From Yuukianura sp. NJ FZ-2021 (Eukaryota): a DNA stretch of 64,000 bases. Shown in pieces: positions 1 through 64,000 of this stretch. A model generated the notes under the pieces. That model was not told the DNA's origin. It worked only from the letters and a program-made list of their open reading frames with translations, and did no database searches. The stretch lies in assembly GCA_046563655.1 (NCBI GenBank), contig CM102290.1, forward strand, positions 8,246,001-8,310,000, in the 5' to 3' direction. Position 1 is the stretch's first letter; the number at the start of each line of letters is the position of its first letter. The position numbers were made by a program, and so were the translations under genes.

Positions 1-3000
1 CTCTACCCAAACCTGTTTATTTACTTTGTTTGGCAGCAGTAACCTATATTCGTAAATTCCAGTGTCTAAAATTTCTACTAGCAAGGGTTTTTTTGGTCGT
101 GTTTTGGTGCAAAATAGGTGATTCCTGTCGACTGCCTCCTTTTGACGGGGTTTATGTTAAGTTAGTACGGGATTTGTGGGCCATAGGGTACATTTAATGG
201 TTGGGATGTGAATGTTCCCTTAGAGAAAGTTTTTGTAGAGGAAGATTGAGGGAGTGTGTTGGATGATTGAGACAGGAGGCATGATTGTTTCACTTTCTCT
301 CCAGCTTTCAAAGGGAAAGTATTTCCAGTATTTGTAGGCAAGGAGGTTAGGTTAGATGTGTTAGGTTAGTCTACCTGGCGAGTCTCCCGTTAAAGGATCG
401 ATACATTTGATTTAGTCGTCAGGTTTACTTTCCAGTCGTAAATGGTTAGTCGTATCCCCCCGCATACATACACACATACGACCCCTTTCCCACACCAAGT
501 AGAAGCGACAGCAGCAGCGCCAATTCAAGCGCTCCAGCGTTTTGGAGCAAACCTAAAATATTACATTCACATTCAACTACTATTCCATTCCCAGTGGAGC
601 AGAAGGTAGTCAATCCCATTCTTAAAAGTTCACCAAACCTATAGCTCTATACATCTTTCTTTTTGCTTTCCAAAATTTCAAAAGCATAAAAGTTTACCAC
701 CGCCTAACAATTTAGAAACCTCCAGCACATGCTGTCCTAAAGACCATCCCTGTACTAAATCTCATCATCACTTCATCATTTACTAGACCAAACAGGATTG
801 TAACAATGGGAATCCATAAGAAAGAAATCAACACCTCCCAGGCCCTAATCCAGTGGAACAATTGACCAATTCAATTGAAAATTGATAGTTGTCAAGGTTT
901 TTAGTACAGCAATTCTGAGGTCAGCCACCTTTGATCAAAAGGTTACGCTGTCCTATCGCCACGCTCATACATTCTTTTCCTTTTGAAGATTGAGGACAAA
1001 AGGAGAAAGGCGATTTGAAGATATCCTCTTGAAGATGCTCACCTATGGAGACGCTAACAAATTTGATCCTTCGAAAAGATCTGAACTCCATGACGCCGTT
1101 TATAGGCGGCCACAACGTCGTTCACTTTTCTGATTCAATTCCAATGGTTTCTGTAAACTTTTTTTTTAAAAAAAAGGTGAATTGAATTTGGAGTTGACAT
1201 GTTTACGACCGTAATGGCGCGATGGCAGAGTTATGATGGGAGAAACTGTAACCTATTGTTCTCTTCCTAGTAAATTGTTTGACTTGGATAGTAGAAAGTG
1301 GGGCCTATGTTGTTTTTCCTGTGTCTTTCTCCTATGTTACCACAGATCCGATGCAAAATGAAGGCTTGAGTAGTTTGTTTATTTAGTGTGGTTCCTTTGC
1401 CACAAAACGTCAGGTCAGAGGCCTACCCTATGTTTCTTCTTTACATTCCTCCGGTAAAGAAGACCAAGGAAAACTTTTTGAAAAGTTTCCATTGAGTTAT
1501 TCAGTGTTCGGTCCAAGTTTAGTCCAAGACAGTAACCTTCCTTGTGTACTGGAAGGAATCTGCTTATGGAGCAACTTGCACACTTTAAGTTGATCCGGAA
1601 TTAATGACGTCTGGGACGAAACACTGCTCAGCCACTTCCTTCTCCTTCTTCTAAATTTCTGTTCCGCATGCTTTTATAAAATTTTGGTCCGGATGGATTG
1701 TACTGCCGCCCTGTCAACTAGGCTCTCTGTTCAACCTAACTCCCATAGGCTACGTAAGCGTAACCTTTGACATAAAGCTGAAGCGGACTTAAGCATTTGA
1801 CAATTTCAGGGCCTGTTTCACTCAATTTCTGCAGTAGTCAGTCATGACACGGGGAGGGGGTTATGTCAAACAAATTACTCAACCAACCGTATAACCCTAA
1901 CAAGTGTAACTGCAATACTACGCAAGAGGTCTGACAAAATGGCGGAAATGGTGGGAATGATTGGAACCGAATTTAGTGCATTGCTACCAGGAGTTACTTT
2001 GGTTACGTGTAGAAAACTGAAAAGCATTCTTGTTAATTTTGTCATCTTGGATTCTATAGTTTGTCCATTTTTAGAAGGCACTTTTGTTTTCGTTGTTTTA
2101 TTCCTTTCATTATTGTCTTATAGAAAAACTTAGTTTTTCAAAAAAAAAAACTTTCTTCATTAAGTTTGTATACAAAATTTCACAAAATTGATGATTTCTT
2201 TGTTACCGGTCCATAAGGCTACTGAAATTTTTCAAATTTGAAAACCGCCTTCTAAACAGAGACAAACTATAACATTGATTTCAACTAGGGATGGATGATA
2301 CATTTTGGCTCAAAAGGATTTTGAAAATTTTGTTTCTCAATTTTTTTTTCAAAAGCAAAGCTGTTTTGTGAGTAGTAAAAAGGACGTTTTCTGTTTCTGA
2401 AGTTGGAAAGTCATCAACAAGTGAGCCCTATAGTCCCCCCTTATGCTTTGAGCCACACTCTTCCTCTGATAAAGTGAGACTTTCAGAGGCGAGAGAAAGG
2501 AGGGTGAAAGGAATTGGTCTTAAAAATTGGATCCCATGAATTTGCGGAACCCTTGGAGCCCCTCCAGGGCGCTCTGCCATGAACATTTTTACTATCCAAT
2601 TTCAAACTGGAGCGCCATAAACCTCCAGTAATCTCCTTAGATCTAATTCATCTTCCACCGTCACACGACGAGGAATTAAATCTCGGACCAAAAAAGTTTT
2701 CACCACCGACAGCTTTCTCCTCCTACACTCATCTGTACCAAAACCAGAAAAAAAAAAGTTCTGGAACTAATTGTTTACGAACCACCAATGCCAAACCACG
2801 TTTCTGAAACAGGGAAGCGGTTACTTAAGTTAATTTTGAATATACATTTGGGATACAGCATTTTCCGAACCATTGAATCCATAAACCAATTTCAAAATGT
2901 AAACAATGTTTTAAACTTGTTCTAAAAAGAAATGAATACTCCGGCCGTTTATCAACTTGCGTATTATGAGTACTCTGCTGTATATAAGAATTGTTTAGAA

Positions 3001-4510
3001 TTGTTATGTTTCAAATTAATGTTTTATTAAGCTTCCCATTTGTTGGTTACAAAGTGCCAGTGCCACGCGTGGAACACAGTATATGAATGTTCCTGTCTCG
3101 GAGAAGGAAGTAAACCGTGCTCTTTAGTATTTGTTCATGTGCGTGTTTGCTACTTCAGATGAAAAAATAGACACAAAGGTAAAAGTGAATCTACAAAGGA
3201 CAAAGTGATATACTATGAGGACAAGAAACCTTATTTTTTCTTTCATGTAACTTCGTGTTTGTTCATATTGAACAATGAACAAACATCCCCATCCGATTTC
3301 ACTTTCTATGTGGTCTTTGGTGAACCGTAAAACTCAAAGTCACCATTCGATTAATTGGTTAGCGTCAAATTTATTTGGATTCACTATGGACATTTCCGTT
3401 TAATTTTAGTGTCAAAAAATCATTGATTCCTCAGTTGACAAAAAAATCGAAAGGTTAGGTGAGATTTTTTTTTTTTTTCGAAATTTCAGACTCAACTTTT
3501 TGTAAAATTTCTCTTGAGTTTTTGTTGTGAAAGAAGCGGCACAAGTTTTAGGGTGGGTTCGTAAGGTAGCATGTCTGCTTCCTCTGCCATTTATTTGTAG
3601 CAATTCTTTTCAATTAAGGAAATTGAAATGTTTCCGCACAAGAGTCAATAAGACTGCAAAGGTCAGGTCATCTTCATCACTCTCCGTTGTGTTTGCTTTT
3701 AACTTCCAATGTCTTTTACCAAGTTATATCATTTTGAGTGTAAAAAAACATCAACTACAGCAGTCGAACTGCTTCTGCAGGAAAAGTCCATAGTAGGTAA
3801 GAGTTTTTGGCAAATAGCAAAATAATTGAAAATTAAGAATTTGTTAGAATTTATCACAAGTGGAAGGAAAACGTTTTGGGGTCGAAAAATTACAAAAAAT
3901 ATCAACTTTGCGGCACTAAAGTATGACTTTTTCCATTAACTACTCGAATTTTTTTTGAATCGTGTCGTAACTTGAGTGGGTTTCGTACAAAAAGTCGTCA
4001 ATTTCTAAATGAGAGTGAAAGTAGTTTTTCAATTAGGTTTGGACTTTCTGCTCCTCTACAAAGGGACTTTGAATTTTTTACGTTCACCTTGATGACTTTT
4101 TTTTTTGTGGCCAAAACCCGGTTGGTGACCAAAACGAAATGTATAGGAGGGAACAAAAGGGCGTGTGTCCCGTGGGGGGTTTGTGATGAAGTTTACTTGA
4201 ATAGGCCGAAGCCATTGTTGACGAGGTAGATAGAACGAAAGTTAATTCCGTTGCAATTAAAATTAGGAAAATTAGTTTTGCAGTAGGGAAGCTAGATTTT
4301 GTGCAGAACCACGGTGATAACGCTCAAAAGTTCTGCTTGTATAAATTGAATTTCAGTTGGAAACGCAATACTCTCTGAAGGTTTCATCTTAATCAATCTC
4401 CACCGTTGCGGCGGAGGCTGTTGGAAGATCAGATCACATTTCCTTCTGCTTCCCACTGGATCGAAACGGAGACTTTGACCAACCTAACTTAACCTGAAAA
4501 CAAGCAGAGA

Positions 4511-7500
4511 ATGATGGAGGGCTCTTCAGGAAGGACCCACCGAAAGTCATCGCCAAGCCCCAATGAAACAAAAGCCAAATTACAACTCGTGGACCCACCA
4601 CACTGCCCCCACCGGACCGCTCCAGGAAGTCCACCCAAGGGAACCTCCGACTTCATTCGAAGGCAAACCGTCCTAGTCACACTCTACATTTGGTCTGTGC
4701 TAATTAGTGTTGTCATCATGGCTCCCGGTAAGAACCTGCGTTTTTACAATGCATTAACAATTTTACATTTGACAATACACCGGAAGAACGGTTGATTGAA
4801 AAGATCGGTGGGAGGGGAGCATATATTGGATAAGTGCGTCAGTTTCCTGAAAGGTCACGGGAGCAAATGCGTCATCTTCCAAAATTAAGATCCTCATTAG
4901 CCCAGAAACCCTCGGGTTTTAAAGCCTTGAAGATGAAAATGTCAATAGGTCTTGTTACAAGCTCAAAAGTCAACGCTCCAAACAAGGAAAACTTTTGAAC
5001 CAACTTTTCCCCAGTTTAAGAAGTTTAAAGAACCTTTTGAGCACCAAACTGATTTCGGAAATCCGCTTTCTCTTAATTCCCGCTAAAACATAAAAAAAAC
5101 TCCTTTTGGTTCCTGTTTGCGAAGTTGTAATTCATTAGCAAATTAAAATCATGCGTAGACGCTATCCAACGTTTTGAAATATCCAAGAAATTCAACAACG
5201 TTTCCTCTTTTACCAAATTCCAAAACACATCGCGCATCATTGCATGTGAACGCAGTGTTGACGAAAAATAATCGAGGAGAACAATTTTAACCTGTTTTAG
5301 TATTAATTTGAAGCTTCTGTTACCAAATTATGAAAAGTCTTCCGAGATTTTTTGTTGGTAACTTTTGTTCTTAGTAACGATAAGTGAGCAGACTGGAGCG
5401 GCTGATGGGGCTTTGGATCTTCTTTACAATTTGATCGGTGCTATGATTTTGACTAATGGTGGTAAATGGGCTCTTGTCGCAGGTAGTGAGATCTCCAACC
5501 AGTTAGGTTAGGCAGAAAGTAAGATCTTCGCTCTGGAATGTTGTCAGAAGATCTTTGGGATGCTGGAAGAGGACAAATGTTGAAGGAGAAAGTCGAGGAG
5601 GCAAAATACTGGCAGTAGTCGGATCTACTGGATTGGAGAGGAGAGTGCCTCCTTGGATTATGGGAAGAGATGTTCTTCTTCTGGTTTTCTCTGCACGAGA
5701 TAATTCATCAATGTCAACCTCCGAAAAATTATGTAACAAAAATATAAAAAAATGAAACTGAAGTACAAGCACCCAAAATCAGAATTTTTTCTTCGTTTTT
5801 TGGATAAAATGGAAAGGAACTGATGGAGCTGATGAATAATTGGCTTAGATTGAGAACTATGATCGTAATACTTCACATCTGACCTTCCATTAGGAACACT
5901 TTCAACTTTTCCAGAAAGGTGAAATGTTCATGACGCATTTGGACATAGCTGGTCCAAGTTGGACATAGTCAACAAAACGGAATGGACACGTCAAATTGAC
6001 TTTTTGACTTCCAAGTCAACTCAAAGTCCATTACTTGTGTCATTTCAATTGACCTGTCCGAATCAATCAGTTCTCCCTTCCGTTCTTCTAACAAAGTACT
6101 CGACGTGTAGTATTCCAAACTTCTTTTCCCTTTGGAGGTTTTTAAGCGTTTTATATAAAATGTAAAAGAATTTTTCAAAACAAAACTCCAATGAACTCAA
6201 ATAAAAAATGACAAGAATTATTCGTTTTGCTCTGCTAATGGTAAAAAAGGCGGAAGAGAATAGTAAAACTCACTGCCGAGAAAGTTGAATTTTATGTTTT
6301 AATTACAGCTCAAGTTTTCTTGAAAATAAAAGATAAAAGAATTCTTTAGAAAAAACGCAAATTATGCATTTCTCGTTATTTCTCATGCTGAGCTGAGATG
6401 AATTAGCGTGACGCAAATAATTTTGCTAAAAAGTGTTTATTTTTTATTGCAAAAAGAACGTATTTTTTTTTTATTATTTATTCCGAAAGAGCTGAATTTG
6501 AGGATGATGGGTAGGGAAGAGCGATTCTTTGTTCCTTTGTGTTTCTGACATGTGCTGTAGTCTAATGAGACCTTCATCCAAGTTCTAAAGCTTTCACTCT
6601 AAAAAAACTGTACAGCATGGTTCACAATACGGGCCAAATCCAAAAGCTTTCTAAACTTTAGCAAATCCTTTTATGAAACCTAGGTGCCGATAAATTTTGT
6701 GTGTGTCACTGCATATTTTTAAAAATGTATCGTATATCTTTTCTGCTGGGGGATTTTTATAACAAAGGTTTTGGACGAGAGGAGAAAGTACTTTAAGGCT
6801 TTCAATACCAAATCGCTTAAGGCACAGAGCTCTTACACATCCAAATATTTTCGTTTCCTTGTATGGCGTGAAATGCGCCTAAAATCAATGCACGTGTAGT
6901 CCAACATTCACTGTATTCATTCTCATCATCTTGCTGTGTTAGGTTAGCTACCACAACAAATGCAGATCTGTTGAAGATGAGGAAGTACGTGTATTTTCAA
7001 CGGAAAAACAGGAGATCGGGATTGGTCCAAAAAAAAAATCGAAGTTTTGCCAATGAAGCTCTAAAACTAACAAACCTCCAAATTTTTGTTGAAAAACTAA
7101 CAAACATACGGAAAACTTTCTTGAAAAATTCCAAATGAAAATGAGGACACGCATTTTCTTTCTGCTTAGACTTTTATACTTGCAGTTTGCAAAGGAGGGC
7201 AAAAGCTCTTGAGTATCTTTTCGTCTGAACCACGAAAATGGAAAAGTTTCACTTTATTTCACAAAAAAATTTTTTTTTGAATCCTATCACTCTCTTTCTC
7301 TCCTTCCCAATTTAAAATTGAAACAACAAGAACAAAAAAGTTTTCTCATCTTTCTTTCTTTTGCTCTTGAGCGTAAGGAAGGAGTGTCGTAGCTTTCACT
7401 TTCTCTTTCACTTTCCACCTTCTTCTTTCAGAGTCAAATTTATTTCAAGATATTTCAAACTCTAAGGTTTTCAAAGCCCATTTCAAAATCATCATCAGCT

Positions 7501-9446
7501 TTTCCAGCTCATCGTTTTCAACTTTTATGATTTATTTCTAGCCCCATTCCTCTTTTTAGTCCCAGTGAGATGAAGAATAGAGAAAAAGCAGATGATGAGA
7601 ACATGCCTTGTTCTTTGCTTTTATCTTACTCTAAAGCGAAGGTTCCAATCCAACTAAAGATTTCTGCTTTCACTACCTACCAGAAATTGATTTGTTCTTG
7701 TCGTGGATAATAAGAAAAGGAAAAGAAAGAAAATTTATTGAGGGAATAGGCACCACTGGCCAACCTAAAAACGGACACAATCAATAACTCAACCCACGCT
7801 GTATTTTCTTAAGTTCAAAAAGTTTTAGAGTTTACAAAATGCGATGATAAATTCCAATTTATAATTCTTGTGGAAATCTATTTGTCTTAGAAAACTTTAA
7901 TTTAATTTTTTTATTTGTTTTAAAAAACCGTAAAGATTTAACTAACCTAAAACACTGTATTATTTTTATCCAAAATTCTTTGACGATTTTCCATATTTCT
8001 TACACTTTCCTTTATGCACTACTCAGACAACAATAAAGGGAGGGGTAATGCAAACTTTCGCATTTCTTGCAATGCACAGATTGAGTAAAAGACACAAGCG
8101 AAGAATTAGTAAAAGGTTTAGGCATCTAAGTGCTTGTCTTTGCGTTTTCGTACAATGTCGCACGGACTGTAAGGCGAGTGTAAATTGGTGTCGAGGAATA
8201 TTTTTGGAAAATTACTTTGAGCTTTAAGCGCTTCCAGCCGTCTCTTTCAAAAATGACATTGATAACTTATTGGCGTTTTATGGTTATTAGTCAAACAATT
8301 TTCCAACAGTTACTATTGGCCTAATACTTTGCAATTGTTTTCAGTTGGGGCATCGATTGACTGTTTCAAGTGCGTGAGTCTTAATGGGAACAATCCGTCC
8401 TGTGAAGATCCCTTTCACAATAACTATTCGGTGTCAATTTTGGAGTCACCCTGTATGGGCGGACGTAAAGGCCGAAACGGACTTTTTCCAGCTACTGCCT
8501 GTATCAAGCTAACAGGGAAGTACTGTAAGTCATTACCAGGATTAATTCAACTGTTCCATTTTTTTAAACCCGCCCTCAATCCCATCCATCTTAGCATGTC
8601 CAAGTTACGTTTGAGGTCATTACTCGGGTCATGTCACATTAGACTTGGCACAAGGGAATTGATCGTCAGGAGCCCTTAGCAACCAAAAAGCTTTCATTAT
8701 TGTTCCATTGTCAGATAAAAGTGATTGATAAGTTCTCCATATATGGAACAATTTTGTGTGAATCATTGATGAACGCTTTTTCCAAGTCCGCAAACGCACC
8801 ACAACGCCCATTACGGGCAAGGACGAGCAACATTCAAAGTTCACTATTTTTCATCTGCCTCTGTCACACTGAGAATGCTTGCCATTTAATAGTTTGAAAA
8901 GTTGGCGCTGCAACTGGAGCGCGTTTTATAAAATAGGTTGAAATATTTCTTGAAATCCGCCTCTATATCCATTTTAAACAAAAATTATTGCCAAAATAAA
9001 ATTTAAAAAATACAGGATCATTTTTGGTGTTTAACTTAACCAAGTTAAAAAAAAGTGTTGTTGGAAAATTTTGATTTGCAGATGACACTGGTGAAACTGT
9101 GGTCGTCCGTGGATGTGCACTCGATTCAAATACACTTACGACAGACACGGAAATTATTAGGATGTCACACTGTGGTGGATTTGAACTTGATGACAGGTGA
9201 GTAAAAATCAGACCAAAAAGATTTCTAATTTTGAAAATCATAACATCGCAATGATCATTTTTTTATAAAGTAACTTCTTTTTCACTCGTTTGAAGATATG
9301 TCAAAGGTTGTCTCCAATCCTGTGATGACGCTGATGGCTGTAACCCCTCCAACCGACCAATTTCTTCAAAGGCAACACTCCTACTAACTGCTCTTATTCA
9401 CATCATCGTCTTCTTCACGTCATGGAATCAAGCGTTTTCCTTCTAG
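4511..9446 (+). CDS. Ly6/uPAR three-finger (quiver/sleepless-type) GPI-anchored protein. Predicted exons 4511-4727, 8345-8524, 9082-9196, 9296-9446.
   Basis: GT-AG junctions join in frame. A hydrophobic segment (VLVTLYIWSVLISVVIMAPV) precedes IDCFKCVSLNGNNPSCEDPFHNNYS..CMGGRKGRNGLFPATACIKL..VVRGCALDS..SHCGGF..GCLQSCDDADGCN. The terminal CN motif and hydrophobic C-terminal tail (TLLLTALIHIIVFF) are typical of arthropod Ly6 proteins. Exon 1 is less certain than exons 2-4. Confidence 0.85.
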
Positions 9447-11955
9447 CCGGGATCATCTCTCCCATAATTTATTTTGCTATTGAAATTTTGAGTCAAATCC
9501 TTCTTTCATCATCCAATTTCCTCCCAAAACAACCTAAAAATATTCACAGGGACTAATGGTGTCTTAGCAGACTTTGTAAAGATCAAAATAATCTACTGAC
9601 CAGGAAACTAACAACCAGAACATAAACTTCATGCACAATCAAATACTTTCGGGATATCAACAGAACCATCAAAAGCTCTGCTTTTGGCTTTTCTACTTTT
9701 CCAACTGTTTGACTTCTAAGACTTTCTGTTGTTTTCCAGTTCCTTCAGCAGCATCAACAGACGTCATTGTACTTCAGAAACTAATTTCTCATTCCCTGAT
9801 TTCTACAAAGATCGAGCAAAGTTGACATTTTGGAAAAGAACTTTGGAAGGGAAGACTTTAGTTTTGGCTTTAAGAGGAATTCAATCACAAGAGAGTGTCA
9901 AAAGCAGATGTAGAGCAGCGCAGTACTGACGCTGGAGTTGAAGTGCAGATGCTTGAAACGAAAGTGTTAAAATTTTCAACATTTCTCTAACCTTGAATTA
10001 GATTCGGGGTGCTTCATAATGGTTCTTGGCTGACACGAGAGATCTACTCCATAAAAGTTCTCAAGTTTTTTTTTGAAACTCGATAATCAAAATTTTTTAA
10101 TGAAAAATCAAGAAACAAACCACAGCGGTAACACAGAGTAAATCAAGAAAATTCTAAATAATATTTCCAGAAATTCTCAACAAATGATGCGATGCTACTA
10201 ATGTGACAAAAAATCCAGGACTTGTTTTTGAAAGACGTTTTTTGAAAAAAAGCAACTCTGCTGTGTGGGTGACAAGAGTTAGAGCAAATAAGAGTAGGTA
10301 GAGACAGGATTTAAGTGAAAGTTGAATGATAAGCGAAAAGTGTTTGTTGAACTCCAAATGCAAGCTTCACTGGTTTTTCTCGGAGCAGGATTATGATGAT
10401 TCCCCAATGGTTTGTGTGCTTTAACTTGGAAATGTTTATTTGAAAATGATGGGAACCATGTCTGTATATGCTGTAGGAGTATGGCTTCCTAGCACATTTA
10501 TTCCCAAAAGTCTCCATATTGACTCCATTTCGGATTGAACCACCGACGTTGCCTTGGACCCATATCCAAAGTGGAACTTTCAAAAAACGTGACTTGGAAG
10601 TTTCAGTAACACCATCGTGGAGGTAGCAGTGCACAGTCAATTTTTGCTTCTCCGGGGCTGGAGAGTCTTTACTAATTCAAGACACTGGAAGGTGAACGTA
10701 AAGGTGAAATAAAAGGTAAGGGGGAAATCAGGAACGAGGGAAGGTGTCCCGGCTGACACACACAGTAGTGTCAATATCCATGAATGTCTGGAAAGTCTTC
10801 AAAATGGAGGCTGTAAAGCTCTCAACCTAACTCCAGCCGAAGACTATGGAAACAGGGCTGAGAGCAAAGGAATAAAAGTTGAGCATAATTGGTTGACCGC
10901 TGATTTCTGGCTCTAAATATTATATGACATGGAACGCTGCCAACACTTTCAGGTGAGGAACTAGAGCCACTTTGTTCCGAAAAACAGAGCAATTTTTGTA
11001 TAAAGGCCCACAACGAATAGCACTTTTAGCAATTTTAGCCTTTCTGAATTTTCAAAAAAAAAGAAGAAATTCGCCTTTGATCTTGCGAGTGTTAAATAAA
11101 ACCAATTCTGTGTGCTAGAACTCTGAGTGCGTTATGTATATGTTACAGTGTTCATGTATATGTTATGTTTATTATGTTTACAGACTGTAATGTATGATAT
11201 GTGTGGTAACTCTAAAAAAAATTGATGAGCGGAACTTACGCAGAAGGTGGCATACTATAAACCAAACCGCTAATGAATTTTTAGAAAACGTTTTCCGTTT
11301 TCGAAACGATTCCGGAGGCGCTCTGTAGTTGGCTTGGAATTGAAAAAGTGAAAGTGGCTTAGGCGGTGGGTTGCACTTAATGAATCCTTCGTTTCTGGAG
11401 AATTTAGTCTAAGCCAAGGAAGTTAATGAAAGCGGAGGTGAAAGTCCATTTGAAAGATGTGGAACAAGAGGGAATCTTAAATGAGCCCAATGAAAGTTCC
11501 CTAATCCATTGGAAGCACAAAGTCAGAGCCCAGAGAAAGTCCTACGGAGATTAGTTGCCCAACTTAGGGCGTGGATGAATCCAACGCATATACACCCAAT
11601 CTGACTCCATCTCCCACACCGATCATCATTCATCTACCAAAAGCACACATGACATGATGGATGAAATGGACGCTGACCGGGAGTTTAGCTTTAAACCAGA
11701 TTTAAGGTTGACCTCTACTAAAATCCCGATGGTAACTATGGCTCCAAGCAGTCCCGGGAGGATTTTGCATTTTCACTGGGCATTGAAGTTCCATGCAGCT
11801 TAGGAAAAAAAATGACCGAAGATAACAATGAAATTGGGTTTTTAAAAAATGCGTTGAATGCAAAACTTTTGAGGTTTAGTTTTGATTTTTGGTCAAACTG
11901 TACTTTCATTGACGCTCAAAAGTTAGACTGTCAAAATTTGAAAAAGAAAAGAAAA

Positions 11956-14049
11956 TTATTCCGTTTCGGTTTCCGACTTGTCATACGCAACGATTCCATT
12001 TTTGACGATCATTTGAATTAAGTGGTCGTGCTCTCCGAATTGATAAATCAAATGTTCCCACCTACCAACAGATACATCAAAATTTTTACGCTAAAGCAAT
12101 AAAAGTACATAACAGTGCCAGTACTACTACTCTACTAATGCAAAATTAACTTGTTTTTTCTTACACTGGGATGTCAACCAGAACCATATCAGCCTTCTTT
12201 CCGACTTGAATGGAGCCGTGAGTCGAGGACATCCCAAGAGTTGCAGCAGCATTAAGTGTACTTGCAATCAGCGCTTCCTCCATACTCATGTGACACAGAA
12301 TGCAAGCTAAATGCATCACCATTGGCTGGAAACCAAACAACAGCCAAGGTATTTTTTTTGATAAGTTCAAAAACAGCAAAACTTGAAAGCGTCTTAGGGA
12401 GCAACGTGCAACAAAACGGCGCAAGTTGGTGTTATGTTTCTAATTTAGCATTATAAAGTGTTTTGATTTGAATTGAAAAAGTACCATAGCGAGACAAAAA
12501 GCATTTGGATTGAAATCTGAGCCCAATGCAATTGGAACTCCCGATTCAATCATCTTCCGCACAGGCGGTGGCTCCAGTCGCAGTATATACGCAGTTGTTG
12601 GCAGGATGACCCCTATTGACCCGGAGAGTGCCATTTCAGCGATTCCAGCGTCTGTTACCTTCTCCAGGTGACTCATTGCCTACAAAGTACAAAACTAAAT
12701 GTGGTTCATTTTTATATTTTATTTGTCCAAAAGCTTTAACATTTTCCGGAAGATGAGCACGTTGCGTACCTCCGCCTGAAGAGAAGCTCCCATCTGAGAA
12801 ATTTCAAAGTATAGTTTTGAATAGCAGGAGAAATTGAAATTAATTTTAATAAAATTTCATAATTGAGTAGCTTTTGGCCTTGTTACCTCAGCTCCTCCAA
12901 TGCAATTGAGTTCTTCAGCATGAAAATTGAGTTTGAATCCCATCTCTCTCCCAGCTTCCAGAATTCGTTTGGATGTTTCCACTTCGAAGTAACCTTTTTC
13001 ACAGAAAACGTCAATGTTGTCCACTGAAATTTCCCCGAGACGAATTGATCGTGCAATGGCTGGCAGTTGATCTTCGATTATATTTTTTGTTGCGGATTCT
13101 TCAGTCATGTCTCTAGGTATTTTGAAAAAATAAATGTCAAAATTTTGACGATACAAGATTTGCCCCAAAAAAATGAAATGTCAAACGGGCACTTGGGAAT
13201 TGCATGAGCTCCGCAATAAGTAATTGAAATGTCAACAAAGCTCAGTTCTCGCTTGGCCCGTTCCAAAACTCGGAGCATCTTCAATTCTGTTTCACGATTT
13301 AGTCCGTAACCAGATTTGCACTCCACCAGAGTTGTACCTTGTTTTTCAAATGTACCAAAAATTAAAAACAAAGGAAATTTTGAAAAGCATGTTTGAAACT
13401 TCATTTAAAAAGGCGCGGACCACATCGGAACATTCTGAGCAACCGATCTCGGAGAGATTGAAACAGTTCATCTTCGGTTGCCCGCTTGGTATGTTCCACC
13501 GTGTAGTGAATTCCACCTCCAGCGTTATGGATATCCTGGTAGGAAGCACCAGCCAACTATTTTGAAAAAGAAAAAGAATTTGAAATTCAGATTCACTTTG
13601 CAAATTTTGAAAATAACGATTCCAATAAGCATGTACTAAATTGTTTGTTTACTTTCATTCGAAATTCATGAACTCGATCACCAGCAAATACGGGATGCGT
13701 ATGAGCGTCAACAAATCCTGGAAAAACTACTAAGTCAGTTGCATCCACACGTCTGTCGAAAGTGACATTTCGGAACTGTGTTTTGATTTCACTGTCAAAT
13801 CCAACTGCAGCAATGGTTCCATCCCTGGGAAAAGAAATCTTTGAAATCTCTGCCTAATCTTAAAAAATAAATTTCTTGAAAATTTAATGTGGATCATTTT
13901 GATTTTTACCTGGAAGCAACAATTGAAATGCCATCATCAGGCTTTGCTGTCAAAACGCTTATGGTCTTCATTTGATTTCCAACCAAAACTTTTTCGTCTC
14001 CATTCGTAATTTGAATGACTTGCTTAGCCGAATGGATCAACAGTTTCAT
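11956..14049 (-). CDS. AMDHD1: Imidazolonepropionase (HutI/AMDHD1, histidine catabolism), about 9 coding exons
   Basis: The N-terminus reads MKLLIHSAKQV. Motifs include metal-binding PGFVDAHTHPVFAGDRVHEF, AGGGIHYTVEHT, GTTLVECKSGYG, DVFCEKGYF, NFHAEEL, SHLE, ALGSDFNPNA, TLNAAATLG..GSIQVGKKAD and the last exon WEHLIYQFG. Introns are GT-AG. Confidence 0.95.
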
Positions 14050-16847
14050 AGAGCTCTCCGCCATTTTTTTTCTGTTCCAAACAAATCGTACAAGTCGAAT
14101 TTGAATTTATTTGACCAGTAAACGCACTTTTTTTTAGAAAGTAGTACAGTTGAATAACCTCCAACAAGGAAATGCAGAAATGTGCTCCAGATAGGAAACG
14201 CAGACAATAAATATTTTAACACCACTACACTTCTCACAGTAAACAATAGAAAACGTTCCACTAACCCTAACCACTTCAGTACGCTTCCCACAATTCAAAA
14301 ACGTTCTAAAATTTTAGTTAAAAGAACTGGAGAGTAATTAGTTCCGCAAAAATGATTTAACTGATAGTGTTTCCTATTCTGCCGCATACAGAGATGATCT
14401 TCTTAAGTGACAATTATCAAAAAATTATCCACGATACGATGATGTGGAAACTTCTGGGGCCACAGGAGAGCTTATTAGATAAAAGACCATTTCGACAAGA
14501 CGTGAGTTGTGAAAGTAGAAACAGTGTATTTGCAACGTTGGTCAGACTACAACATATATGGATGATGAGACACACGCTAAAGATGAGGGCGAACCTTGAC
14601 CGAGAAGATATGAGATGCGAAGGTCACCCAAAGAGATGTCTGTTGCCTATTAATATTTATTTTAGTAAAGCCATTTCTACAACTGGCAAAAAGAAACTGC
14701 TTCTAATTCTGGTGCTAATGCAGAAGGAACAGAAATGAAAAAACTTAAAATTTAAGTTGCTTATTAGAACAACATTAAGCGAACTGCTCGCCAATACTAC
14801 ACATACTGAACACCTTTTTCCAAATTGAAGCAACAGAGGTCGAAATTAATTAAAAAGAGGCAATTCAAAAGTGACGATTTAAAAGAATTGTTGCGATTCA
14901 TTCATAGGACATAATTTGTACAATTTTAGAGATTCATTAGAGTAAGTGTTTGATAAAAGTAGCTCCCAGTATTAATCAGTAGTGTATAAATCATTGTTAA
15001 CTGATGAACTATTGAAGCCAGCAAACATTTGATTTGTAGTGAACAAAGAATGAGTCAACTATCAAAGAGCGTTATTATGCAGGAGTGCCATCTAACGACT
15101 GAAGCCAAACTATTTGGCACTTGCCATCCGCAACAACGCTCTACATTCCATCTTCCTCAGTCCGTTGACAACATACGGTATGTGCGAAAATACTGATAAC
15201 ACTGTTAACCTACAATAGGATTATATACACATATTATAACAGCATTGAATCAAAACAGTTGAAACGGACTAACATTGGCTAGAGCAGAAGTGGACAATTT
15301 GGGAAAAAATAACGAATTCCAAGTTGAATAATTACTACTAAATGGGTCGCGACTTGACTGGAAGTATTTTTTTTTAATTTTGAAAATTGAAATTTTCCCA
15401 TAAGGGCACATGTCGATTTTATCCTTTAATTTGTTAGTAGGTTAGGTTTTTTGAAGCTGGAAACAATGTTTCTATAACTTTTAGGTTAAGTTTGGTTAGT
15501 TTGCGAAATGTAGGATTTTATCTCTTAAAAAAATTGTATGTACGGGGAATTTCCCGATTCCAAAATTTTGAAAAGAATACTTCCAGTCGTGACTCTCTTG
15601 ACCCAAGTTATTTTTTTAGCTTTCCGTGATCAGCGCTCTTTGGCGTATTCTGGCAACAATTTTCATCAAAATCAGAAGAAGTACACAATAGTAAAATTTT
15701 CCAAAATTTTCAAAGCTTTTAATAATCAATGTTGCACTAAAAATTTGAGGGATTTTTAGTATCAAGGTTCCTCGAAAACTCAATTGTATTTCCTATAATA
15801 TGTTGTCCAATTACTCCTGGTTTTCAAAAATTGTTCTTCAAACAATTTTTTATACCAATTTTGCCACCAATTTTGTTTGTTCTTTTTTCCCCATTTTTTT
15901 CAAAGTTTGAATACTAAATCGCTTAGTAATTAAAAAAAGTGAAAAAAAAAAAGGCAAAAATTGCCTTAGACATAGGGGCGAAGTTCAACCGCTTTCATTT
16001 TTGAAAATTGAAAACCGGAGTTCTTGGACAACCTGGTGTAGAAAAAGTTGTTTTTTGTTAACGGACCTTGACTCAGTTTTGTATTTGTAGAAGAATTTTT
16101 TTTGAAAACCAATTTTTCAAATTATTTACTAACTAGAATACAAACAAACGTTCATCTGCCAAACGTAGGTTGAGTAATTGATAAAGTAGTGTTGATAATC
16201 AATTGTTTTAAATATCTTCGTTTTTCGGTACGTTTTTTTAAGAACAACGCCCTATTTTATTTCGGCATTCGATTATATTGCCTATACTAGGGTGTGTATA
16301 AAGCGAAATCTGTGGATGGCCCATCCAATGTTATTTTTCTTGTAAACGAAGCAGATGTATAACATATGATTCTATCCACAAAAGTTGCAGAGGTACAGAG
16401 TAAAGTTCATTCATTCATTTCGCTAACAAAGAATCCATAACAAGTCAACTTAAAACTCACTTTTTAATTAAATTTTAGTACTTTGAAGGTGATATATTTC
16501 GATTATTGAAAGTTAATTGGCTACGTCCTAACTGGGACCATCATCGTTGTAATAGAGACCAGTAGTCAAAGCACTTGTGTTGCCATATAAACACTGAACA
16601 GATTTCCAATCCAACAACGTGGCTCTTGTTTTTCATCTGTATCTCCAGCCTTAGCAAGGTGAGCTTAACAACAGGAAATCTCTTACGAATGGATTCTTGA
16701 TTACCATTGATTATGATCGTTAGACCTCAAAGTAGTTAGTTGGACTCTACAATTTCTTTTAGAAACTAACTGTAACGGAAACGAATAAAGGCAGTCCCGT
16801 TCGAGAGTGACCACAGTGCTAACTGAGTAGCCAACTGCAAGAACAAC

Positions 16848-19379
16848 ATGACTGTGTTTGAAGTGTTTGAAAAGAAGAAGGAGAGTACTGGAAAGAAAGA
16901 AACCTCGTCAAAAAACAGTGCTTCCGGAACCAGTAACAATGTCTCCAGTGGTCCTCTTCCAAACGTCATCCCACATCCAGACGGAGAAGTGACTGTGGCT
17001 GGAAGAGACTTACCCGAACCACACCCACATCTCCCAATCAGTTCTCATGTACAGGTAGGGATTTACTTTTAATCAATAACTGTACTGGTTTGTTGGTTAT
17101 TATATATGTTGCTAGTGTTCGTATTACATAATTCGGAATATCGATCGATGAATACCTTGTGTAATGAGGACTGTCTGTGGTATCAGTATATTCGCAAAGA
17201 GGAGGGACCTCACGGGCTAACTACTTCAATTTGATTTCAAACGTAAAGTTTAACGTAAGTTTGTCTTGTAGTCGGACGATAGTGCGCTTCGTGGCAATGG
17301 AACACTTCCGGGCGGGTCACATTGGTCGCATACCCAAAACTTGACATTGGTACACCCAAGTAACTCCGAAATTCGGCATGGCCAATCTCATTATGATTAT
17401 CACAAGGAACCTAGCGGAGGCCTTGGAAAAAGGCGTCGTCGATTATCACCTGTTAGGTGAGTTGTACGCGTCTTTTTTTTATGGAGAAGACTGATTTCTG
17501 AAGGTCAGGTTAGGCTTAGTAGCAAGAAATGACTTAATAATTCATTTTAATCACAGGAATACACGAACAAAGCTCAGCAGAGTGGATCGAGATCGTTCAA
17601 GTACTTCGTCTCCCAATACGTGTACTGCAGTCAGTTCAGTATACTCTATTCCATCTCCAACGATTGTTGAGTCGAAGGCTACTGCAGTTCTTTCGAGTTT
17701 GCCAATGGTTCCAAGTCCTGAGGGAAATGTCGTGAATTCAGAGGATGAATATGAGAATAAACCAACTGCACAATTAACTGAAGAAGAATGGATTGAGGTA
17801 GGAATCTTTAGTTTATGTTATGTACATAATACATAATACTATCTATGTATTGACGAGTGTATGTACAAAGTATAACTGTGTTTTTCTTTCAGCGAGAACG
17901 TCGATTCGACAAAAAGCTACGGAAAAAAGGACTTCGCATTAAGGAAATGGGAGAGGATGGAGCGTGTCTCTTTCGCGCAGTTGCTGATCAAGTATACGGA
18001 GATCAAGAAATGCACGACGTAGTTAGAAAACAATGCATGGATTATATTGTAAGTTATCTTGTTTGGAATCGAATTGTTTTTAAAATGCCTACCCTATTTC
18101 TTAACTGCAAGACTAATTGATTTTTCCTTTTTTAGGCTGCTAATCGTGATTACTACTCTCCATATGTAACGGAAGACTTTAAGCATTACGTGAACCGTAA
18201 GCGGCATGATAATTGTCACGGGAATCACATAGAGATTCAAGCAATGTGTGAAATGTACAATCGCACAATTGAAGTATTCTGCTATAGCACGGGTAAGTGT
18301 CTTCTAGAGTTACGTTAAAAAGGAAAGTTTCAAGTAGAAATATGTAGCTATAATTTATTTTATTTAAACTAGAACCCATCAATGCGTTCCATGGTGTTCA
18401 CCAAACCGACAATGCACCGATACGCCTCTCATATCACCGAGGAATTCACTATAACAGTGTCGTAGACCCCTACAAAGCTACTATTGGAGTTGGATTGGGT
18501 CTCCCTGGAAATCATCCTGGAATGGCCGACAAAAATATGCTGTCAGAAGCAGTTCGTCAGAACGAAGACATTCAAATTGAACAAGTATGTATCTGTAGTT
18601 ACATAAATGAAACCTTTAAAAATCATGTCTTCCGACCGGTCTTTCTTAGGCAATGCTGGAGGACAAGTTACTTGCTACTGATTGGGAAGCTACAAACGAG
18701 GCAATCGAGGAACAGGTATCAAGGGAGAGTTACTTGCAATGGTTGAAGGACAACGAGCGGCGAAACCGATCATCCGTAAGTACTGGCTATTGATTTTTTT
18801 TAAAGAACGTTACTAAAATCTTGTGTCTAACCTACTTTGCTCTAGATTTCTGCTATGGCTTCCAGTTCAACTTCTACTGTAACCTGTTCTTCTACTTCTG
18901 AGATTCGTCCTCCCCGAGCAAGGTCACACGGTAGCGGCAACTTATCTCCACTTGGGTCTCCGTACCGTAGCGATGCTCGTAATTCACCTTCTCGTCACTC
19001 CCCTCCGCCTTCCGTTGCTGGTCCAAGCAAAATGGCGAGCCCTAATCCACATTCTTCCTCTACTCTCCTCAATAACGGAATGTCACCACCGGAACACAAC
19101 AGTGCACTGGCATTCCAATTCATGGATCCGGAGAATTATGAACTTCCAACCTCCGATTTTGGTAATTTCAAAAGAAAAAATATCTAAACATTGCTTATCG
19201 AAACCGTTATAATTTCCATAGATCTGAACGAGTGGGATGATGCTGGTATTCTCGCTCAAGTTCTAGCGGCTTCCCAGCAAGAATATTTCGATAGTTTGAA
19301 GAGATCTCGGGAAATTAATAGCTCCAACGGCAACAGTTCTGCTACAGGTTGTCACCCGATTATTGAACACCAAGATTAA
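16848..19379 (+). CDS. OTUD5: OTU-domain deubiquitinase OTUD5/DUBA. Exons approx. 16848-17054, 17272-17456, 17557-17797, 17893-18048, 18136-18292, 18373-18585, 18650-18775, 18847-19161, 19222-19379.
   Basis: Contains the NSEDEYE phospho-activation motif, catalytic Cys box [31 protein letters not shown] and His box [12 protein letters not shown]. It also has [30 protein letters not shown] and a C-terminal [22 protein letters not shown] lies near 19956. Confidence 0.95.
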
Positions 19380-22300
19380 CGAGACTGCAAAGGTCACGCA
19401 CCCATTTGGTTTGAGTGATAGAACGAATTTTCGAAACCAGTCATGTTTAGTAGTTATCAATTGCGTCCCATTCTCTGTTGCAGTCGCAGTGGATTACTTT
19501 ATTTAACGTATACTCGCGCGTAGACACAATCTTTCGTTTTACATTGACGCTGATCGCTTAGTTAACTAACTTAGTTTGACGTTTGAACAAAATTTTTTTT
19601 TCTTGCTTGGTAGTTACGTGGCAATGGCATAAGTCCATTGCTTTATTGACTCATGAAATTGAACCCAAGGAAAGTTTACTGCAGTTAGTAGCTCATACCT
19701 CACTAGTTTTTTTTTAATTCCAAAATTAAAAGGAACCACACTTTTCCTTGGTGTTTGCGTTTATAATTTTTCATTGCGTTGTTGTTTTTCTCCTGTTTTG
19801 CTTTTCCAATGCTTGTAAAGTTCTAAGGACGTTCGCAAAAAACATTGGATGCATGAAGCTAAGCCTTGGTTTGAAACGAGGCGGTAGCAATGGCTTTCTG
19901 CAAAACTTGAAACCCAAAAAATCACTATGCATCTCCTCTCTATTGTTCAAACAATAATAAACGTTTGTAGTAACACCTTTACTAAATTGGGAAGCTTACA
20001 ATAATTATACATAAGTAGCCTAAGGTGTGATTTAGCTTAAAAATTGTAATTGACTTCTCCTGCTTGACTTCGAACAGATCAAATAAAGTTCGGATTTACT
20101 TTGACTTCTCTGGAAATGAAAACCGAAGCGATGGTTTAATTTTTTTTTGTGCTAAATTAGAACAAAATTACAAAAAACTGCGCATAAGTTGACCATATTA
20201 TTTGTGAGAGAAAGTGCGTCAGGTTGCCGGTCGATACAAACACGCCAAATGAAAAATACCTAAAAACAATATTGACAACAGTTCCCGACGTTCCCGACGC
20301 CTGCGTGTTCTCAGTCCCCCGATTCTTAAAAAAAACTGTTTTTAGGTTAATCGTTCCTGCTTCAAAAGTGTCATGATGTTGTAGACACAGTTGCTTAACA
20401 GAGTTGCAAAATGTCAAAATTTTCGTAAATTAATTACTGACCAAAATACAGCATACTCCGTTTCTACAAAGATAGAAGTTGTGGATAAAATTGTATCTGG
20501 GTGTCATGATGAAACTCTGACAGGTTGAACATCCTGATTGAGATCTTCAAGCACGGAAAAATTAATTTAATGAACTTATTTTAGAACTTCTGCCTGTGAC
20601 TTGTTCCTCAAAAAGACGTTTGGGGCAAGTTCAGGGGTGGAAATGGGACAGAAGTGACACTCTCTAAGGCGCCTGCGTATAAATCAATTTTTACCTTGTT
20701 ACTCTTAAGTGTTACACAGTTATACAAACCTGCTAGAAAAAAACGTGTTCCTTTTTAGCAGTGATGGATCACAAGGAACTTATTAGTTGTGAGCGTCACG
20801 GTCATGGAAATAGTTCCCGCATTCCGAGGATCAAGATGGACGGTTTAGTACGCCAACTAACACGAAACGGTCCAAATACGCTTTCACGGGCCGTGATATG
20901 CGACAACGTTTGACGTTTAGCAACAAAAAAAAATCAAGTTTTCCATTTTGAGACCAAATTTGCACAAAAAAAATCTGCCACTTTTTTTTAACACATTTAC
21001 CATTTATGTATGTTTGTCCTTTTTGAGAAGGCGCTTCTTTTTCGCTGTTTTTTTTGCTGCAATTTTTACTTATGGAAAACTTTAGCATTTCAAAAACACT
21101 TTCTCCATTACGTTTATAAAAATTTCAACAAATTTACAATTTGTATGTTAGCAGTAGTATGAAAATTTTTTCACATTTGAAAATCGCCTTCTAGAAAGTG
21201 ACAAATTCTATTAATCGGCACCTTTTGAGTTGATTCCGATTGATCTTTTGAAACTTTTCTCAGAAACGGAAAAACCAACTTTTGAAATGTCAGTGAAAGT
21301 TGAAAATTTTAGCTTTTAATTTTTGGTCTTAGTTGAAGATCAACAGGTCCTTAGAGTGCCAGACGCACCAAACAAAATGTTACAAAAGTACCCAAAAACG
21401 AGAATTTTTTATGTTTACCAGAAGCTGAAAATCGGTGCGTGTCAAACTAACTACCAAATTGATCGATTGGTAAAATTCCAACTTTTTCGTTAACAAAATT
21501 GCTTAACAGAGGTTCATGCTGATTTGTATTGACCCATACTCATACCTGTCTTCTTTCAAAGTTGACTTCCTGACAGATTCTCACTTAAATCAAGTGAAAG
21601 TACATTTTTTTTAAATCATAAAACGGACGACACGCAGAGCGGCAACTTTTTAACGCCAAAGTAAAAGTGATAATTCCACTTCACCTTGACTCACGTAGTT
21701 GAACACTCTCTCAAAATATATGTAAATTGGATTGAGTCATGCGAAACAGAGTAATTGAGTTAAATTTGAGTAATTGTTGTACTAATAATTTAAGAACAAT
21801 TTTAGAACAGAAATTTTTTAATAAATGACACGCTCACGTTGTGTTTCCTTTTGACATGGAATGACTAAATTTTTTTTACTTTCTACTTTCGTTTGTTATT
21901 GACCTTTGCGTTAACTTAATTTGAATTTCCCTTGCATTTTTTAACTTTCAATTATTATAAGCATTTTGTTTAGCTTTCTCCAGTAACAGTCTTTTTAAAA
22001 GTACGGCGAAGAAAATTTCTTTTATTCACCAGTTATGAAGATGGCGGAAATTCAAGGCCTATTTTTTTGCACAGATTTTTTAAGCCACGAGATTTGATCT
22101 CGAGCTAAGGATTTACGCAACTCCCAAAAAATGGAACTTGAATTCGTGTCAATTTTCCTAGGGATAAGTTTTCTCCGTACTTTTTTTTGAAATAATCATG
22201 TTCCTCATCTCCATTTTAATTTTCATACTTGAGAACGTTTAGCACCACTTTCCAAAACTACTCTTCACAACGGAGGAGGATGACCAAGACCTTTTTCTAG

Positions 22301-25294
22301 GGGTCGAGGAAGTGTGTGGTTCTTACAACACGTTTTTGAAGAAAACGACAATTGCCACCCATAAGTGATATGTCTACACAGTAAATACAATACGACGGTT
22401 TTCTTTTACTTGAGTTCTGACATCAGAAGGATCCAAGAGGCCTAAGGTGGGGGGTTACCGTGGCATGTCAACACAGTATTCCTAATTTATTCCAAGATCA
22501 CATTTTAATTTGTACACCGAATTGCTAAAAAACCCGAGGATCCTCACACAAGTCCGTCATTCATCACTCGTGTATCCTTCTTACAACAAGTGCTCTTCTA
22601 ATTCCTCAAAACTTTTTTAAAGTTTTTGTTTTACTAAAGTGCGCCTGCAGTGTTTTTATCTTATATTTGTTTAGATTTTAAAAATCTGAACAGCTATAAA
22701 AATAATAGTGACGCTTCGTGGTTTTTGCGGGGAACGCTTTATTGCCTCATCAGTTTTACAAAAAACGGACTAGGCGGCCCTTGACAAAAGAAACAGTAAG
22801 TCAAAATTATATAGTTTTATTCAATGTTTACACATAATGGGAAGTTTGAAGTTATGAAATTTCCTTTTCCTTGGGTTAGGTTCAGAGATGCTCCAAAGTT
22901 AGGTTGGTATGATGATAGTAATTTGGGGCACGAGAATAGGTCTAGTAATGGCCAAGTTGACACATCTCGAAATGAGTCAAATGTCAAGTGACCGAGACAC
23001 TTTTGCAGTAATCCGGACCACATCACCCGTTGTAGGGAAATTGTTGTGATCAGAAGGTGTAGGCCCCTCTTCCCATTATCACTTCATCACTCCAAACCTC
23101 ATCAGCCCAAGTGCCACGCACTTGGGATGAACCATTTCCCGTTAAAAACTGCTCCAATTAAGACATTTAGGTTGACTAAGGTAATAGTGACACACTGCCA
23201 TTCACTATTTTTAGGAAAAATATTTAAGTCCAACCATAAACTCGAAAAAGTTTTCGAATTTAGACATCACGAAGTTTTTGAACTTGGAAACTAAGATTTC
23301 TTGAAGCAATTTTGGAAACACGAAAACTCTGCAAATTTATTTATTTATTTTTTTTTTGAAAAATTGAATGAAAGTGGTTTGTCGAGAGAGAAAACTTTGA
23401 AGAGCGGTTTAACTAACTTTTACTGGCTAAAATTTCATCCAATTGTTCCAAATGAGTATTCATTTTGTTAATTAGTAGCATTCATTAATAGTATTAATTA
23501 ATTAACTTAATACCCAATTCGACCCCGACGAGTAATTGGGTAGTACCATTCAACCGAAAGTTAAGAAAAAACCGGCTTTGCACAAACAATTTTTATTACA
23601 CTACTTAAATAAAAAAAACTATCAATAAGTGTAGTGAATATGAATAGTGTTCCTAATTATTACAAGTTTACTCCAAACAAAGGCTCAAAGAATCTCATTT
23701 GCAAAAAAATGAAATCGAATTTTATTTTTAACATAAAGTCAAATTTCATTTCTAAAATGAAGTTTTACACACCAATTTCCCTCACACTTAGCAGTATTAA
23801 TAGGTAATCAATTAGCATATAAATGTGCAGCAACTACTATTTTTTAAAATAAAGTTGCTGCTTTATTACTGCTACATTACTTTACTGTAACGATGCTTCC
23901 AGAGAATTGTTTCTTAACAAGTTACGTTCAAATATAACTTAAAAGTGCCTGTCAAACGCATTCAATTAACTATCAACAAAAATTACTGCTGTACACCATG
24001 TTCCTTCCAAACTTTACTTATTGTAGTTTCTCTCTATGTTCGATGGAAGATGTGTTAAACCTAACCTAAAATAAATTTTTTGAGCCTATATAAGAACCTG
24101 ATTAATACCGTTCGACAAGTGAAAACTAGTTGTACAACTTGTGAGTAATATTGGTACATAGAAAGAGTGAAACTGATACTGAAAATCAATTAACAAAGTA
24201 GGAGCAACGATGAAGTATTTCACATTTTTAAAAAAGTATGGGACAAGTTAACTTATGTTCAGCGCATGTTAATTTTAGCCAAATGCAGCTACATAGAGAA
24301 AGTCAAGTGAAAGTGAAAATTACTCTTCTAAGGTTTTCTAGCGGCTCACACTTCCGTATAATATTTCAAAAAAATTGTTGATGTCCAAAATTTTTAATTT
24401 CATTTTCAAAACGAAAAATGTTTTTAGCCGCAATGTTTTTGGACTTAAATCCTTGTATACGTCATATGGAAACTGAGACTTTGGTTTTTATAAACAGGAG
24501 GAATTTTTTTTTTTTTCAGCCACACCAAAAACTCTCATGTTCTACACCCATTCGTCCCCTGTTTGCTAAACTAACTTTTTTTTTTTGAATTATGAACTTT
24601 ATTGTTGCTTGCAATGTCGTTTTGCTGGTGATTTAGAATTAAGAGCTCATCCGTGTTACATTTGTTGTCTGCTTCCAAATTCCTTTTTTATTCCCTCATC
24701 TTCTTCTTGTTTTTAAGGGAATGAGACTCAGGGAGAGTTTTGCAAGTGCAACCAGAACCTCACAGTAGTGACCTGACATTTAAGCAAACAACACTTAAAG
24801 AACGTGGTGCAACAAAAATTAAGTTTTTTTTTAGAGTAAAGTGCAAATAAAGTGAAATTAATTAAGAGAAAAAGTAAATCGTATCAAACATTTTTTGTAA
24901 AAGTTTACAGAAACATGAACTTTCATGAGGAAAATGTGTGAAGTGAATCGGAGTTGATTTTAGACTGAGGTCATGGGAGAAAAGAGTTTTAATGTAGTTT
25001 GTGCGTTAGAAATTTTTAAAAACCGTTTATTGTACTAATTCGATTTAATATTTTGAAATATCACTTTTTGGTTTAACAATTAATTGATTTGTTTTTCTCA
25101 GGTGTAGTTCCAGTTTTCAAAGATTTTGAAGATTGTCAAAAATTTCAAATCCGAATTTCAAAATTGTCGACTTTCTGAATCTACTGATATGAACTAGAAG
25201 TGAAAGGCAACGAAAATTTTTCAAACCAAATTCCTCTACCGAAGGAGAGTCTAATAAGGAATAAATATACGTTTTGTTAAACATATCCTTCAAA

Positions 25295-28200
25295 ATGCAT
25301 CGACGCTTCGACCTCTATCAATTTTCTCTTGCGCTGTACTGCATCATCGTACTCACGAGTTCATGCATGGGAGTCGGTATGAAACAGCGACATGCGACAT
25401 ACCGCAAGCGCCACATTCCAACATCCGTGAAGCTTACACCAAACTTCCTAACTTGTGGCCTACAGTGCTCCAACGTCATCACGTCTGAGTCAACTGAAAC
25501 ACCAACTCCAATGACAACTGATCTTCCTGACCTACTGTTTACCGAAGAAGATTCACTTGTGACCACTGAAATATCCATGACCACAACAATTCCTACAACT
25601 TTGACTGATCCAATTCCATCTCCGCCTCCAAGAGACTCAAGATCCCTCGTCACATCAACCGGCATGGAAATTACGCCTGGTCGACTCCAATTTGAAGAAC
25701 TCACAAAATTAATTAAACAAAAACGGCGTCAATGTGGCAAGAGTTTTGAAAACAACATTTCAGCTGAACTAGATCAAAAATCTAGACCGACTAACTTTAC
25801 TTGTGAAAAATTGAAACTATCCTCCTGGCTTATGGATCAACTGGAGAAGGAAACGACAGAGGTTCTCAGTTCCTATGTTCAACTAATTCGGAATCAAAAC
25901 GACACAATCTTTGGAGACGAAATGGAACTACTACCGGACAGTCGTACAGAACGATTTGTATTTGATTTAATTTCAACGTTTGGTGAACCAGTAGACAAAC
26001 TCCTATTCTACCAATTCAAAAAGTACACAAAATCTAGAAGTGTACAAGTCAGTGTTCCACATGTTGTAACGATTCAACTGGAACCAAGGACACATCCTGA
26101 AGTGGTCACTGGCAGAACACTGTTCGACCCCGGATTTAACATGAAACTCAAGTTTCCATTCTTCCATGACGAGCTGAGTAAGTTTCAATGAAAAATATGT
26201 TGGTTAATTTAAAATTTGCAGATTTTATTTATTTATAAAAAGTAGTTTTTGGAGTAATTTTGAGATTCTAAACAATGAGCCACTTAATTTTAGTGTAACA
26301 CAGCCCTAGGCCTCAAATTTTTATTTCACTAGTCCTCGGTGCGTAGTTCGTTTTACGAAATGCATCACATCATCTCATCACCTGGATTTCCCTCAAGTTC
26401 AAACTGCTTGACTTCTCTTGTGCAAAAATTCTTCCCCAATTCCGCACAGATTTCATCCATGCTTCTTCGTGTTTTTTATTTTATTTATTATCATGTGAGG
26501 CTTAAACGTTACATCTTTTCCTTAGATTTGAGTCATCTTTTTATCAAAGATTCAAGATTAGGTGAAGGCTTTAAGGAAAAAATTGCGTTGAGGCTTAAAG
26601 TATTAAACTCCTTTGTAAAAATACAACAACATCTTTGACACACATAAACGTTATGCCTTAAAACATTTTTTCTTTGAATTTGATTTAAAATGGTTGCGGA
26701 GCTAAAAAAAACTTTCATTAAAAGAATCAATTGTCAAATGTTTGACCCAATCTGTTTAGAAAAAAAAAGTTTGGTTTTGCATTTGAATATGCCGATCTCA
26801 CTTTTCTTTTTACAAGTTAACCTGTATGAGCCTAATAGAAATGCAGTTTGTTACAGCTTCAGGAGAATTGGTTTCACTTTCAAACAGGATTATAACATAA
26901 AGGTTTGTACATTGTCAATGAAAAAGTCGTTTGTCTTATTAGGCGATTGCTTCTTTGCACTACCATATTAATTTTGTGTCGTACAGAGGATGAGTCCTAC
27001 GTAAAAAGAATGCATAAAATGAACAGAAAGAAGTTCTTTTATTCATCTTCATGTCACATTTTCTGAAATCTCCTTGTTGAACTTGTAGCCCTTCCACCCT
27101 TGATTTCACATTTTCCAATTTCAAGATTCATAATTCTTTTTCTCTCTAATTCCCTTAAATGTGCAATTGGTTTGAGTACATATTTCCATAATTTTAATAT
27201 AAACTTATAAATTAAATAGAAATATTAATTTTTTATGTCTCGCAAAATGTCAGATACAATTTTTCTATTTGTCCGACAAATGTTGACAACCTAAATACAA
27301 TTTTTACTTTGCTTTGAAATGGTAAAATTTGGGATAGGCCATTTATACATGCCTGAAATTTTTGAATTAATTAAAATGAAGTGCAGTTTACAAATGGACA
27401 ACGTATGGAAATGCAGTTTCTAAGTGTCTGCAATTTGAATTAATTTGATTCTGTCAAAATGTCACTTGTCATCCGTAAGTGAAAAAGCGCAAGAAAACTG
27501 CACTTTACTACTTTTCACTTGTCTACATTTCATTCCAATTGCTAGGGTGTGCTAATTGTATACATTATTTGAAAGCACTGCTTTTGACCATAAATTAATT
27601 CAATTTTGTTACAAATAGACTCATTTACATTTCTTGTTGGAAATTACTTTTTTGGCAAAGGGTTTGACCTTGCAAGTGACATAAATGGATTTCACTTTAA
27701 TTTATCTTCGAGTTGTTCAGACGTGATCTTGCATCCTGCATTTTTGGCAAATTAATAACTGAAATTTCCGTAAATGTTTCGCGTTAAATTAATCGTCATC
27801 ATGGTAAAAGTTGCAACCAAGCAGCATTGTTAGCAAAAACAATTTCAATTCTTGTCATGAAATTTGAACTCGTTCCAAAATAAAATCTCACCACAGTCTA
27901 GAAAAATTTGAACTGGGGATGGAGCTTCAAACTCAAAATTTAAAAATTTCAGTTCAAATTGTTGGAGTAATGGCAAAAATGCTGGCCCCATGAAAAACGC
28001 ATCATCTTATTGTTCTTTTGTTTAAAAAAAATGTAAAGCAGTCATACGGTATTTTTTTTGCGCAAAAAAAAGGGAAATATTTGAAATAACAAGAAAATGG
28101 GACACGCAAAAAATAATTAAAAGCTTACAAAGTCATACAGCATGGGAAATTGAGGGAAGGCTAACCAAAATTTTTTCCGGAAGGGGTTTGTTTGAGTAAT

Positions 28201-30982
28201 TCTAAGCTTAACAAATTTGCAATTCTAAGGTATTAACATCCTCAAGTTTAAGTTTAAAATGCCATGTTACGGGGAATCCTTACCTTTTACCCTCAAGGAA
28301 TTTTGGGTTATGTTATGTAACTGAAGTTGGGAGAGAAAAAACTTTTTGTCACTGAAAGTTTACAAATATTTGTAAACATGTTTTTTTTTGCTGAATTTCT
28401 TGTTTTAATTTAAAAAAAACTGTTTCTAATCATGAGACTGTGAAAAACATTATGATTCCGCAGCGGACATGATGTTTTCTTTTTCTATTTTCCAAAAATA
28501 GTTTTAATTTTAACTTTAATTTTAATAGAATCTAATTTAAGTAATTTTATTTTTATTTATTCATTGTTTATATAAATAATTCACTATTCATTGCAATTTT
28601 TTTTGTCTTTGCAGAGGTTGCTGTTTCTACTGGACCAAGTTTTCTAGCTGGCGTTAGCGTAGGCCTGGTAGTTCTCGGAATCAAGAGTCTTTTCGCTCCG
28701 TTCCTCATCGCAATGAAGTACATGATGCTGAGCTGGTACTTTAAAGATATGGGTCCAATCGACATGGTCAAACAACTTGCTGGTCCAGTACTTCCAGCCT
28801 GGATGACCGGATGGCGACCACTCCCACCCCCACCACGCGGGTGGGACCACTCTCATGAACAATATGAGCCACCAAAACCCTACGAATTTGGTGGGGCAGC
28901 TCACGGTTCAGAAGGGAAACCCACAGGACTCATGGGTGCACTGACCCACTTACTTCCATTTACGTCTCAAGACCAACCGCCCCACTTTTCAGGTCCAAGC
29001 GGCATGTTCCAGACTGGTCCTAGACCCACTCACTACTCTGGTCCATCCGGAGGTGGATTCCGAGCCACACATTATGACGGTGAAGGGCGTACGCAGGTCA
29101 CACACTCATCTGGTTTCGACGGTGGGGCAGAAGAGCATCACAGTGAGCATGAGGAAGAAGGTTACCACGGAGAAGATCACCAGCCCCACCACACACCAGC
29201 ACAAGATGACGAAAGTAGTGGGTTCAAATATGTCCCACCAACTGCCCCAGTAGACGCTGACATCTTGGATCCATTCTACAGTCCACTCTTGTCCAGAATT
29301 GACTCAATTTTTATGCACTTGGGATTCACGGAAGAAGGCTGCAAAGAGCGTGCAGTTTGCTCCATTTACAAATTTCCTGTCAAATACGCTCCTTACTCAA
29401 ATCTCCTATCTGCTCAACTTTCCAAGTAAGATATGAAAAAAAATTATGAAAAATTGGTTACTGTAAAAAGAAGGAATGTCTAAAAACAAAACAAAAAGTG
29501 CAAAAGCAAAACTTTTCACACGAAAAATTGTGTTGAAATGAGAAGTTGATGGTTGAATTGGGCATGACAAAAGTGGAAACATCCTTATGTGCTTGACCTT
29601 GCACTTTACTAGTTACATTCATCTTGCTCTTTTGACACAGTTTGTGCAAAAATGCAATTGAACAAATTTTTTGGGAGGGAAAACACTTCGAAATTGTGGT
29701 CGTCATGCACAGGGCTTTTGAGGTCTCTATTAAATGGCACGATATATTAAAGTTAATTTGCTATTTCCAGGTCAAATAAGATTTAAAAAAATGATTGAGC
29801 GGCTATTAAAACGTCTGCACTCATCATTCGTTACGTATTTTACAACTTACCTGCTGACATAACACGTTTCATTTACTACACGTCCAAGTTTTTCTATAAC
29901 TCTGTAAACTGCATGCAGTGCATCGAATCCCTAAAACATTACTTGAGCAAATAGGTTTCCAAATTTGTTCTAAAGTAGTTTACATTATTTTCACTTAATA
30001 ATTTTGAGGATTTTTGGTATCATTTGTTGTCAGTTGCAATCTTCTTTCTGCTTATGAACGCATTGAAACTAATAATTAACTCATCATAATTAACTTTTCT
30101 CACACGTTCTCGTGCACAGTTCTAGTTCAGACCTCAAAAATTTGTAATCCAAAAGTTCCGCTCTAAGACAATAAGAGTCAAAAAATTTTTGAAAACGCAA
30201 ATAGTTTTTAGCGTATCCTCCTTTCTGCGTTTGAAATTTCGAAATTTTTAAACCCGGAATTCAAAACCGAGCGTTGTGTCTTTGTTTACCTAGCAAATCT
30301 TGAAAAGACATCTTCAGTGTCAGATGCTCAATGTTAAGAACGTCAAAGATGGGCCTGAGTCCCATCTTCGACTTTAGTTGCACATTGGTGAAATAGATGG
30401 AAGGAAGGATAGTAGGCGCAGACGATGAATTGATTGTTACATCTAAGTATGCAATCAGTGTATGTATTAATTAGAGCAGGATTAAGATGTGACCTCAATT
30501 AAAAGGAAGCAATTTTTAGCCTATCATCGTTTATTCTAATGACATACTAAAAATAATAACTTCATTTTATTGGCAGGGTGTGATATTTTTGATTTGTTAA
30601 TTGTTCAGTTGAGAGTAACATTTGATTTTTATGAATTTTGAAGGCATTTTGTTATGCAAAACTTTCTTTGCAATATTTCAGGCACCAAAGCGAGCTTAAG
30701 CGTCCTCTCAGCACTTCTCCTAAAATTTTACGATACTTCAAGTACATGAAGGCTGCCAAGGATGGACAAGCAGCACTCAATTGTATTGAACTCTATCCAA
30801 AATGTTCCAACGACACTGAAAAGCTTACAAATCTTCCAATGGTAAAACAAAAAATTTAGTATGAAAAAAAAATTTTATTATGAAATAAGTTAAAATTTGG
30901 ATTTGTATAATTTGTATAGGTTAAAACTTTTCAACAACTAACAGAATTGATGGGAACAACTGGAACAGGACCAAGTGGGTAG
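25295..30982 (+). CDS. Secreted or membrane protein with a C-terminal DM4/DM12-like Cys domain. Exons 25295-26177, 28615-29425, 30682-30841, 30920-30982.
   Basis: Has a signal-like N-terminus (FSLALYCIIVLTSSCMG). The phase-1 donor GTAAG at 26178 joins in frame to the acceptor at 28614, merging two separate ORF-track entries. The C-terminus reads CKERAVC..P.KYAP..RYFKYMKAAKDG..C..LYPKC. The family name comes from motif resemblance only. Confidence 0.7.
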
Positions 30983-32813
30983 ACGTTCACTCAGCAGAAA
31001 ACAATAAATGCAGCATTGCCAACTAATCTTAAATTGAAAAAAAATTGAAAAAGATGCACAAATTTCAGAAATTCCTAAACTTACAAAAAGTGTGACACTC
31101 CTTGAACCCAAATGATATTACACTTGCTACATTTAACTTACAATTTAATTTCAAGTTAGAACACAAATGTAGCAAAGCAGAGGTTGCATGTATTCCCCCT
31201 CCCAGACTCCGCTTGTTCAAATGCGTTCGAACTGTTTTTTTTCTAAAACTTTGTGTTAAACGAACGCAAAAAATAATTCTCCTGGACCAATTCCTTTGTC
31301 TAAATGTCATGCAGGCACTGACATTGACATGAACTTAAGATGCCATTATTTTTCCTTTACTAGGACTACTAGGTCAACCATTTGCACCATTTATGACTAA
31401 AAATGCAATTCGTTAAATTGCCATCTAAAATGTTGTTAACTGTAAGAAGTTTGCCGATAAGCTTTACTACTATACGAGCTTCTGACTCCGTAACTTTTGT
31501 GACGAAATTTGAGTGATACTGTACTTCCGTAAATACGTAAATTTTTATTTACTCGCCAGTCTGAATGTTAAGTAGTTTTGTTGATACTTTTGCTAAATTG
31601 TTGCCTAATTTTATTTTTTAAATGCTTTAAAAATTTGGATTAGTTAGTTATAGCAGACATTTGTTTGGTCTTTGTTATGTTTGTATTTTATTTTTTTTTT
31701 ATACTTTTTGTTAACTATTTGTTTGTATACTTTAATTTATTTTCACCGCGTTGACACATGACGACACTGCACTAATAACTCGTCCCAAAACGAATTGATG
31801 ACAAGAAACACCAATTCAAGACTATAACTAACTTTAGTTAAAAACTTACTACGTGCCTTTAACTCTTATGTTATGTTGACAAAAATTACTTTAATTGACA
31901 ATAATTAACTAAGCTGATGACCTTTTGGTCAAAGCCTACCTTCTAGTGGGACTGACATCAAAAATGGACACAGCGGAACGTTGAAACTGAGCTTTTATTT
32001 TCTTAAAGCCAACAAAAACATTTTGAAATTCTCCATTTCGTGGGAAGAAAGGCTTTAAATAATGCAAGTGAATAAATCTCAATTTTTGTAACTTTTAAAT
32101 GTATCAAAATTTGCAAATTTATCCTCAAAGAATTGTTTGTAATGTTTTGAGTCCAGACTGTTTTGTGTGTCGTTTCATGCCGCAAGCCTTATAATTTTGA
32201 CAATTTGCCTAGAAATTTCCTAAGTAGGTGCGATATATTCTCAGTATTTGGACTTTTGACAACATTTGACAAGTGGGGTTAATGGACGGACAAGCGATGA
32301 CTAAAAATTGTTAGTTCAAAACTACGTAACTGTAACAGTTATGAAATTTTTTTTTCGTAGATTTGCACTCATTGATTATACAGTCAAATTGCAATTTTGC
32401 TAATTTCCTATGTAAAGCATTGGGAATGTTCTAGTAATGGGGTCTTATGTGTTACTATCTAAGAACCACCAGTTACAGAAGTGGATCAGTTACAGAATCC
32501 TTTGTTACCCGCTGACTTTTGCAAAATTCGTACTGAAATTTTTGTCGGTTCAAGATTGTGAGGCCTGTTCAAACAGCGTCAGTTAGCAAACAATCTGAAA
32601 AATAAATTTTGTCACCTGAACATTGGAGGCGTGAATGACACTTTTGAAGTTAAACAATTCCGAAAAGAAATAAAATTTGTAGGGTCTTTTGCTGGTGTTG
32701 CCCGCATAAAAGTGTTTCAATTTTCAAAGTTTTTAGTTAGTCTAAATTGTGACGGTTTGAACAAAAGTTGAACGTTTTCTTGCCGTTATTGTACTAAACG
32801 CTACTCAAAAATC

Positions 32814-35800
32814 ATGGCGAGAAGCTATTCAAAAATCGGTAAGCAACTTGGCAGATTTCTAGTTGTACTGTTGTCCGTTGCAAAGTTTTTGTTTCAAAAT
32901 ACTTATTTTGTTAAAAAATCGTTTTTCCTATAATTTTGAAAATTTGTAAATTGTAATTTACAGGATCAATTAGTAATGGTTTTTTGGAACTTCTTGCTTT
33001 GAGTATCCTGACATATCTGTTAGCTGCTGAAGTCAATGGAGAAAGTGGTTTTGATTCGGAAGATCTGCCGCTTCACGTTGGAGCAAATGAAGCACACAGT
33101 CGACAAAAGCGGTTCATTTATTTCAATACACAGTCACCAGTTGACATTGGTAAGTTATCAATCAATTGGTGCAGCTAGAGTTTAGCATAATTTACGTAGA
33201 GACTGGGAAAAATTCACAAAACTTTTCTTGACACATTTCAACTTCACAAATTTTTTATGGCATTTTTTTTGTAATTTGAAATTCTATAATTTTTTTAAGG
33301 CCTGCTCATCACAATTCCTCTGTCATTTGCTTTGCCCACGTTCAACTTAAGAACGTCCCGCCGGTTCAGCCGCTCTACCAACGGTGGTGAAGGTGACATT
33401 ACTTCCAACATGACGCTTGACGAAATTTTTCCAGCAGATTCTTACGATGAGCCAGCCTACAGTTCTGAACTCAACAAAATGTCAACGTACTTCACTATCT
33501 TGGAGGTATACAACCTTAACAGTTTCCGTAATCATGCTGCACCGAAAAAGTCCAGTTAGAATTCCATTGTGGTCTTGCCCACCTTCCTTTTCAACAGTGG
33601 ACTTTTTGAAAAAGTTTAGGAATTTTAAAAAGTTGGCAAGTCCAAGGATTGAAAAGAAAGATTTGGGCAGTAGAAAGCAAGGTGTCATAATAAATCGAAG
33701 GAAAGATGTGGGCGGTTGAAGGGTCCCAGTCTTTTCCTTTGATTGAGAGGCAAGGGTGGTGGTGGTCACTTAAGCTTAGGTTGCCTAACCTAAGCTTTTC
33801 CTGGAAGTTCCTTAAGGGGTAACCACCACCAAGGCAAAGGTAGAACATGATTCAAATTGGTTCTCTCAAGGGCTGCTGAGTTATGATGATGGATGAATCT
33901 CAATGTTGTTGACATTGACATTCAAACACCCTTGACTCCAAGGATTTTGGGGTAGGCTAGGTTCATTTGACCTTCTACGCACTTCTAACTTAATCTTACC
34001 TTAAACCTGACTTTTGTTTTGCAGCGCCATTACATAACGCTTGCACAGATTTTGTGTAATTATTCCTGAAAGGTTCCAAGTTGAGCCACATTTCTTTCTT
34101 CGGAGAAAGTTTTTATAACCGATTTGGGCAAAATTCTAAAAGGTTGAGGAATTTTTATAACCGGAAGCTTGGAACTCCCGTCTTTTTTAATTTCCAGAAA
34201 TGGTTTATATCTGATTGTTAGTTTAAATTCCAACAAAAAATCTGATTTCTTTCCGCAAATCAACTTTCACCACACCGCACACAGCAGAATGTATTTTTTT
34301 GGAAACTTGAAATAATTTCAAAATTTTTGACATGAAAATGTGCATCATTTTTGTGGCAAGCATCTGGAGAATGTATTGTACTTTAGCAGATGAATACAGA
34401 CGGCCAGTTGCATTTTCTAAAGTTACAGAAGCAAGGAGTCGCTGCGTCTTTGAAGCCCTTTTACCTTAACCTCATAACCCCCCATTTTCTTTGGATTCTG
34501 CCACAAACTAACTGATTTTTGAGGGTGGGTTATTCATCCCTTTATTCACTTTTTTCTTTTTGTTGTAAACTTATTGTTTTTTAAGGGGAGGGGGAGGGGG
34601 ACTGTGGTTGACTCAATAGACTTTGTATTGATTCCGGGAAGACGCCTAACCCCAAGTAGGTTTAATTTAAGGCTCCTTTTCAATTGCGAAAGGATGCGGC
34701 TGGTGATGATTGATTTTTGAATTGGAACCGTCAGATCTTCATCTTCTGGTTTCTCATTGTTACTTCATCTCTGATCTTCCTGATGAGCAGAGATCACTTG
34801 TCCTCTGCTCTCCAATGTTCCCTTAAACACAAACTCTTTAGCCACTTTACTACTGGATTTACTCCTTTAGGTTAGGGTTAACCTAACCTCCTGCTGTACG
34901 TCTAGTGTCTTGTAGTAGTCAATGGCAACTTTGAAACGACCTTGAACTTGGACTTGAGAACCAAGGGACCGCAGGGCCCTCCATCTCCAAGTTCATAGCC
35001 GTTCCAGGGCGTATCTCATTCGTGATACTTTATTCCTAACATTGAAATTTTTATTATGCAGACTAGGACTAGGAAATTTCGAGTGAGGTTTGTTGCATGC
35101 ATGGTTTTAGTGGCGGTGGTTAGTGCTCAAGGGGCCCTTTATACTGACTAGTTCATGTCCCCTTAAAACCTCATCATCCTCAACTCGTTCTTTGGTAATC
35201 CCACTTGGTTTGTGTCCATCGTTAAGAGCTCCCGCGTAGACCAAGCAAACAATCAAAGTCTTAAAGGGACCCCTTGACCTCTACTCTCCGACTAGCCTAA
35301 GCTAAGTCCCATAATCATGCAGATGTGAAGGAGCCCTTGTGGATGATGCCTCGAGGACCATTCTAATGAAGTGGTCCAGCAAGCTTCTAACGGCTTCCTT
35401 CTTGTTCAAGACAAAAAAACTTGATTCAAACCTTGATCAAAATGACTTTGGAGGCCTTGAAAGTGCCTATTATTAATTCTTACAAGAGCATTGACCCTTG
35501 AACATCTACGAGGTCTACTAGTCTAAGGCCTCCCTGCTTACTATGCTTTCGTCCAGAACTTTCTTCTAAGACGCAAGTACCCTTCATCCAGGAACGAAAT
35601 GCAGCAGCATCTTCTTCCGTGTAGTCTTGAACTTGAAAATAGAGAAAAAGCAAAAAAGGCCCTTCGTCATTCACCAAAAAAAAAGACGACGAGTGGGCCC
35701 TTAAACTGAAAAATCTGCTCCTATTGTTTAACTTTATTCCCGTTGTATTTATTTAGAAAAGAGACCTTCAGCTATTTCCTTAAAAATGAAATTCACTTTT

Positions 35801-36328
35801 CCCTTCAACAATCGTTTTTTAACAAAAAAAAAACTTTCAATTTCTAAACAGATCAACGAAGACGTTTGTCAACAGAAGATCCTTTGTGAAGTCTTTGCAG
35901 AGCCTGATAAATTCAAGCCTGTTACAGATATTTTTATGAAGAAGTTAACGTAAGTGCTCTCTTAACTTAGCCTAAGGGCCTCCTCAAGTGCTTCATTTAA
36001 AAGTAGAAAAAACCTCAAAGCACCTAATTATGTAATTGGAAACTATATAGAGAAAAATGGCTCGTTTTTCTTTTCAAGATTTTTGTTTAAAAAATGTCGT
36101 TTTATTTAATTTTGAAGGGTGGACCGTGGTCCTGTTGATGAGAAGCCGTCGAGCCGTTACTATCGTTACGTCAAAGCCATGCAGGACGGGATCACTTCCG
36201 GGCTCAACTCGTGTGTCAAGGGCTACAAAGCCTGTCCATATTCGGCCACAGAGCGGCTAAACATGCCCGCACTTCATTTCTGGACCTATCTCACGTCTAT
36301 TCTTAAAATGGAATTTAGAGATGAATAA
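32814..36328 (+). CDS. Secreted DM4/DM12-like protein, paralog of the upstream gene. Exons 32814-32838, 32964-33149, 33300-33505, 35852-35949, 36118-36328.
   Basis: All junctions are GT-AG and in frame. Features are a signal peptide (FLELLALSILTYLLAAEVNG), a furin-like RQKR site followed by FIYFNTQSPVDIGLLITIPLSFALP, then CQQKILCEV..P.KFKP and RYYRYVKAMQDG..C..GYKAC. Confidence 0.8.
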
Positions 36329-37859
36329 GAACTGGACGGAGACCGTTTTTCTTGTTCAAAATTTCAGAAAAAAATTACATCCGACTAACGGACTTTCTTT
36401 TCAAAACCATTATACGCTAGGAAACTCAATTCCAGTTTTGTAAAAAGTTTCATTTTGTTTAAAAGTGAGGAGACAAGCTGCTGCTGCAAGCTGCTAGTAC
36501 GTGACACACGTTGTTCATGAAAATCTTGTACTAAAAATCCAGTTTCAGGTGTTCAAAACTTATTAAGACTCAGAATATGTACTTTTCAATCCTTTTTCAA
36601 AAAAAAAAATCAAAAGGAAAGCTAAGTACTAGTTGAGTTTACAATGAAACATTTTTCTCTCGTCTTCTTTGTGGACAAACTGGAACATTTTTTTGGGTAA
36701 AATTTGGTGAACGGGGTGCAGGGCAATATTTACTTTAAGCAGGGTATGAAAAATACAAATAAAATTCTGAATTTTTTTCTTCCTTAAACAAATGTGAACG
36801 TCATTTTCAATCTTTTTCTTTTTTTGCAAAAAAAAAAATTGCACAAGGAATTCAATTATTGTGCAGATTTGACAAAAGTTGCATTTGATTCAGATATGGT
36901 ACTCAAACTGATAAAACAATTATTTATGTTTTGGATGATTTCGTTAAAATTTTGAGTGGCGCGTTGTTTGTGAAATCTCAAAAGTAATTGAAACCTTCAT
37001 TACGTTTTTAAATTTTAAATGTTTTAGTCTTTTGAACTATTTTTCTTAGTCTTATAAATTATAAATTTGGAAATGAAAGCTTCAATATACGTTGCAACAT
37101 GTTGAGGAATTCATGCAATAATAAAATAAACAAAGAGCATATCCAATTTCAGTTTTTTAAATCCCCAACTTTTTCTAGTTTCTATATTTTCAAATCCATT
37201 TTTTCAATTCACATGCACACGAAGGATACAAAAAGTTATGATGATGACTTGACGGAACAGAATCAAGTAGTACAACTAGCTGCTTGCAGTATTATCTACC
37301 AATTTGGAATATTTTAACAAATACCAAATCCCACGAAAAAAAACTATTGACGTTTTAAAAAGTAACACAACAAGCTTCTAAAGTGTAACACTGTTTCTAG
37401 CGGGTTTGATGACACAAAATTAGCCAATGACATTGAAAATGTAAACATTTGAAAATGAAGTGGAATAAATTAAAAGGTAATGATAAATTTAGGTAGTTGA
37501 TTTAAACAAAGTTTTGAAAAAAAAATTGTAAACTCATACGTCAAATTCAGTCTTACACAAAAAAACAAAAGCATCTCACACGATTGACTGTCGCTCTTGG
37601 ACTTAACCACACACAAGGCAAAAAAAAGTTTTAAGCTGAACTGGACGCATGCTCTGATCAGCTTAATATTTTTCTAAAGATAAAGATGACACCTCCTTGG
37701 AACTTATAATTGTCTTAAATAATGTCACACAGTTTAGAACACACCACAGTTAACGCTGAGGCTAAATAGTTAATAATCCATAATTTAAAAATTAAAATCT
37801 ATATAATATGAACAGTGTGCGTCCCATCTTGTTCAAGTTGTCTCCAGTGCCGCTTGAGT

Positions 37860-40800
37860 TCAAGTCATGCGAATGTGATGGTTGTACCATGTTTCTACCC
37901 TCATTTCATCGGTCACAAGTTGTCCGGTGGCCAAAGTTGCAATGAGCAATGGGGTCGCACAGGTCAAAGTCCTTGAATCGTCTCTCGCCGTCGTCTGGGA
38001 GGTGGTCATCTACAATTAAAACACAAAATTAGTTTTTATTAAAGAACATTTCATTTTTTACTTTATTTTAAAACAGACATCGAAAAAGCATTTCTCTCAG
38101 CCTGCTTGAGATCATGCAACTAGCAATTTTTGCAAAAACTTTCTGCCAACCCTGTCGCACTTTAACTTTTTCGTAAATTTTAAAAGCGGTAGTCGCAAAG
38201 TGCTTAACAAGTGGTTCTGAATCCAGAAACTTCTAACTTTCCCTGGGGTTACGTGAGACATTGACAAAGTGTAGGTTAGCACGGAAGGACTTAAACGTTA
38301 GGTTATGTCTGGAAGTCCTGTTAGGATGCATTATGTCCAAAGTGGTGCCTACCCCTTTGAGCTCATCATCTCAAGTTTCCTACACCGCCGCGACCAGTCT
38401 TCAATGAACTTCTCGACAGATAACCCACCTTGAGTCGTTTATCTGAAGGCAAAGGAACCGTTAGCCACGACTCATCTTTCTTCCGCATCCAAAGCACCCC
38501 AGTCTCAATCAAAGGCCATTTCCGCCTTTCCTTTAACCAACTTACACTTAAAAACACCCGCCACCAATTCTCCAAAGTTCTAAAATTTCAAAACATTTCA
38601 ACAGAAACGTATTCACGCATACTTTTTGTTCGAAAGGCCTCTACCCCGCACTTTCACTGTGCTACTACTATAAAATTCACTTTATCTGCGATAGTAACTG
38701 CTGTCAGTCCCTTAGTATCGCTCAATTTTCCATTTTTTATGTGTAGTCAATGATTCGCTACAAGCCAAAGAACTTGTATCAAATCATTAATGTTTGTTAT
38801 TTGTTATTATTATTATTTTTTGATATTTTGGGAATTTTATTTTGTTGGAAGATGGCTAATTTTATTTTTAAATTCTTGCATTGTTTTAGAGTTTGGAGAA
38901 TGTTTTTTCGATTTTATCTTGTAATTTGACGTTATTGTACATTTTTTTTAGAATCTGGTGTGTGAAAACATGCTGTGCAGTTTCCCTGACCTTTAACAAA
39001 AGTGAAAAGAGAGAAGGACGCCTAAGGGAAGGAATTGAAACGAAACTGAAAGTGAAAAGCGCATCTTTGTCACGAATCTCTTGAACATAGGGATCATATA
39101 TACAAAGTATAGTTGCCAAATGGTGGATCTTTAGTTATCCTTTCCCATTCACAAAATGATCTCGTGGTAAAAAATATACAAAAGAGCAAGGCAAAAAATT
39201 GGAAGATGAACACGACAAAAAAAAATTTTCTTCAAAGATCAGCTGAGGGTGAGAGTAGGGCAGTCTCTGCCCATCGGCAGTCGAGTAAAAGTGCATCGCC
39301 CTTTAACGGTTCCGTTGAGGCCAATGTCTCACGTTGTTCCCCCTACGGCAAATTATAACTTACATTTAGGATCAAGCCAAGCCTCACCAGGAAGACAGAA
39401 GAAAACTTTCATTAAACTCTTAACGATAGGATCATCTCCCAAATTAACAATCAAAGAGAGAGAGAGTTAAGGAACTTGGGCACAGTTCGCTCAATTGGAA
39501 ATTAGAATCCAAAGGTTTCGTAATTAAGTTAAAAATAGGAAATGATTTATTTAATTGTACGAAATTAATTGATATTTTTCAAGATTAGTTAATTAACTCC
39601 ACTCGTGATAGGAATGTTAGCTAAGAATGTTAGGGTAGGGCACAAATTCAAGAAAAAAGTTAGGCTAGACCAGAAAAAATTGGATGTGAATAATTTTATG
39701 TCGACCTTCAAGATGTTGAGGAAGATACTTTTATTTACTACTCAATGGGAAGAATTTTTTATATTCCAAAAAATATTTTATAAAAAAAATTTTTTTTACT
39801 TAATTTTTTTCGTGTAGTGCATTTACTCTGAGAAATTGAAATCTGTTTGAGGAAGATTCAAAGGATTGAATAATTAGAGGGAGATGAAGATGTTAAAGGT
39901 TTTCAAAAAGAGAAAAAAAACTTGAAGAGGAAAAGGGGTGAATAGATATGTTTCCGGTGTATTTAGAAAATCCACTGATTTTTTTGTCATGCTCAAGTCT
40001 CACTTTTTTCAAAAATGATAAAAAAAAAGTATTTTATAAGGTTTTTTTTTCTGAAAAGTTTTTGATTCATTTCCGTAGTGTCGTCGTTGTCGGCTTGAAC
40101 TTGAAATCTTACAAGTGAAAGAACCTTATCATTTACTTCTATCAAGAGTGATGGCATTTTCATCTCTGTAAAGAAATCTCGTAGCACGTGGGTATAGTAC
40201 AAGGTGTTTCAATATAGCCTAGGTCAAGATTTTCATTTAAAAAAAACATAAAAAATTTTGAAAAAAAATTACACCAAAATTGAGCATGGACGAAGAAATT
40301 GAAGAAATTTTAAACACCAAATCTTGCCGTACAAATTAGGAAAATGATCCACGAACTTTCTAAGAATTGTAAAACGCCTCGTAATTTCACAGCCTCCTTT
40401 AATTTTTCAAAATAGAAAATGCTCTTTTCCTCTCTTTAAAAAAAACTTTTTAAAAAAGAGAATAACATTGTTCAAATGGATTGTGATGAAAATAAAAAGA
40501 AAGACCTTCTGAAAGACTGAAGATGGATCTGCCTAAAGGTTGCTCTTGGTGATCACTTTTCCTTTCAATTTGTTCAAGGTTAAGGCCAACCTAGCCTAAG
40601 AAGATGCCCTTCCGCCTTCCAGAAAGAGGCCCTTAAGGGCCCTTGCATTTTGGCATTAAGTAACCATTATGAGGTTCTAATGACCATAATACAGGAGACT
40701 CTCCCGAAGATATATTTAGCTTAGCCCTCCTCCGTTTCCAAAAACTTTAAAAGAAAAACCAATGCAAAATGCTACCTGTCAACAAACAGAACTTTTTTCA

Positions 40801-42578
40801 AGGAAAATAAAATATTCTCCGGATAAGATCAGGTAGTAATGAGCATGGCCCTGGCCCTTAAGTCCAGCAGATCCAATGAAGATGTTATGACATAACAATG
40901 GGTAGACTTCAATGAGGACCAACTTAACCTATCGATCATGGTCACTCCTTGGGCTAACCAATCTGGCCTAAGAAAAACCTAAGGGTCTCGAAATTGCACA
41001 AAGTCTCTAATTTCCAACATTTTTGGAAATCTAGCCTTCAACTACTACTTATTTATGTTTGAAATTTATGTTCCTCCAATTTCAGAAGTGACAACTTAAG
41101 TAATAAAATGGAACCAAATGTTTTGCCCAGAGGTCAATGGAAAAAAAGGTTCAGCAAAGAGTCATTTGACACTCGAAAAATCGATTGGATTTTTGCACTC
41201 AAAGGAAGCAAAAAGGATTTTTTTTTAGAAAAAAAAGTCATATGTCAATACAAAGTTCAAGTTATCATGTGACGCCTGGGAATTTTAGACAAAACAAGTC
41301 AATCGAACAGTACGACTGCCAACTTGGCAGTGGCAAGTGATCTCATGTTGCTGAAATTGCACTTGGTCTGGGATTTTGGTAACATTGTATTATTAGTATG
41401 TGACACTTGAGACTTTTTAGTAGACTGATGGGAAAATGGTTTTGATCTACTTCCAGCACCTACTAAAAACCACTTAACACTTTTGCCACTGGACGGAAAG
41501 TGGGATTCATCCTAGCAACTAACTTCCTGCTCCTCGTCTTACTAAATAGGAAAGAGGTTAATGTTGACATTAGCATGACAAGCAACTTCTACCGTAACTA
41601 GAACTAGACACACAAAAATTCAGAAATCAGCACAAGTTCTCAAATTGCTAAAAAAAAGTGTTGCAAATGCTAAAATAGGCCTCCTCAAGTAGCTTCAAAG
41701 TTTTTAAATACTATCCAAAATTGGGGTTGTGACATTATTACGCAATCACACAGCAGGGGGTGGATTTTGGGGGTGCATTATACCTGTTAAATAATTGTTG
41801 ACATTTACAAACCCGCTGCTGCCCGTTGTAGTATAATAGTATAGGTATGAGTCATCAGAAACGGTATTTTGCTGTTGACGTAATAATGTCCTAACATAAC
41901 TTCTGTTAATGACCTTTGCGATTTTACTTGGAAATGAGTGCCATTTTTTGTAAATTAAAACACTACTTGAAAATAGTAAACATAAAATTAAAATAAATGG
42001 GGCAGCACATGAGAAATTTTAGACTTGCTTTATGCCTTTATCCAATAAGAAAAGTTGACATTTAGAGAAAATTGGAAATTGTCTTAATTGCAATTTGCAA
42101 TTGAAAGTTTTTTGTTTTCAAATGTAAACACGCTGTAAAACTTTCATATCACCTGTAATTAAGTTTCAAACGTACACACGCTTGAAAAGAAATCAAAAAG
42201 CACAATGCCTTAGTCAACATTTTCTCTATTGTTTCCCTTTGTATATAATCTTTTTCTCCCATTGTTATAAAAAAGGAAAGTGTTCACCACAAACTGTGTC
42301 ACCCGTCTTAAAAGCTCTATTTTAAATCAACCCCATGAGATAAAATGGACAACAGGGATTTGACACGGTTGACGGATATGGCGGGCTAACCTTATTTTTA
42401 CCTCCTGTCCCGTTTCAAAATAAAATTGGAGCCAATTTTCAAATTTTGTTTCCAAAAAATTATGAAAAAGTAATTCAAAAGGATCACCTACCCCTTGTTC
42501 TGTTGATCCAAGATTTGATCCAGTTCGGTCTTCCTCGTTCGACTCCAGCGAAGCTGTTGTAGATGCAGCAGTGTTCAT
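37860..42578 (-). CDS. Putative third cistron of the pri-type transcript, a spliced 78-aa ORF (exons 42578-42492 and 38009-37860)
   Basis: This is the next ATG after the two LDPTGLY ORFs (aaaATGa). The donor GGG|GTAGGT at 42491 and the pyrimidine-rich acceptor TTTTAATTGTAG| at 38010 join in frame. The product is MNTAASTTASLESNEEDRTGSNLGSTEQG-MTTSQTTARDDSRTLTCATPLLIATLATGQLVTDEMRVETWYNHHIRMT. I recognise no homology. Confidence 0.4.
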
Positions 42579-42721
42579 TTTCCAAAATTTCAAAATTTGG
42601 TGCCAAAATTTTTGTCAAAATTAGGCCTGGTTGAAATGACCTTGTTGATGGAATTGACCTTTGGATGAAGATGGTATATTAGGTTGCTGTTTCCTTGATC
42701 TTGGATTCTGCTGCACAGGTT

Positions 42722-42763
42722 CTAGTAGAGACCGGTTGGGTCAAGTTTTTGTGGTGGGTCCAT
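42722..42763 (-). CDS. pri: tarsal-less/polished rice/mille-pattes-type micropeptide 2: MDPPQKLDPTGLY
   Basis: The minus strand reads aaa ATG GAC CCA CCA CAA AAA CTT GAC CCA ACC GGT CTC TAC TAG. It has the same LDPTGLY motif, with only synonymous differences from peptide 1 (CTC/CTT, GGC/GGT, TAT/TAC, TAA/TAG). Confidence 0.93.
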   Translation of the reverse strand: MDPPQKLDPTGLY

Positions 42764-42907
42764 TTTGATTTTGATGGAGGCAGAGCGTGGGAAAATTTGA
42801 AGTGAAAGTGATGCGGACTTTCTCCCGCCGAAAAGTGTTGTTGCTACTGTTTTAAAGAGTGAAGCTGAAGTTTCTTTGCTGTAAGCTTCCGGATAGAAGG
42901 CCGGTAC

Positions 42908-42949
42908 TTAATAGAGGCCGGTTGGGTCGAGTGTCTTGACGGATTCCAT
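42908..42949 (-). CDS. pri: tarsal-less/polished rice/mille-pattes-type micropeptide 1: MESVKTLDPTGLY
   Basis: The minus strand reads gcc ATG GAA TCC GTC AAG ACA CTC GAC CCA ACC GGC CTC TAT TAA. The C-terminal LDPTGxY is the defining motif of this family, and the start context gccATGg is strong. Confidence 0.93.
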   Translation of the reverse strand: MESVKTLDPTGLY

Positions 42950-43261
42950 GGCAATACAAGTTGATGTTGGAGAGGTCACAAGGTCAAGTTGAGCAGGCCC
43001 AAAAGTTGAAAGGGAGAGATGTACGGAGAGGTTTGTGACGGTGTGTAGCAAGTGCTGATGTGACTTCTGTTCGTTCCTGAGGAAGGATGTTTTGGTAATG
43101 AGCTGAAGTGGCCGAAAGGAAGGGAGTTAAGTGGTTCCTTTTCGTTTTCTTTTTGGCTACTGGCTTTACCTTTCCTCACTACTAACTTCAGATGCCCAAA
43201 TACACTAGAGGATCCAAGAAAAGCGCTAAGGTTTAAACTGTTCCGCTCAAAGTTTCAGTTG

Positions 43262-43268
43262 AAACTGA
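43262..43268 (-). promoter_or_regulatory. Candidate initiator (TCAGTT) for the pri-type transcript
   Basis: The arthropod Inr consensus TCAGTT occurs on the minus strand. It is followed by a ~310-nt leader with no ATG before micropeptide 1. No TATA box is seen. Confidence 0.35.
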
Positions 43269-46200
43269 AGTTCGGAGAGTAAAAGCGGCGTACTTTTCTC
43301 CGGTGAGGAAGGGCGGGCAGGGAGGAAGCGGATTCAAATGTACTGAAGTAGTGAAGGACAACCCCGTTTGGCCCCGCCGAGCCCCTGCCCCGACCTCACG
43401 ACCACAGGAACTTGGACGTTGACATTCCCCATTCGAAAAAAAAATCGAAATTTCCCTCTCCTTCCTTAATACTTCTTTGTGCCCAGTATATGCTGATGAT
43501 GCACCCATGAGGAAGAGGTGGCTCTTGCTTTTTTGGTGGTGGGAGGTTTAGCCACGAGAATCTTCGACAGAAGTCCAACAACAATGGTTTTTTTGTCAGA
43601 GGGAACTTAACGGTAACTGTTTATTTAGGTAGCCTCAAGGCCCCACCCCACCAAAACATTGACCAAACGTAAAAGACTTCCCTGACCCCTAAAGACAAAA
43701 CGTTCCAAGACTTGTCCAAATGTCACTGTCACTCTTGACTAAGTTAACAGTTTCAACTTGCTTGGCCAAAAAACTGCCGGTTCAAATTAAACGTACAACC
43801 ATACTGCTAAATTAACGAGTATGCGATACCAAACTAAAAATTCGAATAGTATTTGTAACAATGCCGCACGAATTGGAATCTCTCATCACGTCCAGAGCCC
43901 GGAAAGATCTGAGGAGAAACTTTAAATAAGTAATAAAAAAATAAGTTTTTAAATAACAAAAAATTCTGGGATTAAAAGTGAAAAGTGATCCTATCAAAAA
44001 CGGCTCAAATTTTGTTATCCAAAGTTCAATTTTTTCATGTATTTGCCGGCAAAAAAGAAAGAAGAAAATGTTTCCAACAAATTTTTTGTTGGCACTTTAT
44101 TTATGTAATTGATTTGGTTGTTAATTTACAAACGTTCCTGCTGTTTTCTTTTATTTTGTTTTCATATTTTGAAAACCGAGCCGCAATATTAGATTTTGTA
44201 ACACAAAATTGAAATTAAAAGTCAAATCAAACTAAATTGTATGAATGTGGGATAGGAATAAAAACTTTTTTCTCGCTCGATCTTGTTCAGGTGAGATTCC
44301 TGATCCTGAATGTTGATCTCCAGGAAAAGATTTGTTGAGTATCCACATCTCCTTACGTAATACTATCATTGTTGAGCCTCTCATTCAAATGGGAAGTCAA
44401 GAATCAAATACAACAAAAAAAAGTATAGGGGTGAAGCATCCCTATACACGTATAATTTCCAAAGTTATTAATTCCAGTCCTTAAATGCCTTTATACCTAT
44501 TATGCGTTTTATTATATTTTCTAGGCTTATTAGTAGTTTATACAAGTCACAAAAAATCTTGAATCTGGAACTTGTTTTCACCCCAATCTTTTATGAATAT
44601 CAGGTTTTGTACACCGGACTCAGATACAAAAAGTTACTTCCTTCTCTTTTTGGAGCTCCCTATTAATTCTAGATGCATCTGTAATGAAACAGGAAAACAA
44701 AAGGTCCAGGGACCAAATCTTTTGATTCAAAATTCAAACTGGAAGATCCACAAAAACTTTTCACTTTTTTGGATTATGAATAAACGAAGTTCGTCCGTTG
44801 GTCTAATAATAACTTTTGCTCCAATTAATTTCAAATCCTGTCAAATCTTTTATAACGACGTTTAAAAAAGGTTCCTCCAAGTTCAATTTTTTTAAATTAC
44901 AAAGTTCAAGTTCAAGGTAACCCCAAACATGATGTATGGCTGGTCTTCGAACAACGGTTTCTGAGAAGCCGGAGGCAGTTTCAAAAAATAGCGTTTCAAA
45001 ATAGGGATATGAGGCAGTTTTTTGAACATTTACATACAGGATGAATAGGAGAAGACAGTTAGGTCAAGTGTAGGAGACTCTTCATTTGTAGCCTTAATCC
45101 TTAGCACTTTCTCTGGACCTAAAAGGTTAGGCCCCCTCAAGTGACCTCAAGCGGAAAGAAGGTCCAGGTCGAGCAGAGACTTTCAACTTGAATAAAATTC
45201 GGTTCTATTTTGGGTGCTAATTTTTGGGAGCCCTTAAAGGGGTTGTATCCTTGGCAAGTACTTTTGTCTCTCTCAAAATCTTTGTTCTTTGTAATAAAAG
45301 TTCTTTTGGAATTGACTAAAAGTCCTCCAGAAAAACTGACAATTCTTTTAGCAACTTTTCAAATCCAAAGTGACAGAAAAGGAGAGTGAAAGGGACATTG
45401 CCGTTGAGTTAAGAAGGGCCCTTACATTCATCCCTCTTCGAGCTCAAATGTACACAACCAACGAGCAACCCACCGGTTTTTGTAGTTACTTTTACTGGAC
45501 AAACGGTTACTCACAAGTGTGTGAAAGTGAAAAATTTAATCTATTTTTAAATATCCCAATTTGGGAAGGTCGAAAAGAACAGTTTTAGTACTTTGAAACT
45601 TCAAACTTCTACAAAAAGTTCGACATATTTTTTTAAATGCTAAGTTTATTAAAAACACTACCATTCAGGAACTGTTGACTTTATGATCTGGAATTGTTAA
45701 ATATCCGATTATACCAACACACTTGATTTTAACTATTGACGAAATTGTATTTCAAGTTCTAGAAAAAACTGGGTAAAAATTGGAAACAACAAAATTTATT
45801 TTCTTAGTGATGATAAATTCGGAAACCAGGAGATATCTATTATTAGTACATGTACAATTATTGAGATACTGGAAATTGTGGATAAATCTGGAAAAGGGTA
45901 GAGTGTGACATTTCAATTGTTGTCTCAAGGACGAGGTCAAATACTTCCAGGGTCAACTGGTAGTCGAAGCCCTTTGAGTTAAGTACAAACATAATGCCGC
46001 AGAATTATTTTGAAGTGGTTACACCATTTTCAATAAACTGGAATTCACAAATCGTTACAACTTTACACACAAGATTGAAAATTTTTAATTGTTACAGGAA
46101 GCATTATAGGTTCAAATTTTTTAAAAAGTAGACAAATTTTAGTAGTGTGAAGGGAAGCCGGTATCTAATTGTATTGTAGAAATTAAGTCAACATGTAATT

Positions 46201-48694
46201 TTCGATTAGGCAATGTACTCAAGAGACATTAATTGTCCGACTTGTGCATTAATAGAGTTGTTTCCAAACACCGAAGTATGATAGATAACACTAAGTTTAT
46301 TAACCCAGCACATCCAGACAGCTTCACACCAGACATACAGTCTCTCCAGTTGTATCAGGTATCCAGGTCAGTCTTCGGCTATCCAGAGGCGCTAAAACTT
46401 TTTAATGTTCTGGATCAAATACCATTTACGCCTTTTAGACAGTAATTGAGACAGACTAATTGTAGTTTTAATTGACTGATCGGATGATCAGTCTGTAGCG
46501 TCCAATGACTCAAACAACAAAAGCGTGAGAAGGGTACTGGTTTTGCAGGCGGCGTGGCTAGACTACAGTGAAATGTTATGCCTGCGAAGTTGCAGGTCAT
46601 TTCTAGGACATTGACCTTCCAAAGGATTTGGAAAAAACCTTACGGTACTGCATGTAAAGTCATTAGAATTTTCTATTTTCTCCTAAAAATAAACTAGGAG
46701 CGAGCGGTATTAAGGTATGATGGATGCATTTGCTTCAATTCCATAAATAAATACTCTCACTAGCATACAACTTTTGCCTTTACAACAAAAGCGGTAAACA
46801 CCTTTCCTTTGCTCAAAAAAATTTCACTAGCAAAAATACAAGTCAAAAAGTTTTACTACTTAATTATAAAAATCTATACAAATTGTATTAAAATCGGATT
46901 TACTTTCGAAAAAAGAGTAAAAAAAAGAAAAGTTCGAAAGAATCGAAACACGCTATTAAATACAAACATTAGAAAAGCTGTAGTAATTTAGAGTAATCAG
47001 CAAATCAACGCTAGAAAAACTTTCCAGTTTTTAATTCACAACTTCGTCAAATTAAAAAAAATTTGCAGTCACTTTCCAATGATGAATGGTCGAGGAAGAG
47101 AAATTTCACCTTGCCATTGGATGACTCGTTCGTAAACTTATGATCGTTGCAATCCCGTTACTCAATCCTATGATTCGTCCGGAATGAATTGTGGTTGAAC
47201 TGATCCGGAACAAATGCTTCGTGCAGATTCGCACACACACACAAAAAGTGCAGTTATTTTGCAGAAAAGCATAACAAATACATAACATAAGTAGAGATGA
47301 GGCATCCACTTCCTTGGAAATGGGTTAAGGAAAGTCAATCCTCTGGCTGGGAACTAACGGGACACGTTCTCACTTAAACACAGGGTGCCCTACCTTAGAA
47401 GGAAGTCGCTTCCCTATGAACATTTCCATCTTCTCGAAATTTCTTCCGCATTGATGACTCTTCTACCAGGATTCATCTTATCCCAACATGGAATTGCAAT
47501 TTAAAACAGTCAATTCATCCTTTCCCTTGGGTTTTAACTAAGGAGAAAGAAGGAAGTGAAGGAAATGAGGGGCAGAATGTGATGGAACGTTGAGGTAGCG
47601 CAGTTTAAAAACAGCAATTGCCAAAACACTGCGCCAAAACCACTCAACACTCTTCACCTTCTGTGGATCATGAATAATTGATGACGTTCTCAGGCTAATA
47701 CTGACCAGGTCAATGACTCAATCGCCTCCAAACAAAACATTGCACATGAAAACATAAGGTTTTGGCCTTAACTAAACGAAACTTCCTGAAAAATTTGATG
47801 AGATCATCACTTTTCCATAAGCACAATGTCCAATTCTTCTACAATTTGAAAATAATTAAACTCTTCCAAATAAAAAAAAGTCAAAAATTGATCCCGGCAA
47901 ATTTTCGGTTTACAAAAAAAAAATTAGCTGAGCATCATCTTTAGTTTATCTGCGTTGCATCTGCAGTTGGCGTAAATCCATCAATAATTTTTTAAACTTT
48001 GTTTTCAATATACACACAGCGTTTCAAAGTGTGCAGAAGCTACCCTAACAATTTCGGAAAAGTTGACAAAATGTTTCGAAAAAGTTGGAAAAAAAAGTGA
48101 GCTTGGTTAAGGTTAGACTGTAATTTGTCTAAAAAAGTTATACGTTATCCTGTGGGAAGGGAGGGTTCAGAGGTGTGATTTCCTCGTTGTTGTCTCTATG
48201 TTAACTTATTAACTAAGCAAAAAGAAGAAGATGGTGGTGAATCGGTGTAAACACTGCGGAAGTGCCTTCTCCAAACTTCATCTTTCTCTAACACCCAAAG
48301 TCATTCACACCGCGACCCAGATTCTCCCAGATTGTTTAGTTTTTTTTCTCACTTTTGGCAAGTTCCTCTTGAGACAGGCCAAATACAAATGAAAATGACT
48401 TTTCCTCATTCAAAAGGCCACTAGCCATAGCCACTTTAACTTTACTTCTCAATGGACTTGAAGCCTCTCTCAAGTAACTCACAAACTAATCACCACCACT
48501 AACATTTGAGCATCAATTCCTCCAATCTCAACCTGTCACACCACTTTACCAACTAATTAATTCAAGCATTTTTGCAAAAAAAAATCTCAAAAGTTCCCAT
48601 AGCCTTACTTCCCCATGTTTATTCCAAAATTTACTCCAAAGACGGAAATGTAATAAAGTTCTGGAATTAATTGGGCAACTTAATTTGGAAGTGT

Positions 48695-51596
48695 TCACAG
48701 TTTGAGAAGATCCCCATAAGCGTAAGCAGCCAAGGCCAAGATTGGAGATCCCGTTGGCGTGTCTGGCACTGAAAAGGCAATTGTTTTGCTCAAAATATGT
48801 TTCAAATTGAGTTTCAAATTTTAAAGTAAAGAAAAAAATTCTCGTTGGCTTACCATGTCCACTTGATCCGGCGATGTCAATGTGTGTGTACTTCAGTGGT
48901 TTCTCACTGTTTACTCCATGCTAAAACACAACAACGAGAAAATTTATGTGAATGAATGCCGTGAAAGGGAGGACAGTATGATCATACGAGTGTTGTGAAT
49001 TATGTAAACGGTGACTTTAGAAGACAATTTAAATGTCAGCAACCTTTACGAACACAAAAGCTTGAAGTCGCAAAGGTTAACCTGATTATGTTGAGGAGTC
49101 TTAAAGGAAAGCTGCTTTTTACCTTGTCCAAACCTGAAGCCAACACCATGAAAGCAGCTGGGAATTGATGACCACGAGCAGTTTGAGAAGACGCTTTGTT
49201 GTTGCATTGCAGTAGGTCGGCATCCCCATCATTCGGAGCTAAAATTTTAAGTGACAAATACTTTTCAAAAACAATTTAAATTCCAAATTTCAAAATTAAA
49301 CTCATGATTCATGAATTCGTGAAAGAGGAGAGCGAGCACCCACACTTGACAAACTTGTAGTCTTCACGTCGGATGGTGCTAACATCAATCATGTCACCCA
49401 AAGTTTCTCCAGCCTCCTGCAAACGGTGGGCTGATTTAGCGAGTCTAGCTGGTCCATTGTCCAAAACTGCTGTGTAGGTTCCGACGGCGAGACATGCATG
49501 TCCAGTCAGAGTTGCTGGAAAACATAAGTACATAACGCGTTACCGAAGCATTCAAATGAGCGAATGAGGTGTTTTCGTATTTAAACAAAACCTACCGATT
49601 GTCATCAAGTGAGGATTAACTTCATTCAGAGCCAATTCCTTCAACTGTTAAGATCAAATATTAACATAAATGTCTGGTATCGTAAAAGGGCTCCACACAA
49701 TAGAACAAGTGAATCTGTACCTTGCACAAAACGTCAGTCATAACCATGCGACCTTCAGCATCTGTATTTCCGATTCGCATGCGTACTCCAGCTCGGCTCG
49801 TAATAATTTCATCAGCCACTGTAAACGATAAGGTACACAAAAGGTAGAATTTTAATCCTGGACAATTTCTGGAAGAATAGTTCAAAGCTCATCTTCACCA
49901 TAGCATTCCTCTCCAATAGAGTTCCGGGCCACCGCCAAAGCTCCAATTGCCTTAATGTTGCTTGGAGCAAAGTGCACCAACGTCTGTTTAAAACGGTGTC
50001 AATATTTATTAGGGAAAAGTGGGTAAAATAGGATAAAATCCGCAGGAATACCGTTTGACAAGATGCTTACTTGAAAAAAGCCGACAACATTTGAAGCTCC
50101 ACATTTATCACGAGACATGCCAGCCTATTTGAAAAATGATTTAAATAATATATCAGGAAATTCAATTTTTTAATTGGATTTCTCAAACCTTCCAATTTCT
50201 GGGAATGAATTTTTCTTACTAAATAAGTACTAAAAGTATATTTACCATGATGCCACCCGCCTTCACATCAGCGCCACCTATACACAATGCAACATTGTAT
50301 ATTCAGAACTTATGAGGCCAGGGTACTTTAGCATATAATTCGTGTGAATGAACATATTCTTTACCAGTGTCATAGGTGATTCCCTTTCCGACGGGTAGTA
50401 GAGTCTGTGTAATCTTGCCTTCACCAGTATACCTCAAGAAAATAATTCGGCCTCGGTGTCGTTCAACAGCTTCAAAAAAAACAACAACAATATTTTAGCA
50501 ATACTCAACTAAAACCAGCTTTCTAAACATATTGGCTACCATTTGCTGCGCGATTGACTGCTGCGAACATTGGGTATTCCTTCTCGAAAACGCGAACATC
50601 ATCTATGATTTCGACTGAAACTTTCGTTCCGTGAAACAAGTCCTTGACGTAGGCAGCAAACCTTGGCGGGGCCATTCGTTCTGGATCAGCTCCACCCAAA
50701 TCTCGAGCAACGAACCGTCCACTTTCCAATCCCATCGCAAGCTTACAAATTTCACCGGAATTTTCGCCATGAGCATGGAATCCAAGTTCAGTGAGCTTTT
50801 GTGCTGTGGGTCCAACCGCTTCGCGGTACTGAAGTGGCTGGATTTAAAAAAAAAAAACTCCTTCAGAAAGTTTCTCAAAAGTTGAGTTTGAAATGTTTGC
50901 AATATATAATTCACCTTATAAAGGCTTTCGCAAGCACCGAGGAGAGTACAGAGAGCAGCAGCATGCTGATGGACCTTCTTTTCTGGAATAACCACAAGCA
51001 AAGCTTCGGTTGCTCCTGCGCTGATAGCTCTGTTAACACAAAAAAACACAATCAATACTAAACTGAGCTGAAGAAGCAGAGCTTGATAATTAGCACTTAC
51101 CGCTTAACACCTTTGGCTGCAGCTTCGGCGTAAGATCGTGGATCGTAGTACTCATGATCAGAATGGACCGGCGCATAAACCAATCGGGTCGTTGACCCGT
51201 TGCCGAGTGGAAGCAAAGTACCATCCTCCTCTACAGTCTTGTCAATCTGACGACCAAACGTAAAACAATGTTATCATCAACCATTATCTAGATCACAGCT
51301 AGGAATTCGACACTGGTGCTTTCCAAGCTGTTCATTTAACACTTTTTCTAAAGCTTTACTTGTCTATAAATGTCACACAAAAGCAAATTACGGAAATTTC
51401 CCTGGGTAGGGTACATGACAATTAAAACCTATGAAAAGTTTTTAACCTGGGCCTGGCTGGAGAGCACTTGGAAATACTGAGCAGCCGCCTGCTTCACGTA
51501 GTCCAAGTTAGCCGCAACGCAAATGATGGCGCCATACTTCGTACTTGCGAGGTTGTCCTCCGCAGAGAGCTTACACGGAAGGCGATATCCATCCAT
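48695..51596 (-). CDS. M17 family leucyl (cytosol) aminopeptidase, about 14 coding exons
   Basis: Motifs include ESGRFVARDLGGADPERMAPP, EKEYPMFAAVNRAA, GKGITYDTGGADVK, MSRDKCG, IGNTDAEGRMVMTD, TLTGHA, RGHQFPAAF and YTHIDIAGS. These are M17 metal-binding and catalytic motifs, resembling the invertebrate W07G4.4-like subgroup. Confidence 0.92.
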
Positions 51597-51673
51597 GATG
51601 AAGTGTCGTCGGAAATTAAGGGAAACAGCGACTGGAAATCGTGTCTTCCGAACCACCAAGGAAACTACACAGG

Positions 51674-51711
51674 AACTGATTACTCGGATTCCCGTCAGCG
51701 TTCTATATAAA
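51674..51711 (-). promoter_or_regulatory. Core promoter of the aminopeptidase gene: TATA-like box plus initiator
   Basis: Minus-strand TTTATATAG (51711-51703) lies about 30 nt upstream of ATCAGTT (51680-51674), and about 80 nt before the ATG at 51596. Confidence 0.6.
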
Positions 51712-52184
51712 GCATACAAAGTTATCAGCAATTTACACAAGTATTATTTGTCAGTTTCCAAGCCTTATTAAGTCATCAATCCAAAGAACAAAAACATCCC
51801 CTGCAATCAAAGCGACAGTTACTACCTAAACCTAACAACGGCCTAAAGTGGTTTACTGATAAATTTTCAATAACTAGTCAAAAACAAACAATTTAGTTGA
51901 GCCGTTCTCAGGCTAGAGAGAGACCGAATAGTTAAATAACGCCTAATCTAAGCTTTCTAGAAGCCACTCGATTAGTTACAATCTAGGGGTTAAAACCATC
52001 GCAACAACTTCGAAAAATACCAAAGTCAAATCTACGTGACAACTCATCCTATCGAATCGATTTAACGAAAAATGTAAATGTTAGAGTATCTATGAAGTCA
52101 TGAAGACGAAATGACTTCATTGGTATAAGAAATCAGTTTCACTGGAAAATATCAGGGTCAATTATTGTGCAACGAACGAGAATA

Positions 52185-52418
52185 CAGTCGAGTTTCCCTT
52201 TTATTCCATTTGCCAAATACAAAACAAATTGCAATTGGACTACACTGGGGTTAGAAAATTACATGAGTCTGAAGTCAAATTGTCATTGGCAATTCCCCAA
52301 TTTGCCATTTGGCGTTTCATTTTGCCAGTTCACCGCCAATGTACGGGTGCGAGTTTTGTACTTCTCAATTGTATTTTGTTTTGTATTTGGCAAATGGAAT
52401 AAAAGGGAAACTCGACTG
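52185..52418. mobile_element. 234-bp MITE, a non-autonomous Tc1/mariner-type element
   Basis: Has perfect 44-bp terminal inverted repeats (CAGTCGAGTTTCCCTTTTATTCCATTTGCCAAATACAAAACAAA), extending to ~53 bp with two mismatches. It is flanked by TA on both sides (52183-84, 52419-20) and encodes no transposase. Confidence 0.88.
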
Positions 52419-53918
52419 TATATTTAAAAGCATTGCTGCATAACGGAACGCCATGGACATCACATTTGGGGTTATGGCAATGGCATGGCACACGATGTAG
52501 TGTGCCAGCTAGAATTAATTCGTTCAGTTTAGTCAGAAAATTAAATTATGCAGATCTAGCTATGCTATAGCCGATGAAGTAAACCACGCAAGCAAGTACC
52601 AATAGACAATATAAATAACACTTAACTTGGCATTTCAAATTCCACAATTCAAAGATATGTCGAAAATGGTCAAACACTTTTCATAAATGTACTCATCTCA
52701 GAATGGAATTAAGCTTAGCACTGGAAAAAGAAAGTATACTAAAATTGACATTATTCATTTTACCGTATACAAATCTCTATGTACATGTAAGCATTCCGGA
52801 TTCCGATTGTTTAAATTAAGTAGTAGTCAATGTCGTGTCCCTATCCCACTGTATAATCTTCGATTAAAATTATACCTCCTCATGTTGTTGATCAATTAAT
52901 CAATGGGGATTGCGAAGGTAGGTGGACCGGAACCGGAAATGCTGTCGGTTGTACTTTTTGACAATATAATGAGAGCGGAATATACTACACAATATTGTGA
53001 TATCAACTAATTCTGAATAGCAATGTAAAACTTATCAATCAGTTGCATACCTTTCTATGTTTTGATCAGCAACGACTTCAGCACCAAAATTTTTCGGTTT
53101 CGAATGAAAAGGTCAACGGGGTCAAAGACCAGATCCCGTGAAAATCACACTAGTACTGTAATTGTTTGATAAGAAAAACAAACAGTAATGAATAAGATGT
53201 TCATCTGGCCGCATGTTGTGGGGTGCGCCACACAGTTAGGTCATCACAACATTTAAGTAAATCTGATCTGTATAACTAAATACAATTGGTCATTGGCCTT
53301 TATAACCTCTGAAGTACTAATAATAATAGTATAAACTTTAACTCCGTTTTTTCTATATATTATATAGATATATAATTCCTTATTACCGTTTTAGCACAAC
53401 ATCCATCAATGTGGTTACTTTCTCAGAACATTCAACCACGGTGGGCAATCAGACATAACAAATATCGAATATCAACTTCATAGTCGTAAGAAACGTGTGT
53501 GGTCGATAATTTAATTCCATCAAAAATTTTAGCGAATGATTTAATTTATTTGACGTAAAATGTTGTTGGTACAGCAGTATAATGCAAATGACAATTCCCA
53601 ACAATACTTGGACTGGCATCACGTGGTGGGGTTGAGCATGTTCAACTGTCAATCATCTCACGAAGAGGCGTGTGAGTTTAAGGTTTTATCAATTTCATTT
53701 CAAAATCACATCTCCACTTATTAAAATGATTCCAGGCAAGCCAACAACCAGCGAACAATCTGTGGTCCACTTTCCGAACCGAAAGGGAAATCGTCGAAGT
53801 CGCCAAACAGTGGCTACTTACATTGCATTGCAACGATTGGTGAATTTTTTTTAAATACAAAGCTCAACTACAAACTGATTTGTTTCGAGTTGTAAAAAAA
53901 ACTTTTACTTTTTCTCAG

Positions 53919-55013
53919 GGCTGTCTCATAATCTTAAAAGCTGGTGCGTGTGGGGAAAGTCAAGGAATGGTTTTTGAGTTTCGGCAGTTTAAAATTCAGA
54001 ACCGAAAGACTTCCATCGAGATTAACTATTTCGGTAAGAACATTTAGGAGCGAAGGCTAAACCGGTTATGCATTAAGATTTGCGCATTTTTTTTATGAAA
54101 ACTTAAAACATACCTTCAGATTCCTCAACCTCGTTTTTTTTTTCGAAAGTGTCGAACAAAACCTAAAACTTTGATTGTCTTTTTCCAGGAGAATTGCGTA
54201 TGGAAATGGTACCCACGTCAACATTAGTATTACGGTAGAGTCAAATAATAAGGCAATGCTTTCTGTCGCGCTGGACCGTAGTGATATGGAATACTACGCT
54301 TGCGACGCCGGTTGCTTGGACACACCGGCACAGCTGGGTCCAGCCTCCAGCGAAGAAGCAATTTCCGGTTAAGCTTACGGATCCTGTCACTTCCATTTTA
54401 TACATCACTTCAGACCATAGTCACATTGAAGAACTCCGTTTGTCCATTCATGTCAAGGAAGTTCAAGAAGGTAGATGTGGATTAATAAGAAGGTGCACTT
54501 TGTAAAATAAGTTTTGTAAAATAAACTGATTTTGAAATATGTTTTTAGCTCCTGCTCATGAACACCACGTCCTTTCTTCAAGCATGGCAGTGGCTATGAA
54601 ACAATATGTCAACGATGTTCTGGATCTCAATTGCTCTTGTGATAATCCTATTTCATCTTTTTCTCTTTCACTTGATGTACTAAAAAATGTACTAACAAAA
54701 CACAGAGTACTTTGGGTCACAGGAAAAATTTCGTACTCGGTAGCTCTAGCTTTCTAGATACAAACCAAAGTGTAACTTATAAAATAATTAATTTCTTGTG
54801 TTGTTATGTTTCTGAATAGGTTTAGTCAACAGTCACTTTTGAGTACTTGATAAAAGGCAATGGAATTATGGCGACTGAAAATGGATTTGGATTTTGTGTC
54901 TCATTAACACACTCGTTTGGAATTAAAGTCAGTCTCGCATTCATGCAGAATATTGCCAAGGAATTGGTGCCCGCTTCATATGGAAAAGGAATTGAAAAGT
55001 TCAGTGTCACATA
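53919..55013 (+). pseudogene. Unidentified spliced coding-like segments with a frameshift (pseudogene or assembly error)
   Basis: Exon-like blocks are bounded by AG/GT (approx. 53919-54033, 54189-54470, 54549-~54740, 54826-55013). Within 54189-54470 the protein-like reading switches frame, from [39 protein letters not shown] to [31 protein letters not shown] do not recognise the family. Confidence 0.35.
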
Positions 55014-58000
55014 AACCTGGGAAGTGATTTAGGACAGGTCAAGCTGGCATGTCAACACAACTTTTTTTTTGCTGGAAAAGGAAACAAGAAGCAGACGGGA
55101 ATGGATTTCATTAGTCTGTTTCTCCGCTGCAAGTCGAGATTTAGTACTTTTCCTGAGCTCATCTGCCCCATGACTTTCTCCGGTCCTTTCTCCATGAGAA
55201 ATTCCATCCAATAAAGTGGACTGGAATTGAGATTGAGTGCTCTAATAAGGTGAATCTCTCCCTCTTCGTTTTCAACTTGAGCAGAAGTTTGTTTTGGAAA
55301 ATTTTAATTCCATGAGACAATGAGACAGGATGCCCAAAGTACTGGAGCTCAAAGTTTAGGATGAGGCTCATCTCTGGGTCAAATTAAAAGTATGGCAGGA
55401 CGTTCGAGGGAATCATAATTGCTTTGGCGCTGGTTCGTTTGAATGGTTTTTAGTTGCCTCCAGCGTTCCTATGAGCCTGGAACAATTTGTTTACGGGAGC
55501 GATGGAGAAAGTTTAACGACTAAAATATCCAAACAGTCTCTCCATCCAGTGCTTTCCCTCCATCTTGGAAGGAGGTGTTGTCCATAAGGATAAGAGACGC
55601 TCCTTCCTTGGTTGAATTAAGCGCTTATTGGAGTCAGGGGAATCTTTAGGAGAGGTTCATTTCCTTTCTCTCTAATGGTGGCCCTTGAGTCCCTTAACTT
55701 TCTTCATTCCACTGGATTTCGGAACGAGTGATTATAAACTTGGAGCTTCAGTCCATTCCCAAGGTGTCAATTATGGTCACATTGTTGGATTTGTTACCGA
55801 AGCATCTTATGAATTTCCTGCTCTGACTCTTTCGGCTAAGTTGACATTTCAGTAAGTTTTCTATCCAAACAATTGTAAACTTTGAATGTCATTATAAATT
55901 TGTTGTAAACTGTTTTTGTAGATATATTTGAAGCTACTTCTCTGCCAGGATTAAAATTTTCATGCGCGTGTATAAGTTGAAAACACGTGAGATGCGATTT
56001 CAGGCAAAACAACGTTAAAAGTTAAAATTTCCGGAGTTTGAGAATTGAACAAAAGAGAGGCGTCGTGTCTGTATATCCGGCGCTTATTATTTTTGATCCA
56101 AACTCTCCGAAAAGTTCCACTGGAATAGAATCCGGGAATCCTTCATTAGCAGTTTTAGATGTTGGTGTCAGTTGGAAAACAAAGCGAGAACGATACCGAA
56201 ATATCCTTTGGACCTGAGGCAAGTCAGTGCAAAAGCTTCTTACATCTCTTTGGACACCCACTAATTTGGAACGGAATCAATTACTCCTTTTCCTTCTGAA
56301 ATATAACACCGTTATGTAAAAGGCAGCACAGGCAACGCACGGAGTTTGGTTTCAATTTAATGTCGCTGACGTCTACATCCGTTCAACGCAGTGAGACTGG
56401 AACGTCAACTGAAAAAGAAAGCAACGCAAGCCTCAGGAATTAATTGAAACTTTGACATTCTACTGTTTCCAATTTTAATAACAAATGTATCAAATCGCTC
56501 TCCATTTTTTCCCCATTTTTGTCAACTTTGATATTATTTTAGGATTTTCACAAATTGACTGTGGGCGTAGTATCGCAAATTAAAAAAAAGTTGAGACCAA
56601 TACTACGGAAAAAATAAAACTTTCTGGTAAGAAAAGTCAAAAATATTGTGAATGCCACACGCGCTGACGCCTCCGATCTTCAAAAAAAACGTTGCTGCTT
56701 TTATTTGATTTGTTTTGATCCGAAAACGTAGCTTTCACCAAAAACAGCCTTTGAAGAAACACTGGTTCAAAATAGTCGTAGTGACGGAGAAAGGCGATTA
56801 AGCAACCACACAAAGCTCACTTGCTGTGCTTCCATGTTTCTGAAAAGTTTCAAAGGCCCTAAAATAGAGCCCTTTAGTTTCCTATTTGTGTATCCAAAAT
56901 ATCGTTTCCATCTTTTTGGAACAAGAAGTGTCGTGCAGGAAGGACCTGTTTTGACACCCCGGTGGGAGCAAGATGGAAAGAAAGTTTTTAGAAAAGTTTC
57001 TCTTTAGACGCCCAGAGGGACTTAATTCTGGCGAGTTTATGGCGCAGTTCTTATAAGGAAATTAAAATATGCTTGTACTCAGTCGACATTTTTGAAAGAT
57101 TTTTTTTTGAATTGCATGAACCGGTAACTCGAGGAGTCGAGTGGGGGTGGATGGAGGTTGGCTGACTACGAGAAAGCAAATGGCGAAGCAAGTTGTCCTC
57201 TGCTGAAGCTTTTGATGATGGTAAGAGGGATGAGGGAACGGGGATGAAGAAAATTGGACGTTGAGGATCATGGTTGAGGTGGTCATTGACTCTTGGCCAA
57301 GATGCAATGACTTATCGTTCACTTAAAACATTCTCCCGTATCCAATCTTCATCTTCAGCCGAAAGTAAAAACCATTTTTTACAAAACGCAGCACCAGCAC
57401 ATCCCACAATCATGGCCATAACCAATTCTGTTTTATAGAATTCTTTAAGACTTGAAATCTTTTGGCTAAATTCAAATGGTGAACGACTGGGCAACTGATT
57501 GACACTGAAGGATCCAACAGAACATTCAAAATTGTTTAATTGACCATTCAACGGCGCTGACCATGTTTGGCACCAAGTTGCTAGGAAACCGACCGCCATG
57601 AAGCCTGGACACCAATTCTTCGGCCATTACAAGTTTCTGATGAATTCATTTTGAGATCCGACTGTTGATTTGGTAGGATAATGTCATCTCTTAACTGGCT
57701 AAAATTTTGTAAAACAGGTTGAAAAAATAATTGGGCTTGAGTCAAAGGGGGTCAATGCTGGTTCTCATTAAAAGTCAACGAGTTCCCCTGGAGAGCTCAT
57801 CTTGGAGATCTCTTAAGAGTATTCTCTGGATTCTTCCTGGAAGGATGTCAATCCAGACCATAATCCTTTTGATGTTTAGAAAAGGCTCATCGCTCTAATG
57901 ATTCTTCTCCTTCCAGCAGGTATTACTACTATTCTAACATATAAGGTTCACAAGGTATCGTATTCTTAGCTTTCAAAAGGATCCCCTACGCCAATTTCAC

Positions 58001-58879
58001 CGAAAACCGGAGAGTTAGACAACCAACGTTCTCGGAATTCTGTTGCCTGCCTGCAAGCCTTTTACTTTAGTCCGTTTTCAGTTCAATGGAAGTGATACTT
58101 TATATAAAATTCATCAAGTCAATTTTTTTTTGTAAATGTCAACTCAAATTGGATGCAAAATGGAAGAAAGGCGGGAAAAGGCAAATCGGATTTTTTATTT
58201 TGCAAATAAACAACCCTGTGGCTCAAGAAAACGACTTTTCGGAAAGTCTAACCCCTTTCCTCCGCCTCTGCTTTTCAGATTCTGTATTACTTTTTGCAAA
58301 GATAACTTTGCATGACATTGAAGAGGTGGTGGTTCGTATGTTGTTGTTGTGAGACACTATAGTGACGTTGTCGCCCTCATACAAATCCAATGTAAGAAAG
58401 AACAGTATGCTGGGACTTTGGAAGGAATGCCCAGAAGGCAATGGAACATTAACATCCAACGCTTTTTTTTCTTCATCTTGGACAAGGATCTCATCACACC
58501 GAAGTACGATGACTCTTCCTTATTTTATTCCTCCAAGAACAATTGCCACAATCTCGACTTAATATGGGGGATGCAGTTGAAGTAATAACATGATTCAAAC
58601 CTTGTGCTAACTACCTTAGCATTTAGTTTTACTTTTATTCTGTACTCTCCAGAAGATGAAGAAAGAGAATTTCATATTCATGGATGAAGAATGAATTGAA
58701 GCATAGGAAACGCAGCGATCATCTTCTTCTTCAGGTGTAACAATCATGAGATGAAGTTTCGTTTTAAATCTTTCTTTGTTTTGGACTCGCAATTCAAAAT
58801 TCACTCGTGGAGATCATCACAATAAGAAGAGCCTAACTGAAGTTCAAGGTGAGCAGTGTTCACGGCCTTCCAAACTGCG

Positions 58880-58892
58880 AGGTCAATGACCT
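58880..58892. promoter_or_regulatory. Perfect IR1 nuclear-receptor element AGGTCA-A-TGACCT (EcR/USP consensus)
   Basis: Exact palindromic IR1, extended by flanking G/C, about 800 bp upstream of the ATG at 59698. Function is untested. Confidence 0.45.
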
Positions 58893-59697
58893 CTTGCAAA
58901 AAACCTCAACAGGCCTCAATTTTGCGCGTTGACTCAACCACACGAGTAGAATCTGAAACTTGTGCCAATTGACTAACCAAAAATAAATAACGTTTTGCAT
59001 TTAAAATAGGTTGTGTCAAAATCCATGACAAACGTTATTGAGGCCTTAAGATTTTAAATTGAATTTCTACATACTAACTAGATAAAACTTTAAGTTGGGT
59101 TCAAAATACCAAAAATCTAACGTAAGTCCAAATTCGGTTTGAATAATTTTGAAATTACGCTGTACGCATAAGCCGTTCTTATCTTAATCTAGATCGAAAA
59201 ATAATTCTATGGGAATTGTACATCTTTTTAAAAATTACTCTTTTTTTACTCCGTTACTTTTTTTAAAAATGGACTTAATTGAATTGAATCACTGGTAAAT
59301 TGTGTTCTGATGCTGTTTGTGGCTGGGCATGGGCCTTTGGGGTAGTTGAGTGCCATTTGACGAGATTGGAGGGAGAGAATAAGCGAGCAGGAGCAGAGAT
59401 GGTTCTTTCTCACCTCGGCTTTCCGTTTTTGCAAGGAAAGTGCCTTCCAGGACGGTGGATCTCCTCAGTTCTCAATTGTTTTCCGGCGGAGAAGGACCAC
59501 AAGACACAGCCACCGAACTATGACGGGCTAAAGGTCCTCAAACCAAGTTCTTCTGTCCAGCTCAGATTCCCGCCATCGTCCGAAAAAAAAAACAAAAGTG
59601 TGAACGGAAGAACAAATTGAGTGATTGGACGAAAAGAGACGCCAAGTTGTGGTCCGAAGAGGCCGAAGACTCTGCTGCCGGACTCTGAGTCTCTACA

Positions 59698-60096
59698 ATG
59701 GCTGCCGGTCCAGCAGACGCTTTCTGTGGATTTAGTTGTTATGATCGAAAGTTGATTTCGGCAGCGGACAATTTATGGGCTTCAAATGTCGTGGCGACGG
59801 CGTCAACTGGTGCTTCCTGGGTAGATGATGTAGACGTTGGGATTTCAGCTCAGCATCATCATACTGTCCAAAATTCTCAACAGCATCAGCACAATCAGCC
59901 ACCACCTCCACCGTACCATCATATCCTACCACATCATCAACAAAATGGAGGAAACGTCGGCGTTCAAACTTTAGCAATTCAATCTCAAGCGTCTGAATCA
60001 GACTCTCTGGAAAAACGGATTCAGGAATTGAGGAGACAGTTTCATCGTGGACGTCAATTGCAAGTTAAGCATCTTCCTCGAGAATGCACCGAAGAG
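59698..60096 (+). CDS. First coding exon of an RRM RNA-binding protein resembling Raver (PTB-binding); the gene continues beyond the recognised exon
   Basis: A Q/H/P-rich N-terminus is followed by LEKRIQELRRQFHRGRQLQVKHLPRECTEE and the donor GTAAGA. This resembles the helix plus RNP2 start of Raver RRM1. No further exons were identified in the window. Confidence 0.65.
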
Positions 60097-63000
60097 GTAA
60101 GAATAACCTCCATTCCCTAACATAACAAACGAGTGTTCTTACATTTTTGAAAGTTTAAAAAGAAACTATGTAGAAAATGGCATTTCCTGGTTACAAATTC
60201 TGAGAATATGGCATCATAGTATGGCTATTATTCCTAAATTATGGCCTCTGTTGGTATTCTCAATTGACTCAGAAGGTTACGCAGGGCAACGTTTAACAGT
60301 AATGCTTGGATCCGAGAGAAGCGATCCACGGAGACTAAGATAATCTTTTGGTAAATCGTTCTGACATTAAGGGGAAATAATAATATTGAGCTGTGCGCTG
60401 AATGCTGAATCGCTTCAATTTGAAAGCGGCTCTTTGACTATGTAGTGACACTGACACTTGGCAAATTTATGTCGTTGGAGTTCCTTTTACTCGTCAGCAT
60501 TTTCCTATGAATCCAACACTTTTTTCCAGTTGAATGTTTATACTTGAATTTTATTTATGATCACCACTTGGATCTTCAGTAGGTTCACTCTGAATCTTCC
60601 CACATGCCTAATTCATGACCTTTAACAACTAAATGTAAACAAATTGAAGTGATTGTCATTTTTCAAATGAATTACTGTTTACAACTATAACACAGTTCCA
60701 GCTCCTTCATTTTTTAACAAGTCCAGGCCAACATGAGGTCACATTTTGTTTAGATTGGGACTTTTTCGAAATATCGTAGAACAATGAAATCTTTTGTTCA
60801 GCATTTATGTTTAAAAATGAAATAGAAAAGAAAGAAGATACGCACTTCATTACTTTTAGTATTAGTAATCCAAGTTTACATTTGTTTGATGTTTTTTGAG
60901 GACACAAATTTTTACTGTTTAGGTTGTTTAACTTTTTAACAAAAGTGATTTTTGATTCTTTTTCAAATACCAATAGTTGGTTTGTTTTATTGTTAAAACA
61001 ATTTCAATTAATTTGATAATTTTGAGCAACGGTTCATTTGGCATTAACGAAGACATTAGGAAAAGTTATAATTTGGAAGTATTTAGCATCGTTTCAAATG
61101 TTCACAAATCAATTGAAACGACTTCCGCACAATGAGTGACAAGGAACGAAGACTTAAATAAGACATAAATCTTGGCTGAGTTTTCCACAGCCATTGTTTT
61201 GGTGTAGATGGTTTTTGCAGAAAGGTGAATGACCTTAGGATTTTGAAGGCAGGCGGTCAGTCGTTAGTTCTCAAGCACCCAGATTTGGATCAGTGCACGT
61301 TTGAATTTAAATTGAGAATGGGAACGGTCACGGGTACAATTTACAAAGTACAGTTTCCAGCAAATAGCTTTATTTAAATAATAATAATGGTAGTTACAAT
61401 GCTACTTTGCACTTGAGGCACCCTGCGTGTAACCACCTCCAACAGATCTTTAACTGCCTCTTCTGCCAACTGTAGCAATGAGCGTTATTAGCAATGAACC
61501 GTTGTTCGTGTTCCTACGCAACGCCATTCCTTCAGAGATCCCGCTACAATATTGTCGGAAGACTAAGAAAATGGCATCTCCTGCGGCCCCATTGTCTCCC
61601 CTTGGTCTTGATCTCAGGACTTTACAGTTTCCTTTTTTCTGTAAATATTAACATCTTAACTGTGTTCCAAATTGCACTTTATGAGTAAATGCACCAACTA
61701 AAGCAAATTGTTTGCTTTTCAACTGAAAAAACGAGTGTGCGCAGGTACATTCCTGTCTTTTGTGTCAAGTACTTAAGAAAAGATGCGTTATTTGCACTTT
61801 TTTCAGTCTGTCCCAACATTTGCATTGGGGTGAAAAGTAGGATACGACGGCTAACTGTCACATTTCAAGTTGACGTTAAACTGTTGATGATGGTTGTAGT
61901 GCCGTGTCCCGTAAGCTAGCATGCGTAGAGCGGCTTACGCTTCACATGTACTTAAAACCCATAAATTGTTTGACATTGTGCAGAAACTAGTCTAAACTTG
62001 GTGGTCGAACACATCATAAGTTATGGATGGGACGCAGATGGAATCTCGCAGGGAAAGCGGGTTCCACATTGTTTTCTTTCCAAGTCAAACCTTGATTTCC
62101 GACCGTTCTTCCCTTCGTTTTCTCCAATTTTTCAGTAATTTTATGATGACGCTACTTACGTCACCTTTCAAACATCAGTCAACACTAACAATTACGCCAA
62201 ACATCAAAAATCGGCACAATTTGTTTTGTTTCTTCATGTTGAGAATATGGATTCCCTGTTTCCTTTGGAACATAAACTTCGGAATAGCTTTAGGTTGGCG
62301 AATGGAGTAGTGTTGGTTGGAGATCAACTGAAGACTGGTCTGGCCATTTTGGATCGGACAAAAACTGACAGTAGTTCTAGGGAAAGTGTACATTTTTCCA
62401 GTTGAGGAGCTGGGCAAGTACTAGGGTTTAAAGGAAACCATGTCAGTTGTCACAACGGGTAGCTTACAGCGTGTGTCTTTGATCTGTTTGGAGGGAGACA
62501 AGGCCTAACCTAACCAATCGAGTTGTGTCCTTTAATTAGTTGAACGTTTACATTTCAATGGGTTTTAGGACCTATGGTTTCGTCACACATCACAGATCAC
62601 ATGACTCTTGACTTTGAGAGCCACTCTACCAGAAGACAAAAGGAACTTTCTTTTGTTTCACCAAATACGAATCCGTTTGTCCTTTTCTCTTTTCTTTTTC
62701 AGTTGACTTTTGGCACCCAATTCCAATATTTTACTCTTGGATTAATCTGCATCTCTCCAACGAAGTCGATAGTCAGAAGATAGACTTTCAGTAGAACCCC
62801 AATGAGGGAAACACTTTGACGTGAATTTATCGCTCCTATTTTTCCTGTTCGTAGTAAACCTTCGCCAAAAACACTTCTTTTAAATCTCTACAAATCTGAA
62901 ACAAGCTTGATACAGACGAATTCTCAGGAAACTGAAATTCAGCTCAAACTGAACGAGAAAAAAATTGAGCTGGATGTGCCTCGAGTATTTGTTTGGATTC

Positions 63001-64000
63001 ACTTGTTTTTTCAGCTTTCACTTGGATTCTGAGTTTGCACAAAATTTCAAATTCGGAAAATAAATATTACGGCCGCTACGGGGTTTTCTCGGTTGGAAAC
63101 TTGTGACGTTTGATAACAACAAATTGGTTTTTCATAGTTCAAGTTTGACGGGATTTTAAATCCGTTTGAACATAATATCTCCCAATTTATATATAAAAAA
63201 AAATTTGATCTTGATTTCAGTTGACGATTGAACAAAAAAAAAAAGAAAGAAATGCTGGCTTTCTACTTTCTCCTATCCTCCATCTTTCATTTCATCTTTT
63301 CAGAATTTATTTTGGCTGTATTTTGTGTGTAAAAAATTCATACCCGTTTTTACTTTTCATGTCAGTCAAGTCAAGAAAACGGAATTTGATGATGGATGCA
63401 CGTAGCAGTGCATAGCTTTTTATGTCACCATTGTCCCAGCAAGCTCTACTCAAACCTGTCAACTTCAGTTGTCCCGTCGTCATACATATTTGAAGTCTCC
63501 TTATTCCTTTTCACTTGAAATTTTAAGATCCAGAAGGAATGCTAATTTCGATTTTACAATTGAAGTGAAACCATTTCAAGTGCTACCTACTTATAACAAA
63601 TATTGGTTTTCCACAAATTCGGATTTTAAAGCAAGTAAATCATAATCCGCGCTACAAAAAAGGCACCCAGTCTTCTCATATTTTTTGAAGTATTTTTTTT
63701 GTTGTGAAGCGAAGAAAGTACCAATATTTGGCAAGGAAATGCAATTTTCGTTTACATTCTGGCACTTTGAAGGCGGTGTGTTGTAGAGACTTCAGTGCTC
63801 AAGTCTACACTTTTTGACTTTACTCGGTTGATTGGTTTTGGACGGATTGTCTAATCAAAATCTCTCCGTCATTTTCCTAAAAGCCTTTCATCCGAATGAA
63901 GGGAACGGAGCAGGAGGTCTCCAAAGTAAATTGTTTTGTCATGCTACACTACTGAAAGCAGCTCAGGCACTTCCAGCCTCCGGTTTCAAAACTGAAAGAA

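Follow-up and report, generated by a model that had tools for sequence, protein, structure and literature searches.

The third open reading frame (ORF3) of a springtail pri/tal/mlpt gene, which we analysed in a 64,000-nt stretch of DNA (the window), is most likely the leftover of a lost gene rather than a new conserved peptide. Our main reading, in which we place slightly less than even confidence, is that ORF3 is a short occupant of the slot of a lost full-size cistron, where the splice has been kept and the sequence left free to drift. The pri gene is a textbook smORF-only gene. What its last ORF represents has been a matter of dispute since the first papers, and PMC1852585 argues against a functional reading of the Tribolium ORF.

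The pri gene lies on the minus strand of the window. A putative core promoter at 43262..43302 (41 nt, 83% identical to a stretch upstream of pri in the L011 locus), whose final TCAGTT we take to be an initiator motif, would mark the probable transcript start, and a leader of 326 nt without any ATG separates it from ORF1. Both ORF1 (42908..42949) and ORF2 (42722..42763) encode 13 aa ending in LDPTGLY, the only two matches of this motif in the source genome (G000), and a peptide near-identical to that of ORF2 is found in loci L003, L011, L059, L063 and L073. As tal/pri/mlpt genes are recognised by at least two short same-strand ORFs ending in LDPTGXY, these two 13-aa ORFs assign the locus to the family. 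ORF3 opens at 42578, with the third ATG counted from the putative start, and runs for 29 codons (42492..42578) up to a phase-0 donor, GGG/GTAGGT (42492/42491). Behind the acceptor ttttaattgtag at 38010/38009 the frame is resumed in phase 0 for 49 codons and a TGA (37862-37860), so that the second coding part (37860..38009, minus strand) forms the start of exon 2 and the spliced ORF encodes 78 aa. We infer a splice that joins 42492 to 38009 and would remove an intron of 4,482 nt (38010..42491).

This in-frame arrangement of 29 plus 49 codons with a GTAGGT donor is present just as the initial annotation had described it, and so is the 83-aa product of intron retention ending at 42327, whose tail (42327..42491) is an open frame with no similar sequence in related loci. 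Its remarks on composition were equally accurate: Ser and Thr make up 31% of ORF3, the best 19-residue hydropathy is 1.40, and instead of a poly-Arg run there are five scattered Arg, with no Lys. The second coding part has a GC of 0.51 and is single-copy in the source genome. Its acceptor gives the highest GC and the longest phase-0 frame among 8 T-rich acceptor candidates, but it is not the isolated block in GC that it had been called, as the windows near 39390 and 38530 are equally GC-rich.

The same layout recurs in L073, a contig syntenic with the window and the one locus in which ORF3 could be compared completely with an orthologous region: 29 codons, a phase-0 intron (putatively 6,160 nt) and 50 codons. 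Exon 2 of L073, picked independently, is the best of 16 acceptor candidates by GC and by length of the phase-0 frame, and it is equally placed, 1,306 nt from a conserved intron element (1,243 nt in the window) and 1,654 nt from the stop of the neighbouring gene (1,680 nt in the window). The element itself (39252..39332, minus strand) is non-coding and probably an enhancer; it is 76.5% identical to L073 over 81 nt and 73.8% to L063 over 80 nt, with 60/60 identity between these two loci, and it contains CCGTTA, a core of the Ovo/Svb type (CnGTTa; PMC4053989). Phase-0 frames running from an ATG to a donor comprise 29 codons in L073, 19 in L063 and 38 in L043. When L073 exon 2 was shuffled, a given frame stayed free of stops over 49 codons in 7.5% of the trials, and by a hand estimate the joint chance of the layout match is ~0.04 for L073 and ~0.014 when L063 is added. 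Conservation of the frame between the window and L073 appears modestly supported. The layout is not general, since in L011 and L059 (probably also springtail) the intron is not seen and the third ORFs of L003, L011 and L059 reach just 36-51 aa. In both L073 and L063 the ORF3-type ATG is not the first one after ORF2.

It is very improbable, in our opinion, that the transcript takes a different course, either by ending within the intron to give the 83-aa form, by leaving from a different donor (one located upstream of the ATG, or that at 42402) or by entering at an acceptor-like CAG/CTGA at 39242. The ORF3 donor matches only 6/9 consensus positions, upstream of the ATG there are two sites that match 7/9, and a further phase-0 donor, GAG/GTAAAA at 42402/42401, would give 108 aa. 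Moreover, all seven AATAAA/ATTAAA signals fall within the intron and none between exon 2 and 36330, the window, L063 and L073 all have the CAG/CTGA site just past the conserved element, and pri is intronless in Drosophila (PMC8435736). These points are countered by a sharp drop in GC across the ORF3 donor (from 0.50 to 0.25), by donors with 8/9 matches at the equivalent place in L073, L063 and L043 (background 0.34 per kb), by an exon 2 that is best by two measures and lies at matching distances in both species, and by an AATAAA located in L073 1.1-1.5 kb beyond the exon-2 acceptor.

With last ORFs of the same length and phase and of dissimilar sequence, this springtail pair separates a kept frame from a kept peptide. 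Amino-acid similarity between ORF3 and the L073 ORF was found in none of nine frame pairs (p 0.43-0.93), and the nucleotide comparison gave a p of 0.60. Because the layout is the same and the sequence dissimilar, yet an exon of the neighbouring gene is 49/70 identical between the two contigs, a conserved peptide is not supported by the comparison. Nor are composition and hydrophobic stretch shared, as the L073 ORF has 10% Ser/Thr and a hydropathy of 0.35. Against nine third-ORF sequences of other pri loci, ORF3 gave no pair with p < 0.1. Searches by tblastn with three forms of ORF3 against 72 loci reached a best E of 0.094, Pfam returned no match to ORF3, none among 5.8 billion proteins shared three 5-residue words with exon 2 (candidates of 26-86 aa), and exact look-ups of exon 2 and of the retained form found neither in the collection. 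The Atlas search with ORF3 yielded no usable match, which implies neither absence nor novelty. The initial proposal of an undescribed functional peptide co-encoded with Pri finds no support at the evolutionary distance that the L073 comparison spans.

We consider it distinctly unlikely that ORF3 is a functional, fast-evolving and lineage-restricted peptide made alongside Pri, comparable to smHemiptera and conserved among close relatives only. Its length of ~80 aa and its intron-split coding region are indeed those of smHemiptera, and the third ORFs of L003 and L011 are weakly similar (11/29 residues ungapped, 6 of them via synonymous changes; p 0.004, 45 pairs tested), which indicates that conservation at subgroup level does occur in related contigs. 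The L003/L011 match, however, carries little codon-position signal (14, 16 and 13 of 29) and does not reach the window, whose ORF3 has no motif in common with L073.

A somewhat unlikely explanation is that the splice is real and ORF3 is plain 3' UTR, its AUG an orphan within exonic DNA that is rich in GC and poor in T, and untranslated like Drosophila ORF-B; the intron would then persist because it carries regulatory DNA. The lack of sequence conservation fits with it, and PMC1852585 describes ORF-B as dispensable and its translation as undetected. In addition, an ATG-less frame of 96 codons (37906..42678, minus strand) happens to run without a stop across this junction in phase 1, suggesting that long open frames come easily there, 31% of the short ATG ORFs of matched GC from 400 kb of flanking DNA (162 in all) are as coding-like as ORF3, and the pri clusters of L005 and L009 show frame-breaking indels downstream of the pri ORFs. 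A plain 3' UTR would not predict the same phase and near-equal length in L073 (78 vs 79) or the phase 0 of L063, nor a start context with A at -3 in which the ORF3 AUG is the first one after the 13-codon ORF2. The codon score of ORF3 may also speak against it (+0.055, for +0.004 to +0.167 in true exons), as just 2.8% of wrong-frame pieces exceed it; the synonymous-only score is -0.01. Under the codon model of the window the L073 ORF is not coding-like (-0.108), and a control exon of L073 scores likewise low (-0.015). When the spliced region was shuffled, 0.9% of 20,000 trials had an ATG within the leading 100 nt that opened at least 78 codons, for a junction chosen post hoc.

Two further candidates were discarded. 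The ATG-less frame, although its translation had the look of a protein on inspection, is not favoured as a real product, with a wrong-frame-like score (-0.117), no counterpart in L073 and no profile score. A DRTG tetramer suggested that ORF3 might be a decayed LDPTG copy; a 58-site matrix gave a p of 0.56 for the region of the window and a hint of decay in only 2 of 10 loci, L011 (p 0.02) and L054 (p 0.03).

Evidence for a full-size cistron in the third slot comes from other pri loci. Of 36 metagenome contigs with at least two LDPTGxY ORFs, 11 encode behind the pri ORFs, on the same strand, a DM4/DM12-related protein of 200-310 residues with a signal-peptide-like start; nine cDNA-like contigs (8 sequence clusters) carry it as a single unbroken ORF of 201-309 codons, 2-90 nt past the last pri stop. 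Named relatives are found in Daphnia galeata (CAH0100206.1), Daphnia carinata (XP_057369107.1), the barnacle Pollicipes (XP_037089963.1), the krill Meganyctiphanes (CAL4067916.1) and the crayfish Cherax (XP_053630468.1). All eight A1 proteins match Pfam PF07841 (DM4_12) at 13-23 bits, L047 alone reaching the curated cut-off of 22 bits, and they are probably a divergent DM4_12-related branch. For the L006 protein, structure prediction (mean pLDDT 59.6) gave no hint of a function, with no Foldseek match at E 0.001 or better and a best Z of 3.4 in a wide search, which does not imply a new fold.

ORF3 resembles this cistron in its layout, being the first long same-strand ORF directly behind the last pri ORF and interrupted by an intron. 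The first intron lies 160-340 nt past the last pri stop (230 nt in the window, 161 in L073, 246 in L063, 232 and 341 in the genomic loci L071 and L052), and in the window the genes next to pri are paralogues of the cistron. The differences are equally clear, as ORF3 has 78 aa vs 200-360 and lacks the signal-peptide-like start, the LPxS..LPT motif and the four-cysteine DM4_12-like domain. Moreover, the first intron of the pri-linked cistron is in phase 1, at a glycine before an LL motif, whereas that of ORF3 is in phase 0, phase 1 being found in the ATG-less frame only. Profiles of the cistron recover exon 1 of L071, L052 and L031 at 17.6, 6.5 and 3.0 bits (0 of 30 shuffles each); with the A1, gA and gAB profiles, which recovered the controls, ORF3, the ATG-less frame and the retained form all fell below 0 or were unscored. 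No frame of the window scored above 0, so that the profiles detect no remnant of the ancestral cistron there, a result that counts against our main reading.

The family is nonetheless present next to pri. Tail-to-tail with it lies a five-exon gene model on the plus strand (32814..36329) for a DM4/DM12-related protein of 241 aa with a signal-peptide-like start (profile E 1.7e-6 to 7e-4), whose last exon is 74% identical to a protein of Orchesella dallaii; L073 carries the same convergent gene. A second gene of the family at 28545..30859 (plus strand; open-frame limits rather than a full model; profile E 7e-10 and 6e-5) is the best match in the source genome of the crayfish protein P0061, and three of the five matches of a crayfish family member in this genome fall in the window. 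Queries with pri-linked proteins, an insensitive search, found no orthologue in the source genome: L055 had no match and L040 missed even the convergent gene. In a quick, midpoint-rooted tree of rows gathered with the pri-linked profile, the convergent gene falls in a separate group (springtail group SH-aLRT 99), closer to other proteins, from crayfish, shrimp and Orthoptera. It would be a paralogue of the crustacean pri-linked cistron, and its interpretation as an inverted orthologue is not favoured.

In our main reading, the slot behind the pri ORFs holds, in many non-hexapod arthropods, a full-size cistron of the same mRNA, coding for a DM4/DM12-related protein with a signal-peptide-like start. 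In the springtail lineage this cistron would have been lost or decayed past recognition, with retention of the intron, its conserved element and the tail-to-tail paralogue. Low-level re-initiation at 42578 would be probable for ribosomes that have completed the two 13-codon ORFs, and these would read over the junction, re-initiation after short ORFs being the model given in PMC1852585. The trait kept, if any, would be an ~80-codon open frame over the splice, and with it a shorter untranslated mRNA tail, while the peptide sequence drifts. A junction-clearing role of ORF3 is weakened by the finding that NMD targets of Drosophila show no enrichment for 3' UTR introns (PMC3962487). We likewise infer the translation of ORF3, hexapod loss as the direction of change, the homology of the introns and any effect on mRNA stability.

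A wider proposal, which we rate as rather less likely than not, is that pri/tal/mlpt began as short leader ORFs on the mRNA of a full-size DM4/DM12-related secreted protein, that hexapods lost the long cistron, and that tal-B, the Arg-rich mlpt ORF, smHemiptera and springtail ORF3 occupy its slot and drift independently of one another, their frames staying open over the old intron. The mixed polycistron of branchiopods and other crustaceans would then have been missed because annotation keeps the long ORF only, and last ORFs would stay open because translation in the slot still matters. If the slot does encode a conserved protein of 200-360 residues on the same mRNA in other arthropods, RNAi against crustacean pri would remove two kinds of product, the Pri peptides could also act as upstream ORFs controlling a secreted protein, and ORF-B-type sequences would gain an origin. 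The 78-aa ORF3 peptide alone is probably of low importance.

The initial comparison with the last ORFs of tal/mlpt-type transcripts is partly supported, as the slot matches those of tal-B and smHemiptera and the spliced layout recurs in L073. The smHemiptera ORF has ~60-80+ codons behind two LDPTG ORFs, with a coding region split by two introns (bioRxiv 10.1101/667022), and bears the motif GHR(Y/N)WMTHLPLSRP (PMC8435553). ORF3 shares the two LDPTG ORFs followed by ~80 codons broken by a large intronic sequence, but it has one putative intron, is not hemipteran and, in a motif-level comparison, lacks that motif, a bare GHR being found solely in the ATG-less frame; its two springtail-type copies have no conserved motif either. 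According to PMC1852585, tal ORF-B has 49 aa in Drosophila, corresponds to the fourth ORF of Tribolium mlpt, has a run of poly-Arg and has been reported from holometabolous insects only. Like ORF-B, ORF3 is a last, longer, non-LDPTG ORF behind type-A ORFs with weak or no sequence conservation, whereas it differs in its 78 aa, in being split by a 4.5-kb intron, in lacking poly-Arg and in belonging to a non-insect hexapod. Arg runs do occur in the third ORFs of L007 and L043.

The pri locus, on the minus strand of the window, carries two 13-codon ORFs ending in LDPTGLY, at 42949-42908 (ORF1) and 42763-42722 (ORF2), which are the only matches to this motif in the genome assembly. The third ORF noted behind them in the initial annotation was borne out in the sequence: an ATG at 42578 opens 29 codons up to a GGG/GTAGGT donor, and 49 further codons follow in phase 0 from a predicted junction at acceptor 38009, giving a spliced 78-codon frame (ORF3) across a predicted intron of 4,482 nt. 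Of eight T-rich acceptor candidates in the window, the one at 38009 ranks first both in downstream GC and in the length of its phase-0 frame. Exon 2 occurs once in the assembly. Several features count against taking ORF3 at face value: an alternative, ATG-less frame of 96 codons is likewise open over the junction, the donor scores 6/9 and two 7/9 donor sites lie upstream of the ORF3 ATG, and seven canonical poly(A) signals fall inside the intron with none downstream of exon 2. Splicing that differs from the prediction, or retention of the intron to give an 83-aa form, would sit with these signals, and the rank of acceptor 38009 with the predicted junction; we regard this alternative as very improbable.

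Related loci were collected from a metagenome collection with a single pattern scan, which demanded an A before the ATG, so that the sample is incomplete; it returned 72 loci, of which 45 have one or more ATG-started LDPTGxY-stop ORFs and 36 have at least two. Two of these contigs, L063 and L073, have in common an 80-nt conserved element of the window intron, and L073 also carries the convergent neighbour gene of the window. In L073 an ATG is followed by 29 codons and a CAG/GTATGT donor, and of 16 T-rich acceptor candidates the one at reverse-strand 16866 leads in downstream GC (0.48) as well as in phase-0 frame length (50 codons). From this exon-2 acceptor there are 1,306 nt to the conserved element and 1,654 nt to the neighbour gene's stop, versus 1,243 and 1,680 nt in the window, and the predicted products measure 79 and 78 aa, respectively. 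L063 has a 19-codon ATG frame up to a phase-0 AAA/GTAAGT donor, its contig stopping short of the expected exon 2. In L043, of no assigned group, the Arg-run ORF comes with a phase-0 donor, but no clear exon 2 follows. A given frame would stay open by chance in the L073 layout in 7.5% of cases, and two ATGs reach the donor; by a hand estimate, the chance of the layout is about 0.04, or about 0.014 including L063, which is not tiny. L011 and L059 are collinear without an intron, and the third ORFs of L011, L059 and L003 span 36-51 aa; thus not every contig sharing the ORF2 peptide has the 29 + 50 layout.

The residues of ORF3 do not follow this layout. Similarity between the window and L073 was at chance level in all nine frame pairs (p 0.43-0.93) and in the nucleotide alignment (p 0.60), whereas an exon of the neighbour gene is identical at 49/70 positions. 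Ser plus Thr make up 31% of the window ORF3 and 10% of that of L073, which also lacks the hydrophobic stretch. The initial interpretation finds support as to a last non-LDPTG ORF, and none as to a conserved functional peptide: the 78-aa product is probably not one, and a functional peptide restricted to the lineage is quite improbable. That the region is plain untranslated 3' UTR agrees with the chance-level similarity, and less readily with the repeated layout; we consider it unlikely, if still to be taken seriously. Across 45 pairs of third ORFs, setting aside the trivial overlap between the window's own two forms, p fell below 0.05 only for L003/L011 (p 0.004) and L043/L007 (p 0.028, an Arg run). 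The intronless third ORFs of the former pair, L003:475-582(+) and L011:957-1109(+), are weakly alike (11/29 residues), and further downstream both contigs have a 49-nt element differing by a frameshift, and thus probably an RNA-level motif. Four near-identical contigs (L007, L016, L056 and L060) keep a 61-62-codon Arg/Lys-run last ORF with one internal 3-nt indel, an ORF-B-type sequence that apparently has no intron. In L011, two ATG-less LDP-containing stretches about 100 and 295 nt past the last pri stop have the look of degenerate pri copies (p for the region 0.02 and 0.38).

A much longer third cistron was found in other arthropods. Keeping by hand 43 of the 72 loci gave 26 sequence clusters, 22 of them with at least two pri ORFs. 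Nine contigs in eight clusters show an unbroken ORF of 201-309 codons beginning 2-90 nt past the last pri stop: L006:511-1350 (-), L028:835-1761 (+), L055:506-1309 (+), L030:447-1049 (+), L058 and L068:760-1419 (+, one cluster), L040:416-1024 (-), L047:346-969 (+) and L061:349-1125 (+). All eight proteins that were aligned belong to a single family, whose members begin with a hydrophobic, signal-peptide-like stretch and share an LPxS..LPT-type motif along with four invariant cysteines; each of the eight matches Pfam DM4_12, one above cut-off, and an Atlas search led to arthropod clusters, part of them with DM4_12. Genomic loci L052, L071, L042 and L031 also have pri ORFs followed by a same-strand DM4/DM12-related protein. 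In L052 and L071 this cistron is interrupted in phase 1, at a conserved glycine, by an intron; database fragments of cladoceran-type proteins start at that point as well, and hence the nine contigs with an unbroken ORF most likely represent spliced transcripts. A profile search placed the family on the pri strand in 11 of the 36 multi-ORF loci (10/22 clusters); L042, where a Daphnia galeata protein is matched at its start (68%), and L031, with a weak match, come in addition. Its named relatives, annotated as uncharacterised proteins, come from Daphnia, barnacle, krill and crayfish, the pri linkage itself being known from contigs alone; none of ten pri-linked-group proteins looked up had a hexapod name, and seven had no name. 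L068 and L071 have six consecutive LDPTGLY ORFs before the long cistron, the last one of 27-30 aa and merely 23-42 nt ahead of its ATG.

Neither ORF3, the ATG-less frame nor the retained form showed similarity to this family, with profiles that do pick up exon 1 in three control loci. The distance from the last pri stop to the first intron is 230 nt in the window, 161 in L073, 246 in L063, 232 in L071 and 341 in L052. The window itself contains a complete 241-aa family member, the convergent gene at 32814-36329 (+), tail-to-tail with pri, and a second member at ~28.5-30.9 kb (+); together with a DUF1676 (Osiris-like, Pfam) ORF at 25265-26191 (+), they make up a pri-facing cluster (25265-36329) of three genes of the secreted type. 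In its last exon, the convergent gene shares 74% identity with an Orchesella dallaii protein, and it groups with an Allacma fusca protein; the window therefore probably comes from a springtail and not from an insect. In a quick family tree (127 rows; 107 of 145 representative hits retained on coverage), the nine pri-linked rows lie to one side of a branch with SH-aLRT 90 and the springtail convergent gene falls in another group, together with members from crayfish, shrimp and Orthoptera, and is hence probably a paralogue of the pri-linked cistron. Three of five assembly matches to a crayfish member are within the window; further family members lie elsewhere in the assembly, and two of them, C7 (L114:4452-4949, -) and C8:3564258-3564410, are outside the tree, so that either could be the missing orthologue of the pri-linked cistron.

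Our tentative preference, a little short of even confidence, is that the pri transcript would be spliced over the ORF3 junction and ribosomes would re-initiate at 42578 past the two short pri ORFs, as in the model in PMC1852585. The frame over the junction would be tolerated or maintained weakly as its residues drift, in a slot left from a full-size third cistron. A role in nonsense-mediated decay is speculative; Drosophila targets are marked by long 3' UTRs rather than 3' UTR introns, according to PMC3962487, which makes a shorter untranslated tail the likelier effect than junction-based decay. As a last non-LDPTG ORF, ORF3 is comparable to ORF-B and smHemiptera. It lacks, however, the defining sequence features of both and of the DM4/DM12-related cistron, and is therefore assigned to none (comparison based on PMC1852585, 10.1101/667022, PMC8435553, PMC6428570, PMC8435736, PMC13670568, PMC11475943, PMC4053989 and PMC3962487). 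A 2024 review names the hemipteran 80-aa ORF as sole extra ORF. Searches of the tarsal-less and mille-pattes literature and that on polished rice, LDPTG and DM4/DM12 (the last leading to work on Osiris genes), including Daphnia, crustacean, spider and Collembola, and with most subscription journals outside coverage, found no long protein on a pri transcript. Pri ORFs sharing one mRNA with a full-size protein are thus an apparently undescribed arrangement, which offers a testable account of where the disputed last ORF comes from and merits a study of its own; the value of ORF3 is as a pointer to it.

Elsewhere in the window lie ordinary neighbours: a weak Quiver/Ly-6 match (8266-8679, +), an amidohydrolase (12161-13853, -) and an M17 aminopeptidase (48546-51743, -), all from Pfam, and at 17495-19212 (+) what we take by eye to be an OTU-like deubiquitinase, the queried piece giving no Pfam match. 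The conserved intronic element (39252-39332, -) has a CCGTTA Ovo/Svb-type core, beside which a TGCACT half-site presumably resembles an ecdysone response element; the element may be a pri enhancer for Svb feedback or for ecdysone. Past the element, a CAG/CTGA occurs at 39242 (-) in the window and at reverse-strand 11754 in L063 and 15618-15622 in L073, where in all three it follows a pyrimidine run, to which L063 and L073 add a branch-point-like ACTAAC; it may represent either an E-box or an alternative acceptor that has been conserved.

Follow-up and report, generated by a model that had tools for sequence, protein, structure and literature searches.

The simplest reading of the 64,000-nucleotide stretch of DNA analyzed here (the window) is that its minus strand very probably carries a functional orthologue of tal/pri/mlpt in the ancestral two-cistron form, an assignment made from sequence that starts with two small open reading frames (smORFs) of type A (Table 1). 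Two tandem 42-nt ORFs of this kind, lying 144 nt apart on the minus strand and each ending in LDPTGLY and a stop, had been claimed in a preliminary description of the same DNA, and both were seen again in a read of the minus strand and in a six-frame motif scan. ORF1 reads ATG GAA TCC GTC AAG ACA CTC GAC CCA ACC GGC CTC TAT TAA, and ORF2 reads ATG GAC CCA CCA CAA AAA CTT GAC CCA ACC GGT CTC TAC TAG; as the minus strand is read, the two are in one frame, with the 144 nt running from the stop of the first to the ATG of the second. Over the LDPTGLY codons they differ at 3 third positions, all synonymous (Leu, Gly, and Tyr), and in the choice of stop, and an alignment taking in 60 nt on each side finds their flanks unrelated. 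The further claim that the motif differs at synonymous sites only, behind N-termini that have nothing to do with one another, thus holds as well.

Table 1. Features of the window on and around the two-smORF locus, with the corresponding peptide pairs of three related metagenome loci.
Feature	Location	Strand	Details
Type-A smORF 1 (ORF1)	42908..42949	minus	MESVKTLDPTGLY + TAA stop; 13 aa, 42 nt with stop
Type-A smORF 2 (ORF2)	42722..42763	minus	MDPPQKLDPTGLY + TAG stop; 13 aa, 42 nt with stop
Inter-cistronic spacer	42764..42907	minus	144 nt, without ATG (from the ATG list)
ATG-free stretch, taken as 5′ leader plus core promoter	42950..43424	minus	last upstream minus-strand ATG at 43425
Conserved block with Inr-like TCAGTT (43268..43263)	43249..43301	minus	83% identity over 53 nt to L063:171-223
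83-aa ORF, third ATG	42327..42578	minus	starts 143 nt past the ORF2 stop; probably not a gene
Short collinear block common with L063, CATATCCGTC .. GTGTCAAATCC	42356..42380	minus	blastn 84% over 25 nt, E = 0.05
Conserved non-coding block with palindrome GTTATG-T-CATAAC	40870..40947	minus	78% identity over 78 nt to L063 (L063:2405-2471)
DUF1676/Osiris ORF, long, single-exon	25265..26191	plus	Pfam 24.9 bits vs cut-off 24.3
Long single-exon ORF	28545..29429	plus	no Pfam match
Peptide pair of L063			METVKTLDPTGLY / MDPPQKLDPTGLY; spacer 142 nt
Peptide pair of L064			MDVIKTLDPTGLY / MDPPKKLDPTGLY; spacer 202 nt
Peptide pair of L004			MDPPKKLDPTGLY first, then MEPVKKLDPTGLY; spacer 151 nt; first ORF 113 nt from contig start

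For peptides of this size the first question is whether two short ORFs could have come by the same ending through chance, and a length of exactly 13 aa is indeed shared by 3% of the ATG-initiated ORFs in the window. The trinucleotide frequencies of the window itself, however, predict LDPTGxY followed by a stop 3.7e-5 times per window, both strands counted, as against the two found within 228 nt. In 200 mononucleotide shuffles of the window, LDPTG turned up 0.025 times per shuffle and never more than once in any of them, and even the shorter DPTG occurs just twice in the six frames of the 64 kb, in ORF1 and in ORF2. The expectation and the shuffle counts exclude chance, which the conservation of the ORFs in three other loci refutes as well. 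Nor do the ORFs belong to any DNA-level tandem repeat, since Tandem Repeats Finder returned no rows for the region from 38 to 48 kb.

Those three loci, L063, L064, and L004, come from metagenome contigs. The preliminary description had set conservation in related species beforehand as a condition for its reading, and both 13-aa peptides are indeed present in all three, with almost exclusively synonymous differences. Each locus has, like the window, the pair M[ED]x[VI]K[TK]LDPTGLY and MDPP[QK]KLDPTGLY, separated by spacers of 142-202 nt and preceded by ATG-free leaders (266-483 nt where measurable). Unlike the window, L004 has the MDPPKK-type ORF first, and it may be that a further ORF upstream of it is cut off at the contig start. 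Spacers and most of the non-coding DNA cannot be aligned between the window and these loci. In a MAFFT alignment with L063 over 2.7 kb, the ORFs stand out as islands within diverged sequence: ORF1 has 6 codons changed synonymously, 1 changed non-synonymously (Ser to Thr), and a different stop, and ORF2, whose peptide is identical, has 5 synonymous changes, no non-synonymous ones, and again a different stop.

When the ORFs of the window and the three loci are taken together, the 7 residues of the motif are invariant in all 8. Counted over motif and stop, there are 2 variable columns at codon position 1, 1 at position 2, and 8 at position 3; the position-1 changes are exchanges between CTN and TTR leucine codons, and the one at position 2 is TAA against TGA. 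All three stop codons are used, at a constant position. Since the amino acids of the motif are fixed while third positions and stops vary, the pattern points to a translated peptide, and not a nucleic-acid motif, as the target of selection, and the purifying selection on the peptide that had been proposed earlier is well founded on eight ORFs with an invariant motif, variable third positions, and unalignable spacers. The rival view, that the repeats are kept at the nucleic-acid level without being translated, for example as a binding site in RNA or DNA, draws on the caution of Galindo et al. (PMC1852585) that conservation of amino acids and of nucleotides is hard to separate at such lengths. 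For the present ORFs, however, the third positions of the motif all vary, leucine codons switch between CTN and TTR, and three stops are used at one fixed position behind a fixed peptide. Moreover, the N-terminal residues are largely kept too (MDPP[QK]K), and Rfam has no match at gathering thresholds anywhere in the window. In Drosophila, a frameshift in a single type-A ORF is reported to abolish function (PMC1852585). An untranslated element is, in sum, very improbable.

Identification as a tal/pri/mlpt orthologue, also put forward in the preliminary description, is supported by the tandem same-strand smORFs with LDPTG(L/Q/T)Y and by the conserved peptide pair in L063, L064, and L004. The family has been described across insects and crustaceans (PMC1852585; see also PMC3136413), with the consensus LDPTG(L/Q/T)Y in peptides of 11-32 aa that are present in two to several copies (10.1101/667022). 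The sequence features by which we would recognize a member are all found here: smORFs of about 10-32 aa with that consensus (two 13-aa ORFs); at least two tandem type-A ORFs on one strand, separated in this case by the 144 nt and no ATG; conservation at the level of the peptide rather than the nucleotides, as seen in the 8 ORFs; a context that permits translation, with the first AUGs consecutive and in good initiation contexts; and a host within Pancrustacea, as judged from the DUF1676/Osiris ORF (24.9 bits against a cut-off of 24.3) and from leads in the Atlas clusters. Among known genes, that of Tribolium has exactly the same LDPTGLY-stop motif but three type-A smORFs (PMC4612599) instead of two, and tal/pri of Drosophila melanogaster has four. 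Two LDPTG smORFs of 11-14 aa, as in the window, are reported for mlpt of Rhodnius prolixus (10.1101/667022), and the tal homologue of Daphnia pulex is grouped with the two-ORF genes (PMC1852585). The same source describes two type-A ORFs for crustaceans and primitive insects and regards the two-ORF gene as the ancestral form.

On the minus strand, the gap from the last upstream ATG to that of ORF1 measures 476 nt, and only one gap is longer among those separating the 2,074 ATGs of the two strands (mean, 61.6 nt). The next minus-strand ATGs after it are those of ORF1 (42949), ORF2 (42763), and a downstream ORF of 83 codons (42578). These are the sole three ATGs in about 850 nt, and windows of 850 nt with 3 or fewer ATGs make up 0.19% of such windows on either strand. 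The start contexts are gccATGg for ORF1 and aaaATGg for ORF2, and a purine at -3 and a G at +4 accompany all 8 starts of the window, L063, L064, and L004. In composition, C is abundant and G scarce on the minus strand between about 43100 and 42600, and T is abundant below about 42500. The spacer between the ORFs is barely alignable to not alignable with the relatives (z = 2.6 for L063 and 0.4 for L064). Its length falls within the 33-206 nt range of the spacers in the 39 multi-ORF metagenome loci described below and is comparable with the 111, 126, and 334 nt of Clogmia (PMC6124123).

We infer a transcript, its translation, and, by homology, a mechanism that would follow the one described in other insects. 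A single minus-strand RNA, starting probably near 43266, would have an ATG-free leader of about 320 nt and carry the two 13-codon ORFs, 144 nt apart and each with the LDPTGLY-stop ending. Ribosomes scanning this RNA would meet the AUG of ORF1 first, translate that ORF, and re-initiate at the second AUG, that of ORF2; ORFs that are the first AUGs and have strong start contexts fit the re-initiation model put forward by Galindo et al. (PMC1852585). If the peptides behave as they do in Drosophila, Tribolium, and hemipterans, they would work together with the E3 ligase Ubr3 and set off proteasomal processing of the N-terminus of Shavenbaby/Ovo, and this processing would turn Shavenbaby from a repressor into an activator in the development of epidermis, legs, and segments. 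For Shavenbaby, 10.1101/667022 reports an N-terminal processing that depends on Ubr3, is carried out by the proteasome, and makes an activator out of the repressor, and a role of the mlpt/Ubr3/Svb module in segmentation and appendages is reported for Tribolium, Oncopeltus, and Gerris (PMC6428570).

Outside the ORFs, a small number of non-coding blocks are held in common with L063, which has, like the window, an Inr-containing block upstream and further blocks downstream. The upstream block (Table 1) aligns with L063 at a local score of 61, as against a maximum of 27 in 200 shuffles; in L064 no significant match to it was obtained (score of 20 against a shuffled maximum of 25). TCAGTY has a single match between 44500 and 42950, at 43268, within this block, which is a candidate core promoter and transcription start. 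On the other side of the ORFs, the block at 40870 lies 1775 nt from ORF2 in the window and 1745 nt in L063, and it includes one 17/17 run and a longer near-perfect run with a perfect palindrome inside it. It could be a 3′ UTR element of mlpt, an enhancer, or a site for a transcription factor. The short block at 42356 is weak taken alone but is collinear with the other blocks that match L063, as are further small ones at 41453..41431 (E = 0.05) and 40783..40761 (E = 0.001). The downstream blocks as a group are presumptive 3′ UTR or enhancer elements. For the blocks labelled d1 and d2, substitution-only matching gave no match in any locus.

These blocks also bear on whether the locus might be a non-functional or redundant copy of a real mlpt gene elsewhere, a retrocopy or recent duplicate with ORFs that are intact by chance. 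In Bombyx and Lutzomyia, the whole gene is reported to have been duplicated independently (PMC1852585), and a canonical poly(A) signal was not found nearby: the minus strand has neither AATAAA nor ATTAAA between ORF2 and position 40403, and hence the transcript would have to extend over about 2.9 kb or more, rely on a variant signal, or be spliced. Against a redundant copy, both ORFs are intact, with good start contexts and an ATG-free leader, and non-coding blocks are collinear with L063 both upstream and downstream. A locus with collinear blocks on both sides looks orthologous and constrained, and not like a retrocopy; we therefore regard the redundant copy as decidedly unlikely and retain the functional orthologue.

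The third ATG opens the 83-aa ORF. A three-cistron gene, in which this ORF is a lineage-specific extra peptide like smHemiptera, would add to the two-cistron reading and not replace it. The case for it is that ORF1, ORF2, and the 83-aa ORF take up the three ATGs of that 850-nt stretch, that ORFs of at least 83 aa are 1.9% of the ATG-ORFs in the window, and that hemipteran mlpt is reported to have two LDPTG smORFs followed by an ORF of about 80 aa, named smHemiptera (10.1101/667022), which the present ORF matches in length and position. However, the 83-aa ORF has no homologue among 5.8 billion proteins, nor, at E <= 0.001, among 1.84 billion representatives, and all tblastn matches in the 69 metagenome loci had E > 4. 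Nor is it conserved in the relatives: L063, L064, and L004 have no counterpart downstream and no downstream ORF common to them (all E >= 0.18), the first ATG past the last type-A stop comes after 17 nt in L063 and 9 nt in L064, and the start codon of the window's ORF has no aligned match in L063 (MAFFT). An AlphaFold2 single-sequence model reached a mean pLDDT of 54, with one helix at residues 33-55. Moreover, smHemiptera is described as a conserved ORF of about 60-80+ aa with a coding sequence interrupted by two introns (10.1101/667022), as against one continuous frame here. Thus a third cistron is quite unlikely, and with no homologue, no conservation in relatives, and a poor model, the 83-aa ORF was set aside as probably spurious.

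ORF-B, the other, longer downstream ORF known from the family, is described as present only in some holometabolous genes and is not treated as defining for the family (PMC1852585); its Arg-rich consensus of the GREETSSCRRRR type (PMC6124123) is absent from the 83-aa ORF, which has no poly-Arg stretch. The window thus has no equivalent of the holometabolous ORF-B, and its own downstream ORF is unrelated. A more elaborate proposal can be entertained at low probability: the 83-aa ORF, or its first 29 codons up to a GT at 42491, would encode a third peptide, young and confined to this lineage, that ribosomes would reach by re-initiating once more after a spacer of nearly equal length (143 nt against 144 nt), in parallel to the independent gain of smHemiptera in bugs, and the three blocks at 43249..43301, 42356..42380, and 40870..40947 would serve as the core promoter and as control elements that are hormone-responsive or lie in the 3′ UTR. 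As a separate observation, repeated words resembling AAATTTTG(G)AAA (for example, 'aattttgacaaaaattttggcaccaaattttgaaattttggaaa') flank the start of the 83-aa ORF between 42430 and 42640 on the minus strand; they are low-complexity A/T sequence that is not conserved in L063.

The plus-strand ORF with a DUF1676/Osiris domain has as relatives three proteins (P0001-P0003) at 49-53% identity, themselves with DUF1676 at 33, 22.5, and 22.7 bits. For the second long single-exon ORF, the nearest Atlas clusters are arthropod CG12920, DM4_12, and DUF1676, with feature scores of at most 0.86, which are to be read as leads only. Together, the two ORFs could belong to an Osiris-type cluster situated some 14-17 kb away from mlpt. 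The arthropod host of the preliminary description finds support in this DUF1676/Osiris neighbor and in the arthropod Atlas clusters, and the literature allows it to be narrowed. Osiris genes are reported absent from Daphnia and Ixodes and are said to have arisen early in insects (PMC3284338), and they are called insect-specific in the abstracts of PMC12825958 and PMC7084798; mlpt, for its part, is described as confined to Pancrustacea and missing in chelicerates and myriapods (10.1101/667022). With a DUF1676/Osiris neighbor, the host falls inside the known range of mlpt and, on these sequence grounds, is most likely an insect.

Two other regions of the window have open frames of some note. Between 17495 and 19187 on the plus strand, a run of open frames resembles the exons of one gene, and one of these frames, 18354..18746, has a match to the OTU domain in structures of human OTUD5, at the C-terminal end of that domain (3tmo, E = 4e-17), with no Pfam match. 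On the minus strand, an open frame at 48546..48920 contains KPLKYTHIDIAGSSG, likewise with no Pfam match; we take this stretch to resemble the C-terminal HxDIAG motif of M17 leucyl aminopeptidases.

To a specialist, none of this will be surprising. The locus is an added member of a well-known family in its expected two-ORF form, and since the literature predicts a two-ORF LDPTGLY gene in an insect, what is known of the family is unchanged. The value lies elsewhere. First, the locus is an example of a functional gene, on the reading preferred here, that is invisible to ORF finders based on length; and, second, annotating it would give developmental biologists an entry point to the mlpt/Ubr3/Svb switch in the host species.

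The metagenome contigs were scanned with a degenerate pattern for LDPTGLY-stop in which F was also admitted at the two Leu positions. The scan gave 69 loci, and in 39 of them at least two ATG-started smORFs of 40 aa or less, ending in DPTG.Y and a stop, lie on one strand. Two cistrons are present in 33 of these multi-ORF loci, three in 3, four in 1, and six in 2 (the cistron and spacer counts leave aside an overlapping-frame call in L005 and L013), and 27 of the 39 have no extra ATG between the first start and the last stop. The 39 loci should not be equated with independent lineages, because many are near-duplicates, as in the case of seven copies of MTLDPTGLY / MEDSSYLDPTGLY. In L010 and L014, of 2.3 and 1.4 kb, respectively, the contig ends in a sense-strand run of 10-12 A after AATAAA, and both ORFs are near the 5′ end; the AATAAA and the terminal poly(A) mark the two contigs as transcripts bearing both ORFs, which gives indirect support to a single polycistronic, polyadenylated RNA. 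Of the 30 other loci, most consist of a single match with no ATG upstream and are probably due to chance or are the C-termini of other proteins. Truncation may explain four with one ATG-started smORF each (L019, L030, L031, and L041), and in L029 one such smORF sits close to the contig end, next to an unrelated DPTG match. That a single scan with one degenerate pattern yielded 39 multi-ORF mlpt-like loci, with 2 to 6 cistrons, means that the family can be mined without annotation, and these environmental loci, a by-product of the present work, may be useful as raw material for studying how cistron number evolves.

A few of the scanned loci have layouts of their own. L066:102-736 on the plus strand and L067 and L059 on the minus strand have four to six LDPTGLY cistrons spaced 33-98 nt apart, the last of which, at 27-30 aa, begins with an Arg-rich N-terminus (MIERHQRSVQQILRRLRQRVD.PLDPTGLY), a layout unlike that of the window. 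In L005 (1989-2212) and L013, which have three cistrons, an ATG further upstream offers a second start for the middle LDPTGLY peptide, and the resulting ORF of 36 aa overlaps the first cistron in a different frame.
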